Source: Epiperipatus broadwayi (lineage: Eukaryota > Animalia > Onychophora). From it: a stretch of DNA of 64,000 bases. The stretch is taken from assembly GCA_028023455.1 (NCBI GenBank), contig JAQFVV010000010.1, positions 1,364,001-1,428,000 on the forward strand. Reading direction: 5' to 3'. Within the stretch, counting starts at the first letter, position 1, and every line of letters starts with the position of its first letter. Positions 1 to 64,000 of this stretch are shown one piece after another. Both the position numbers and the translations under genes were made by a program. The notes under the pieces were generated by a model, which saw only the letters and a program-made list of their open reading frames with translations, did not search any database and was not told the origin of the DNA.

Positions 1-2066
1 ATGAGAGTTAGTTTAAATTCTCCTCACTTTTCCATTTTTCTTTTTTTTAAATACTTTTTCCTAAGAGCATGGTAAAAAAAAGTTTCCAAACATTATGTAT
101 TACCACAATGGGTTGACTTGTAGGATTATTTCATTGTACCTTTTCTATCTAATATTTTTTCTATTTTTCCAACACATCTGGTCTGCCATTGTAGACACAT
201 CTGTTTTTTCTCATTATTAATTTGTGTTTTTGTAGTCACATTTCAACAGGGTGACTAATCTCACCAATATACTTCCTTCCACATTCATATAATATTTCAT
301 AAATGCAGTTTTTCAACAATTCTTGTTAGGCTTCATTGAAGCTAGAATTTTCTTGGCAGATTTTCATTATTTTGTCTGTTATTCCTGGTATGTATGAATA
401 AATTACAATACCATAGTTGTTTTCCTTTTTCATGTTTGTTTTTGTAGCCTATTAAAGGTTTTCTTGATAACAGTCAATGCAGAAACATTCTTCATGAGAG
501 TTTTCTATATGTAGATCTTTTTCTAAATCATTGGTTTCTAACAAACTTCCTTTGTTTTGATCTGTAGTCACAGTATAATTGTATGTTTTGTTTTTCTGGT
601 ATGATTGGATGTATATGCTAAGTATTTACCAGTGTGTATTGATTTTCTATAAACTGTTGTTTGATCTTGCCATGATAGAGTATTATCACAAGAATATCTA
701 AGAATGCTAATTTGGTTCTTGTCCTGATTCCATTGTGAATTTAATGGAAAATATGTTATTGATGTGTATCTACAACCATGCTTCAACAAGTTGCTACACA
801 ACAAATATATCATGAACATAGTGAAGCCAAACTTTACATAGAAATGGAATAGTATTTATGATAGTGGTTTCAATTTCTGCCATAATAAATGTTGCTAAGA
901 AAGGGTAACAGTGAGCCCATGGCCATTCATTAATTTTTTTGAAAGATTCTAAGCCTGTATTCCAAAGGACTAAGAATTTTGAAAAGAAATTTTGACAAGT
1001 TATGATATGATAAATTTCTAGATTCATTTTAGTTGTGAGCAATAAAAACGAATAGTAGATCTTAATGAAACATATTTTAGATGGTCCATAATGATGAGGA
1101 ATTTTACTAAAATATGTTAATTTCCTATTTTCCAAATATTAATACTTGTAATTCTTCCAGAATAATGCTAGTAACATTATTTCTGTATTTGGAATTAGAT
1201 ATTTTCCATTTTTTAAATTAGCCCACTGTGAGGAATTCTTGAATTTTATTACCATAATCAGTTGTATACATAACATCTGTAGAGTTATCTTTGTCAGGAG
1301 AAAGAATGATTATAAATGCATCTTGTCCTCTTAACATAACTCTCCAGAATAATTCTGCCACTTCTTCTAGGGTAATTTCTGAGTGATTTTCTCAGTGGCT
1401 GCTATTATATTTAATAATGGGAGAGTAGACAATGTAATTGCAAAGTTTAAACATTTTCCAAGAACACATACATCAGCATTTGTAGGATGTTTATAGCTAA
1501 GAATTTTAACTGATGAAGTTGATAGATTGTTTAATACAGTACGGCTTTTGATATGCCCATGTAGATTTACAAAAATTCTCTTTTGAGTTTCCTTTATTTT
1601 TCCATGTAATTTGAAATATGGTCTTCTCATTGCTTAACAAAATCTTGTGATGAGTTCATCATTAAGTTTATTCTTTAGAAAACATTTTACATTCCTAATT
1701 GAATGTAAGTTTTGATACTTTGAATGCCTTTGGGCATTTATTCTTGCTCTTAACAGGCTCTCATTTGCTCTCTGAATAATCTTTTCAGCTCTTGTGAAGT
1801 GAATTGGAAGTTTTAATTGTAAACCCTTAAGAATAATCCCTTCATATTTATCTTTACTCATGAAAGTTAAATGATTTTCTACTTTGTCCAGTTTTACATA
1901 TAATTTTTCATAATGTCTCAAGTTTAACATAGCATCAGGTCCATACCAACTGCTTAGTGTTATATTTTAGATTTGAATAAGTTGGACTATTTCTATCATC
2001 TATTATTAAATGTCACATGTCTAGAAAATTTTAAACTTTTCCAAATACAAACAACTAATTAGTAAA
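1..2066 (-). mobile_element. Penelope-like retroelement remnant (RT + GIY-YIG), frameshifted, runs off the left edge
   Basis: Minus-strand fragments in PLE order: N-terminal IILKGLQLK (1634-1930), VLGKCLNFA (1367-1630), RT pieces HYGPSKI and WLHYVHDIFVV (794-1135), VYRKSIHTGKYLAYTSNH (568-819), then endonuclease-end sequence. A partial pLTR at 1985-2066 is the reverse complement of the pLTR end at about 2350-2440. Confidence 0.85.
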
Positions 2067-2084
2067 AAAAACTGTTGGTAAAAA

Positions 2085-2450
2085 AGAAGAAAAGTAGAGG
2101 AATTATGAGGATTTGAAATGATTCTCATAGATAAGCATATGAAATTTCTACTGATCCTTATCTTTGACAGAATATCTCAATTGATTAGATTATTGCCTTA
2201 AAATTCAATATTCAAAAATCTAAAGGTGTAAGTTTGACACCTATGCTAGCATTGACTGGTCAGGCTACCAATATCCAAAGAAAACTGGATAATACTACTA
2301 CTTGAAACATTGTATAATCAATCTACTTACCTGAGTTGGCTTTGTATGTCATTACTAACAGTTGTTTAATTTTGAAAAAAATTAAATAAAGTTTACAATT
2401 TTCTAGACATTCAACATTTAATCATAGATGATGGAAATACTGCAACAAAT
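2085..2450 (+). repeat. 5' pseudo-LTR of Penelope copy
   Basis: Aligns by eye with 4605-4915 (shared ATGCTAGCATTG, CTAACAGTTGTTT, AATTTTCTAGACATTCAA, GATGGAAATA) and with the reverse complement of about 42090-42420. Confidence 0.7.
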
Positions 2451-4604
2451 TATCAAATCTAAAATACCATCATCACCAACCTTCAGAAAACACTAACTAC
2501 TCAGTATGAACCTGATGCTATGTTAAACTTTGAGATTATAAAAAATTATGTCTAAATTTGGCCAAAGTAACAAATCATTTAACTTTCCCATGCAAATTTA
2601 AAAGGATTATTCTTAAATGTTTGCAATTAAAACCTACATGAGATGTGAGAAGATTATTCCGAGTATATAAGAACCTATTAAGAAAAAGAACAAATGCTCA
2701 AAGATTTTCCAAGTATCAAACATTGCATTCCATTAGAAATGGGGAATGTTTTCAAAGAAATCAAGTTACTGATGAAGTTTTCACAATAGTTGTCCAGCTG
2801 TGAGAAGATCATATTCTAAATTACATGAAAAAATAAAGAAATGTTAAAATCTTGTAAATCTACACAGGTAAATCAAAAGCCATACTATAAAAATCCATCA
2901 ACTTCATCAGTTAAAAATCTTAGCTCTAAATTCCTACACATCTGAGTTATCTGTTCCTGAAAAATGTTTAAACTTTGCCATTTATTCTGTCTATTGACTC
3001 AATATTTGACATAATGGCAGCCACTGCAAAGCCACCCAAAAATTATGATGGAGTGTTAAGTGAACACATGAAAGACATCAAAAAGAGAAATCAAACATTT
3101 CATGTGATGAGAGGATGATATATACTTCTCCCTACTGACAAAGGTAACACTACAGTTTTGATGGACATAAATGATTATGATAACAAAATATAAGAACTCA
3201 TCTCAGCAGGCTAATACAAAAAAGTGACAAAAAAATCTAAATCCAATTACAGAGATAAAGTTACAAGCAGATATTTTAATGATTCAGAAAAAAAGGAAAT
3301 TAACACCATATTTCAGAAAAATCTCTCATCTTTATGGATTACCTAAAATTCATAAAGATAATGTTCCATTAAGACCTATTGTTAGATCTAGAAATTCATC
3401 ATGTCATAACATATCAAAATTTATTTTCAAAATTTTTAGTCTTTTAGCATATGGATTCAGAATTCTTTCATCAAAGTTAAGGAATGGCCATTCACTCAGT
3501 GGTTAACTGTTGCAGAGCAACACTTATTATGGCAGAATTTGAATCTAGAACCATAAATACTACTCCATTTCAACATAAAGTTTGGATTCACTATGTTAAT
3601 AATACATTTTCTGCATGGTCACATGGTCAAATACAGTTATAGACATTCTGAATGCACATCAATAACATCTCTTTCAATTAAATTCACAATGGAATCAGAA
3701 CAAGAATAAAAATTGAAAAGAAAGCATAATAATATATAACAAAAATTAATCTATTTGCATAGAATATGTTATTAAAAAGTTGTAATAATACACTTGTCTA
3801 ACAATAGGTCACAACACTAAAAAGAGTACAAGTGAAATAGAAGAAAGGATTGAAATGAAGATGTTAAATGCATTCTTAGATGTTCTTGTGACAAGATATC
3901 TTCATGTTAAAGCCAAAACAATAGTTTATAGAAAACCAACATTCTCTGGAAAATACTTAGCATATATATCCAATCACATCAGAATAACCAAATGTGGAAT
4001 TATCCTATCACCATGGAACAGAGCAAAGGAAGTTTGTTCAGAAACCAATGACTTGGAAAGAACAAACTCATGATGAATGATTATCTGTCAGCTGTCATCA
4101 CAAAATTTTAATAGACAACAAAAACAGACACCAAAAAAACAAACCAATTATTGGAAATATAGTGTAGCCATACATACCAGGAATAGCAGATAAATTAATG
4201 AAAATCTGCAATCATTATAACACTAGAACAGTTTTCATAAACCATACCACACTCTACAAAAACAAACTTGAATTGCCGAAAAACAAAACCTGCATGTATG
4301 AAATACCATGTAAATTTATAAGTAAGTATATTGGTAAGACAAGTCACCCTGCTGAAAAGCGATTGAAAAAACCCAAACTATTCTTTAGAAAAAAAAAACA
4401 GATGTATCTACAGTAGACAACCAGGTGTGTACTAACAAATATATGTTCAAATTACAAAATACAAATATATTGGATAAAGAGGAAATAAAACAGAGAAGAA
4501 AATACAAAGAAGCTACTTCTATGACAGTGGCAAATAATCTTATAAGTCAATCCAGAATCTCAAAGTCTCTAATTAATCCTGCTCTTAAGAAAAAGTATTA
4601 TAAG

Positions 4605-4915
4605 AAGAAAAAAGTGGAAGAATGAGGAGGATATGAACTGATTCTCATCAGTAATTACATGCAATTTTTACTGATTGTCAAGAACCTAAAGTTATAAGTT
4701 TAATTCCCATGCTAGCATTGTCACTAGTCAGGTCAGCAACATCTAAAAAAAAGAGTAGAGAAAAATACCACTCCAAATGTTGTGTAATTTACTAACCTGT
4801 GTTATGTATTTATGCATTGTTGCTAACAGTTGTTTGTATTTGGAAAAGTTTAAATAAATTTAAAATTTTCTAGACATTCAATATTTAATGATAAATGATG
4901 GAAATAATCCAATAT
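4605..4915 (+). repeat. 3' pseudo-LTR of Penelope copy
   Basis: Diverged direct repeat of 2085-2450, starting right after the endonuclease region. Confidence 0.7.
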
Positions 4916-5053
4916 ATCACATTTCACTTATATAACTCATTATTACCACAATAATTTTCAAATTCATGTGCAATTACAATAAATTACAACCATGATTGGA
5001 AAGTAGCACAGAGCTGAGTAAAGAATTAGCGAAGAAGCAAATTAATTACTCAC

Positions 5054-5101
5054 CGATTTCTTTTTTTTTTTTATGTTTGATAATTTTGTACTGGGTTTCA
5101 T
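5054..5101 (-). other. Possible short first exon of a host gene (MKPSTKLSNIKKKKKS followed by GTGAGT donor)
   Basis: Minus-strand ATG at 5101 and 16 open codons ending exactly at a consensus GTGAGT donor (5053-5048), in a locally CpG-richer, non-TE-looking stretch. No downstream exon identified. Confidence 0.22.
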
Positions 5102-6342
5102 TTCTTTTGTTTACTTGTGTAATATTTTATAGACTTTTTTTTTTTAATTTTCAATTAAATATCTATCCAGACAGTTATTATAAAAACAATGATAAATTTG
5201 ACAATTTTTTTTTACTAGGAATAAATAATGAAAGGTAGTCCGTCATTCAATAATTTTTAAGTTCTAAAAAATTAACCCATTATTATCCCAAATTCATTTA
5301 AAATTATCTCCCACTTCGCATTTCCTAATTAAACCACTATCACCTTTCGCTTTTACGATTTTATTTATGATAATTAACTTTTTAAACAAAGATAAAACTA
5401 GTTTGAAAAAGAGTAAAAAAAATGTTAGGAATGTAATAACTTCTTTGAGTATGGAAAAAATTGAAGAAAATCAACTTTTCTTGATCTTGACCTTTGACCA
5501 AAACGTTTTTGGAAATTCTAAACGATAACTTGGCAAATTGTCAATGCTAAATCACATTTTATTATAAAGATAAGGTGATTAGAATTAAAATATTTTTATT
5601 ATACTTCAAAAGTCTTTGGGCTTGCAATTTTTGTAATGATGTAGCAAAGATATGTATACTCAGTTAATCAGAATTATTTGTTATTATATACACTACTGTA
5701 AAATATAATTTTATCAGCTAAATATAAAACTTTTAACATTGAAAGAATATAATAAATTGAATCTTATTTATTATAAAGCTGATTATAAAATTATGTCCTG
5801 TAGAAGAATCTAAAATAACAGTATGGTGTTATATATCATGAATTTTTAATTTAGAGCATTTTCCCAAGATGATCATTATATAACTAGTCTGTTTTAATCA
5901 ATTCAACTGAACATCTAATATAATCAGTATATGAGTTTTTTAGCCTCAATCTAACCTTATTTAAATCCAACACGTGAATAATATATACAAATTAGGATTA
6001 TAAAAAAGATAGATATAGTAAAGCAAAATGAAATTCACACAAAAAACTAATGAAGAATAAAGATAATAAAAATGATATGAGCTAAAATAAATAAAAAATA
6101 GAAGAAATATTTTAAAAGATTTAATGAATGATTCTAAACTTGATTTATCATTGTCACAAAATGTGATCTGTTGAAACATACTACTTTGGAATCTAAGATT
6201 ATCTGGATATCACTTAACATAAATGAAAAAAAAATCCTATTGTTGGCAAAGTTAATTACAATTATTCAACTAGATTGACAAAATAGAGATTTCTATTTAT
6301 AGTTTTTTTTAAACATTTAGGCAGGAAAAGCAAGAGTAAAAT

Positions 6343-7028
6343 TGTTATGTTGTAGTAGATTAATATTAAGAAAAACTACGTTTGAAACTGTGTGTACTCC
6401 AGAAGATAAAAGTGTTAAATAATTACATGTGAAAGTAAACGAGTAGATTTAATAAAAATGAAAATTAGAAATTACAAATGGTTTTTCATATAGATATTTT
6501 ATTAAAAGCAAGGTGTAAAACAAGATGGAAGATCCGAATATATAATTAATTAAATGAAGGATTAAAAATGTAAAGAACAATTTAATTAATTAGTTCAGAA
6601 ATAAGCCCAGAATAATTTGGTGATTAAAATTGATAAGGAATAAATAATAGAACAAAAAGTAGATATAATCTAGCAGAGAAAGGACAGATTAGTGTGAGTC
6701 CTGATTTTCTGAGAGACTAAAGTGTAGCGCAAATTCAGATCAGGACCAACGGTGGGAGGAGAACCAGATATTCGGGTCTGAAGGTACCAAAGACCGACCT
6801 AGGGTAATTATACAGACTATACCTGTCTTATTATTATTTTTGTAAGCCTTATAGGCGCTCGTAGAACTAATGATAATTCTGTTTATAAATTATTGTTAAT
6901 TTTCATACTAATAAAAATCTTGTATCTGTTAAGTGGGATATCTTAATTTTATGCAAGAGCGTAATAGTTACTTGAATTAGGTGTATTTGGTTGTTTCTCG
7001 TAAGTAACATTAAATCAAGTACATCACA
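6343..7028 (+). mobile_element. Solo LTR, related to the LTR of the Gypsy element at 18480
   Basis: Starts TGTTATGT, ends ACATCACA (7/8 inverted match), flanked by AAAAT on both sides (6338-6342, 7029-7033). Internal GACCTAGGG...TTGTAAGCCT resembles 18915-18970. Length 686 bp. Confidence 0.65.
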
Positions 7029-7180
7029 AAAATAGAAAAAAAAAAAGTTTTTTATTAAAAAGACCCTCAACTATGATCTTAAGTATAACTTACATTCTTG
7101 CAACAGAAGTCATTTAACTTTTTTAATCATAAACTAGTTTAAGTAATGAATAACTTTTGTTAAATTGATTTTTTGGATTT

Positions 7181-10100
7181 TGATACCTTTGGATCAGCTA
7201 AACACAAGTAGCCATTAAGGAAAATACAGAAAGTTATATATAACATATGAGTAGCCAATAAGTGAATTACAGGAATATATACATAACTTAAATGAATTAA
7301 AACAATTCTGCAAGAATTATCGATTTGTTTACAACCTGAATGAAATTGTTAATAATACAATACAATAAAAATTTCACGTCATTAGATTATTTCAATGATA
7401 TATTCTTAATATATAAATGATCAATTTATGAGGTATAATTAATAATACATAGATATCTATTATTGCTTTCAGAATATTGTGGTATTCAGACTTATCAAAC
7501 AATAATAAGTTTGGCAGAATTCCATAAAAATCCTAATGGCAAACTTTCATTGACAGTCTTTAACTGTTTTCTTTCTTGGTATTTCAATCTTCCATCCTGC
7601 TACTTTAGTGATTAAATTCTAGCCCTTTCTGAAGTCATTAATTATGTTTTAATTAGAGTTATTCTTTTTTAATTAATAAATCCCATGGTCATTAACTTTA
7701 ACAATTAATATTGTAATTAGGATTAGCTAAATTCTGATGTGATTAGTTTTCTTTATCTTACAAAAAGAATCACTTGTTTGATTAATACTTATACAAATAA
7801 GTTAATTATTTTATTTTCCCCCCTTATTTCAGAAAATCACATGATGCAATTTTTTTTAGATACTTTTTGGTTGCTTCTGTAATTTTTAAGGTTTATACTA
7901 TTCCATTTTAGGTATGACATTCTCATGAGAGGTTGCTTTATTTTATCTTCACTATCCATGAGTCCTGTATTTATTTAGTCCACCTCTAATTCAGATGTTT
8001 TGTCACTGTTCTTTTCTTCAATAAACCCCTGATTTTATCCTTATTAGAGAGCAAATAATTATTCATTTCACACCCTCTTATGTTGCTAATGTTATGATGG
8101 AATTGCATTCTTGTTTGGGACTAATATAAGTGCAATAATGGTAATAATTTATTTATTACACCTGATATCCAATTTTTCCTTAATGAATCTGAACCAAATA
8201 TTTTCTCCCATTATGAATTCTTTGCATTTGTCTGCCATAATTTCTATAGCATTTTCCAGTGAATGTTATAATGACAGTTGGGTTTTCAGTTTCTGGCATA
8301 ATAATTTTCCATTGGTGAAATCCTCATTGATGCTATGGGAACAAAATGTTGGCATAGCATTGCTGTATGAAATGGGTTTATGGAGTTGCAAAGAATCTGT
8401 TTTGTTAAAAGCTTGTTTGAGCTGGTATACAGCCTTTTGTGCTAGTTTATTCAACACTGGATAGTAAGTAGAATATGGATGTGCTCATAATGTCTTTGAA
8501 CTGTTCCGAGTTAAAACTAAAACCATTACCCATACCAGGCCATGGAAGATAAAAAATCTCTTTAAGAATTGACATTGTTTCTTTGGAAATTATATTTATA
8601 ATAAGCCTGAATATTAGCCAATCATAATCAGAAATATGTCCTCTGAAAGACCCTACATGGTCCATATGAATTGTTGTCATGGCTTAGTTGCAATTGGCTC
8701 TGAAATATATGTTCAAGATTTCTTATTTGCATTTGATTGATATTTTACTCATGCCTTTGCTGCATTCAGAATGGGTGTCAATTGCTGGTTACCATGAATA
8801 TGAGTATTTACAGACTTAGCTTGCACAATTCCTGGATATCCTTCAAGAATTAACTCTAAGACTTGTAAATGACCTTGAAAATAGTGTAAGCATATGATAT
8901 CCTTCTAGTATGCATTTCTTATTTATTAATATTTGATATTGTACTTTCCAGAATGCTATTGGAATGTTGTTAGGTCATTTATTCAGCCAACTCTCATATG
9001 TATTATTAAGTAATAGTTTATGTCTATCATTAAATTGAGTCCATTTCTTTATTCAAAACATTTAATTCAAAGGGTCTATATAATTTATAAAAACCTGTCT
9101 TGTTACAATGCTTTCATGGGCATTTGGTATGAATTCTGCAAACTAAGAGCTCTATATTCAAGTATGTATATATATAATCTCATCTGGATAATATTTCAAT
9201 TCAATATGGCATGCATAGGCTTAAGTAGTCAAGTAATCATTTTGATCTTGATAATAATCCCAATAATGATTTGTGATTGGTTACAACTTTAAAATTACAA
9301 TCTTATAAATTCTGGTGAAACTTCTAATCCTACAGATGATCACTAAGACTTCTTATCTAATTGGTTATAATTTCACTCAGCACTTAAAGTTCGTAAGATG
9401 GCTTATTATTGCTACCACTCCATACCTTAATGTATCAATAGTTAGTGTTACTTGTGCATTGTTATTATAATTTATTAATAAATCTTCCAATGTAGCAAAT
9501 TATTTTTGTCTTAATGAATGCATTTTCATGAGTTCTGTCCAGTAGCTCATATAGCATTTCAATTACTTGGTATTTCCATTATGAAAGTATTCAAAATAGC
9601 CAATAAAGCCAAGAAATGATAGCAGTTCCTTTGCATTCTGAGGGTGTTTTGCATTTTTGATAGCTTGAATCTTCTGAGGTATTTTATTTTTTACTATTAC
9701 AGAATATTATGTGTCCTAAAAATTTAATTTTTGGAATATTCCAAATACATTTTTTTTGCATTTAATCTGGCTTCTAATTTTGCAGATTTCTCACAAACTT
9801 CAAAGACTTTGTCCTTAAGATCTCTTTCCAATTTGCGTTATCAAAATATTTCAAAGTAAGTTATCATAATATCTAACCTTCAGATAGTTGATCCATCTTT
9901 GAGTGAAAAATGTTTAATCAATTATATTTGAACAGACTGAAAGTGTTGTCAGGGTTAAAATCTCTGCTGACTTTCCTCTAACAGGTATTTAATAAAATAT
10001 TGAAATATAATTTTGCATAATCAGTATCCACTTCAATGCATACTTGGCACTCGATAATTACTTCTATTTAACACTGAATTGGCTTTTATATGTTACTATA

Positions 10101-11770
10101 GATATAGTCTATTCTGAATTTTCCATGGGTGTTTTTAATACTTTGTTTATTTTCCAGTGCACTGGCCAGTTTTGCTCACTACACATTTAGTATCTTTCAT
10201 GGTTAACAAAACATGGATTTCAAATTCTCTTTCAATTCTATTTCAACTATGTTTGTTTTGATTTCCTGTACTTCTCTTTTAAATAATGATGACATATTTC
10301 TTTTGCAATAATTATTTTTTTGTCTATTATTATTTTAATGCCAAACATAAATGTTTCTTCCAATTACATGGTTTATGTGGGCCCTAAGTAATAAATAACA
10401 TATATAATGGTAGTTGAGCAATTTACCATTTCCTTGTACTGGTATGTAACTTTTCCAACCATTTTAATTTGCTTTCCATATACATCTTTTCCTATGTGTC
10501 ATTTTTTTCTAGTTTGATCTTTTTACAATGAGTCTGTAATACTGATTTCCAATCTTTACATGACATTAATGATATTCCTGAATTACTGTCAATCTCCATG
10601 ACAATTGGTAGATCAAATATATTTTCTGCCAGCATTATTTAATTATTATTCATAATAGTCAAATTTTTAATTTTTACTTGCCTCTTAAACTATCTGGCTT
10701 CTTATATTGAGAATTTTTCCCTTTTAATGTTTATTTTTACAAATCTTCACCATGTGATTTCATTTTACACAATTTTCCACGTGCAGATTTTAGCTGTGTT
10801 TTGACTTCCAGTGGGAGTAGCATTTGATTGCTTCACTTTTGTTCATTTCTTTTGTTTTAACAGTGTTTATTTGACATGAGTTATCTATTGTTCCCATTTG
10901 AAATTGTTTTAAATAGTCAAACATTGCTTCATGGGTGATATTCATTATGATCACTGTTTTATGTATAAAGTCAGTGGTGATCATTAGCTATTTTTGGAAC
11001 CTTCCACCAGCCACGCCCTCAAAAAATTTCTAAATAAATGCCAAAGACCCAATCTTTTGCTAATTCCTGTAATGTTAAATTGAATTTGTGAACATTTTCA
11101 TCTTAGTTTTGACTGCAATTCTGAAAATGAAGGCATGCCATGTTAGTGGATTCAGGTTAAAATAATTATATAGTATTTTATTTTACTCTGACTGTTTCAA
11201 TTCTTTGGAATTTTTAGATTTACTTAAATGATTTGCTATTTGAATTACATCCTGGCTCATAAAGCGTACAATGAGGTTGCATGCAATTTTTTATTTCTTC
11301 TTTTGCAATTTTTTGTTTCTTGAAAAATATTTTTCTATATTACTTGTAAAGAGCGGCTTTTTGGATGTTCTGTGCATATCAAAATCTCCAATATTTACTT
11401 GTGATGTTATGATTAACTACACAATTCATATTTGTTACAGTGTCAAATAATTTTTCATTTTCCAATAGTTCATGGAACTGTGCCAATTGATATATTTGGA
11501 TCTTCTATATATGAGTAGCCATTAAGAGAACTACAGCAAAAAATACATAAATTAAAACAATCCTACAAAAATATTGATCACCAGCCATTTATTTATAACC
11601 TGAATGGAAATTGTTAATTAATATAAATAAGAATTTCAGTTATTGGATTATTTGAATGATATATATGCACTACATAAATAATCAATTTAAGAGGTGCGAT
11701 TATTATTTATATCCTTCTAATTCTATTATTATTTAGAAAATATTGCAGCCTTCAGGGTCATCAAACAAGA
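7181..11770 (-). mobile_element. Old degenerate Gypsy LTR retrotransposon
   Basis: Minus-strand integrase remnants (IHMDHVGSF, GNGFSFNSEQF, NKLAQKAVYQLK) at 8266-8680 and a gag-like CYSHWKSKH end at 10790-10984. Diverged direct repeats start at 7181 and 11488. PBS-like TGGCACAGTT at 11485-11476 abuts the right repeat; PPT-like TAAGGGGGGAAAA at about 7814-7826. Confidence 0.72.
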
Positions 11771-12898
11771 AATACCAGGTTCATTTTGGGACCGGGGCTG
11801 GATGTGAGTTGATTGCATCCAATTGAGCACCATGTCTATCAAAGTTTATGTAATTAAAAATTGTATTAAAAATATATGACTTGTTATTTCAAAAATTACA
11901 ATAAATGAAAAATAAATATATTCAAATATTTTTTCCACCCATGAGTGTGAATGCAATATTTTGTTCAGATATTTGAATATATTTATCACTTATTTATATT
12001 ACAATGCAGAGTTGACTAATTGCAATGCTGCTTCTGTTGCTGTACATAATATGCATAAATAAAGACATACAATGTGTTATCTTTAAAAAAATTACATTGA
12101 ACAAAGAAATTGTTACTATTTATTTCACTAAATTGTGAATTAAATTATTTACATATATAAAATTATTTCTCAGCAAGAGTAAGATAATTAATTTTAATAT
12201 AGAGTTTAACTATTTTTATGTTTGCAATTTGTTGAACAATTCAAGAAACTTATTACTAAACGTTGTTGTTATTATTGTTGGATATAATTGACCTATAATG
12301 CGGTGGAATTATACATTTAATAAATGAATTGAATTATTATTCTTTTACGTAAATAGTTACATTTTCATTTATTACTGTCAAACTCCCTCCACTCACAACT
12401 CCGACGCCATCCATTTCAGATAAGTACAATAATGACCATTACTAATCATTATCGAAACTAGAGATTATCTCTAGCACAGATATAAACTTTAAATCTCAAT
12501 TAAAGATTAATATATCTGATTTTTTATTTATTTTACACATACGGAGTTATTAACCTTTCTCTTTCCCGTGCGTCTTTTATTATATCTTTGTTTAAGTGAA
12601 TTTAAAAAGAATGGGGAAGTATGGAGGTATTTATTATGTCTATTTTACGTACAATAATAAAAAAAAATATTTGCTGTTCAGTTAATTGTTTTAAATATGT
12701 ATAATTCTAAGCTGCTAATTTATATTCTTCGCAGCAATTTTTCAAAACTATTTAATTAATAGAAAATTATGAATATATTTTTAATTACTTTAATGCAAAC
12801 TTAAAAAGTGTAAACCAATATAAAAATATTTATTTTCAATTATTATCCGTTTGCAAAGATATATTAACATTATAACTATTTTTTTCAAAATGAGAAAT

Positions 12899-14773
12899 AT
12901 GGGCAGAAAATATCCAAATGTAATACCAAAAGAAAATTAAGTGAAATAAAAAAAAGAAAAGCAAAAAGGTACTGTGCACAAATTTTTAAGAATTCACAAT
13001 GATGCACAATCGGAAAGGACTAATGAAGACAATGAAAATATTTATATAAATGAAAATGTCTTCAGAAAACTTGTTCAAGTTATCAAGATGAATGAAAACG
13101 TTTAAATGGGAATAATTCAGGGTGCTATGCTTAAGAATAAAAAGAAGCTTAACACAATACTAAATACCCCCACTAGCAAATAATAGAAGATTATTTAATG
13201 AAAAAAGGAACACCAAAAATTATTGTGACTGAATTTCCCACCAAAATAATAAAACTCATTTTTCAAAAGTTGATCTTAAAAGAAAACTTCCAGATCATGA
13301 AATGATATATCATCCCTGGATTATATATTCTGATAAAAAGTGAAAAAATTTCCACAAAGATAGGATGATTGCTTCATCCACATCAGGATTCAAAATCAAA
13401 GCATTATTTAGTTACAATGCTAAAATGTATAGAACCCTAAAAAGACTAAATGCTGTGGAAATTATAAACAAGATACAACAGAAAATACTGAATCAAGAAA
13501 AATCATGATTATGTTTAATTTTCGATAGATCAGTTGAGGTAATATGGCATTTTAAGACTGTCAAAAACAAAGTTGATTCACATAATGGAAACTGTCTAAG
13601 AATTATTGACTGCTTGGAAAATTTGACCTAATAATTCATGTCAATCTTAGATGAATTACCAGTAAATAAGATTGAGAACATTATCTAAGCAAAACAATTC
13701 AAAATGAATCTGTGAATTTAAAGAAAACTAAAATCCAAAACCAGATAAATTGAATGAAATCAGGAAAGTATATTGGTGTAATTCTTGAATGTACTCCAGA
13801 TTTCAGCCATCAAGAACAATGTCCCTTACATTCATATATGACTCTGATATTACCTTAAGGGATTCAATTATTGGTGTTTATGAACAGTTTATTAAATGTA
13901 TAATTCTCCAGGATTAAATATTAATAATAGGAGGGGGCATGGAAATAATAATGATTTAAATATAAAAGAAAAATATCTGTAATTCAGATTAGACTCTTAA
14001 AGGAAAATTCTAGAGCAGTTTTAATATTCTGAGCTTGTTATAATTACAATCTTGTTTTGGAAGATGCAACTAAAACTTGCATTTAAGGCATTAACTTTAT
14101 TTGGTATATTTCAATGCCATTATATTTTATTATCATGTACAAAGAGATTGCCATTTCTCCATAAATATGTTTTAAAGGTCTCACTTTTAAAGTCGTTTTA
14201 TGATACAAGGTGCTAAGGCAGTAATGTATTAAGAAAATTAAGTCTATGATGCACTTTTGAAATATCAGAAATGGCAGAAAATTCTCAAATTAAAAGTAAT
14301 GAAAAACTACTTGCACATTCAATAAAAGATTAAAAGTTTATAGTATCCCTCAATTTACTTTTCCAGATAAATTTTTTTAGCAAGAAACTTCAAAAGGATT
14401 CTGTGAATAGTTCTGCAGCACTTCCATTTGAAAAACTATTGTATTGGTTGACCAAACAGTGATACTGGGTTCAAACAATTATTACTTGAAGTAAACATAT
14501 TCACAGAAGATTTGGGAATAATTCCAGAATTTCAAAATAAACGGGTGAGAAAAAAAGTTATAGTTATAAAGTTGAAGATGAGCCAATTGCTAATCATAAT
14601 TTTTTAAATGTAGTTCTGAATAAATGAAAATGACCATTACAAACTCAATTTGAATAATTGAAAAATCGTAAGAGTTTATTTGAATTTTTGGAAAAATTTC
14701 AAAAATGGAAAAAAATGTACTTAAAACCATGTGGCACATGTAGAAATTGCTCTCATGAATACTAAAACTATTT
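12899..14773 (+). pseudogene. hAT transposase remnant, 5' part
   Basis: MGRKYPN start, NGNCLRII, HYLSKTIQNE and ILECTPDFSHQEQ (D-TPD-SH-EQ motif of hAT transposases), with many stops and frameshifts. Confidence 0.8.
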
Positions 14774-14934
14774 GGTTGTCATCTGATCCTTCGTGTCAGT
14801 CGCTAGAGGCGTGATTTCTAATCAAAAACACATTAATATAACGTTTCTGGGCCAGCGATTCTCTATTAATATTGATTTTTTTTTGTTTGTTTGTTTACAA
14901 AGTTTACTTTCTTTCATTTCTGAATTATTTTTCC

Positions 14935-15696
14935 CAAATAATATTTTTGACGATGGTATAATAATAGTTGTTTTTTTTGGATTGCCGAAATTTAAGAGAG
15001 AACAGGTCTTTTTTGGTGTGTGTTCAAATAGTAATTTGTGTTTTTTTTTTTTTTAAAATAGTATTACTGTTTTTGTAAAATTGGATTGCCGAAATTTAAG
15101 AGAGAACGGGTTTTTTTTGGATGGATCTTTAAATAATAATTGACGTTACTTTGATAGGTTTCCATTTGATTGCCGACAACAATTATCGGGAGAAGTGTTT
15201 TTTTTTTTTTTCACCACGTGCGTGTGTGTGTATGTTTAAATAAAAATTAAAACCGTTACTTTTATCGGTTTACATTTGATTAACGACCGATATGACTTCC
15301 TTTCGTTTATAAATTATGATTTTTGTTTCTACGAATAAATATTTTTGACAATGGGACAATAATAGTTGTTGTTTGTTTAATTTTTATTGACAAAAGGTTG
15401 TTTTTCGGTGTAGTTACGTTTAAATATTAAGTTACCGTCTTACTTTGATTGGTTTACATTTGTTTGAGACTAATTATTGGGAGGGGTGTTTTTTTGTGTG
15501 TACGGTTGTAGATAACAATTATTGGGTGAAGGGGTGGGTCAACCGTTTAAACAATAGTAGTTTTAAGTTGCGGTCTTACTTTGATTGGTTTACATTTGAT
15601 TGCCGATACTAATTATTGGGAGGGGTGTTTTTTTGTATGTATGATTGTAGACAACAATTATTGAGGAAAAGGGTGTAACCGTTTAAAGAATAGTAG
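14935..15696. repeat. Internal ~110-130 bp diverged tandem array of the Merlin element (left block; continues at 18264-18479 and 23959-24300)
   Basis: Recurrent GTTACTTT..TTTACATTTGATTG..CAATTATTGGGAGGGGTG units. AATATTTTTGAC(A/G)ATGG recurs near 14940, 15340 and 24020. Confidence 0.75.
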
Positions 15697-18263
15697 TGTA
15701 ATGGTAAGAAAAGTAGAGCTGCTTTAACCTAACCTAGAGATGCAGATAGAGAAGGTTCGAACCTCACCTACTCCTCTAGATTGCTACTAAGTGACTTACT
15801 CCCCAAACCTCACTAGAATTTAGTCAATGTATGCCCCGGTGGTCAGGGAGAGAAGAGACCATGCAAAGGAATTTTTACATATATAATGATCAGAGGTACA
15901 TACGCATATCACAAAAGAAAACAATACTAAGTGGTTTTATTTATAGTGAATGAAAGATAACAGAAACTTTTATTATTTACATTAAAAGAATTCATACAAT
16001 GTTTTATTAATAGTGTCATAGGCTATTTTTACTGCAACCGGATAGACATATTTGAAAGATCCATTGATCGTAATGATAAGAACAGACAAAATTTTACATT
16101 ATCATTTCTTTCTTTAAAATATTCCAGCCAATGGAAGTGTTATGTAAAAGAAATCAAGAGAGAGAGATGATTCATTAACTCTGTGGTTGGAGAACATAGA
16201 AATAAATAGGTGGTCAAACTCAACTAAACACTTTGGACAGGTTTAAATCACCGCCCTACTTATGGTTTAAGAAGAATGATAAAGTGACTCCAGCAGGAAT
16301 TTCCAGCTATAATTGAAACATTTCGACGATATTTTGAGAAAGATTTCCTAATAAATATAAATATATAAAACCATGCACACAGGCGATAGCATATAGTGGG
16401 CTGTGAGGCTCGAGACATAACAGTTACCAAGAAGTTACCACAAGACCAGATAGCTCTCCATCTCTAAACTAGGTTAGAGAGAAAAATGGAATCCGTTCGC
16501 TAAACATGTGACCCGGATTCAGGATCGGAGTTTTTGTTGCTTATGTCCAGTTACGTACATTTAAGGAACTGAGATCGACATGAGATCCCGAACAATTTAT
16601 TTATTTTTCAGAAGGTCCGAATGTAGGTATGTTAACCTAAGCAAACTTGGCAAAAGAAGCACTGTAATTTATGCTGAGAGGCCCAGATGATCACCTGAGG
16701 CACGATACCATATAAATACGGTCAACGACCTTTAAATTTAAAAAAGAAACCCTCTGCAAAATATATATCTTAGGAAAGCTCAACTATCATTGAAAATCTG
16801 CAGAAAAATAGTAACTTCACCTTTATAAAATTTGAATTAATAAAAAGAACAAGTGAGTGGATATTTTATTTATTTAGTTGAAATTTAACCCATTCACCAC
16901 TAAGCCAATGCTATTTAATAATTTTTTAATACATATTGTCAAAATGTACTCTCTCTTAGTACTAAAATATAAATGCGAACGTTTTATTTCACGCTCTTTA
17001 AAATATAACTTTAAATTAGTAACCCTTCATTGACTAAAATATACAGGCATTTGATAAGGATCTTTCTTTTATATATATATAAAAATCAAATTAAAATATT
17101 GAAAGTTTTCTAATAAAATATTTAGCAATTAAATCTTGATTTTAAAAATAGAGTTGTTTGCACTTTCTATGATTTGCTTCCTTTTCTTTCCAAAAGATCT
17201 ATATAAAATAAATGCCTTAATTACTGTAGTATAATGACGGAAAGCTAAACGAAGTAATTTTCAATTAAATTTATAAAAGCTATCACCGCCATTATATATA
17301 ATAACCCCTCCCATTACGATATAAAAAAAAAAGAAAGCAATTAATGAAATATAATTTCACAAGATTCGAATACATAGATTTAAAAAAACATATATATAGA
17401 AAAGCATAAATATACATTGAAATTGCAAATTACAAAGATATTTTAATAATTTATGGGAACGCTACTGGTAACTAAATGGGTGGGTCAAAATGACTTCATT
17501 TGATGTTTCCCTGAAGGTCTTCTCAGTTCTTCAAATTTGTTTTTCCATGTTTTTGAGGGCAGATTTTCACGGATACAGGGCAGATACTTTTGTTCTCTGA
17601 CTGGCTTACATGATTACGACTCCTGCATCAGGAACAGCTCAGGAGAGCTAAGGCAAAGAAGTTACCCCTGCATTTTTGCAGAGCAACACATTTCTGGATT
17701 CTTTTCTTTGAATGCTGAAAGAATAGAGTGCAGCTTGAAGTAAGTACAGCAAGCAAGAGTTCGCTATATTGTCCAATCTTTCAGAAAAATTTCTTCCAAC
17801 AAAATTCTTAAGATTTCTCTCTGACCTTCAGCACAGGTTACCAGCAAGCATCAGACCAAGAACAAAAGAAAAGTTCTTTATTTATACCCTTTTTCCATTA
17901 TGTTTTTAATCTGCTAATTAGTAGCGAATCATGCCCGTTGTTTCAAATTTTTCCTGTTATCTATTTTTATCTAATTCAGAAAAATGTTTTACTAATTAAA
18001 TTCCTTTTCTTAATGGATTCTATTTAATTAAGAAATTCATCGAATTCTACCAAATATATTTTAAAAATAATTGCAATTATAATTTTAACTTTCTATATTT
18101 TATTTTATTAAATCTTTTAATTTAGGCAACTATTTGAGAAAATGATAAATTTATGTTTGAAAAAGAAACATACATTTACTGTGGTTGGACTTAGGGTCTT
18201 AGTTAGTCCACAGTGAATGGTGAAGCCAGCATATATATATTTATATATATATGCACAGCTTCA
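15697..18263. mobile_element. Unclassified 2.57-kb TG..CA insertion (long solo LTR or compound LTR remnant)
   Basis: Interrupts one unit of the Merlin repeat array. Begins TGTAATG, ends GCTTCA, with GTAG on both sides (15693-15696, 18264-18267). No TE protein motif recognised. Confidence 0.4.
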
Positions 18264-18479
18264 GTAGTTTACGTTACTTTTAGTGGTGGTGTACATTTGA
18301 TTGCTGACAATAATTAGTGAGAGGGGTGGGTGTTTTTGGATGATGATTAAATACTAATTTACCTTCCTTTTTATTTTACATTTGATTCCCGACAGCAATT
18401 ATTTGGAGAAAGGGTTTTTTTTTTGTGTGTGTATGTTTAAATCAAAATTGAAGTTACTTTTATTTATTACATTTGATTG

Positions 18480-19192
18480 TGCTATGTGTGCGTGTATTCA
18501 CATATACACACAATAATAATAACTCTATTAACTCCATGTATGTGTGTGTATTAACAGATATACGCAATAATAATGTAACTATTACAAATGAATACAAGTA
18601 TGTGTGTGTATGCTTATTAACAGAGATACGCAATAATAATGTAACTATTACAAATATTCAAGTATGTGCGTGTATGCTAAAGGCATCACAGAAACGATTA
18701 AGGTTGGTCAGAGATAACCAGACTGACCACGTTGTACCTCGTGTCATGGGATGACCAATGGAAACAGAGAGTGTTACAAACCGGGACGGCGGGAAAAAAC
18801 AAGGTCAGACTTGCTAGGTGAAGTTGAGGGATGGATGCGTTTTCCTGAGTGCATAGACACTACTTCACTTTCAGCTCGTCTCGCAGAGAGGTCTACCTCT
18901 GAACATACTAAGGTAGACCTAGGGACCATTACAGGTCGTATAGACTTTAATATTGTTTATTGTAAGCCTGCGGGCCTTTAAGACTAGAGTTGTATAATAA
19001 TGTGTTAGTCAGTTTACCTTTGTAATAATTGTATTATATATTAATCCTTGTATATGTATTTATGTATATAAACCTATTAACTCCACTACCGTGTTCGTGT
19101 GTTTAGTTATATAATTACCTGTCGCTGTTGAGTGCGATAAATCTCACTCGAACCTCAACCATATATATATCCGACTAGTACTGGATATTGCA
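18480..19192 (+). repeat. 5' LTR
   Basis: About 98% identical to 23246-23958; contains ~60-bp internal tandem repeats (ATACGCAATAATAATGTAACTATTACAAAT). Confidence 0.97.
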
Positions 19193-19193
19193 C

Positions 19194-19204
19194 TGGCACA
19201 GTCG
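19194..19204 (+). promoter_or_regulatory. Primer binding site TGGCACAGTCG (probably tRNA-Ser)
   Basis: One base after the LTR end. Differs by one transition from TGGCGCAGTCG in the TRIM. The tRNA identity comes from recalled tRNA-Ser 3' ends and was not searched. Confidence 0.75.
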
Positions 19205-19311
19205 TAACAGTTCAATTTGAACCCTAGCAGTCTGCTGACAACCAAATAAGTCAGGCAGAATTACTGAAGTAGCGAACGAACCTACGGTATTAAACAAGTT
19301 AGTTATATAAA

Positions 19312-22300
19312 TTGCTTAAAATGCAATCGACAATATCCGAGTTTGACATCAGAGAGGCAAATGAGTGGCCCCTGTACATTCAACAGATTGAAAATTACTG
19401 TTTTATTAACAGAGTAGAGGAAGATGCGTATAAAACAGCGACATTATTATGTTTTGCAGGAAAAGGGGTCATACAAATAGCTAACAGATTAGCAGAACCC
19501 AACACTCCTGAAAAATTAACCTACGATGAGTTAAAACATCGTTTGTCAAATTATTTTAATCCTCGACCGTCTAGGCACATCGCCAGACTTCATTTTCGAA
19601 ATCGCCATCAAGGCAGAAATGAAAATACGCAGGATTACGACTCAGCCCTACGCGAACTCACAAAAAACTGCTGTTATGATTCATATTTAGAAGAAGCGCT
19701 ACTGGAACAATTCCTATGTGGAATGAATAGCGACAGTTTGAGGCAGCAGTTACTGGCTGATGAAGACATAAATTATCGTGAAGCTATCAAACGCAGTATT
19801 GCTCACGAAATAGTGGTGGAGCAAGCAAAAGAATTTGCTTTGAAAAAAGGCATTGATAGCGATCAAACAGGAATATTTGGTGTTGAAAAACTCAACAAAG
19901 GGTCTTCCGATAACAAAACTATTAAACAGACAAATAAAAGTCAGACAAAGTGCTATTGTTGCGGAAAACTAGGTCATATAGCTAAAGATTGCTATTTCAA
20001 ACACGATCGATGTAGACTGTGTAAAAAAATAGGTCACATGGCGAGAATGTGTGAAAATAGAACAGTTGACCATGTTAAAGGAAATAATATACAAAGTATA
20101 AATAATACCAAATGTAATATTGTTATAAATAACACGGTTATAAATCAAGCACAGAAATTTATGACTACTGTGAAAGTTTACGGAAAACCCCTGTCGATGG
20201 AAATAGACAGCGGTAGCGGCATTTCTTTAATATCCGTAGCCGACTGGAATTCGATCAGGGTGGAAATAAGAGAGCCCCCTAGGATTAGCAATACTAAGCT
20301 TAGAGCATCGGACGTAAATGGTAAAGAAATAAAAATTAAGGGTGTAGTCCAAGCCCAAATTACGAGTAGTAAAGGCAACATTTCAATCTTGCCGCTATAT
20401 ATTGTACACGCCCCATAAACCCTCTCATTGGTCGGGACTGGTTTACAGAGCTCGGACTTGAAATTTCATTGGTCAAAAAAATTGACAGTGAAAAAGACAT
20501 AAGAGATCGTTTCCCTAAACTTTTTAATGGCAAACCAGGAACGATTAAAACTAAACCTGTGTCACTGGAAATGTCACCAGAGGCCGTGCCAATAATTTGC
20601 AGACCTCGGAAGGTCCCCTTCGCACAGAAAGAAAAAGTAGCGAAAGAGATAAATGAGTTAGTGAAGAACGGCGTTCTAGAACCGACAGAGTGGGCAACTC
20701 CGCTGGTCGTTATCACCAAACCTAACGGACAGATACGCTTGTGTGGCGATTATCGCATAACTGTCAACAAATCTCTAAATAAACACGCCTACCCCGATCC
20801 AAACTCCAGAGAAATATTAGCATCACTGCAAAAATCAAAATATTTTGCTAAATTAGATTTAGATGCGGCCTTCCATCAAATTCCAGTAACAAATAAGGCT
20901 GCCAAAATTCTAACACTGACTACTCATGTGGGTCTATTCAAATGCAAACGCCTCCCATTTGGCATAGCGTCCGCTCCCAGTATATTCCAAGCAAAAATTG
21001 AAACTCTGCTTACTGGATGCGAGGGCGTTATCCCTTATTTTGACGACATATTAATTACTGCAAGATCAGAAAATGAATTGCATTGTCATTTAACTACTGT
21101 CTGTCAAAGGCTAGAAGAGTTTGGAGCGAAATTAAACACTGAAAAATGTATATGGAAGGCCACTGAATTAAAGTTTTTAGGGCACATAGTCTCTAGCTCT
21201 GGGACAAGGCCATCCCCCGAAAAGGTCAAAGCAGTGTCAGAAGCTAGAAAGCCTAGTAACGTAAAACAATTGCAGGCTTTTTTGGGTTTGGTAAACTATT
21301 TTGAGAACTTCCTAGAGGGCAAAGCTCACATAGCCAAACCATTATACGAGCTACTGAAAAAAAATCAGAAATGGAAATGGGAAGCAACACAAGAAAGGGC
21401 TTTTCAAAATACCAAAGCTTTACTTGTATCAAACAAATTACTGGTACACTATGATAGCGATCTTGAAATAACACTAATGACTGATGCATCAGAATATGGA
21501 GTGGGGGCAGTAATATGTCACCCAGCTCAATCTGGGGAACGTCCCATAGCATACGCGTCGCGCACTTTGTCCAAAGCTGAAAAAAATTATAGTCAGCTGG
21601 ATAAGGGAGCGCTAGCCATAGTATTTGGAATTCGTAAATTCCACCAGTATCTATACGGTCGTTATTTCAAAATCATGACAGACTACAAACCACTTCTGGG
21701 AATTTTAGGCATCAAACAAATTCCGGAACACCTCAGCCTGCACATGTTGAGATGGATTAACATATTCGCCGGGTATGATTACAGTCTGGAATATAGAAAG
21801 GGAAAGAATATTGGTCACGCCGATGCGTTATCCCGAATGCCTGACAACTCAGAGAATACAACAAGTGAAATAGAAATCAATTATATTGATGCGCTTCAAA
21901 GCCAGACTCTTAATAGCTGAAAAGTAGCAGCATGGACTAATGAAGACGCTGGCTACAAATGGCTGATGAAAAAAATTAGAAGAGGCTGGCCAGCACAGCG
22001 TCCTCCGTTTTTGCACATAGAGCTATGGAAAGCTCGCAAAAAATTATCAATATGTAAAGGTTGCATTCTTAAAGGCGATCAGGTCCTAATACCAAAAATA
22101 GGTAGATCGCACATACTAAATTTATTACATGAAGGTCATCCAGGCATTGTCAGGGCAAAAGCATTAGCCCGTAGTTATGTATGGTGGCCAAGAATCAGCA
22201 CTGAGATAGAAACATTCATAAAAAATGTTCTAGCTGTCAGTCATGTGCAAAAGCACCCCCAGCAAAATATGAAGCTTAGAAAGAAGCAGAGAAACCTTGG

Positions 22301-23192
22301 CAGAGAATTCACATTGACCACTGCGGTCCAATCCACGGACAATTATTTCTGGTAGTGGTTGATGCCTACTCAGGATGGTCAGAATATAAACCAGTGAAAA
22401 ACACAAGTTCGGATGAGACGCTGGACAAGCTCATGGAAATTTTTTCATACCACGGGCTACCGGAAACCCTCGTATCCGATAATGGAACCGGTTTCACGTC
22501 TGAAAAATTTGCCGAATTTATGCAGGAATGGGGGATTAAACACATCCTTACCCCCCTACCACCCCCAATCAAATGGACTGGCCGAGAAAGCGGTACAAAG
22601 CTTAAAGTCATCAATGAATAAATTGGGAAAAGGAAGACTCCAAGAGGCAGTTTTCATGGCATTGCTATATCAGCATTCCACACCCACAGCTAAAACGGGC
22701 AGATCACCTGCAGAAAAATACTTAGGCCGGAAATTACGTACAAAGCTCTCAGCAATAATGCCATCAAAAGAGCATCAAATGCCAATTACGACAAACAACA
22801 AATTTTCACCTGATGAACGAGTCTGGGTGAAAAATAATTTAAATAAATCATGGACTCAGGCATACATGGTACGCCATTTAAGTAAACAAGTGGTTGTTGT
22901 CCGTATGGCAGATGGCAAACAATTGCGTAAGCACATTAACCAATTGCGCAAGAGTGCAACAACAGAATTCTGTACTCTGCAATTGTTTAAAAGTAATGAC
23001 AAAGAAAATGATACTCACTATGAAACTAAAAGTGAAACAGAAATCATTACTGCTGACGAAGAAAGTCAAAATAGTGAAGAAAATGAAATAGTCACAGATG
23101 GTGAAATTAAATCACTCCCACACGCAAAGAGGAGAACAAAAATTCCCCTCCGCCTGCACGATTATGTGTTAAGTTCAGAGAAGAAGAAATGA
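19312..23192 (+). pseudogene. gag-pol polyprotein, disrupted
   Basis: Two CCHC knuckles (CYCCGKLGHIAKDC, CRLCKKIGHMARMC), protease IDSGS, RT YFDD, RNase H TDASEYGVG, integrase HEGHPG / IHID / SDNG / AEKAV. Frameshifts near 20415, 22222 and 22553; stops TGA 21918-21920 and TAG 22277-22279. Confidence 0.95.
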
Positions 23193-23235
23193 AAAAAAAA
23201 ATCTTTTTTTTAAAAAAAAGTACGTCGCTGAACTT

Positions 23236-23245
23236 GGGGGAGGCG
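23236..23245 (+). promoter_or_regulatory. Polypurine tract GGGGGAGGCG
   Basis: Immediately precedes the 3' LTR. Confidence 0.85.
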
Positions 23246-23958
23246 TGCTATGTGTGCGTGTATTCACATATACACGCAATAATAATAACTCTATTAACTC
23301 CATGTATGTGTGTGTATTAACAGATATACGCAATAATAATGTAACTATTACAAATGAATACAAGTATGTGTGTGTATGCTTATTAACAGAGATACGCAAT
23401 AATAATGTAACTATTACAAATATTCAAGTATGTGCGTGTATGCTAAAGGCATCACAGAAACGATTAAGGTTGGTCAGAGATAACCAGACTGACCACTTTG
23501 TACCTCGTGTCATGGAATGACCAATGGAAATAGAGAGTGTTACAAACCGGGACAGCGGGAAAAAACAAGGTCAGACTTGCTAGGTGAAGTTGAGGGATGG
23601 ATGCGTTTTCCTGAGTGCACAGACACTACTTCACTTTCAGCTCGTCTCGCGGAGAGGTCTACCTCCGAACGTACTAAGGTAGACCTAGGGACCATTGCAG
23701 GTCGTATAGACTTTAATATTGTTTATTGTAAGCCTGCGGGCCTTTAAGACTAGAGTTGTATAATAATGTGTTAGTCAGTTTACCTTTGTAATAATTGTAT
23801 TATATATTAATCCTTGTATATGTATTTATGTATATAAACCTATTAACACCACTACCGTGTTCGTGTGTTTAATTATATAATTACTTGTCGCTGTTGAGTG
23901 CGATAAATCTCACTCGAACCTCGACCATATATATATCGGACTAGTACTGGATATTGCA
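23246..23958 (+). repeat. 3' LTR
   Basis: Direct repeat of 18480-19192, followed by TSD GATTG. Confidence 0.97.
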
Positions 23959-24351
23959 GATTGACAACCGATTGACTTTTTTTTCGTTTATAAATTATTG
24001 TTTTGGTTTCCCAAAAACCTAATATTTTTGACAATGGGACAATAATAGTTCTTAATTTGATTATTATTGATAAGAAAGGATCTTTTTTGGTGTACGTTTA
24101 AATAGTAATTTGGGTTGTGTTTAAATAGTAATACTGTTTTTAAAAATTTAAGTGACAAAATTAAAGAAACATCGGGTTTTTTTTTATGGATCTTTAAATA
24201 ATAATTTCCGTTACTTTAATTTGTTTACATTTGATTGACAACAATTAGTGGGAGGGGTGTTTTTGTGTATTTTTAAATAATAATTTACATTTTTTGGTTA
24301 ACAACAATTATTGTGTGTGTATGTTATGTTACTTTATTTATCAATTTGGTT

Positions 24352-24667
24352 AATAATATTTACTGGTAGACATTTCAATATCATTAATGGCATGCTGTAC
24401 GGTCAACTCGTCACGGCTCCGGTAATGCAGCAAACATAAAGACTTGATGAACGGCATTTGAATCCCTCAAACCAGCTGCCTTTTCGAAGTGCACATTTCT
24501 TTCGGCAAGAACGAGACTTACAAATGAAAGTCCAAAGATCTTTATGGACCTCAAGTCTCATACATTCGCCACACAAACATCTTTTTTTCTTTCAGCAGGA
24601 TGTTTTTCTGCTGTAGAAATGTTACAGCACTGATGGCTTCCGTGTCTGGCAAGTCCCATCTTTTCAT
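24352..24667 (-). pseudogene. Merlin transposase N-terminal zinc-ribbon fragment
   Basis: With two single-base frame corrections it reads MKRWDLPDTEAISAVTFLQQKNILLKEKK-RCLCGECMRLEVHKDLWTFICKSRSCRKKCALRKGSWFEG..FIKSLCLLHYRSRDELT. The WDLP..A..FLQ, CxC..CxxxxC and LRKGSWF pattern is characteristic of Merlin transposases. The DDE core is absent. Confidence 0.78.
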
Positions 24668-25274
24668 CTTTTCTGTTTTCGAATTTGCCGTACTTTTTGT
24701 CTTGGAAAATTTCTCACTGAAACATGACTCAAAGCGTGATCTTTAAAATATTACCCTAACCCACCGTAATCGAAAATTTAGGAGGAATATAAATTTATGA
24801 GGAACAATCACGATACTGTTAAAATTATTAAAATGTAACTACATCAATTCGTCTTAAAAAAAAAGATATCAATGAAAATTTAAATAATTTTGACATGATA
24901 AAATTAATAGACCCTTGTACGATATTGTTACATCAAATACATAACACAGCATTACGATATAGTCCATGACACAAACAACTACGGTATTTTCCTCTGCTTT
25001 TAGCATCGGAAAAAGCCACCCCATTAGCCGCTAAGCCGAGTTAACATTCTTTCTAGATTTTATCATAGAAAGAAGACTTAACTCCGAGTTAACAGTATAC
25101 CTTTTAGCATAGAAAGAAGACTTAACTCCGAGTTAACAATCTTTCTAGGATTTATTTTAGAAAGAATGCTTAAAGGCTTGGGTGCGGCCGCAGAAATGGC
25201 ATATTTCTAGAAATTTAGCTAGAAATCTCACCTCTAGTGGCTGACATGAAGGATCAGATGACAACCAACTATTT

Positions 25275-25660
25275 AAGAAGACTCATCTACTGATTTTATA
25301 AAGCAGACAGATTTAGATGACAATATGGTGGTCAATGAAATGGAAGTTCTAAAAATTATTCTTTCATTAGAATATTATAGAAATCTTTCTAAAATGTTTC
25401 TATTTTTAGTAGAAAATGATATAGCTATTACTTTTCATAATTTCTTCATTGCTCTTTGGATATATTTAACAATGCCAGTTTCTGGAGAAAGAACATTTTC
25501 TAGGTTAAAACTAATAAAAACTTATTCAAGGTCAACTATAATCCAAATAGGCTAAACAGTTTAGCAATTCCACCTATTGAAAATCAAGAAGCATGATAGC
25601 CAGATTTTTATTTATTTTGAAAGACATCTCTGAGCAAAAAGTTAGAAACTATTTAACCAT
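25275..25660 (+). pseudogene. hAT transposase remnant, C-terminal dimerisation domain
   Basis: FHNFFIALWIYLTMPVSGERTFSRLKLIKTYSRST (hATC motif). Removing the Merlin element and one TSD rejoins it in frame with the 5' part (EIALMNTKTI*EDSSTDFIKQTDLDDNMVVNE). Confidence 0.85.
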
Positions 25661-25899
25661 TATTTTATACTGCTTTACAGTAATAAATAATAAATTTATA
25701 ATTACTGCTTTACAGTATATATATATATTGTCTAACTTACACTACTCTATTAAGATTTTTTTTTAATTAAAAAAAATTGTATTTAGAAGAGTTAAAGTCA
25801 TATTTTAAAGATCTTTGCAAGAAATATCCAATTGGGCCCCACAGTAACTGGATTCAGCTCTCTTTGAGACTTCCGCTAGTGAATTGCACTGGGATACAT

Positions 25900-26200
25900 A
25901 GTTCACTTCTGACAATTTTTGGTTCTTCCTTGGTTCTTCAATATTCATTCTTGTTGCTTCAGTGATTGACATTACAGGTAGGCTCTCTTTAGTAGGCTGT
26001 CTTGAATATTTTTTATAGTGTCTGTCACAAGTCACTAATTACAATTTTAATTAGTGTTGTACTTCTTAATTAATAAATTCCATGGTCTCTGACATTAATA
26101 ATTAATACTGTAATTAGGAAAGCCAAATTTAAATATTAGTTTTTTCTTTTAGAAAATTGTTTGCTTAATACTTATACAAATAAGTTAATTATATATAAGT
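25900..26200 (-). repeat. LTR fragment related to the 7181-7810 LTR
   Basis: Shares TTAATTAATAAAT.CCATGGTC, CTGTAATTAGGA and TTAATACTTATACAAATAAGTTAATTAT with 7560-7810. Confidence 0.5.
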
Positions 26201-27159
26201 ACACATCAGATTTTAATAACATTGTTTTTATCAGTGTTTTAATTTTTTAATTATTATTTTTTCAACAGTATTTTTTAGCTTGAAATAGAAGTTTATTAAA
26301 TGATAAGTTAAAATAATATGAGATTATATATTAAACAAACAGTTCTTTTTTGCAAAAAGATATATTACTAATATTTTTCCTATTGATTAATTAATTAGAT
26401 TGTTAATTAAATGCTTTTATTGAAGTTGGAAAATCAGTTTGTTTGTTTGTTAGTTTATTTAAGTTTTGATCTTTTTCAAGTTAGAATAAAATTTTAAAAT
26501 TGAAGTTTCCTATATTTAAATTTAATAGAATGATTTAAAATCTGGTATATAAATAATTAATACAAGCCTAATCCATATAAGACACTAATCTTTTTAATAG
26601 ATGATCTAGTTTCTTAGATATGAGAGAGGGAGTAAAATATTAAAAATATTCAATAATTTCACATATTGCAGTTAACAATTATTTTTAGAACTTTAATTTC
26701 TTTTAAATATTACTCCTAAGAGGGCAGTAAAGATTTTTCTTTCAATTTAATAACATTTTAATTTAGTTAAGTTAATTACTGTCAGAAATAAAGAGCAGTT
26801 TTATGCAATATGCATACAAGGAATAGGTAATATTTCAATACAAGTATAATGTTCATACTAAACTTTAGATGTAATTGGAGATTTGATCAAGACTTTCAAG
26901 TTCTCTTCAGCTATCCACTCCATCTTATATAATCAACACAGATGAATAAATTCTGCCCATCCCTTTTTTGTGTATTTAAATGAACATATTAAGATTCTAT
27001 ATATGAGGGATCAAAGCAACTTGAGATCAACAAGGGCTTTGAGAATTCCATCATCAGATTCTCAATAATATGGATAGCTAAAGAGTTAGAGGGTGGAGAA
27101 GATTGAAGTCTGTTCATTAAAGCTTAAAGATTTGCTGTCTTAATATGAAGTGAGCACTG

Positions 27160-27161
<2 letters not shown>

Positions 27162-27212
<51 letters not shown>
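27162..27212. repeat. (TA)25 microsatellite
   Basis: Direct reading. Confidence 0.97.
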
Positions 27213-27215
<3 letters not shown>

Positions 27216-27384
27216 GGAAATGATGATCTGTATCAACTGATAACTGCTGGTTCAGTGCAAATCAAGTATATTGGAGGTCATTTATCTCTTTCACATAAAT
27301 GTGGTTATGTGTTTCAGTCATATAAGATGGAGTAGATAGCTAGATCTGTGTTAAAATGCCCTCAACAAATAAGGAATTTATGCA

Positions 27385-27712
27385 TTGCATTTTGTACTTT
27401 GTTTCAATTTAATGATTTGATTAAAACTAGAATTAAATTTTAAAATGAACATTTATTATATTTAATAAAAATATAATTTACAAACACAGTGGGCAAATGA
27501 AATTTCAAAATTATCTATTATATTCTTAATGTTTTAAACAATACACGTACAAGGAATATATATATTTTGTTTCATAGTTGGATTCAAATTAACAATTTAA
27601 TTAAAACTAGAATTAAACTTTAAAATAATTATTTATTATATTTAATAAAAATATAATTTACAAGCACAATGGATGGATGAAATTTCAAAACTATCTATTA
27701 TATTCTTAACAT
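27385..27712. repeat. ~180-bp tandem duplication
   Basis: TTAAAACTAGAATTAAA..TTTATTATATTTAATAAAAATATAATTTACAA..GAAATTTCAAAA.TATCTATTATATTCTTAA occurs twice. Confidence 0.8.
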
Positions 27713-27719
27713 CTAATTT

Positions 27720-29200
27720 TTCACCATATATCACTTTCAATAAAGAATAAAGCTAAACTGTCGAGCTTAGTTTATGATATAGTATTCTTAATTACATTTT
27801 AATTAAGTTTTGAAAACAAATGCTCACCACTTGTTACACTTACTGACATGGTTAATAAAATTCTCAGGACTATTGCAAAATTTGGCAAATATAAATTATT
27901 TGACATTATAAATTTAAGAATATCTAAAGTTTTCAATTTTTGATTTACCTATTTGAAAAATGTCTTTTTACATTAATATCTCATCAAAAAAATTCTACGG
28001 TATTTATGTCTTTACTGTTGACATCTGTCAAAATAATTTGTAAGTTATTGCAATGTTTTTGCAAATCTTCATTACCAATTTCAAATATCCTGTATAAAAA
28101 ACTAATATAATCAATGTGTGTTTGGAACTGTTCAAAATGTCCTTTAATGAATTCCATGCAGTATCTAAAAGAGTGTAAACTATATTGACTTTAAATTTAT
28201 CTTCTGGAATTTGCAGTTTTTCATCTGAATGTTCATACTGAAACTGATGTTTTTTTTTCATTGTTGAACTTCTAATATAGATTTAAACTATACTTCTTTA
28301 TTCACATATACTCTTAATAGTTTTGCAGTTTCAAGAACTTTTTTATAATTCACATCTGATCTGCATTCAGTAATGTATATTTTTAAGTTTCCAATAGATT
28401 CTACAACTAGTGACATAATCATATTTTTATCTGGAAGAACTTTAATAAGTGGATTCATTCTACTAAGTAACTTATACCAAATTATTAAACAGTAGATAAA
28501 TATATATATACTTTGATTTTAAGATATAAAACTCGTGCTTCAGTTTTAATTTCATTGTTGAAGCTATCAATATTTAAAATTCCAAAAAGGGCATCATAAA
28601 TCTCTCCTAATTCATAATGTAAAGGGTGAATAGCTTTAATTTATATTTATTCCTTAGAAATCTTATAGCCTCTTTTATATTTTAATTATGGATAATAATA
28701 TTAATTAACAATCTCTCATCAAAACAAATTACACACATACTAAATCATCAATATTGAAAATAAAATAATAAATATATTAACTGAAGAATACCTCTTTTTT
28801 TACTTGAGCAAAATGATTAAAAACCTTTACAGCTTTAATTGTAAAATTGCAGAGGTTGGATAACAATAAATGATGATGAAAATTTTATCTTTTGAATCAA
28901 TTCATTCATATAGTAAATTTTAAGAAAGTCACAATAAGTTGTATTTTTTTTTTTTCATTTCTATAAGTATGGAGTAGATTAGTAATTTTCTGAAAAGTGA
29001 AATTCACTAATTTTAGTATTTCTAAAAAAATATTTACAAAGAGAAACAAATATTCAATATGTTATTGAAATGGCAAATTTTAATCTATATTTCCCATTTA
29101 TATGATAAAGATTTTTCAGATGTTTTGCTTATTCATTAAGACAGTTGAAAGCCATGCACATAACATTTTGAAACATATTTTAATAAAATTAAATATTTGA
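27720..29200 (-). pseudogene. Second hAT transposase remnant
   Basis: KKKHQFQYEHSDEKLQIPEDKFKVNIVYTLLD (28028-28261) and PNFAIVLRILLTMSVSVTSGEHLFSKL (hATC, about 27790-27890). Left boundary follows hATC; right boundary approximate. Confidence 0.7.
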
Positions 29201-29260
29201 ATACAAGTATTCAAACTTTAGATATAATTAGAGGAAATTTGAAGACATTCAAGCATGATC

Positions 29261-29304
29261 TCAAATATGTATATTTTGAGCTAAACCAGCACTCATCAGT
29301 TGGT
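29261..29304 (-). ncRNA. Decayed minimal hammerhead ribozyme motif, family B
   Basis: Minus strand ACCAA CTGATGA GTGCT GGTTT AGCTC AAAA TATACAT A TTTGA, homologous to 55708-55751. G12 is lost, consistent with CG>CA. Confidence 0.6.
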
Positions 29305-30059
29305 CCAAATCATTATCTCCCACACTTATATATATATTAAGATAAAAAACCTTCAAATTTTAATGGGTAGGCTTCAATCTTTTGCATTCTCAAACTCTTT
29401 AGCCATCTGTATTATAGAAAATCTGGTGGAATGCTCAAAATTCTGTTAATGCCAATATTGTTGTCATACCCATGTTGACTTTGTCACTTTAACTCCTCAT
29501 AAGTAAAAACTTAATATGTTCATTTAAATATACAGAAGAGGAATAGGCAGAATTTGTAATACTTGAATGTAAATATAATGTATATACTAAATATTGAACC
29601 CTCCCTTCAGCTATCCATCCCATCCCACATTTCATGCACATCTTTGATAAGTCTTTATAAATTCAGTCTTTATTTTAATTAACTTCCTTGGGCAATCAAA
29701 AAATGTAGATAAAGAAAATGGGTCTTATGAAAATGGTAGGTCTTATGAAAGTGTCCACTTTTTTTCTTATGGCATGGTTAATGTTCGTATCTAAATAAAA
29801 CTACATAATTCCAGGTTTTGACTGATATACTTTGGTTTGTTTAGCCACACATGGTATCTTCTGGTAGCAAATTTCGTCATAATTGTTGAATTAGATGTAT
29901 TATTAAAAACTACTTTTTTTAAATTATCAGGCAAACAACAATTTGAAACTATTCTATAACACTAAATTGTAAGAAAGTATTTTAACTAGTAGTTTTCTTT
30001 TTCTATTAGAGATGAAGTTACAGTAGATAATGCATCAAACTTATTCTTTGAATGATTAT

Positions 30060-32888
30060 ATTCCCTTTTCAGTTTTTTTGCTAGTAACAAAACAGAAGAA
30101 GCTGCAGGACAGAATTCGAACAGAATTTCAGGAGGCTCATGCTAGGATGGATTAACTCTCCACAACCCAGAGCCTTGAGGTATTCACATAATGAAGCCTT
30201 GGTATCCTTAGATCACCAATTGTAGAGACAGAAAGTCATAGGCAAAGCTACTATGGGAAAGCTGATGGAAAGTGCCACTGAAATGCAAGATAGGGTGGAC
30301 AGAATAGACAAGACACTAAGCCAAAGGTTGGTAGTGATAGAGTCTCAGTTGTGTCAGGGGGACTGACCATGACTCGAGGACCCAAAATGATAGAAAAAAA
30401 AACTGAATGACTTGGAGAGCAACATTAAGTGCACTGAAGTGCACCCAACTATCATCACAGCAGGGTGATATCATAGAGAATCATCACACCATTGTTGAAG
30501 TACTTGAACTCAACCTAGAAAAAACAGGAAAAGGGATAGAAATGGATGAAGCAGAAAGTCTTCAACACACAAATGCTAGTGATATTGGCAGAGAACCAAT
30601 GTAGTCCACAAAATCAGATAGGGAGCTCAGACCACTCAATGAATCTACATATGGATAATATGGAATTCAAATTAGATTGTGAATTGCAGAAGTTGAGAGT
30701 AGCATATTCAAACAATACTCCTGAATGTCCAGTGAAACTTAGCTCTCAGGATATTCAGCTTAACCATGAGTCAAATAATGAATCCGTGAGAGTTGAGATG
30801 ACCCCATATTGTCAAGGCATCATGGAAGAAATACATGGAAGAGAGTGTGATAGTAAATGAATGGGATGTAGATTTGAAATCATTTCTGGCACATTCATAT
30901 TTACTATCAAAGCAGAATGAAAATGTTCTCTAGACATGATGCCGATGAACTATGTGACAGCCATCAAAGTGGAGCACTACTAACTCAGACAACTGCCACA
31001 AGAGAATTGTCAATACAGAAAGACCAATTTTGAAGGCATGGATAAAGTCAATGGACTTCATCCTCTTAAAAATATATTAGCGCATTTGAAATTTTTCCAT
31101 AACCAAGAAGATAATCAGGATATAGAAAGTCATTGAGGAGTTAATCCAAATGAAAGTAGTTATTGGATCATGGTAGTGGACAATACAATACCAACCAGGA
31201 AACAAAAAGATCCTAAATTCATAAGTTGTGCAACACTTATGAAAGTCCTTTCACCTTCATTAGGTGTAGACATGCTAGCACTTAAGAAGCCAATGTAGGA
31301 ATAGACCTCCACAATGTTGACCTGGGACATGAAAACTATATCAAACCCAAAGGAACAAAAAGGATAGGTATAGATGTTTTATAAAAAAATATGTATATAC
31401 ATGTAAAATCAAAGATGCTATAGACACATGCAACAGACATTTGAAAGCAAGTATGGCACAGATAGATGTACCTACATATTGTAATGTGACCATAACCAGT
31501 AGTCACTCATCTGAGTATAGGGTATATTATTAATAAATGCAGAGCTATAGAAAGCCAGCAGTCTGAAAATGAATACTAGACTAATGCATTTACCTTCTCC
31601 ATTAGAGTATATCATATGAGCAACTGACCAACAAAGTAGAAAAGAGGAACAAAAACAAGAAAATGCTCACAACTTCAAGATAGAGGACAAAGTATTCCTC
31701 AAGACACCCCATATAAGCAAACTACTAGAGAATAAATATCAAAAGTTTTATCAACATTATGAGGAACCATTTACTATTGTAATACAGTCAGGCCCAAATG
31801 CATTTTGGATAGAGATAGGAGGGGAAATTAAAGGGACATATAACACCCATATTCTAAAACCATATATTGTTCAATCAGTGACCACAGAGATATGCTGAAT
31901 TGATGAGTAAATTAAATGATAAGTGTGATTTTCGGTTAATGTTAGCAAAAAGAAAGAAGGGTGAGATAACATCAAAAAATAGATGTGTTCATTAATGTAC
32001 GATGAGAGTATGCCCAGGAGATAGCAAAAGCAATTACTGGGATACTTTAGAGTCAACTGAGCCTTAGCTGATCCATACAGAATGAGACACTCCAATATTT
32101 ACTTAGTCCTTAAAAAAAATCCAGTAAGCCTCAAAAGGAGCAGGATTAAGGCTGATGAGTTGACTATGTACCTTCTGTAATATAGACACATCACCGGTTG
32201 ATCTCATGCCATGCAACCATTATAATAGTAAAAAAAACAGACCCCTATATAAATCTCACTTTACCATGAGGCAAGAGATACAGCAAGAGAGTGTATGGAA
32301 TTAGAAATATAATTGAGAAAATAGCAGAAGCTAAAATAAAGACTTTGTCTCTTTTAGTTTCTTAACTAACTTCTTGTATTCTATACTATCGGTGGTAGAG
32401 GAGTCATAAAACTTAAAAATTTCTATAACTTTTCCCCCAAGAAATACAAAAGTGCTGCCACATTTCTTTTATTTTTTTGTATATCATTCAAAGTGAAAAC
32501 GTTTTCTATTTGTGTCATATATAGTGGCCATTTAGTAGCACTCTCCACATCAAATTTGCTTATGGCTAGTTGTCCAAATAATGACATTTAAACTGTTTTA
32601 TTACTATCCTTCCCTAAGCTAATTATTCCTCTAGTTATGTTCAAAATAATCTATGCCAGGCTTTTACTAACCAGACAGAGTAATGGTGTTTGAATCAAAC
32701 TGTGCGACTGCACCAGGTTTCGCTATGACTTGATCTTAACTTTATCTCTATTAAGACTGGCGATTTCTAAAATTATTCTATTTCTCAAATAACTCCATTG
32801 TAGATCAATTTTATAACTAATTTTAATATAAGAAAATAATATATACATATATAGTTGCTATACACAGGTTATAATAATAAATCAATAT
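30060..32888 (+). mobile_element. Degenerate Gypsy-type remnant with integrase C-terminus and possible 3' LTR
   Basis: KFYQHYEEPFTI..GPNAFWI..GTYNTHILKPY (GPY/F-like) at about 31690-31870. Purine tract AAAAAGAAAGAAGGG then TG at 31962, with TATATAAAT and AATAAA downstream. Both boundaries uncertain. Confidence 0.45.
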
Positions 32889-33972
32889 GTATAAAGTCAA
32901 TATCTTCATGATTAAAGTCCCCTGCTGCTTCACATATATGCGCAACCTAGTTGCACGAGTACACAAGGAATGGAGAAAAAGATATTTTCTTTTTTTCCGT
33001 CTGCTTAAATAATTTTTTGTCTTTTGGAGTAATCTGACTGATCATCTGTATCCGGGTGGAAGGTTCTTTATATTATCTACTAGGTTTTATTAACAGTAGT
33101 TCTTTCTAGAATCAATTGTTAATCTGTTATTGATAATCGAATTCCTATGAAATCAGATTTTTCTCATTGTTCAATTGTTTTAATTTATCCGTTTTATTAA
33201 CTAACTATTTTTAGACAGTAGTTTTAGTAACGTAGATTTAAACGCACATTTTACTAGTAATTAATAGATATTCTAATAATTGAAGTTTTACTTTGTGTAA
33301 ATAAATCCAAAATATAAATAAATCTTTTAAAATTAGTTTTATTTTTACTTAAAATAAATCTTTATAACTTTTTTACTTACTTTTTTATGGTATAGCATAT
33401 AAATAGCAGTAATTTAGCATAAGAAAAGATGATCATATGGTATTTAGTATATCTTTTTTTTATTTGCCTTTGAGATTTTTCATAACATTTATGAAAACAA
33501 TACAATAAAATAAAAAATTTACCCTCACAAAAACTGAAATTGCTTCCCTTTTGTCTTCATATTTTACTCTGCACAGAAAAATAAAAATGTCTATTAAAAA
33601 ACAATTTATAGTAATTGTGTTTATTTTATTAATTTCATTTTCAAATTTTTCATCTAACAATTGAAATATATTATCATAATGATTCCATATTAATTTAGAA
33701 TTTTTAATTGGTCTGGAACGTATATTCCACACAATATAATAGTTCAATGAAAAAAATGCTGTTTTGATATAAGCCATTGTTTTAAAATTGGGGATTTTCA
33801 AAGAAAAACTTCTAAAATAAGCAGTTTTTTTAAGAACCAGAACATATAAAAGATAAATATGTTGCAAGGAAATCAAGTCATATATCATATGACTTAATTT
33901 AAACTTGTATTACAAATGTTATATAATGAGTGTGCCAAATAGATCTTAACAAGCTTTTCAGAAGACCCATAT

Positions 33973-34010
33973 CCTCGGACCGGTTTATAGCTCTGGCTTT
34001 CATCAGTAAA
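33973..34010 (-). ncRNA. Minimal hammerhead motif, family A, decayed (G12>T, stem I eroded)
   Basis: TTTA CTGATGA A AGC CAGA GCT A TAAA CCGG TC CGAGG; palindromic ACCGGT in helix III. Confidence 0.7.
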
Positions 34011-34296
34011 GTGCTAGGATATTCAAGCATTAGATTTAAAATACCAGGTCAAGCCCAGCACTTTATCCAATGTTTAACTAATAAGTAGAAAATCTGGAAA
34101 TTTCAGACATCCGTATGTCTTCAAATCCAGCTATCTTATTTAAATAGCCATATGGGCTTAAGTCTTAAGAGCAATAACAATAATTGCAAGGAAATCAAGT
34201 CATATATCATGTGACTTAAGTTAATAAGCTTGTATTACAAATGTTACATGATGAGCATGCCAATAGCTCTTAGCAAGCTTTTCAAAATACCCATAT

Positions 34297-34338
34297 CCTT
34301 AGAAGACTGGTTTCTAGCTCTGGCATTCATCAGTGAGG
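34297..34338 (-). ncRNA. Minimal hammerhead motif, family A, core intact, helices eroded
   Basis: CCTCA CTGATGA ATGC CAGA GCTA GAAA CCAG TC TTCTAAGG. Confidence 0.7.
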
Positions 34339-34835
34339 CACTGTATATTCAAGCATTAAATTTAAAATATCAGGTTAAGCCAAGCACTTTATCCAATGTT
34401 TAACTATCAAGTAGAAAAATCTGAAATTTTCCGACAACCATATGTCCTCAAATCCAGTTATCTAACTTAAATAGCAATATGGGACTGAACTAAGTTCAGA
34501 TGCACTATATATTAAAAGCTTCAGCTGTATAAAATTGTCAAAGGCTTAAGAGCATTATATAACATTTGTAATACAAGCTTATTAAATTAAATCACGATAT
34601 ATGATTTTCTTGCAATTATTGTTATCAAGGCTTTGGCAATTTTATATTGCTAAAGCTATTAATATATGGAGTATCTGAACTTAGTTCAGTCCCATATGTC
34701 TATTTAAATTAGATAACTAAATTTGAAGACATATGGATGTCTGAAAATTTTAGATTTTCTACTTAATAGTTAAATATTGGATAAAATGCTTGGCTTGACC
34801 TGGTATTTTAAATCTAATGCTTGAATATCCTAGCA

Positions 34836-34876
34836 CCTCACTGACAAAAGCCAGAGCTAGAAACCAGTCCAATAGG
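34836..34876 (+). ncRNA. Minimal hammerhead motif, family A, decayed (G8>A)
   Basis: CCTCA CTGACAA A AGC CAGA GCT A GAAA CCAG TC CAATAGG. Confidence 0.65.
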
Positions 34877-35699
34877 GGTATTCTGAAAAGCTTGTTAAGA
34901 ACTATTGGCATGCTCATTATATAAATATGTAAAAATAATAAAGTGCAAGTTTATTAAAAATTATAGATAACAAAAGATTTAGTAGTTGTTCACTGAAATA
35001 CAGTTCTAATAAAATTTAAGTTAACCATTAGTTTTAAGTACAATTTAGATATAAAGATTCAAAACTTTCTAGATGTACATAAAGTAAATATATATGAAAA
35101 ATTTGACACGTTAATCAATATTGTATGCAAATCAAGCTAAAATTTGAATTCAAATTGTATCTTTGGAATTACAATTTCCAAAAGTAAATCAAGCAACAAT
35201 TTAGAGCTTGTTTGATCGATATTTTCTCAAAAATTTGATTATTAACTTTTGAAACAAAATCTTTAAATATTTTCTCTATTCCGCAAATCAAGATGATTGC
35301 CATCGCAGAGATCATAGGTATAAGGCTCATATGCAGAAGTAACTAGCAAGTTAGATATCAAAAGATATAATAACAATATAATTTTAGCAAAAAAGGCAAA
35401 CAGAATCCATATCAAGATTATCAATGTACCACTGATGAATTAATACAACTGGATCTTTTCCCATCCATATGGAAAATTCCAATACTTCAAACTCATGAAA
35501 CTTGGACAGAAAGGCTTTCAAAGATCACAGAATTATTCAGTGAAACAATACCAAGGAATTTATATAGTTTGTTCAAATGTTTTTCCCCCATCCGATCATT
35601 CATGTTTGCAATAACAGATAAATATTGCTTTTTATAAAAATTTCCAAGATTTATTTAAAAAAATAAGCTCCAAAAAGGAATTTATCTCACATATAACAG

Positions 35700-36120
35700 A
35701 TCACCCAAACTCTCAATATACCATAATCAAGTTTAAAAATGAGGAGCAATGTAACACATTCAGAGAATCAATTAAAACATTGAATAAATATGCCTTAGTT
35801 ACAATAAATCCATTAGGAGACAACATTACAATTGAACTAGTAAAAACCATTTATCTAAGCTAATGAGTTTATCAAATTAATGAAGCTGTTTGGAGAAGTC
35901 ATTGATTTCCAAGTGACATTGCTTAAGATTAAACCAATACATGCAAATGAAATCCCATCACAGATTACCAATCAAGAGGCCACATTGTTTATAGTGATAT
36001 ATGGATTAAACTTCAATGCTTTCACTGTATGGAATTTGGACATCTTATTAAACTAAACTGTGCACACTGCAATATGAGAACCATTCTCATGCATAAGTGC
36101 CCAAATCAAAAGAAACTCAA
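35700..36120 (+). pseudogene. LINE ORF1-like remnant (L1/Tx1-type zinc knuckles)
   Basis: IPSQITNQEATLFIVIYG followed, after a frameshift, by QCFHCMEFGHLIKLNCAHC..HKCPN. Heavily decayed. Confidence 0.4.
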
Positions 36121-37962
36121 CAACAAATGGAACAGGTAATATGGATCTAATAGTAAATACTCAGAAAACAACAATAGTATCAAAAATAAAACATCATTAT
36201 TAATCATGGACTTCATTTCCAATGACATACTCTTAAAGGAAACTACTAATACACTGATCAAATGCAAACCAGATCATACCCCCCCCCCTTACTTCACCCT
36301 TGTTTTAGAGAATCAAAAAGCATTAGATGTAATTTTTGTTGCTAGAAAAATACAAGTTATGTTGCAAATTAAAAGAATGACATATATTGCTTTTTGATCT
36401 GGTCAAAACATTTAAGATAAGTAATCAAATAAGTTTATGGCAATTTATGAAAATACTTTATGCATTAAAGTTTATTCATATTATATAACTACTTTTTGGT
36501 AGTACGAGTTGAAACAAATAGAGAATAATAACTTCAACATTATTTTTCAGTTTTATGTTAGTGATCTTGAAACTATTACAAGTAATTTCATAAAGCAAAC
36601 ATGAATATATAAAAGGGTTGTGGTAATGGGTTTTAAATTTCAATCAATTAAAAAGCAAAAATAAGACCATCTTTTTAGTTCCTAGATTTATACAATGTTG
36701 ATTGTTGAATTATTCTTGCCAATTCAAAATATCTATAGAATATCCTTGTTTTGAATGTAATATCTAAAGAATTTGATTAATAAATTTAGTGTTTATAAAC
36801 AATGCCAAGTGCTTATTATTAATCAGTGACGGAAGAACTTCAGGTACCTTTTGCTTAACTTTCTAGATTAAAAGATTATCTCCTATATGAAGATCAGTAT
36901 GAACTTCAATGTACTGATGTTGCATTCAACAGATTAAATGATAGGTTATTTTATTGTAATAATTTCAGCTACATTAATTGTTCATAAAGTTGTTCTATCA
37001 AATTTATTATATGAAAATACATACATGGAATCTATTGCTATGAAATCAGCACATTAAAAATTTTACTCTTATTCAAAAATGCTCAGTAATATTCTGGAAA
37101 GGTCAAACCACTGGGCTATTAATTGATAGGACAATAAACATATTTATCAGTGTGCTGTTTGTGATATTGCACCCATTTTTGTAATAATTTATGGGGAAGT
37201 TTATGCATAATGTGAATTAATTTGCATTATAAAGATTATCTCACTTTCTAAAGAGATGCCTTTATTATGAAAATGTGATTGAAAATAGAATATAGCAGAG
37301 AACCTAACTAAGAAAACCACAACATTCAACTCTTTCAAGATTTGCTGCAGAAAAGTAAAAGACTATATTTAAATGTCATTTTATGTGAATGTATTTATAG
37401 TTCATGGATTATCCTTTATAGACACTTTGTTTTATTTTTTTGTCATCTCATGGAATTAAAATTCATTATTCTTAAAGTGAAAGGATTGTCTTGGTAAGAC
37501 AAAAATTATGGCGAATAATTCTCAAGAACTATAAATCAAACTATAAATACTCATAACAATTTACAATCTAGAACCAAGAGGTTAAATTGAAAAACTATTG
37601 CAGTGTTTACGAAGTCTAGAAAATTATATAAAAGAAAATTTTCCAGGGTGCTACAAAAAAGAAAGAGAATAAACATTTCAAAGTATATACAAGTCTTATA
37701 TTAAGTTGCTGAATCTGGACCACACAAAAGCAAGAACAAAAAATAATGGATAGGAATAATGAAAAGAAACAGTGATTGTTTGAAAAGACTGCTATAGCAG
37801 TTTCCAGAAAGCAAGTGAAAAACATTTTGGATCTAACAACTAAATGAAAATTATTGGATGGACAGGAAAAAAAATCACGCAAGACATACAAAACAGAGAT
37901 CAGTGGAAGTTTTTAGACAACGCTTTCCTCAGCAATGGAGATTTTTTTATCTTTAATAATGG

Positions 37963-38061
37963 TTTTTTTTCCCCATATGTCATAGCATCGGCCGGGACGC
38001 GAACCCACACCCGTCTGCAACCAACTACTTGCTTGCAAGGCAGGTGCGATGACCTCTCGGC
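37963..38061 (-). mobile_element. tRNA-derived SINE, 5'-truncated copy
   Basis: Reverse complement of 60701-60802 with two core differences; A-tail; TAATAATG on both flanks (37954-37961, 38062-38069). Confidence 0.82.
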
Positions 38062-41000
38062 TAATAATGTTTAAATTGTGAATATCATTGTTATATATAA
38101 TTAATACAAAAAATATTTAATCAAACAAAGAATTGAACTAGAATAATTGCCAATTTAATTAAACAAAATGTTTTGCACTTATAGGTAAATTATTCAAAAG
38201 CTAAAATATTCAATTTATTCGGAAATATTTTATCAGTGCACTGCTTGATCTTATTTTAAACTAATTGAGTTCATTTTAATACTTTTGAAAAATTTTATAC
38301 TTAATCAGCTGCAAATTTTTTTTTCTCTTCATTTAATATTATAATACATTTAAATTAATCCATATAAGTTAAGTTGTTACTTCAAAAATTATAAATTCTT
38401 CACTCATATAAAAATAAGTGTAAATACATATATATTTAAAATTATATGTAGATAAAAATAATTAATAAAGTTACATACCAGATATGTATATTTACAAGAA
38501 AAATTAATTAATAGAAATTTAAATCTGGGTGGAACTAAAGAAAATTTTTAAAGTACAACATTTTTCAAGCAGTTTTTTCAGATGGATAGCATATAGTCAA
38601 TCTATACAATCTTTGAATATGAGCTGATTAAATATCTGGCTGTTTTTAACTAGCATGTCAAGGAAGTTCCAGAAAATCTGGATTGGCCAAATAATTGCAA
38701 AAAAAAAAAAAAAACCAACAATAATACAATGCAAACAATGATAAAAACAATAAAATACACATACAAGCACAAAATCAGGTTTCAACTGCAACAAGCAAAA
38801 TTTAAAATATTTCTGAACAGATGAGATGAAAATATCTGTTAAGTCTAAAAAGAACTTGTGGAATAATACTATATTCAATTATATGCTTTCTAAATCTTGG
38901 ATAACTAAAAATTATATGTATCATAGTCATAAGACACTATAATATAACTTTTACATCAGGAGCATTCTAGAAATTCATGAAAATTAATAAAATTCTACAT
39001 TAGAAAATTCTGTTACCATAATAACTAGTTCCTAATATCAAGATAAGATAGTTCAAATGATTATAAATTACACCACTGATGCAATATGAATTCAGCTCTT
39101 AATAAATTTCTCCTTATTTAATTTTAGATTTCTATTTATAGCCAAATGTATTTTACATACAATTAATTCTTGCAATATCTAAAAAAAAAAAATTCTTTTT
39201 TTTAACACATAAATATTTAAAAATATATTAAAAAATATGGACATTCTTTTTATTAACATTACAATACAATTCTGTTTTTAGTCGTAATATCTCAAGATTT
39301 GCTATATTGTCAAAATAAAAAAAGTTCTTAAGATTGATGGCATAAAATGTATTGTAATTTATGTTTGCAATTAGTTAATTTCTCACATGAGTAAAAATAT
39401 CAATATTTTACTTTTTCTACTTAAGTCCCTCTCCCCCCATGAAAAAAAACCAATTGATTTTTTTCTATAAAATATTCTTTGCTTTACCACACATAAAAAA
39501 AAAAAAGCAACATGAATTTCTTATGATAGTTAACATCAGCCTAGAGACACTACATTAATAGGGTTAATCAAAAATCAGATCAGCTTCTGGCCTTCTTCAG
39601 TAGACAGTTTGAATAGCTCAATCACTAACCAACTTTAATATTCAAGCTAATGACATAAAAGTTTCAGCCCTTTATGGTTTTGAATCCAAACATTGATAAA
39701 TAATTCTGGTACTGGTTTAATAAATATTTTAATGACCTCATTTATTTGATAAGTGTGGAATTTCTAACTCTTTTGCAAAATTATTGATATATACCAAAAA
39801 TAAAGCACCACATGACTTTCCAAAATTAGTTAATATCAGTATTAACAATAATTTGTATCACTCTATTCTAGAACTTTTTATGAAAGCATGAGCAATCAGT
39901 AGGCGACCAGCATCAACTATTGATGATATTCAGTGAGAGTATCCATACTCTGGTGTTTATTGATTATTTATATTGGCTTAGATAATTCTAGAAGTGTTAA
40001 TGAAGATATTAAATATAAAACTCATGACTTTTTTTCTTCACAACAGCCCTTCTTCAAAAAATGCTAGTATTGTATAGACTTCAAATATGTAGTTGCAGAT
40101 TTAGATCTATATAAGTAGACAAAAAAATAGGCATAGATTACAAATCTTAAGTGTTAAAACTTTCAAATTATTACTTTAAATCGTATAACAAAATAAAGGA
40201 TGCAAAATGAGTATATACAATTCAGTGCTCCTCACTTAAAAAATAAATCACCAAATAATCTAAAGGTTGGTATGATATGCTTACATAGATGGCTGTAGAA
40301 CAGTGAGTAATATGGATTATTGTGACTAATGCAGGATTTTTTTTTACTGATTTTATATGCTGCCATTTATGGGTGAATGAAAACTATTAATCATTTTCTT
40401 GTGTAATTGATAAAAATCCATTCACCCTATATTAAAATTTCAACAATTACTGTACATCTACATTCCCATTTCTGATCAAATAGATCTGATCTTTCTGATG
40501 TATGTTCATAGTTTACTGATAATTCATATAGTGTTACTAATTCCTTTTTTTCAATCCTATTTTTATTTAGAATATATATTGCATTGCTTTGTTGATTATC
40601 AAAATGAGTTTATCACTTATATTTAATTAATAGTATATACATTTAATAGTTAACTGAATTCATCTAATTAATAATACTAAAAAGTGTGATTAGAAATATG
40701 AACATTATGATTAAATTTCATTTATATCTTGGACTGATACTATCATCTAGTTGAATTCAATTTTTTTTAAAAAAAAATTCGAAATTTGTTTATGCTTTCC
40801 AAAATATATTCAACTGTTAATAAAGGTCAGGATAATAATTTACAGATGAAAGTATTTAGAAAAATATAAAGTGAATTTTTCTAAAAACATTTAGTAATTC
40901 AAGCAGATGATGGATATAATCCAACATGTAACTATATATAAACTGCCACCGTCACAAACTTTCAGACAATCATGGCAGTTGTTTACAATTTAATACTTTC

Positions 41001-42089
41001 TTTTTAGTATTTCTGAATCTTTTTATTATTGTCTCAGAAATGTCATCATAATTCTCAAATAAACATAAATGAAAACTCAAATTTATAATTAACTACATCA
41101 AATTCACTGCACAAACTAATTGACCAATCTTAAAATTTTTTAATGTTCACCTATTAAATTAATATATATGCTTTTGTCTGAATATTATTTTTTTAATGTT
41201 TATTCATTAGCAACACATCATAATTTTGTAATCATTAGATTTCTAATATGAGTATTTTTTCTGATATTCCCATTTAAAAAAGATATTTTAACATTCTAAA
41301 GTTATGTATTTAGTACAAAATGCATCAATTTTTATTATTTAAAATCTATGTCAGTATGTAAGACGAATTTATAAAATGACCATATTTAAGACATTTTGTC
41401 ATATCTAAAGTACATTCAGTAATTTGACTAAATTTTTATTTGCAATAAATACGACCTTACTTTAGTCACAATAATGACTTATTTCATAAAAATTGGGAAT
41501 TAAAAAACCCCCCAGAGATATGTGGTTAAAAGTGATGGAAATATAACAACAAGAAATTTTAAAATATATAAATTTGTTTATTTTTTTTTACAAATGAATA
41601 CATCTATGAATTGCCCAATCTTGTAATTTCTTCTAATTTTTCACTTAAGGAACAATACAATGGTTGCAGTTCATTATTCAAATGTCCAGATGAAATATCG
41701 GACTGGTTTTGCTAAAAAAAAAAAAAAAAGAAAGAAATAATGATAATAATGTCAGACATTGGCCATGCTCATTTTTATTTCCTAAATGTATGATTCTGAT
41801 TCAGGAGTTCTTTTTCAAGAAATCAAAATTATATCTTCAGGAAAACAATCTTATTAATTGCAAGCTTCTTAAAAATGATATATAATAAAAGCAGTTATCA
41901 AGCAATTTGAATGTAACAAAATGAATATACACATACTTTATGTATTGTATTACAATACATATAATATTGATATAATATTAATCTAAAATTTGATATATCA
42001 AACATTATTATAAAAAGACTAATATCAGAAAATATACAGAACTATTTAGTTTGATGGTAGAACACTCCCTATCAAGCTTGAAATTCAAA

Positions 42090-43365
42090 TCCAAGATGAT
42101 GAATTATTTTCATCATTTATTATTAAAGGTTGAATGTTTAGAAAATTTTAAATTTTATTTAAATTTTTCAAAAACAAACAAGTTATAATATCACACAAAT
42201 CGACAATACAAGTAGGTAATTACACATTTCAAATGTATTATTCTTGTTGGCCTGATCAGTGACAATGTTAGCATAGGAATTAAATTAACACCCTTAGATT
42301 CTTGAATATTGAATTTTAAGACAATGTGTTAATTAACTGAGTTATTCTGTCAAAGGCAGCAGTCAGGAAAAATTTCATATTTATCTACGAGGACAAATTC
42401 AAATCCTCTTGATCTCCCTAATTTTTTTTATTAATACTTTTTTCTAACCACAAGGTTAATTAGAGGCTTTTCAGACTTTATGTATTGCTACACTGGGTTG
42501 ACTTATAGGATTATTTGCCATTGTCATATGAACAGATTCATTGAATTTTATTTTTTCCACATTTTCCTCTTTATCCAATATTTTTGTATTTTCCCAATTG
42601 AACATATTTTCATTAGTATATACATGATCTGCTACTGTAGATATATCAGTTTTTTCTCTTTTAATCATTAGTTAGTGTTCTTTAAATTGCCATTCAACAG
42701 GGTGAAAGGGCTCATAAATAAACTTCTTTCTAAATTTGTGTATTTCATAAGCAGTTTTTGTTTTTCAGCACACCCAGTTTAGGCTTTGTAGAAGTTAGAA
42801 TTCTTCAAAGAGTAATATAGTTTTGGAAAACTGTTCTAATATTATATTGACTGCAGATTTTCTTTAATTTATCTGACATTCCTACAATATCAATAATTGC
42901 TTTTTCCTTTTGGTGGGGTTTTTTTTGTTGTTGTTGTTGTCTAGTAAAGATTTTCTTGATGACAGTTGAAAAATTACCAATCTTCAAGAGAATTTGTTCT
43001 AGGTAAATCTTTTCATTTTCCAAATCACTGATTACCAAACAAAATTCCTTTGCTGTTCCATAGTGATAGTATAATTTTATGTTTTGTGCTTCTGGTATGA
43101 TTGGATGTATATGCCACATGCTTGGCAGTGTGTGCTGGTTATCATTGTTTTTACTTTCCCTTGAGGGAGTCTTGTCACAAGAACATCTAAGAATGACAAT
43201 TTTTGTTCTCATTCTGATTTCATTATAAATTTAATTGATGGAGCTATATTGTTAATGTGAATCCAGAATAACTGTATTCTTGCTTCACAATGTAGGCATA
43301 CCACAAATCTATCAACATAACTAAGCCATACTTTAAGCAGAAATTGAGTAGTATTTATGGCTGTC
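42090..43365 (-). mobile_element. Third Penelope-like copy, 5'-truncated (RT end, GIY-YIG, 3' pLTR)
   Basis: KVWLSYVDRF RT motif near 43300; STVADHVYTNENMFNWENTKILDKE (42471-42668); 42090-42420 is the reverse complement of the pLTR at 2085-2450. Confidence 0.82.
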
Positions 43366-43399
43366 TAGATCAAGTTACAACCAAAAATTCTAAAAAAAA

Positions 43400-44700
43400 T
43401 TATTGGTTTATTTAAAGCAAATATTAATATTACTAATTCTTCTATCTAGTGAAGCTAGTTATTAAATTTATCCACTATTTTTTCCCATGCAAATTTTATA
43501 AATACAATTCTTATAAATTATATGTATCAAATTTTGTTTTATAATGATTAATGTTTCATTGAAAGAGATATATACACATGTAAAGTTAAGTTTTAAATAA
43601 TAATAGACAGAATAAAGATACAACATTAACTGTACAGTAATAAAATATTTTTGATATAATAGAAACTTTATTATTTCAGCTAGATACTTTAAACTATACT
43701 TGATAATAATATAAGGTTTTAGCATAATATTCAAACACATGGGTGAGTGTGCATGAATGTTTTATGTGGTTGAATGTATTTTAAAATGAAATATTTTAAC
43801 AAATTTATTATAAGTAATAATTGGATTTATTCAGCATGATGGGAACTTTAAAGAAACCAGAAGAAAATGAAAAGAAAAAATAATTTAATATTTTAACAAT
43901 ATTAAATCATTTATTTTATAAAACAAGAATGTCTATTTATTGCATTTTAATTATTAATTAATGTAATCTGGTATTTAATATTTTGAAAGAATATTTGCCC
44001 AAAATTTTTAAAAAATGAAATCACAAATTTTGGCACTATAAGCTTAGAAAATTTCCAAATATCACCTGCTTCTTGTTTCTAAGCAATAGTGGCAGAATAT
44101 TCGTGTAAAAATCTAAAAAATGAAGAATTTTGGTAAAATTTATGATCTCATTCATCATATGTATGACAGGAATCTATAAATACACCTATGTGTTAAAAAA
44201 TTGTTTAGTCTTTAATTAAATTTTGTGCAGAAGGACTGCATAGGATTTAAATTCAAAATTAGCCATCTTGGCATCCTGCACTGCCTCTCTAATGGCAAAT
44301 GTTCCTATATAGTGTCCTGAATGAAGAAACTACATGTCTAACAGTGTATATCATTCAATAATGAATTTAAAAAGAATGATAGCCAAATAATTGAATTTAA
44401 CTATAAAAACTTTCAAGAGTGCTTCATGGAATGTTACATTTTATTTGAATTGCATTGTTTATTCATCTCTCCAAAACAGATATTATTTGCTTGGAATTTA
44501 TATTTGCTATATCAACATAAAGCTTCAAATGAGTATATGTGGTTTAATGGAATGAATTGCTTTATATTATATTTACAAACAAATGAATTGCTTTATGTTA
44601 TATTTACAAATAAACTACCTAAAGTTTTGGATATTAGTTTCAAACTAATGCATCCAGTGGATTAATATACTGTTTAATACTACAATAATCTAATATTATG
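43400..44700. repeat. Diverged repeat unit, copy 1
   Basis: 43440-43740 matches 49165-49446 plus 49920-49950; 44050-44380 matches 49960-50200 and 56010-56360. Confidence 0.7.
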
Positions 44701-45039
44701 GATAATTATTACAAAAATGATTGTTAAGATTTATATTCATTGATATTTTGACTTCAGAAATATACTTAGAGAAGCCTTAGCAAAATAATTGTTGTGTTTA
44801 TACTGTCTAAGGAATATAAAACAAACAAGTATAAGCTTGTCAAATGTTGTTTGAAAACTGACCATTAATGGATTTTTATTTACTTACAAATGTAGTCTTC
44901 ATCCTTAAGATGTCAATAATTTAAAATTGTGAATATGTGGATAATTATTTCTTGGATATTTTTAAAGACTAAGAATTATAATTTTAAAGATACAATATAG
45001 TTATCAAATTTTTTAAATTTTATAATATTTAATGTTTAT

Positions 45040-48000
45040 TGTTCTATAAAACTTCTCAAAAAAAGATGTGATAAAGATAAAGGTAACATATTATATTTCA
45101 AAATAGAAATAAAGCAAATGAATAAAGACTTACAAATTAAAACTAAAGTAAAATTAAATGATGTAAAAAGAGACATAGAGAAAATAATAAATGAATCTAA
45201 GTTAGAATTAAAAGAAACTCGCAAATCCTAAGCTAAATTCAGAGGGGATATAAAAAAATTACAGATAGATGTGAAAAAAATGAATGGAAAATCTAAAATC
45301 TAGCCTGACCAAATAAGTAAAAACAATAAAAATATAACTGAAAAACTAAAAATCTTTTAAAAAAATTTAAATTTAAGCAACAAAGCTACATAGAAAAACA
45401 CATATAACATTTAAAGTGTTCTTTAATTAAAGAATGGAAGATTAAAGATATTAATATTAATTTAAGCAAATGCACTATAGCTGCAAAAGAAATTAATTTT
45501 CTTGGACATGTGATAAGAGTCCATGGTATTAAACCACATTATACTAAAATATCAGTTATTTAAAGTTTTCCACTACAGTTTTAATCCTCCTTTGGATTAT
45601 GTAACTTTTATCACAAATGGAAGTGGAATAACAACTACTCGCATGAATTTGAGTGCATAAAATCTAGATTTTTGAAGCAGGTTATTCTATCATACCCTGA
45701 TTTTAATAAAACTTTGTATGTACAAATCGATAGAAGTGGTTTTGGTCTAGGGGTTATACTATGTCAAGATAATGATCAGCAGAAACAAATAAATTTTTTA
45801 AGCCTTCTTAAAAATGCTGAATTGCACTACTCAACAACCGAGAAGGAAGCTCTGGCTGTCATATGGGCATTTCAAAAATTGTCAATTTTTTACTTGGGTC
45901 AAATGTAATTGTTCTCATTGACCACAAGAGCCTAAAAATTTTAAATAAAAGCTATTTAAATAATGAATGTTTAATTAGAAGGAATCTGTTCCTACAACAA
46001 TTTAATTACAAGATTCAGTATTATAAAAAAAAGTAAAAAAAAAACATTATAACAGATGTCTTTAGTCACCATACAATAGAAGTAAAAAAATTTTCATCCA
46101 GACTCAGAAAACATTACCATAACAGGCCTTAATTTAATGATTGCTGACACTATTTGAAATTAAGTCAGATTATTGCTAGTTTATCCAATAAATTAGAATC
46201 TGAAAGCAACAATAGATTGATCAGTAGATTAAGAAAAAAATATAAAATGTTATAAAACATGTTCATCTGAAAGACGGATGAAACCAATGATCAGTCTTTG
46301 GAAAGTAATTGTTCTCTCTGGCCTTAGAAATAAATTGATATACTATGTTCATTGTTTATATTATGGGCCTAAAAAAATTGAATATATTTTGAGAAAATTG
46401 TTCTACTGGCCTGGCATGTACACCTCAATAATGAATTGACTAAAATATTGTGAGATCTGTCTTAGATCAAAATACTCTAATATGTCATAGGCAGGAAAAC
46501 TCCAAACACATATTGTCAAATAGAACTAATGAAATCCTATCTATTGATTTCTATGGGCTCATCCCACCATTTAATAGATATAAATTCATCCTACTAACCA
46601 AGGATGTGTTCTCAAAATATGCAACCACGTATCCTGTTACTAAAGTTGATATCAAAGATGTTATAAAAAGCTTACAAAATTACCAATTTCCCCTAGTAAC
46701 AAAACCAAAATCTATATTAACAGATCACAATACCTCTTTTATATCCAACACATGGAAAAGATGGGTAGTGTAATATCTGCACTTACGACTGTGCCAAGGT
46801 TATAACTGCGAGTCATACTGTGCGGTCAGCAAATAACGTTATACAATTCCCATGCTGTTCTTTTCCAATGAAGCTCTCCAACGACTTGGTCTGCCACGAA
46901 GCTCTCCAAACGAATTGGTCTGCAACGATGCTCTCCAATGAATTGGTCTGCAACAAAGCTCAGCCACGGATGCTCTCCCACGAATGGTCTGCACCGACTG
47001 CTCTCCAATGAATGGTCTGCAAGCGGATGATCTCCAAACGCATGGTCTGCAACTTGCTACTGCGTGACTGTTCTCTACTGCTGTCTATATTGCACTGCTC
47101 GATGTTACCCAGTCTTCTTATCACTCTCTGACAACTGCAACGATTAATCAATGCACTGACCAATAAGGTAACGTCTCTTATCTAGAAACATTTGTAATTA
47201 GCAAATATTTCTAGGAATTGTCGATCGCCATTACATCAATGCACTAATTAAATTCCTCAGCTATCAGAGCGCGATCTAAAAACAGCCTTACGAATAAATT
47301 CTAGTTTTTCTGGAGTGCACAAAAATGTCTGCCATTTTTACAAACACTACACACCTCCCTCCACTCCAGAAAAACCCTTGTTGCTAACGTTACTAATTGG
47401 GATTGACATTTTCACCCGGTTTCTCCGTCTACGGCTAAACTTGTAGTTCAACGTATTCGCTACTCCCAGGTTCCAAATGCGACTGCGCCATTGTAATATC
47501 CGCACTTACGACTGTGCCAAGGTTATAACTGCGAGTCATACTGTGCGGTCAGCAAATAACGTTATACAATTCCCACGCTGTTCTTTTCCAACGAAGCTCT
47601 CCAACAACTTGGTCTGCCACAAAGCTCTCCAAACGAATTGGTCTGCAACGATGCTCTCCAATGAATTGGTCTGCAACGAAGCTCAGCCACGAATGCTCTC
47701 CCACGAATGGTCTGCACCGACTGCTCTCCAATGAATGGTCTGCAAGCGGATGCTCTCCAAACGCATGGTCTGCAACTTGCTACTGCGTGACTGCTCTCTA
47801 CTGCTGTCTATATTACACTGCTCGATGTTATCCAGTCTTCTTATCGCTCTCTGACAACTGCAACGATCAATCAATGCACTGACCAATAAGGTAACGTCTC
47901 TTATCTAGAAACATTTGTAATTAGCAAATATTTCTAGGAATTGTCGATCGCCATTATGTCAATGCACTAATTAAATTCCTCAGCTATCAGAGCGCGATCT

Positions 48001-48600
48001 AAAAACAGCCTTACGAATAAATTGTAGTTTTTCTGGAGTGCACAAAAATGTCTGCCATTTTTACAAACACTACAGGTAGAAAATCAAAATATTAAACACA
48101 AAATGAGCTCTATTCAAAATCCACAGTCCAATTCATTGGGCAGACTATTTAAAGTTTATTTACAAAGTAACCATAAAACTTGGGTCAACAAATTAAGAGA
48201 TAGGACATTATATTAATATGATTCAAAGCAAGTGCACTAAATTTTCACCCATTCAGTTACAATTTGGACAGAATAAACCATTATTAATAAAAACTCCACT
48301 TCCTATCATGAGACTGATATTAGCAAGCCATGATAAACTTGAAAAATATCAGTTGTAAATGAATATCTCAATCAACTCAACAAACATATGTATTTAAAGT
48401 TGATGGTTTTATTCTAGCACGCATCCCCGAGGCTATCAACTCACAAAATCACAAGTTAAAAATGTTTTAAATTTTATGAGAAATCTTTCCAAGTCAAAAG
48501 TAAAATAGGAGATAATGCATTGTTACTAGCAACTCTAAATAGAATACAAGCTACCTACAATGCATGATGTTTAAGGCATATGTCACATTTGTGATAGATG
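45040..48600 (+). mobile_element. Old degenerate Gypsy element, interrupted by a TRIM
   Basis: Coiled-coil gag (45050-45400), RT EINFLGHVI, RNase H ILSYPDFNK..YSTTEKEALAVIWA (45672-45908), integrase ILSIDFYG..KDVFSKY..ILTDH (46450-46768). The integrase resumes in frame after the TRIM as ENQNIKHKMSSIQNPQSN. Confidence 0.8.
46769..48074 (-). mobile_element. TRIM (terminal-repeat retrotransposon in miniature)
   Basis: 583-bp LTRs 46769-47351 and 47492-48074 (TGTAAT..ACTACA; 16 differences). The 140-bp non-coding interior has PBS TGGCGCAGTCG (47490-47480) and PPT GGAGTGGAGGGAGGTG (47367-47352). 5-bp TSD GGTAG. Confidence 0.93.
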
Positions 48601-49558
48601 TTTACATTTATTCTATAGTTTAAAATGGCTTATTTTCTATAAAAAACAACAACAAATTATTAGATGTAAGCATAACTAGGAAGTTGATATTTTGTAAAGA
48701 AGATTAAAAATTTATTGTATTGATAACGATGCATTTGGAGAAAATTAGATGAATAATTTAAGATAAATAAAATACTGTGCATTCCAGAATTATATGGTAA
48801 AAGTTTAAAATAATAACTCATTCATTAGAAACAATAATGTATATTATTAAAGAAAATGTTCCCCATTTCCCAAAAAAACAATTTATCAACTTTAATATTC
48901 AAAGGTCGATAAGTTTAAGATGTTAATATTATTATAGGCATTATGAACTTGATGCTACATTTATAAAATTATATAAGCTAAGAATCCCCCCTCCCCAGAA
49001 AAAAGTAAATGTAATAATATTTTTAATATCTAGATTAATAGTCACAACTATATACTGTATTCTAAAAAATTATTGGCTTATCAATAAAGCAAACAAATAT
49101 TATTGGTTATTACTATTATTAGTGTTGGAAATAAAATAATTGGAAGTAATATTAATATTATTATTTCTTCTACCTAGTAAAGCAAATTATTAAATTTACC
49201 CAAGATCTCTTTCCATGCAGATTTTATAAATACACAGGGACTTAAAAATTATATGCATCAAATTTTGCTTTATCATGATTAAAATTTCATTGAAAAAAAT
49301 ACATACATATGTAAAGTTAAGTTTGAAAAAATAATAGACAGAATAAAAGAATACAACATAAACTACAATAGGAATAAAATATTTAAAATTATTGTGGTAT
49401 ATTAATAACTTTATTATTTCAGTTAGACAATTTATACTTAATAGTATTGATAAAAAAATCAAGTCAGATGACCTAATTTTAATAAAGCTCGTATTTACAA
49501 ATGTTATATATAGAATAAGTTAAAAACAAACTCTTAACAAGCTTCAAAAATACCCTCA

Positions 49559-49600
49559 ACCTCAGACCGCGGTTTCTGCATCTAGCGTCATCAGTGAGGT
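49559..49600 (-). ncRNA. Minimal type I hammerhead ribozyme, core intact
   Basis: Exact reverse complement of 49811-49852. Confidence 0.85.
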
Positions 49601-49810
49601 GTTAGGGAATAAAAATACTAGAACTAGTCTAGCATTTTATCAATGCCTAACTATTGAGAAGAAAATCTGAAACCTTCAGACATTTAATGTCTGAAGGTTT
49701 CAGATTTTCTTCTCAATAGTTAGGCACTCATCTGAAGGTTTCAGATTTTCTTCTCAATAGTTAGGCATTGATAAAATGCTAGACTAGTTCTAGTATTTTT
49801 ATTCCCTAAC

Positions 49811-49852
49811 ACCTCACTGATGACGCTAGATGCAGAAACCGCGGTCTGAGGT
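49811..49852 (+). ncRNA. Minimal type I hammerhead ribozyme, core intact
   Basis: ACCTCA CTGATGA C GC TAGAT GC A GAAA C CGCG G TC TGAGGT: 6-bp helix I, complete CUGAUGA/GAAA/GUC core, palindrome ACCGCGGT in helix III. Predicted cleavage after C49846. Confidence 0.87.
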
Positions 49853-52669
49853 TGAGGGTATTTTTGAAGCTTGTTAAGAGTTTGTTTTTAACTTACTCTA
49901 TATATAATACTTAATAGTAATATAAAGTTTTAGCATAATATATAAACACATGTGATACAATCCTATTAACATATCTACATGTTTAAAATTGTATAATCTT
50001 TTTTATTAACAGATTGTGAATGAACTGTATTGGAACTAAATTTAAAGTTAGACATATTGGCATCTTGCAATAAAATGGTAATGGAGTAGAGAACCAGATA
50101 ATCATTTGCTTAATGGCAAATGTATCTTAAAATAGTCCTTAATAGAAAACTAAATATCTAACCATGTTCATCATCTTGTAATACACTTTAAATGGAATGA
50201 AATGTTAAAACTTGGATTTAAATATGAAAGTTGAACCTAGTTCGGGAATGGTACTTTTGTTTAAACCATGTTGCTCACTTATCTATTCTCCAAATATTTT
50301 TTTGATGTTTAATTACTACAACAGTCTAAAGTTTTCTGGATAAATACTTATGTATTGAACAATTATTATTAAAAATGAATTTTAACAGTATTGAATTTTA
50401 TCTTAGTCTGAAAATAAAACTTTTATTGGATAATTATTGTTTAAATACATTTTGTAAACTAATGAATTTATATTCATAAATATTGAGAGAAAAGTTATAA
50501 TTTATGAATGCTATCCCTTAAGAGATTAAAAACTATGACCCATACTTAGGAAATAAAACAACTTATTGTGATTCTCTGGGATAATTTTAACTCACTATTA
50601 GTGGATTAAAGGGATTATATATTTTATTCCACACTATGATTGTATTGTATTTTAAAGCTCAATCTTCATTATTAATTACTCTATTCTAAGGATTAAAATT
50701 TGTTTCACCAATCTATTAGGATTTTACCAGAATAAATATTTTGAACTTCTTAAGGTTGGATTAATTTTCAACTATAAAGATATAGTATATTTCTCATATT
50801 TTTTTAATTGTTATATCTATAGTTATCTTGTTCGGTGAAAGTTTTCCAAGGAACAAGGTATAATAAAATAATATACAGGTAGTATATGAAATGTACAATT
50901 ATAATTACATATAAATGTGTTATTGACTTCTTATACTACAGAGACTGGTTGTTAGTATTTAAAGTTAATTAATAATGGTTTATAATTAAGATATATTTAA
51001 TATTTAATTGATCTATTATTTTAATCCTGTTTCTACAATAAAAACTATCTAAAGCATATAATTTAAATATTATAAATATACCCTTATTTATCCACATGGC
51101 AACACTCAAGATTTTATAAAAATTATAATGCTTATTCAATTATACTTGTGACATTGATACTTGTATCACTGAGTTAAATTCCTGACAATATTTTATTATC
51201 ATTTTATTCATAATGTGAGCTTGATAAGACTCTTATGGAATGCTACCAGTTCCTATTGGAATCAGAATCATTAAAGCCATGTTTTAGAAACAATATTATA
51301 AGTTGGGTTAATGTTTTCCTCTTATATGAAATAACTACATTTAAATTCAGATACCTAAAAGAAATGTGTCTTATTATTTAATTAAAGATATGATAAAACA
51401 TTCTTTTGTTATTATTCATAAGTAAGTTCTTTGAATAGATCTTAATAATTCTCTTCAATAAATTGTATTGCTTTATATCATATCAAGTTATATCACACAT
51501 TCAGATATCACAAGAATTTTCATAATCACTGTAGAGAACTTGTTATTATTGTTATTTTGTTTATTTAAAATATTTTTTATTCTTTATTGTTAATAAGTTA
51601 ATTATCTGGTCTTTGTCTTTAATTAGGTAATACTCATCAACTACTAATTTTATAAATAAATATTTGTCACATGATTTTATAATTATTATGCATTATTTAA
51701 AAGGCTTACTGTTTTATGAGAGATGTTGTTCTATATTTTATACACTTACACCATCTTCATCTCAATATTTTGTTGGTTAAGATATAAATTGAGTATAATA
51801 AAATGTGCATTGTTATTTCATCATATCAATAATAATAATTTATAATTTTAAATTTTAAGAATAGTATTTATTATATTTTAATCTTATAACATTGACATAA
51901 CTTTAAACCAAATTTATATAATATGAAAGCTTAGAACAAACTTGCTAGCCCAAATATATGAATGTTATAGGATTTATTTATTCTTGGATAGTAGAACTCT
52001 GAGAAATTATTGTGATTAGTTATAAATACACATCTGTATAGTGCATCCTTAAAATAAATATTTGTTTATTATAAAGAATCTTGTAAAGTGACCATCCAAG
52101 TCTTTTAAACTGTTAAGCTCAACCTTATTTGATCGGTATATTTTTATCATATATTTTTAGTCAGTTACAATTTGGCATCGCAAACACATATATAATTAAA
52201 TTGATTATTAAAATTATAAAATTACATGCAGTTTCTTTCTTCAATTCAGTTAAAATTTTGATGTGACCTTAGATAATGATTATTTTATAATCCTTATAAT
52301 AATTAATGAACATAAAATTTAAATATTATCTTGGAACTTTCATAACTGCAATATAAGGTGTTTAATGTGTATATGTTTAAAAAGATATAGCATTCCATAT
52401 ATAAGTTATATTAAAAAAAATATTTATTAATGATAATACTAATTAATTTTATTGGTGCAGTCTATAAAATATTTGTTTCTAGGACAATCAAAGAGGATAG
52501 TCAAGAGGTAGATGTTTATGTAATATTCAGATTGATATTAAAAATTGTACTGCTTATTTACTTATTTATATTACAATTGTTTATTTATCTTATTTAAAGT
52601 ACAAGTTTTTACTAACATTTATCTCTAAGTATGATTAATACTACTGATAATTTTTTGGTGGATCTGAAA

Positions 52670-54800
52670 GTAGTATAGACCAAAATGCTACACAACAAAT
52701 TTTGCAGATGCTTAGTAAAATGCAACCTGATTCAGACACTAAATATAATGCCTCGCAATCTGATTTTAAAGAATTAAATGATGAATTTGAAGTTTTTCAT
52801 AATAATATTAAAGAATTAAATGTTAAGTTTGATGCTTCTAGAGTTGATTCTAATATTAAATATAAAGCTTCTAAAGATGGCTTTGAAAACTTTAAAAATC
52901 AATTCGAAGAATTTAAGATAAATTGTGAACAATCTAGAATAGATTCTGATATCAAATTAAATGAAATAAGATTAATCTTGAGACTTATAAAATTGAATCA
53001 GATATTAAATTTAATGCTAGAAAAAAAATGTAATGAATCTATTCATGAGTGGAATGATCATTTAAAATGTGTGAATAACAGATTAGATAATGTGGAATTT
53101 AAGTGTAATATTTTTTTTTTTTTTTTGATGAATTCAATGAAGTAGAGGAAAACAATAAAAATTTAAAAGAAACAATAGAACTATATCAAAATAATTTTAA
53201 AATAGAATTAAAGAAAGTAAATAAAGACTTTCAAATCAAAACCAAAACAGAGCTAGATGACGTAAAAATAGAAATTGAGAAATAAGTAAATCAGAGTTAA
53301 AGGAAATTCATAAATCTCAAACTAAATCTTGAGGAGAAACAAAAAATTACAGAAATATATAAAAGAAATAAATGAAAAATATCAAAGCTAGTCTGAACAA
53401 ATATATCTGAGAAGTTGGAGAATTTTAAAAGAGAAATATAAAGTAAACACTACCTAGATGAACAGATGAAATATATGGAGGAAATAGTAGAACAAATAAA
53501 TATAAATGACCAAATTCAAGAATTAAAACAAAAACTGCATGAACTACAAATTCTTAATAATAATAAAACTTTAGATAAATTAGAGACTAGTGTTAAAAGT
53601 AATTAGAATGATGACAGGGATAAATATGCACCAGATAATTTAAATATGGAATTTAACAAATTTAATCCTAGTCATAATAAAAATAAATATCCTATTGAAT
53701 ATTTACATAGATTAAAAGAATTGCTTGAATTGAACCAATTAAATGAAAAAGAGAAATTAGCTATTGCCAGTAACCATAAATATGCTTTTGGCAAAAGATT
53801 TATGGCAATTACTTTTTGATAAACTAAAACATGGTAATTTTAAGAACCTTATAATATCCAGCTTTTGGAGTGAAAACCACCAATATAATATAAAATACCA
53901 TTCTCTCATGAAAAATATAATGCTAGTAGAAGTTACACTCAATTTTTCAGAATCCAGGCTGCTAAATTAAATACTTTAACTGTATTTCCTCTGTCTGAAT
54001 ATCAAATAGTAAGAATTATCACACAACTTATCTAGGCATATCAAGCAAACCTTAATTAATGCTGATAGGCACACCATAGAGGAAATAATTGAAATATTAG
54101 ACATCTAGAAATGAATAAAAAAACTTCAGAAAATAAATACAAACATAATAAAAAATCCTCTCATTACTCAATATCTAATGTAAACTTAACTGAAATGAGA
54201 AACATCTCAAAATAAATTATATAATAGGAATAGAAGTCATCATATAGGGAGACAATATCGTTATATAAATGCTAATGTAAATATTGGTATGATTAAATAA
54301 TCAGTTAGAAATACTGGTGGCACAGGAAATTATCCTGCAGATGAAGTTCAAAATACTTCTATACAAATATTAGGAGCTAAAACACAAACGTGTATTAAAT
54401 AAAAAAAAAAAGGATCTTTCCAAATTAAAAGATGGGTTATGAGATACTTAAAATGCATGATCTTTAAAGCCCATGCCATGTTTGTAATACAAGTATATGT
54501 TTATATTAAAGAAATGACTTGTTAGTTTTACAGTTAAAAAAGAATTGCCATTATAAGAATAAATAAGCTTATGTTTAATAAAGCAATTGAAAGACTTTTT
54601 TGCAATAATAAGCTATATTTTGAAGAAATATTTTAGTAAATAATATAGAGAAATAGAGTGTTTATACATTCCTGGATTACATGTTGGAAATTTAAGTGAG
54701 ATAATTAGTTTGTATTAGAAATAATAATGTATATTAAAAGCTTTCCCTTTTCCTATAAAACAAGTTAAGATTAATTAAAAAGATCTAAACTTAATAATTA
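52670..54800 (+). mobile_element. Gypsy-type gag (coiled-coil) remnant related to the element at 45 kb
   Basis: Heptad-rich ORF 52702-53145; 53215-53400 aligns with 45120-45300, and 54600-54780 resembles 48720-48880. Confidence 0.5.
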
Positions 54801-55574
54801 TAAGTTGATAATTTTAGCAATACTAATATAGTTAAAGTGTTTGTAATTTTAGACTAGAGTTCATAAAAACTTATTTTTAAAGGCCAAGAATTTTTTTTTT
54901 TGTTACGGAAGGACAAAATATAATGAAATTTAATATATGAATTGCCAATAATAATCATAATTTAAAAATATTTTATTGGTTTATAAATATTATTACTATT
55001 ATTTCTTATAACATCATTATTACCATTGCTGCAAATAACAATATTAAATTTATATTATTAATATTACTTTATATGAGAAATTATTAAACTAATCCATGAT
55101 GGTGTCTCATATATATTTTATAATTACAGTGCTTTTTAATATATGTATGAAATTTCTTTTTATCATGGTTTATATTTAGATTAAAATATTCATACTCATA
55201 AAATTAATTTTAAAACAGCAATACATAGAATAAAAAGGTATAATACTAACAATAATAATAAATTATATAAAAATAGTATCAGTATAGTAATAACATTATT
55301 ATTGTACATATATAAATAAAATTACAATGAATAATGACAGAAAGTTTTAACATAATATTTAAATATATATGTGTGTACAAATAGTTCTAGTTCTTAAATG
55401 TATCTAAATTTGAAAAGATATAATAACAAAATATTTAAATAAATTTATTAATATTGGCAATAATATATTGATTATAATGAAAACTTAAAAATAAAGTAAA
55501 ATCATTTATTTTAATATTTACAATATACATATTTGTTTGTAAAATAATATGTACTTTATTTTTATTAATTAATA

Positions 55575-55875
55575 TAATATATAGGGTATATGAGCACAGA
55601 CTTTCACACGACCCATCACTCTCCACACTATCTCATAACACTGATATATGTTGAAAAGATAAAAATCACCAATATGTAATAACAGAAATACACAGGCAGT
55701 AATCTGGACCAACTGATGATTGCTGGTTTAGCATGAAATATGTATATTGGTGATTATTTATCTTTTCAACATATATGTGTTCAAGTGTATCAGTGTTATG
55801 AGATAGTGTGGAGAGTGGTGGGTCGTGTGAAAGTCTGTGCTCATATACCCTATATATTACATATATAGACACAGG
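55575..55875. mobile_element. Fold-back hammerhead element, family B (superficially MITE-like)
   Basis: Inverted arms 55575-55675 and 55744-55859, with a hammerhead motif spanning the spacer and the start of the right arm. TSD not resolved. Confidence 0.72.
55708..55751 (+). ncRNA. Minimal type I hammerhead ribozyme, family B, near-intact
   Basis: ACCAA CTGATGA T TGCT GGTTT AGCA T GAAA TATGTA TA TTGGT: 5-bp helix I, intact core, 4-bp helix II, very short helix III. Predicted cleavage after A55746. Confidence 0.78.
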
Positions 55876-57328
55876 TATATAATTTTATGCCTGTGTGTTT
55901 CAGTTATTAATTAATATAGTAAAATATTTAAAATATTTTGAAATATTATTTTGTCATTTTAAAATAACTTCATTACAAATTCGGTGCTACAAATTCTTAC
56001 AACTTCTAAAGATCAGCTGCTTCATATTGATTCTGGCAGCAATGATAAAATTTTCTCATAAAATGCAGAAAGAGTTAAAAATTTTAAGAAAAAAATGATC
56101 TCATTCATTATGTATTGCAATCCCATAAATACATCTGTGTTCAAAATTGTTTAGTCTTCTTTATTAACAGATTGCATGTGAACTGAATTAGGCTTAAATT
56201 TAAAATTAGTATTATCGGCATCTTGCAATAAAATGATAATAAAGTAGAGAACCAGATAATCATTTGCCTTAATGACAAATGTTCTTTGAAACTGTCCTTA
56301 ATAGAGAACTAAATATCTAACCATCTTCATCATCTTGTAATGCATTTTAAATGGAATGAAATTATAAAACTAGGATTTAAATGAGAAAGTTGAAAGTAGT
56401 TCAGCAATACTACTTTTGTTTAAATCATATTGTTCACTTATCTACTCTCCAAATATTTTCTTGATGTTATAATTATTACCACAACTTATTTTTCTGGATA
56501 AACATCTACATATTGCACAATTATCGATAAAAATGAATTTTATCTAATAAATTTTTTCTTTGTCTGGAAAAAAAATTATATTAAATAATTACAGTTAAAA
56601 TGAATTTTTTAACTAATGGGATTTACCTTCATAAATATTTAGAGAAAAGTTATAATTTATGAATGTCATCCTTTAATAGATTAAGAACTATGTTCCATAC
56701 TTAGAAAATAAAACTTATTGAGATTCTCAGGGATAAATTTTAACTTACTATTGGTCAATTCAAAAAAGTATTTATTCCAAAACTAGTAAATAAAACAACT
56801 TAGTCTAAATTAATATATTTACATTAGTCTAATTTTGGAATATTTTAAACTCACTATTATTGGATGGTATTTAAATCTCAATCTTCATTATTAATTACTC
56901 TATTCTAAGGATTAAAATGTTTCACCCATTCATTAGGATTTTACAACTTAAAATGTTGAAAGATTTACTCATTTTCAAATATTTTCAAAGACTGTGCAAG
57001 AATAAATATTTTGAATTTTTTAAGACTTTGAATAAATTTTAAACTATAAGGATATATTATATTTCTCATATTTGTTTATCATATTTAGTTATCTTGTTCT
57101 GTGAAAGTTCTCATAAGAAGCAAGGTATAATAAAAAATGTAGATAGTATTTGAAATTTATGATTACAATTTAGTATAAATGTGTGTTATTGATTCTTTTT
57201 ATTATGGAAACTGATTGATATTTAAAGTTAATTAATAATGGTTTATAATTAAGATATATTTAACATTTTCTTTTATTGATCTATTATTTAAATCCTGTTT
57301 CTACAATAAAAATAAAAACTATCTAAAG

Positions 57329-57821
57329 CAGGGGTGGGCAATTGTTTTGGCTCGGGGGCCACATAGGTTGGTGGAGGGCCACATCGGAGGCCACTTTGTG
57401 GAAGCGAAGGTTAACGGAGGGCCGCATCTTTTTTCATGACACAATAAACACTCTGCTTTATTCCCTGTATTACCAAAGAAATATTTTTTTGTCCATTCTT
57501 CATTAAACACATGACATTCATTACCAATTTTACATTTTTTTGGAGCATTCATGGTTTCACAAAAGTTGGAAATATATATATTTGCTAATGCAAAGACAAA
57601 ATTGAAATTAATCAGATCAACTGGAAAATCACTGCACATCGTATCTACAGCGCATGTATATTGATGTGGCCATTCTAGTGGAAAATATGAGATGAATATT
57701 CGGTCATGCAATAGAAAGGAAATCCCAGTCCAAGGTGGATTTTTCTGATTGTCTTGGAGGGCCGCATAAAAAGTCTTAGCGGGCCACATGTGGCCCTTGG
57801 GCCGCTATTTGCCCACCCCTG
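57329..57821 (-). mobile_element. hAT (Buster/Charlie/SPIN-type) non-autonomous element, 493 bp
   Basis: Perfect 13-bp TIR CAGGGGTGGGCAA, 8-bp TSD ATCTAAAG with central TA, GGGCC(A/G)C subterminal motifs and a transposase start fragment MNAPKKCKIGNECHVFNEEWTKKYFF..CLLCHE. Empty site at 51047-51054. Confidence 0.93.
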
Positions 57822-58148
57822 ATCTAAAGCATATAATTTAAATATTATAAATATTACCCTTATTTATCCACATGGTAACTCTCAAGATTTTATAAAAATT
57901 ATAATGCTTATTCAATTATACTTGTGACACTGATACTTGTATAAATATTATTTAGTAGAGTTAAATTCCTGACAATATTGTATTATCATTTTATTCATAA
58001 TGTGAGCTTGGTAAGACTCTTATGGAATGTCACTAGTACCTATTGGAATCAGGATAATTAAAGCCATACTTTAGAAAGAATATTATAAGTTGGGTTAATG
58101 TTTTGCTCTCGTATAAAATAATTAAATTTAAAATCAGATATCTAGAAG

Positions 58149-58481
58149 GTTTGCAGTCTCTCAGTTTAATTTCAAATACTGTTTGCGCTTTATAAATTAA
58201 ATATTATTTACATACGTTACTGCAAGTTATAACATCTAAAAACTACTGCATAGTAAATCGTAGGATTTCATGCTGTATGTTTGTAATTTAAACTCAGTGA
58301 ATTAAATGTGAATATGTGTGAAGATTCACGCTTTCAAATCTAAGTACTTCAGATTGGCTTGGATATAAAGAAAGACAAGTAAAGAGGAAAGTGGATACCC
58401 TCTTCTTGTTAAATTCTCTGTCTTGTATTTACAATTTGATCGCTATTAATAACACCTGAGGTTTGCAGTCTCTCAGTTTAA
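58149..58481. mobile_element. Unclassified 333-bp insertion with 21-bp terminal direct repeats
   Basis: GTTTGCAGTCTCTCAGTTTAA at 58149-58169 and 58461-58481; TCTAGAAG duplicated on both flanks; absent from the paralogous site at about 51354-51361. Confidence 0.7.
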
Positions 58482-60689
58482 TCTAGAAGAAATGTGTCTT
58501 ATTATTTAATTAGAAATACAATAAAACATTCTTTTGTTATTATTCATAAATAAATCCTTTGAATAGATCTCAACAACTCTCTTCAATAAAGTGTATTGTT
58601 TTGCATCACATCAAGTTATATCACACATTTAGTTATTAATAAAGTAGGAATTATTTTCTTTATTAGAAACATCCCAAGAATATTTATAATCACTGTGGAG
58701 AACTTATTATTATTTCATTTATTTAAAATATTTTCTATTCTTTATTGTTAATAAATTAATTATATATTTTGCTAATTATCTGGTCTTTGTCTTTAATTAG
58801 GTAAACAAATATTTGTCACATGATTTATAATTATTGTGCATTATTTAAAAGGTTTACTGTTTTACAAGAGATGTTGTTCTATATTTTATACACTTACACC
58901 ATCTTCATCTCAATATTTTGTTGTTTAAAATATAAATTGAATATAATAAAATACCTTTTGCTATTTAATCATATCAATAATAATAATTTATAATTTCAAA
59001 GATTTAAAATTTAAGAATAGTATTGATTATATTTTAATCTTATAACATTGAGATAACATTAAATCACATTTATATAATATGAAATCTTAGAACAAATTTG
59101 CTAACCCAAATATATGAATGTTATACGATGTATTTATTCTTGGAAATCCATACTTATATGATAAGTTATAGTAGATCCCTCCAAAATTATTGTGATTAGT
59201 TATAAATACACATCTACATAGTGCGCAATCTTAAAACACATATTTGTTTATTATAAAGAATCTTATAAAGTTACCTTCCAAGTGTTTTAAAAAGTTAAGC
59301 TCAATCTTATTTGGTGGTATAAATGGTCTGAGTTGTCTTTATATATTTTTGGGCAGTTATAATAATAAATACGATTTTCCAGATTTTAAAATAAATTTGG
59401 AACCAATCATAAAAATAATTAATATGTTAAAAAAATGTAAGCAATGTATTCAAGTGATAAAAGATAACATTCATAAGAGAGCATAAAAATATTAAATTTT
59501 ATTTATGGATCTCTCGATGCTTAGAAACTTAAAACAATAAAATGTAATCATTGCAATAAACTGGTCTTAAAAAATTAATGGATTAAAAGTTATAAGAGAA
59601 AAAAAAAAAAAATATTATTATTAAGTTACACCATGTTTAAAGGAAATGCAAAACATTAAAATGTAATCAATTATGTTATAAAAAAATATTAAAAGATATA
59701 AAAATTTAAAAGTTAAACAATTTTTATTTTAAGATTACTTCATACTTAAAGAGGGTGTAAACCATGAAAATTTAAAATTGTGTTCCAGACAATTTGCAGA
59801 AAATAATGATCACTATATGGAATAAATAATTTATGTACAGTATATGTAACTTGTTATAATACATATATTAAGTTAAAATCTGATATGTTCATCATTATTT
59901 ATAAAAAATATTGATATATTTCAATAAAAAGGGTCTCTAGTTGTTTCCTTTTATCATGGTGTACAATTGTGAAACATCCAATCCATTACCATAGATTACA
60001 AAGACATCAATCTGATCAACAAGTTCAGAACAACTCATGATAGCCATGCTTAAATGCTTTAGAAATAGAACTGCCTCTGATATATTTAGTTGTGGCCAAA
60101 TGCAAACTTTTAATTATATACTTAATGATTGTCTAATCTATGCATACAATGGCAAAATTTAAATATTTAATAAAGCAATGATGAATCTGCTACCTCTGAT
60201 TTGTATTTACAAAAATGCCATTATATTTGTGAACAGTAAATTACCTAAAAAAAATTCATATATTAATTACAAAAATAATGAATATTTAACTAAATGTGTT
60301 ATTAACAAATGAGTTAATAATATGCTATAATTATTAATTTTTAATGTAAAATGTTATGTACAATTTTAAATTGCATTGTAACTTTCTATATAATGCTCAA
60401 ATTAAATAAGTAATAAAATACATTTTAGCTAACTAACATAATATGTTTTGTGATATGTGTATTGAATATTTTTTTAATTTTGCTGAATAAAAAAAACAGC
60501 TATATTACATCCAATGATACTAAATGATAGAAATTATAGTGATTAATTCTATTGTTTATAAAAAATGTTAAAGATAGCCAACATGACAAAGTATTGTACA
60601 AATAGACAAATTTCAGGCCATTACCACAAATAATGCCTAGAGTAGAAATATACTATCAGTTTATTACAAGTAACAACTGATTGTGAAGT

Positions 60690-60802
60690 GTCAAGCGTTG
60701 TTAGCCGAGAGGTCATCGCACCCACCTTGCAAGCAAGTAGTTGGTTGCAGACGGGTGTGGGTTCGCGTCCCGGCCGATGCTATGACATATGGAAAAAAAA
60801 AA
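60690..60802 (+). mobile_element. tRNA-derived SINE, full-length copy (~113 bp)
   Basis: A box TTAGCCGAGAGG, B box GGTTCGCGTCC, A12 tail and 15-bp TSD AACTGATTGTGAAGT (60675-60689, 60803-60817). Confidence 0.9.
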
Positions 60803-61489
60803 AACTGATTGTGAAGTATTTTGAAACAAACGAATAGCACTTAATGAAAAGTATTTATACCAATAGATGAAAACTATTAAAATGAACAATTCTGAACAAG
60901 ACTGTTTTGAGATGGATTTATTTAATAAACAACAAAACTTGATAATGATGTGCATAGTTATTATAGTTGTGTGCAGAATAGGTTATATTGAAAAGAGTGT
61001 GGCATCACAATAATGCACACACACACTTATAAATGTTTACTAATAAGTAAAACTAAAAGTATTTTAATTAATCTGTATAAAGATAACTGCAATTATGGAA
61101 AACTAATTAGAATGTGTTGCTAAAAAAGTATTAACTAAAAATAGCAACAGTAAAAAATACAAAGCACAATAAATCAAAACTATTAAAAAAACAAATCAAC
61201 CTAACGATAAGAGAGGCCAGCATTGTGGAAAAAGAAGAAGGACCTGAAATGAGCTTCATACCCAGTTAAATCCCTGCTAAAGGAGAATCTAGGCCAACTT
61301 AGAGGCCAGCCTCAGTCATTATTTTTTAGTATGCCTAAGGGTTTGTGTTTAATGTCAAAAGTAAATAATTAGTAATTAAATGTACTGCCAATACACTGTG
61401 CTCCGAGAGTCTTTTTCATTTATAATATGTTGAGCCAAACTCTTAGTTATAGCCATCATTGTATTAATTGTATTGAAAGTCAGAACATT

Positions 61490-61810
61490 AATTGGCATAG
61501 ATGGACAATCTAGTGTAAAACCTGGTAATAATTTGTATTGAAATTGTCAGAGCACAAATAATCAGTGGGTTGAAATTAAAAGCTAAACAATGTGTAAGTA
61601 TATTAAAACTGTTGATAGGCAAGCTGTTAGTGAGAAATATGGAAACATAGCTAGGGATAGATGAATTTAACTTAATACCTCCCACCAAGTATTCTATATA
61701 CACAAAATATAGATATTTTATTGTTAATAAAATTAAAGATGATGTAACAAATTGCCAAACAACTTCTATTCGCATGACCGAGAATAACTGAGGTTGCAAA
61801 CAGGCTATAT
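61490..61810 (-). pseudogene. Possible LINE (L1/Tx1-like) RT fragment
   Basis: CLQPQLFSVMRIEVV...GGIKLN..VSIFL loosely follows the RT region CPLSPLLF..IE..GI.L. Weak. Confidence 0.25.
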
Positions 61811-61939
61811 AAACCCAAAGATCCCGAAAGTCTAACTTATATAGAATTAGTTATGCAACTTAATAAACACTTTAGTCTTGAGCCATCAAAACACATAGTT
61901 TGCCTTTACTTGCAAAATAGATCTCAAGTTAGGAGGGAA

Positions 61940-64000
61940 AGTTGCAGAGATTTCAATCCTATCTTGTGAGACTTAGCAAAAAATTGTGCATATGGGGAAT
62001 ACTTAGAGGAAGCATTGCTAGAATAGTATTTATGGGGGATAGCTATCCAAGACCTATTTGTATCTGGATGCCATCAAAAGGCATGATCTATAAATTAGTA
62101 CTAAGTATCTTTAAAGAACTTCAACAAACTAACATGGATGGTCCAAAACAGACTACAATCTTTAATATAAGCAAGGCAGAAGAGTCATAAAAAAGTAAAA
62201 ATTGAATGCTACTCCTGTGGCAAAAAATGGACATATTGCACATAAATGCAGCTGGACAAATGAGAAATGCAACAGCTGCTGAAAGATAGGCCACTTAGCG
62301 AAGGTTTGCACATAAAAATTAAAACAAGTACAAATAAAAAATCTTCAGAAAACAAACTTAGGAAATGAGAACATTTTACCAAAATAAATAAGGTAGAGAT
62401 AAATAATAGGCAGCAAATAATGTTAGTAGTACATATATGTGATAAACCAATAGAAATGGATAGTAGTGCTGAGGTATCTATCATATCAAAGACAGTCCAT
62501 TCTGAGATAAATAAAAAAAAAATCACAGACCAACTAAAAATAGGAATAACAGAGATAAAAGTGAACAATGCAAATAGAAATCCCATTAATATTATTGGGA
62601 TAGTAAAAATAATGTTAACCATAACTAACCATATATTTAAAGGTAATGTAGTGCCTATAATGGATAGAGAATGGTCCATCTCTTTAGACACTAAAATATA
62701 TGCATGGTAAAATAAAGTAAATATTGAAAAGAAATTAAAGGCTAAATTTCCTAAACTTTTTTAGTGAAGCAAGAAAAAATTAATACCAAGCCAATCAAAA
62801 TTGAGATTTAAGAAGGCATAAAACCCATCCACGACAAGCCCAGGAATATATCTTTTTTACAGAGATCATGGGTCAAAAAGGCATTAGATGATCTGATAAA
62901 GAAAGGTGTACTGACACCTGTGGAAGATGCAGAATGGGCTACCCCTATAGTCATCATAACAAAGCAAAATGAATAAATCCATATGTGCGGAAAGTTTAGT
63001 TAAAAGTTCATATCCCATTCCGAGCATTAGAAAGATAGTAGGTGACCTAGATGGAGCAAATTATTTTGCAAAGCTAGATTTGAATACCACTTTTCTTCAA
63101 GTATGAGTGTCAAAAGAAATAGTTGTACTTCTGACTATAACAATAAACAAAGTATTGTATAATTATAATTGCCTGCCATTTGGGATAATCATCACTGAGA
63201 ATGTATTCCAAGTGAAGATCAACGTGTTATTAGAAATGGATGGAGTTGTGCCATATTTTGATGATATACTCATGATGGCAGATTTGGAGAAAGTATGTAA
63301 AAGGCTAAAAAAATTGGAGCTATACTTAACCTGGGAAAGTTTATTTGGAGTGCATCAAAAATCAAGTTTCTAGGCCATATTATTTCAAATGCAGGAGCCA
63401 GACCCAATACTGAAAAAATTAAAGCAATTATTAATGCACAAATTCTGAAGATACTTAAAGAACTTCAGGCCTTTAAAATTTTTTTTGAAAATTTCTAAAG
63501 GGAAAAGCCCATGTAACCACTCCCTTGTATGAATTACTTTGGAAAATCAATGATGGAGTTAAAAAGAGCTACAAGAGTGTGTACTTCAGAAAACCAAGGT
63601 TTTGCTCACCTCAAACCCCCTATTACTGTCTTATAACAATAACATTAACAACTGATGAATCTGATAATGGAAATGGAACGGTACTCAGTCTCCTGGCTAG
63701 GATATTATCAAAGGCTGAAAAAAAAAATAGCCTACTGAACAAGGAGAGATAGTTCCAATAACAGCTATTTGGAAATTTGACCAATAAATTTATGGTCAAT
63801 TATTTAAAATAATAACCAACCGTCATCTATTATTGGGAATATTGCCAATAAAAAAGCCACTCTAGACCATTTAAATTCACATATTGTTTGCTAGCACATT
63901 TATTGGCATACAACATTAATTAAATAAATCTTTATGGAGTATGCACAATAGTTATCAATGATAAGGAATTACATTATAATGGGAGATAAGATATTAATCC
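61940..64000 (+). mobile_element. Old degenerate Gypsy of the same Mag-like group as 18480-23958, runs off the right edge
   Basis: YLEEALLE, two decayed CCHC knuckles (CYSCGK.., CNSC*KIGHLAKVC), protease MEMDSSAEVSII, RT YFAKLDL, LPFG, VVPYFDDIL and RNase H ITLTTDES. Confidence 0.82.

Follow-up and report, generated by a model that had tools for sequence, protein, structure and literature searches.

Head-to-head insertions of a hammerhead-motif mini-element in Epiperipatus broadwayi share the insertion footprint of Penelope-like elements

Penelope-like element (PLE) insertions have been described with an inverted, 5'-truncated copy and a one-sided tail of 30-40 bp (Craig 2021, PMC8557442), and also with duplications of 9-10 bp, a 31-bp tail on one inverted repeat and palindromes at the inverted junctions (Arkhipova 2013, PMC3846280). 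In the latter study the terminal repeats alone mobilise foreign sequence in trans, and a more recent one found that a Penelope protein cleaves and extends both target strands and has two internal start sites, one at either end of the tail (Frangieh 2024, PMC11167929). Here, we examined a window of 64,000 nt from Epiperipatus broadwayi (GCA_028023455.1, JAQFVV010000010.1:1364001-1428000), in which a first-pass annotation had proposed two independent insertions sharing both end points and a head-to-head geometry. The coordinates given there, 33863-34920 (locus 1) and 49447-49906 (locus 2), are exact and mark the outermost element bases between the target-site duplications. The two loci are separate insertions of one non-coding family (family A), represented by subfamilies that are 68-78% alike. 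We consider it probable that both are single retrotransposition events of a retrozyme-like, non-autonomous PLE derivative that was inserted by a PLE reverse transcriptase/GIY-YIG endonuclease. The shared ends and head-to-head layout follow because both loci bear the known Penelope-like insertion footprint. The mechanism is not new, being a documented example of a known one whose tail, inverted copy and junction palindromes were described between 2005 and 2021.

Locus 1 is bounded by a 10-nt exact repeat, ATAAATATGT, that abuts both ends (33853-33862, where the final T is possibly the first element base, and 34921-34930); when equal or longer matches were counted over 5000 random placements, 26 were as good or better. 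The main arm is a tandem of two units in RNA sense on the minus strand, unit m1 of 322 nt (33863-34184), which includes the 3' tail with its 14-bp hairpin (33863-33918/33922), and unit m2 of 368 nt (34185-34552), which lacks the first 10 nt of the unit. The inverted arm (34553-34920, plus strand) is one unit long, opens with the TTATATAA site and the tail of an upstream unit (34553-34615), and has a tail-less end at CATTAT(ATAA). All three hammerhead copies of this locus are decayed: in m1 the GAAA has become UAAA and helix I is broken, in m2 the core is present but the helix III palindrome is lost, and in the inverted arm the core reads CUGACAA. Locus 2 is bounded by a 13-bp duplication, ATACTTAATAGTA (49434-49446 and 49907-49919), which was matched or beaten in one of 5000 random placements. 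Its main arm (49447-49685, minus strand) is a single 5'-truncated unit with a tail containing an 11-bp hairpin (49447-49504), and it ends at T49685, the centre of a palindrome. The inverted arm (49686-49906, plus strand) is tail-less, ends at CTATATATA and is 99% identical to the main arm; a 41-nt stretch in it is duplicated in tandem (49690-49730 and 49731-49771), a duplication that the other arm does not have. Among the family A loci of the window, intact minimal hammerhead motifs occur in locus 2 only, at about 49565-49607 in the main arm and at 49804-49858 in the inverted arm.

The ends of the two loci agree closely, which bears out the proposal of fixed ends and a non-random geometry. The left ends, annotated as homologous, are tail ends whose homology is exact to the base (locus 1, ...GACTTGATTTCCTTGCAA; locus 2, ...GACTTGATTTTTTTATCAA), with element starts 8 nt outside the AAATCAAGTCA segment that had been taken as the beginning. 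The right ends had been placed at TATATAA, 55-60 nt short of the corresponding point, and the inverted arms indeed fall short of the tail end by 56-60 nt in locus 1 and 57-58 nt in locus 2. At the aligned TATATAA the tail-less ends of the two loci lie 0-4 nt apart, an uncertainty that arises because 1-4 nt overlap the duplicated target. In the main copies the 3' tail consists of the hairpin plus 8 nt, and the folding z of the hairpin is -4.65 for unit m1 of locus 1 and -2.18 for locus 2. In the left arms it is the minus strand that carries the hammerhead-like core (CUGAUGA...GAAAC...GUC), and in the right arms the plus strand, and therefore the RNA-sense 3' ends point outward at both loci, as the annotation had stated. 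The inversion points are not the same. In locus 2 the arms mirror around T49685 within a palindrome that is 14 nt long in the family consensus, and both arms cease at one nucleotide; in locus 1 the junction is unmirrored, the sequence to the right of 34552 being the complement of a stretch 300 nt leftward with 2 nt shared. Target homology at the element ends amounts to 1-4 nt, and the targets are AT-rich.

Each locus is one event, its own target-site duplication (10 bp or 13 bp) bounding the whole structure. For locus 2 this is proven because a paralogous empty site lies within the window (43650-43745, plus strand), where the flanks are contiguous at 43695/43696 and ATACTTGATAATA, the duplicated target, is present once (43696-43708). 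Across the surrounding paralog, at 43.4-44.3 kb, neither locus 2 nor a second element, family B, is inserted, and each target is single. The duplications of 10, 13 and 15 bp, the lack of symmetric terminal repeats and the empty-site paralog support retrotransposition as the origin of the insertions.

Family B, for which outward-facing 3' ends had also been annotated, provides a third example, so that the sample from this window comprises two family A loci and one family B locus. With its duplications it spans 55562-55918 on the plus strand, the 15-bp repeat TTATTAATTAATATA (55562-55576 and 55904-55918) being equalled or exceeded in three of 5000 random placements. The element itself (55577-55903) has the same geometry, with a tail-less inverted arm (55577-55672) that ends 2-3 nt off the predicted cut site and a sense copy (55673-55903) whose hammerhead core lies at 55713 and whose tail, about 46 nt long, contains an 11-bp hairpin (folding z -5.43). 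A decayed pair of Penelope-like copies at 1-4917, also cited as a parallel, is head-to-head as judged from how its ORF pieces are arranged; its minus-strand left copy extends beyond the window edge, and its right copy, on the plus strand, has direct repeats at 2079-2451 and 4599-4917. Its Penelope identity comes only from language-model look-alike clusters with RVT_1 and GIY-YIG, and Pfam gave no match on the ORF pieces of 1-4917. A search for a Penelope family with a matching tail had been suggested; no autonomous PLE with such a tail was found in the window, and the 1-4917 pair is without similarity to family A.

In the minimal PLE-type hammerhead (Cervera and de la Pena 2014), the core CUGANGA...GAAA...UH is accompanied by helix I, one unpaired base following position 9, the pair G10.1-C11.1 and a helix III whose palindrome permits a dimer. 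Of these features, the core and the extra base occur in the locus 2 copies together with a helix I of 6 bp, the palindrome ACCGCGGU and a GC/GC helix II of only 2-3 bp; an extra A also precedes G12. In the predicted dimer cofold they form a double hammerhead whose helix III is palindromic and 8 bp long, at -41.3 kcal/mol versus twice -15.5. In Rfam searches of the whole window at gathering thresholds and of both loci at E values up to 10, no hammerhead family scored above threshold, the best being RAGATH-1-hammerhead at 13.4 bits (E 4.2, below threshold); the other Rfam matches were set aside as hairpin look-alikes of microRNA models. Family A contains no conserved ORFs, and no ORF of at least 30 aa lies wholly within locus 2. 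The decay of locus 1 precludes exact matching through ORFs. A tRNA scan found no tRNA-derived head, a metagenome scan with the locus 2 hammerhead core returned 0 matches, and BLAST searches of the window with family A units and tails and with the tail of family B gave no further copies. The units are 322-378 nt long, in tandem in locus 1 and as single truncated arms in locus 2, and they correspond to the retrozyme-type unit (tandem, about 170-400 bp, one type I hammerhead per unit, non-coding), with the motifs of locus 1 decayed.

Family A is a high-copy element. Precisely at 49447-49453 and 49906, summed contig depth from public runs steps up two to three orders of magnitude, and in 19 contigs a conserved continuation beyond the tail at the loose ends indicates that many genomic copies are in tandem. 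With so many tandem copies, the suggestion in the annotation that these elements integrate routinely as hairpins is not supported in that form. One read-derived contig matches the left flank/tail junction of locus 2 without differences. At the palindrome centre of locus 2 the contigs break and none bridges it, with a depth minimum at about 49690-49760. A contig from organism F, whose similarity ends at 49501, was dropped as a reading of a tail-less end, 6 nt of its flank resembling the tail. Family contigs also occur in a run labelled RNA, where contigs cannot reveal circles and DNA carry-over is possible.

When these loci are set beside endonuclease-bearing PLEs, the likeness extends to the variable short duplication round the whole unit, the partial tandems, the AT-rich targets, the adjoining inverted and 5'-truncated copy with 3' ends outward, the tail at one end, the palindromes at inverted junctions and the TATA-like palindrome in the repeat. 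The loci differ from PLEs in having no reverse transcriptase/endonuclease ORF and units of just 320-380 nt, in tails that measure 56-60 nt, or about 46 nt in family B, versus the published 30-40, and in that no sequence shared with an autonomous element was found in the window. A partly similar layout arises in LINE-1 twin priming, where the second nicked strand reportedly primes internally on the RNA and yields an inverted segment with its 3' end outward within one duplication. There, however, the inverted part is another, upstream piece of the RNA and the internal priming site is variable, whereas here both arms cover the identical stretch and the internal site is constant across independent loci. 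A further parallel is the Poseidon element PAc of Anolis (Frangieh 2024, PMC11167929), with two fixed 3' ends a tail apart, start sites beside a stem-loop, a hammerhead cut site 60-120 nt upstream of them, use of both target strands, AT-rich targets and little or no primer homology (1-4 nt here). The start sites here are deduced from genomic ends alone, the stem-loop is AU-rich and not AC-rich as in PAc, and the ends at three loci are always unlike (one with a tail, one without), whereas the strands in vitro are alike in start site. Family A also has traits in common with metazoan non-LTR retrozymes (Cervera and de la Pena 2020, PMC7229834; Li, Clavereau and Pollet 2026, bioRxiv 10.64898/2026.07.22.740005): the repeats are non-coding, AT-rich and a few hundred nt long, they bear a type I hammerhead motif and occur as head-to-tail tandems, the duplications exceed 4 bp, and dependence on PLEs is proposed. 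They differ in that inverted copies, tails and exact ends are undescribed in these two reports, and the motif here is a minimal one of the dimer type whose helix II is very short, with no matching Rfam model.

On the basis of published PLE biochemistry, we infer that priming would proceed off both target strands and from two start sites. The endonuclease would make staggered cuts in an AT-rich target, later giving rise to the 10- or 13-bp duplication, and both freed 3' ends would prime reverse transcription on the element RNA. One strand would begin at the far 3' end, just past the hairpin, and produce the tail-bearing main copy; the other would begin about 57 nt upstream at UAUAUAA and produce the tail-less copy. 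The two cDNAs would extend toward one another and be joined head-to-head, inside the natural 14-nt palindrome of the element in locus 2 and at a 2-nt overlap in locus 1. The two fixed ends would be explained because the Penelope protein in vitro uses two RNA start sites that bracket the tail. Of the mechanism first put forward, retrotransposition with the published Penelope footprint holds, but a single start followed by resolution at a TA-palindrome fits less well than two start sites.

That single-start scheme is a less probable alternative. Here target-primed synthesis would start at the tail end, and the cDNA would fold back at the palindrome and copy itself, to be resolved about 57 nt before the end at TATATAA, for example by an AT-preferring endonuclease. 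The mirrored, 99% identical arms around T49685 of locus 2 agree with it, and for two arms that stop at the same nucleotide a snap-back is simpler than two independent cDNAs. Self-priming from inverted-junction palindromes has been proposed (Arkhipova 2013, PMC3846280), as has tail formation through endonuclease-mediated resolution (Craig 2021, PMC8557442). However, the 41-nt duplication is confined to one arm of locus 2, and tail-less and tail-bearing ends in vitro are start sites that need no resolution step (Frangieh 2024, PMC11167929). Inversion by snap-back, as first suggested, suits the junction of locus 2 in its natural palindrome but fits poorly with that of locus 1, which is unmirrored and would call for a 300-nt loop with 2 nt shared.

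There is a slim chance that a circular monomer RNA served as the template and that reverse transcription proceeded round it in rolling-circle fashion off both target strands, halting where the enzyme met its own start. The idea comes from the near-whole units of the locus 1 arms, the inverted one running exactly from one UAUAUAA site to the next and the main one comprising two units minus 10 nt, and the family B arm end near the predicted cut site agrees. If true, this would be the first trace in a genome of Penelope-type retrotransposition from a circular RNA template, and it would link the ribozyme to mobility.

We rejected as very unlikely two successive insertions, in which a second copy homed to the 5' end of a resident copy in opposite orientation. 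The Penelope endonuclease cleaves Penelope fragments in vitro and reportedly recognises its own tail-bearing sequence, and PLEs are often nested, but one duplication surrounds everything, no nested element duplication exists at the inner junction, the 99% identical arms of locus 2 are truncated at one nucleotide, and the paralog is without both arms together. Equally improbable is a palindrome formed after a simple insertion or as a fold-back chimera of the assembly. Palindromes are a recognised assembly problem for PLEs (Craig 2021, PMC8557442), and no contig crosses the low-depth centre of locus 2. Yet one outer end has the tail and the other lacks it, with a copy of the duplication next to each, which fold-back of a finished insertion would not yield, the read-derived contig confirms the left flank/tail junction of locus 2, and the layout recurs at three loci of differing ages. 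Finally, a MITE or foldback DNA transposon with long terminal inverted repeats, to which the long inverted arms and flanking direct repeats might point, was rejected as having almost no likelihood, in view of duplications that vary in length (10, 13 and 15 bp), ends made asymmetric by a 56-60-nt tail, arms that are whole element copies found elsewhere in head-to-tail tandems, and the retroelement polarity of the hammerhead strands.

No new kind of system emerges from these loci. The proposed reliance of animal retrozymes on PLE enzymes has so far been based on co-occurrence and terminal-repeat similarity, and the authors of that work call for studies of the mobilisation mechanism (Li et al. 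2026, bioRxiv 10.64898/2026.07.22.740005). The insertion scars described here, which combine a whole-unit duplication with a tail on one side only, an inverted 5' copy and a palindromic junction, and which can be compared with an empty site, are direct structural evidence of hammerhead mini-elements integrated by PLE machinery. On an RNA as small as 240-380 nt, the two fixed ends would indicate where reverse transcription probably starts, and such a small RNA would be a convenient minimal substrate for the biochemistry of Penelope integration.

Two insertions of family A, a non-coding mini-element carrying a hammerhead motif, share both end points and a head-to-head layout, and this agreement is real and well beyond chance. 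For each insertion, a script searched for the longest exact repeat directly adjoining the element on both sides, and the result was compared with 5000 random placements of equal span. Locus 1 (33863–34920) is bounded by the duplication ATAAATATGT at 33853–33862 and 34921–34930, which was equalled in 26 of the 5000 placements, and locus 2 (49447–49906) by ATACTTAATAGTA at 49434–49446 and 49907–49919, equalled in one of 5000. The four coordinates proposed in the first-pass annotation (33863, 34920, 49447 and 49906) are thus precisely the outermost bases enclosed by these duplications. Read in RNA sense, the long arm at each locus terminates in a hairpin plus 8 nt (locus 1, ...CCTTGCAA; locus 2, ...TTTATCAA), and this common tail end proved homologous down to the single nucleotide. 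At both loci the other arm stops, as had also been proposed, at an aligned TATATAA; its position is uncertain by 1–4 nt because the target opens with identical bases. What sets the two ends apart is a tail of 56–60 nt in locus 1 and 57–58 nt in locus 2. The tails of better-preserved copies harbor a strong 3' hairpin (z = -4.65 for m1, the first unit of locus 1; -2.18 for locus 2; -5.43 for family B, a further hammerhead-motif mini-element). The TATATAA at the tail-less end (33919–33925 and homologous sites) looks like a TATA box with the same sequence on either strand, and an initiator-like TCATAT lies ~30 nt downstream of it, within the tail; a similar bidirectional TATA is described in Penelope terminal repeats (Arkhipova 2013, PMC3846280).

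The window is AT-rich, with a G+C content of ~23–40%, and resembles genomic DNA of an invertebrate-type eukaryote. The main arm of locus 1 is composed of two head-to-tail units, m1 (33863–34184) and m2 (34185–34552), both with RNA sense on the minus strand, followed by a single inverted unit of opposite orientation (34553–34920); similarity among the three units is 85–87%. Locus 2 is a near-perfect palindrome centered on T49685, whose left (49447–49685) and right (49686–49906) arms are 99% identical across 177 nt. Only the right arm contains a 41-nt tandem duplication (49690–49771), with two mismatches closing its first copy, which looks like a backward template slip in cDNA synthesis beside a 6-bp hairpin. 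The two loci are 68–78% alike and thus represent different subfamilies, and neither contains a conserved ORF. A pattern scan with alignment located CUGAUGA...GAAAC...GUC on the minus strand in the left arms and on the plus strand in the right arms, confirming that RNA-sense 3' ends face outward at both loci. Both motif copies of locus 2 are intact, with a predicted helix I of at least 6 bp, an additional base following position 9, a very short predicted helix II (GC/GC) and the 8-nt palindrome ACCGCGGU as helix III. Cofolding of the two copies predicted a double hammerhead (-41.3 kcal/mol versus twice -15.5), the same dimer that is described for minimal Penelope-type hammerheads. Core or helix mutations are present in all three locus 1 copies. 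Across thousands of contigs, the heptamer CUGAUGA showed variation of at least 10% at the free position N7 only, and no variant at or above 10% was among those listed for the GAA core. No Rfam hammerhead model matched at threshold.

To the presence of single outer duplications can be added an empty site within the window. The flanks of locus 2 are part of an AT-rich host repeat that occurs three times (43420–44280, 49148–50300 and 54986–56459); locus 2 and family B occupy different copies, and the remaining one carries neither insertion. In that copy (43420–43741), the locus 2 flanks are contiguous (43695/43696) and the target appears once as ATACTTGATAATA, so what was inserted was the entire head-to-head structure together with a single copy of the target. 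The same paralog is empty at the family B site, with TTATTAATTAATGTA present once beside a 33-nt indel. The same empty-site test has been applied to Penelope-mediated insertions in Adineta (Arkhipova 2013, PMC3846280). The depth of flank contigs (~470–2500 versus 33) suggests that the host repeat has tens of genomic copies.

Logan contigs from four public runs were placed on 49330–50020, 4096 of them from a DNA run of the same organism. Summed contig depth rose from ~10^2–10^3 in the flanks (single contigs ~33) to 10^5–10^6 inside the element, with the step located exactly at 49447–49453 on the left and 49906 on the right. In the DNA contigs, tail k-mers (49474–49521) were 3–5 times deeper than the element body, an excess that could come from a bias toward 3' sequence through 5' truncation, or from a tail module that other families or the autonomous partner also carry. 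Loose contig ends revealed conserved sequence beyond the tail in many copies, indicating that many genomic copies are tandem. In all four runs, copies extend beyond the locus 2 center, where the family consensus is the 14-nt palindrome GACATTTAAATGTC; the locus 2 palindrome center itself was bridged by no contig from these runs. Family A contigs also occurred in a run labelled RNA and in runs of other organisms.

The annotation had additionally pointed to two comparator loci with the same outward, head-to-head geometry. Family B bears this out: a tail-less inverted arm (55577–55672), ending within a (TA)n run as in family A, adjoins a sense copy (55673–55903) with a hammerhead motif and a ~46-nt tail containing an 11-bp hairpin, and the duplication TTATTAATTAATATA (55562–55576 and 55904–55918) was equalled in three of 5000 placements. 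The family B inverted arm reaches the complement of 55744 (segments 55661–55672 and 55744–55755), within 2–3 nt of the hammerhead cut predicted after 55746, as would be expected of a template RNA starting at the cleavage site; the family A inversion points lie far from the cut site. The decayed pair at 1–4917 is also head-to-head, judging from how its ORF pieces are ordered on either strand, and its right copy shows direct repeats at 2079–2451 and 4599–4917. The Penelope identity assigned to this pair drew no match in a Pfam search, although look-alike clusters carry RVT_1/DUF8422 and GIY-YIG; the pair and family A have no sequence in common. Elsewhere in the window are a Ty3/gypsy-type retrotransposon (19312–23192) with open frames for a gag zinc knuckle, protease, reverse transcriptase and RNase H, and a 69-nt inverted repeat pair (26948–27016 and 29487–29555), 83% complementary and 2.5 kb apart.

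All parts of this footprint have been described before in Penelope-like elements that bear an endonuclease, and the insertion mechanism itself is already known. These elements insert as partial tandems truncated at the 5' end, "often" accompanied by an inverted 5'-truncated copy on the 5' side (Craig et al. 2021, PMC8557442). Arkhipova et al. (2013, PMC3846280) reported a 9-bp duplication surrounding the whole unit, a 31-bp tail on one inverted repeat, an inverted repeat 37 bp shorter than full ones with a TATA palindrome in the repeat, palindromes at inverted junctions, and movement of unrelated sequence in trans by terminal repeats alone. The purified protein from Anolis, which prefers AT-rich DNA, cuts both target strands and extends them; its reverse transcription begins at two internal sites close to a stem-loop, and the stretch between these sites forms the tail (Frangieh et al. 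2024, PMC11167929). At locus 2, the distance from the predicted hammerhead cut downstream to the tail-less end is 60 nt, and to the tail end 118 nt; the Anolis element has its cut site at +26 of the ORF and its main start site at +111 to +118, a layout that locus 2 matches. The family A tail (56–60 nt) is longer than published Penelope-like tails. The general proposal of a defined, Penelope-driven, target-primed mechanism therefore holds, as the footprint matches published elements, while a separate resolution step at the TA-palindrome is not needed, since the tail in Frangieh 2024 is the sequence between two start sites.

On this basis, the two fixed ends would correspond to two reverse-transcription start sites, and the head-to-head geometry would result from priming on both target strands. 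The 3' ends of the two cDNAs would then be joined, in locus 2 through annealing of the self-complementary palindrome and in locus 1 through a 2-nt overlap, a scheme that fits all three loci. With only three loci, we regard two joined cDNAs as the probable explanation, in preference to a snap-back at the palindrome. The latter, which is the strand inversion of the first-pass annotation and resembles the self-priming idea of Arkhipova 2013 (PMC3846280), suits locus 2, where both arms stop at the same nucleotide within a natural palindrome. It accords badly with locus 1, where the bases to the right of the junction are complementary to a stretch lying 300 nt to the left and the inner junction shares only CA, and we consider it unlikely overall. 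The inverted arm of locus 1 covers exactly the interval between two successive TTATATAA sites (368–372 nt, one unit) and the main arm equals two units minus 10 nt, two regularities with a joint chance below 1% (post hoc). Such lengths could arise if synthesis halted at start sites occupied by protein on a multimeric RNA; rolling-circle copying of a circular monomer is an improbable source of them. The outer duplication is single, the ends are asymmetric and the duplication length varies, and these features contradict four other readings: two insertions in succession, a DNA transposon, a palindrome that formed later, and an assembly artefact.

Through its insertion scars, this window newly provides clean evidence for the use of the Penelope mechanism by retrozyme-like hammerhead mini-elements, together with a tail longer than those published.

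Follow-up and report, generated by a model that had tools for sequence, protein, structure and literature searches.

The palindromic insertion and its parts

The window, by which we mean the whole 64,000-nucleotide stretch of Epiperipatus broadwayi DNA analysed, contains a 460-base palindromic insertion at 49447-49906. It is non-coding and has one hammerhead-like motif per strand. The features at the locus are listed below, where U followed by a number is a position in the repeat unit.

43696..43708, strandless: empty target site ATACTTGATAATA in the paralogue 43420-43741 (79% identity)
49434..49446, strandless: left copy of the 13-bp target duplication, ATACTTAATAGTA, identical to 49907-49919
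49447..49691, minus strand: left arm, antisense of the unit from U369 to U125, 96% to the unit at locus L022
49447..49502, minus strand: one-sided tail of about 56 nt (U369 back to U314), in the left arm only
49600-49559, minus strand: hammerhead-like motif, located by pattern and exact-copy search, predicted cut after the C that pairs with G49565
49679..49691, strandless: inner junction GACATTTAATGTC, where the 5' ends of the arms meet, with the fold-back centre at T49685
49686..49730, plus strand: first sense segment, about U131-U173, the last 4 nt being the filler CTCA
49731..49906, plus strand: right arm with the short end, sense copy of the unit from U137 to about U313
49811..49852, plus strand: hammerhead-like motif, predicted cleavage after C49846
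49907..49919, strandless: right copy of the 13-bp target duplication, same letters as 49434-49446 (ATACTTAATAGTA)

The inverted arms (49499-49680 and 49731-49912) are complementary at 98% over 182 nt. Within the element, where the arms measure about 176 bp, the sole difference is 49515 versus 49896; two further mismatches fall where the arms happen to extend into the target duplication. The left arm extends to U369 and the right arm ends at U313. The junction GACATTTAATGTC corresponds to a natural 14-nt palindrome of the repeat unit (U125-138) minus one base. Beside it lies an internal duplication of 41 bp (49690-49730 and 49731-49771) with the 4-nt filler CTCA at 49727-49730, and the end of the first sense segment would mark a second template switch. 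The paralogue 43420-43741 aligns at 79% straight through the insertion point and has a single target copy, ATACTTGATAATA. Sequence and alignment thus bore out the inverted arms, the 13-bp target duplication and the empty site near 43.7 kb that had been named in an earlier, sequence-only reading of this DNA. That reading had also called the insertion recent and non-autonomous, in agreement with the Penelope-like integration footprint described below and with the one arm mismatch and the perfect target duplication, which indicate that the insertion is young.

That the palindrome arose as an artefact of assembly or of long-read fold-back appears extremely improbable. Short-read contigs matched the left flank/insert junction (X2, 49319-49471) and the right one (X1, 49884-50066) with zero differences; these contigs enter the repeat by only 23-25 nt, and their source may be the assembled sample. 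An artefact would be favoured by this possible identity of the DNA runs with the assembled sample and by the palindrome centre, which was spanned by none of the listed contigs (Logan contigs of the runs found). It is opposed by the presence of both flank junctions in short-read contigs, by the perfect 13-bp target duplication and the asymmetric tail, by the 41-bp duplication and filler in one arm only, and by the recurrence of the geometry at dozens of loci that have separate target duplications. Palindrome-centred junctions recur too, for example at locus L023 (U126/U129). The sequence-only reading had already argued against an artefact from the target duplication, the internal duplication and the arm difference, and the junction contigs and recurrent geometry point the same way. 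Two further joints in the X1 and X2 contigs, 49434>49928 and 49387>49909, were considered as an unoccupied allele and rejected, as they fall off the duplication boundaries and have no letters in common across the joint. From their sequence they probably represent flank paralogues (43.7 kb and 55 kb).

The repeat family and its hammerhead motif

The window insertion belongs to a 369-bp tandem-repeat family (family A). It is a truncated copy, each arm falling short of a full unit, and an ordinary one of a repeat that occurs thousands of times in the genome. The tandem period is 369 bp, and genome-wide the motifs are spaced 369-370 bp apart. At least 1,743 candidate copies were found, at 97-99% identity. 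In a whole-genome pattern search, 3,864 or more sites fitted the hammerhead core pattern of the family and the reversed control had 0 matches, so the pattern is not a product of chance. The unit has a GC content of 32% and a longest open frame of at most 48 aa. The variant in the window belongs to a minor lineage, with 36 exact copies versus 2,200. In the genome, of 5.6 Gb, three or more related hammerhead families occur, ranging from a canonical ribozyme to an eroded helix II, and all of them insert with the footprint of Penelope-like elements (PLEs).

Family A is a non-LTR retrozyme. Its repeats are non-coding and run head to tail, with a single type I hammerhead in each unit, and its dispersed insertions carry target duplications of 11-14 bp (at least 15 sampled loci), where more than 4 bp is expected. 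Type I hammerheads of animals have been reported in tandem non-LTR retrozymes of 170-400 nt (PMC7229834). Family A resembles these metazoan elements (Cervera and de la Pena 2020, PMC7229834) in its non-coding, low-GC unit of 369 nt, its head-to-tail arrays, a lone type I hammerhead in every unit (helix I of 6 bp), and target duplications above 4 bp; a helix III of 1-2 bp with a palindromic loop is likewise shared, and dimer action would be expected from it. In family A, by contrast, helix II has only 2-3 bp and is mismatched (C.A) at its base; among published hammerheads the closest is axolotl HHR_Amex2, with a U.U mismatch at the base of helix II (PMC7229834). Family A differs also in that more than half of its insertions are head-to-head composites and not pure tandems.

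The motif runs in the order helix I, CUGAUGA, helix II, GAAA, palindromic helix III, UC, and the type I core (C3 U4 G5 A6 N7 G8 A9, G12 A13 A14, A15.1-U16.1, H17) is complete on both strands. Helix I is of type I form, with 6 bp (ACCUCA/UGAGGU), an internal loop and a closing stem CCCU/AGGG. Helix III, ACCGCGGU, is self-complementary, as is expected of type I hammerheads that act as dimers. In the predicted dimer, a double hammerhead, the two molecules pair over 8 bp in helix III, and by cofolding this fold is favoured by 10 kcal/mol over two monomers. Helix II falls short of the expected pairing of about 4 bp with G10.1-C11.1: a C.A mismatch toward the core is followed by G-C, C-G and U.U. 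The master variant of family A has U.G where the window copy has U.U, and helix II in the window is weaker than that of the master variant and much weaker than that of the sister family C. The sequence-only reading had described two intact hammerheads in opposite orientations; the motif letters, positions and orientations held, whereas "intact" did not, since helix II comprises two G-C pairs. Its description of the ribozymes as minimal had to be replaced, since the 6-bp helix I with closing stem and the short palindromic helix III are of retrozyme type and not of the minimal PLE type.

The Rfam search suggested by that reading missed the motif. No hammerhead model reached its gathering score anywhere in the window, and none matched at E<=10 in the 551 nt around the motifs or in the tandem array at locus L028. 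The minimal hammerheads of PLEs (min-HHR; Cervera and de la Pena 2014, PMC4209133) are similar in being dimer-dependent, in the palindromic 15.2-16.2/loop 3 and in an unpaired nucleotide after A9. Their helix II is 6-8 bp long, their helix I is short and helix III is nearly absent, in contrast to the short helix II, long helix I and closing stem of the window motif. Pairs of hammerheads on opposite strands, 100-700 bp apart, have been reported in Schistosoma (PMC4209133).

The motif of sister family C is canonical: its helix II has 4 bp (GAGC/GCUC), among them the G10.1-C11.1 pair. Between families A and C there are two compensatory changes in helix I/closing stem (A-U to U-A, C-G to U-A), where 85% of cells pair versus 36-58% with the partners slid, and helix III is palindromic in both (CCGG in C, CCGCGG in A). 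Covariation among the five sequences compared did not exceed the shuffle control. For helix II the comparison of A and C is suggestive only, because the placement of a one-base gap decides the outcome. The motif probably descends from a canonical type I ribozyme built for dimer action through its palindromic helix III.

Cleavage as the origin of the insertion boundaries was considered and rejected. The predicted cleavage site, at U252/253, coincides with neither outer end (U313, U369) nor any of 36 sampled inner junction ends, and the footprints accordingly offer nothing in support of cleavage.

Head-to-head insertions and the Penelope-like elements of the genome

A genome-wide search for copies with the same geometry, as the sequence-only reading had proposed, found them in number. 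An antisense copy followed by a sense copy was observed at 18 of the 25 sampled family A loci, and the opposite order at 0. Among the first 100 genome-wide matches listed, a hand count gave 21 head-to-head clusters of 40, again with 0 in the opposite order. Each composite sits within one target duplication of 11-14 bp. In every sampled composite, one outer end falls within U312-325 and its counterpart within U364-U25, and this asymmetry of short and long ends, with the long end extended by about 50-60 bp, was seen in all 18 composite loci. Arm lengths and inner junctions vary between loci, with U125-129 as a recurrent 5' end (seven sampled arm ends). The head-to-head layout is the rule in family A. 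The earlier view of the window locus as a special fold-back event was not sustained, as head-to-head arms are the normal product of family A and of the coding PLEs in this genome.

Intact elements that combine reverse transcriptase (RT) with GIY-YIG are present alongside family A, and GIY-YIG candidates number at least 10,242 in the genome. One coding PLE locus, L061, consists of tandem 3,135-bp units with 901-aa ORFs in which RT (YVDD) and GIY-YIG motifs are visible, and in a protein atlas the ORF grouped with RVT_1/GIY-YIG clusters. A Pfam scan of this 901-aa ORF returned zero families, probably because of the extreme K/N/I bias of the AT-biased frame; the assignment draws instead on the motifs, the atlas grouping and a GIY-YIG hit in the genome search. 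At L061 an inverted, 5'-truncated copy lies upstream, the target duplication measures 10 bp, and a tail of about 130 bp is present on one side only. Min-HHR with a U3-A8 core are found in the coding PLEs of the genome, in contrast to the family A motif.

In published PLE insertions an inverted 5'-truncated copy occurs together with a tail at a single end (PMC8557442). Family A matches this layout (Craig et al. 2021, PMC8557442; Arkhipova 2006) in its inverted 5'-truncated copy abutting direct copies, with 3' ends outward, in its tandem repeats, in the extension at one end only and in the one target duplication around everything. It differs in lacking an ORF, in a tail of about 50-60 nt versus the published 30-40 bp, and in having no sequence in common with the sampled PLEs. 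By BLAST, the family A unit shared no sequence, and thus no 3' region or pLTR of an autonomous PLE, with 34 PLE loci (30 GIY-YIG and 4 longer), a small sample against more than 10,000 candidates. The lone BLAST match of the unit, at the edge of locus L063, was an unrelated diverged family copy. Retrozymes seem to be derived from PLE pLTRs (bioRxiv 10.64898/2026.07.22.740005). Because its layout is the published PLE footprint, family A, a non-LTR retrozyme, is most likely mobilised by PLEs. The sequence-only reading had likewise taken the insertion for a non-autonomous, PLE-mobilised one; the layout of L061 and the footprint agree with it, and we infer mobilisation by a PLE from them.

Two other mobilisers were weighed. 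Twin priming leaves an inverted 5' segment beside a direct 3' segment within one target duplication of 7-20 bp. A LINE-type (non-PLE) RT, with twin priming, the classical route to 5' inversions in L1, as the cause of the inversion, would also give inverted and direct segments within one target duplication, and the 34 PLE loci yielded no partner by sequence. We nevertheless consider it improbable, given that neither end has a poly(A) or simple-repeat tail, that inversion affects over half of the insertions, that the outer ends are confined to two fixed positions of the unit, that PLEs are extremely abundant in the genome and that L061, a coding PLE, has the exact layout including the one-sided tail. 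If the arms of about 176 bp were instead the terminal inverted repeats of a MITE or foldback DNA transposon, near-perfect inverted arms with a direct duplication on each side would be accounted for. The same sequence, however, occurs in head-to-tail 369-bp arrays, the arm lengths and inner junctions are specific to each locus, the termini are non-equivalent (with the 56-nt tail at one end), and the target duplications, at 11-14 bp, are not of fixed length. An origin of this kind is hardly credible.

Probable integration route and the predicted hairpin transcript

The locus is probably the result of one PLE-type integration of a truncated, non-coding family A copy, with the hammerhead as a passenger that would be masked by the hairpin of any transcript. 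In a single event, a truncated 369-nt hammerhead-bearing unit would have been inserted into an AT-rich target, most likely by the RT and GIY-YIG endonuclease of a PLE acting in trans. Staggered nicks 13 bp apart would provide two 3'-OH primers, each of which may have started cDNA on a multimeric or circular sense retrozyme RNA, in its 3' region. One cDNA would have started near U313 (the short end) and the other near U369 (the long end), and the one-sided 56-nt tail would be due to this second start. Both cDNAs would run to the 5' side of the RNA and be joined by template switching at the 14-nt palindrome (U125-138), and a second small slip would account for the 41-bp duplication. The predicted product is a head-to-head fold-back within a 13-bp target duplication. 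The hammerhead would have been carried along passively, its helix II having eroded to two base pairs in the lineage of the window copy.

The hairpin was predicted to fold with a minimum free energy of -321 kcal/mol on the plus strand and -331 kcal/mol on the minus strand, and forcing the hammerhead helices costs 81 kcal/mol. The sequence-only reading had anticipated that a transcript would be a long hairpin burying the ribozyme, and the predicted thermodynamics of the near-perfect duplex of about 176 bp support it. Since each strand has a sense motif facing its perfect antisense, self-cleavage of a transcript of the window copy is not expected under these models. In X5 contigs the repeat was covered and the flanks were empty; that run is guessed to be RNA, and the profile fits shallow DNA equally well.

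The extreme stability of the predicted hairpin also raises the question whether the locus is a hairpin-RNA gene that yields endo-siRNA or miRNA-like RNA and is kept for that function instead of being neutral. Models of plant and animal miRNA precursors matched it below threshold, merely from the hairpin shape. All of the Rfam matches were far under the gathering scores, and those to miRNA and snoRNA models were set aside as a generic response to a long hairpin. The locus is moreover one of thousands of the same shape, and is too young for conservation to be judged. We regard a gene of this kind as very improbable, and the neutral PLE-type integration as the preferred reading.

The nearest parallel for a transcribed copy is Drosophila Penelope (PMC3681739), which also leaves head-to-head copies from integration that give dsRNA if transcribed; in transformed strains of D. 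melanogaster, siRNAs map to inverted Penelope regions. The element in flies is coding, whereas here it is a non-coding retrozyme. More than half of the insertions of family A and its sisters are born as near-perfect hairpins, and for this reason PLE-driven retrozyme integration could automatically seed thousands of hairpin-RNA loci. Small RNAs from them might police the retrozymes and their circular RNAs, making a self-limiting parasite whose hammerhead is structurally silenced. Linked to this is the possibility that catalysis is dispensable for mobilisation, as the window lineage is still spreading with a 2-bp helix II. We consider this extension speculative and unlikely.

The single locus matters little in itself, being a clean and young example of Penelope-type head-to-head integration in which both template switches can be read at base resolution. 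The family context should be of some use to those who work on retrozymes and PLEs. The series of three families permits a test of whether ribozyme strength matters for mobilisation, and of whether copies born as hairpins feed small-RNA silencing.

The insertion, its flanks and the read evidence

The 460-bp insertion at 49447-49906 is real, young and cleanly delimited. The two arms meet at T49685, within GACATTTAATGTC, and inside the insertion they differ by one base (49515 against 49896). The inverted arms, the 13-bp target duplication and the positions of both hammerhead motifs agree with the description given by the sequence-only reading.

Features of the insertion and its flank, in window positions
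49434-49446 and 49907-49919, perfect 13-bp target duplication, ATACTTAATAGTA, flanking the insertion
49447-49502, one-sided tail
49499-49680 and 49731-49912, inverted arms, 98% complementary
49690-49730 and 49731-49771, 41-bp tandem duplication in the right arm, with a 4-nt filler, CTCA
49811-49852 (plus) and 49600-49559 (minus), hammerhead motif ACCUCA-CUGAUGA-CGCUAGAUGCA-GAAA-CCGCGG-UC-UGAGGU
55078-55371, second paralogue of the flank

When the insertion and one copy of the duplication were removed, the flanks aligned at 79% to 43420-43741, straight across the junction. The target occurs once in this paralogue, at 43696-43708, which bears out the proposed empty site near 43.7 kb. The region around the insertion is repeated about every 6 kb in the window (43420-43741, 49150-50600 and 55078-56752, at 69-82% identity); this repetition accounts for the empty paralogous site and also for joints in short-read contigs that could be mistaken for an empty allele. 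Another insertion, about 738 bp long (55372-56109), sits in the 55-kb paralogue of the flank, 46 bp away from the position that corresponds to the family A target; MITE-like inverted arms (55575-55875) surround a second hammerhead-like motif in it, CUGAUGA-UUGCU...AGCAU-GAAA, whose helix II has U.U at its base.

Read evidence was taken from Logan contigs. Both flank junctions were matched exactly by DNA runs X1 and X2, in contigs extending just 23-25 nt into the repeat, and none of the listed contigs spanned the palindrome center. Most family A contigs run on past 49687 into a segment missing from the window copy, which lacks 124 bp of the 369-bp unit; the fold-back is therefore specific to this copy. 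Run X5, guessed to be RNA, covered the repeat alone, a pattern that a shallow DNA run would also give. Run X6, which bears the label of a different organism (organism B), contained family A contigs of about 96% identity on 49453-49687, one of them within a 1,289-nt contig, so that family A is common to at least two species labels.

Family A, its hammerhead and related families

The insertion belongs to a large family. At least 1,743 candidate matches to the right arm were found in the 5.6-Gb genome, with identities of 97-99% for the best, and at other loci this sequence is arrayed head to tail with a period of 369 bp. The unit, numbered U1-U369 in ribozyme-sense orientation, is 32% GC, and its open frames do not exceed 48 aa. 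A hammerhead pattern that set no constraint on helices II and III matched at least 3,864 sites genome-wide and none in the reversed control. At the edge of a coding PLE locus (L063:1-103) lies a family A copy that has diverged to about 85% identity and has an inversion junction near U226/U240.

Features of family A and related families
U125-138 of the family A unit, palindrome
U223-229 of the family A unit, CUGAUGA
Between U252 and U253 of the family A unit, predicted cleavage
33870-34865 of the window, family B, two antisense units then a sense unit, 70-76% identity to the family A unit
C2:19924606-19927485, family C example
L061:6303-6350, an example of the candidate minimal hammerhead with the rare U3-A8 core (UUGAAAA form) found in several families at coding PLE loci L031-L064

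All core nucleotides are present in the family A motif. Beyond the 6-bp helix I come an internal loop and a closing stem of 4 bp, and an extra nucleotide after A9 has precedent in PLE hammerheads (PMC4209133). Helix III, ACCGCGGU, is self-complementary, and the fold predicted for a pair of copies is a double hammerhead whose intermolecular helix III spans 8 bp and which is more stable than two separate monomers by 10 kcal/mol. Helix II is weak, with C.A mismatched beside the core, two G-C pairs and then U.U. A mismatch at the base of helix II has a precedent in axolotl HHR_Amex2, a poor cleaver by itself that does better in dimeric form (PMC7229834). In the dominant family A variant, AGAGGC, U.G replaces U.U; exact 42-nt copies of it number 2,200, and those of the window's AGAUGC variant 36. 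Rfam hammerhead models, proposed as a check, did not report the motif even at E<=10. We read family A as probably a genuine hammerhead lineage in which helix II has progressively eroded, the window's version appearing the weakest.

Two related families accompany it. Family B, with at least 3,551 candidate matches at about 85% identity, has decayed motifs (helix II AGC/GCU with a mismatch at the base; helix III CCGG); it is an older sister of family A with the same head-to-head order. Family C, with its repeats about 415 bp apart, gave about 870 pattern matches genome-wide and is arranged as antisense runs then sense runs. Its motif is fully canonical, UCCUCA-CUGAUGA-GAGC-CAUA-GCUC-GAAA-CCGG-UC-UGGGGA, with a 4-bp helix II (GAGC/GCUC) that includes a G10.1-C11.1 pair, and helix III CCGG. 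Between A and C, helix I and the closing stem show two both-sided changes (A-U to U-A and C-G to U-A) and several wobble changes, and 85% of cells pair, against 36-58% with partners slid. The compensatory changes and the pairing are positive evidence of covariation, but weak, since with five sequences the shuffle control was not exceeded. The comparison of A with C is also suggestive of helix II pairing potential kept through different nucleotides, a reading that depends on gap placement.

The family A hammerheads had been described as minimal, but they are not of the PLE minimal type and lack the motif of the genome's own coding PLEs. Downstream of the nuclease domain, at a distance of a few hundred bases, nearly all sampled coding-PLE loci carry UUGA(A/U)AA-N-(6-7-bp helix II)-GAAACGUU, and its helices I and II covary among PLE families. 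This motif, which has no counterpart in family A, fits the min-HHR with U3-A8 core covariation described in Schistosoma Cercyon (PMC4209133).

Head-to-head geometry and the Penelope-type footprint

The fold-back layout is the norm for family A. An antisense copy precedes a sense copy in 18 of the 25 independent loci mapped onto the unit, and the opposite order was seen in none. The first 100 rows of a genome-wide pattern search, counted as 40 clusters, gave 21 minus-to-plus transitions and no plus-to-minus transition (probability about 5e-7 under equally likely orders), the remainder being 7 single-orientation arrays and 12 singletons; a second genome-wide search agreed. Copies sharing the geometry of this insertion, which the sequence-only reading had proposed to look for, are plentiful. 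Inner junctions are variable, with seven arm ends at U125-129, in the palindrome, including those of the window and of locus L023. In all composites among the 25 mapped loci, one outer end falls at U312-325 and the opposite one at U364-U25, so one end is always about 50-60 nt longer. Target duplications of 11-14 bp bound whole composites, and each composite is therefore a single integration event.

At least 10,242 GIY-YIG candidates were found in the genome. At one coding PLE locus, L061, two units of 3,135 bp stand in tandem, with an inverted 5'-truncated copy ahead of the array and a flanking 10-bp duplication, GAATTGTATT; one side extends about 130 bp further into the unit than the other, and the short end lies 8 nt past the predicted cleavage site of the PLE motif. 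Published PLE insertions have this layout, in which partial tandem copies carry an inverted, 5'-truncated copy at their 5' end and only one end bears a tail (PMC8557442). The L061 ORF grouped with RVT_1/HTH_animal/GIY-YIG clusters in a protein atlas, in the genome search its DNA was matched by the GIY-YIG model at 39 bits, and RT motifs are visible. A Pfam scan at E<=0.01 returned no family, probably because the ORF (L061:3301-6003, 901 aa) is strongly AT-biased, with many K, N and I residues.

Animal type I hammerheads are hosted by tandem non-LTR retrozymes of 170-400 nt (PMC7229834), which have been argued to derive from PLE pLTRs (2026 preprint, 10.64898/2026.07.22.740005). Taken with the match to L061 and to the PLE footprint, this literature places the window insertion in a known class, made in a known way: it is a non-LTR retrozyme with a Penelope-type footprint. 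No sequence common to family A and the coding PLEs was found at the 34 sampled PLE loci. The earlier proposal of a PLE-mobilized insertion draws its support from the footprint, on which PLE mobilization of family A is most likely.

Proposed origin and fate of the transcript

Staggered nicks 13 bp apart would provide two 3'-OH primers. From these, cDNA would be synthesized on a multimeric or circular sense retrozyme RNA, starting in its 3' region, near U313 for one primer and near U369 for the second. Template switching at the palindrome of the unit would then join both cDNAs, and a further slip would give the 41-bp duplication. The predicted cleavage site, U252/253, lies at no outer end or sampled inner junction, so the footprints are silent on cleavage in vivo.

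A transcript in either direction is predicted to form a duplex some 176 bp long (MFE -321 kcal/mol for plus and -331 kcal/mol for minus), as anticipated for a long hairpin that masks the ribozyme. Enforcing hammerhead helices I and II would cost a predicted 81 kcal/mol, and each transcript has a single sense motif, whereas the design needs a dimer. Because of this duplex, cost and lone motif, self-cleavage from the window copy would not be expected. The idea that such a hairpin could feed small-RNA pathways has a direct precedent in transformed D. melanogaster, in which siRNAs map to inverted regions of rearranged Penelope copies (PMC3681739). The series of ribozyme variants across families is a more useful by-product than the single locus.
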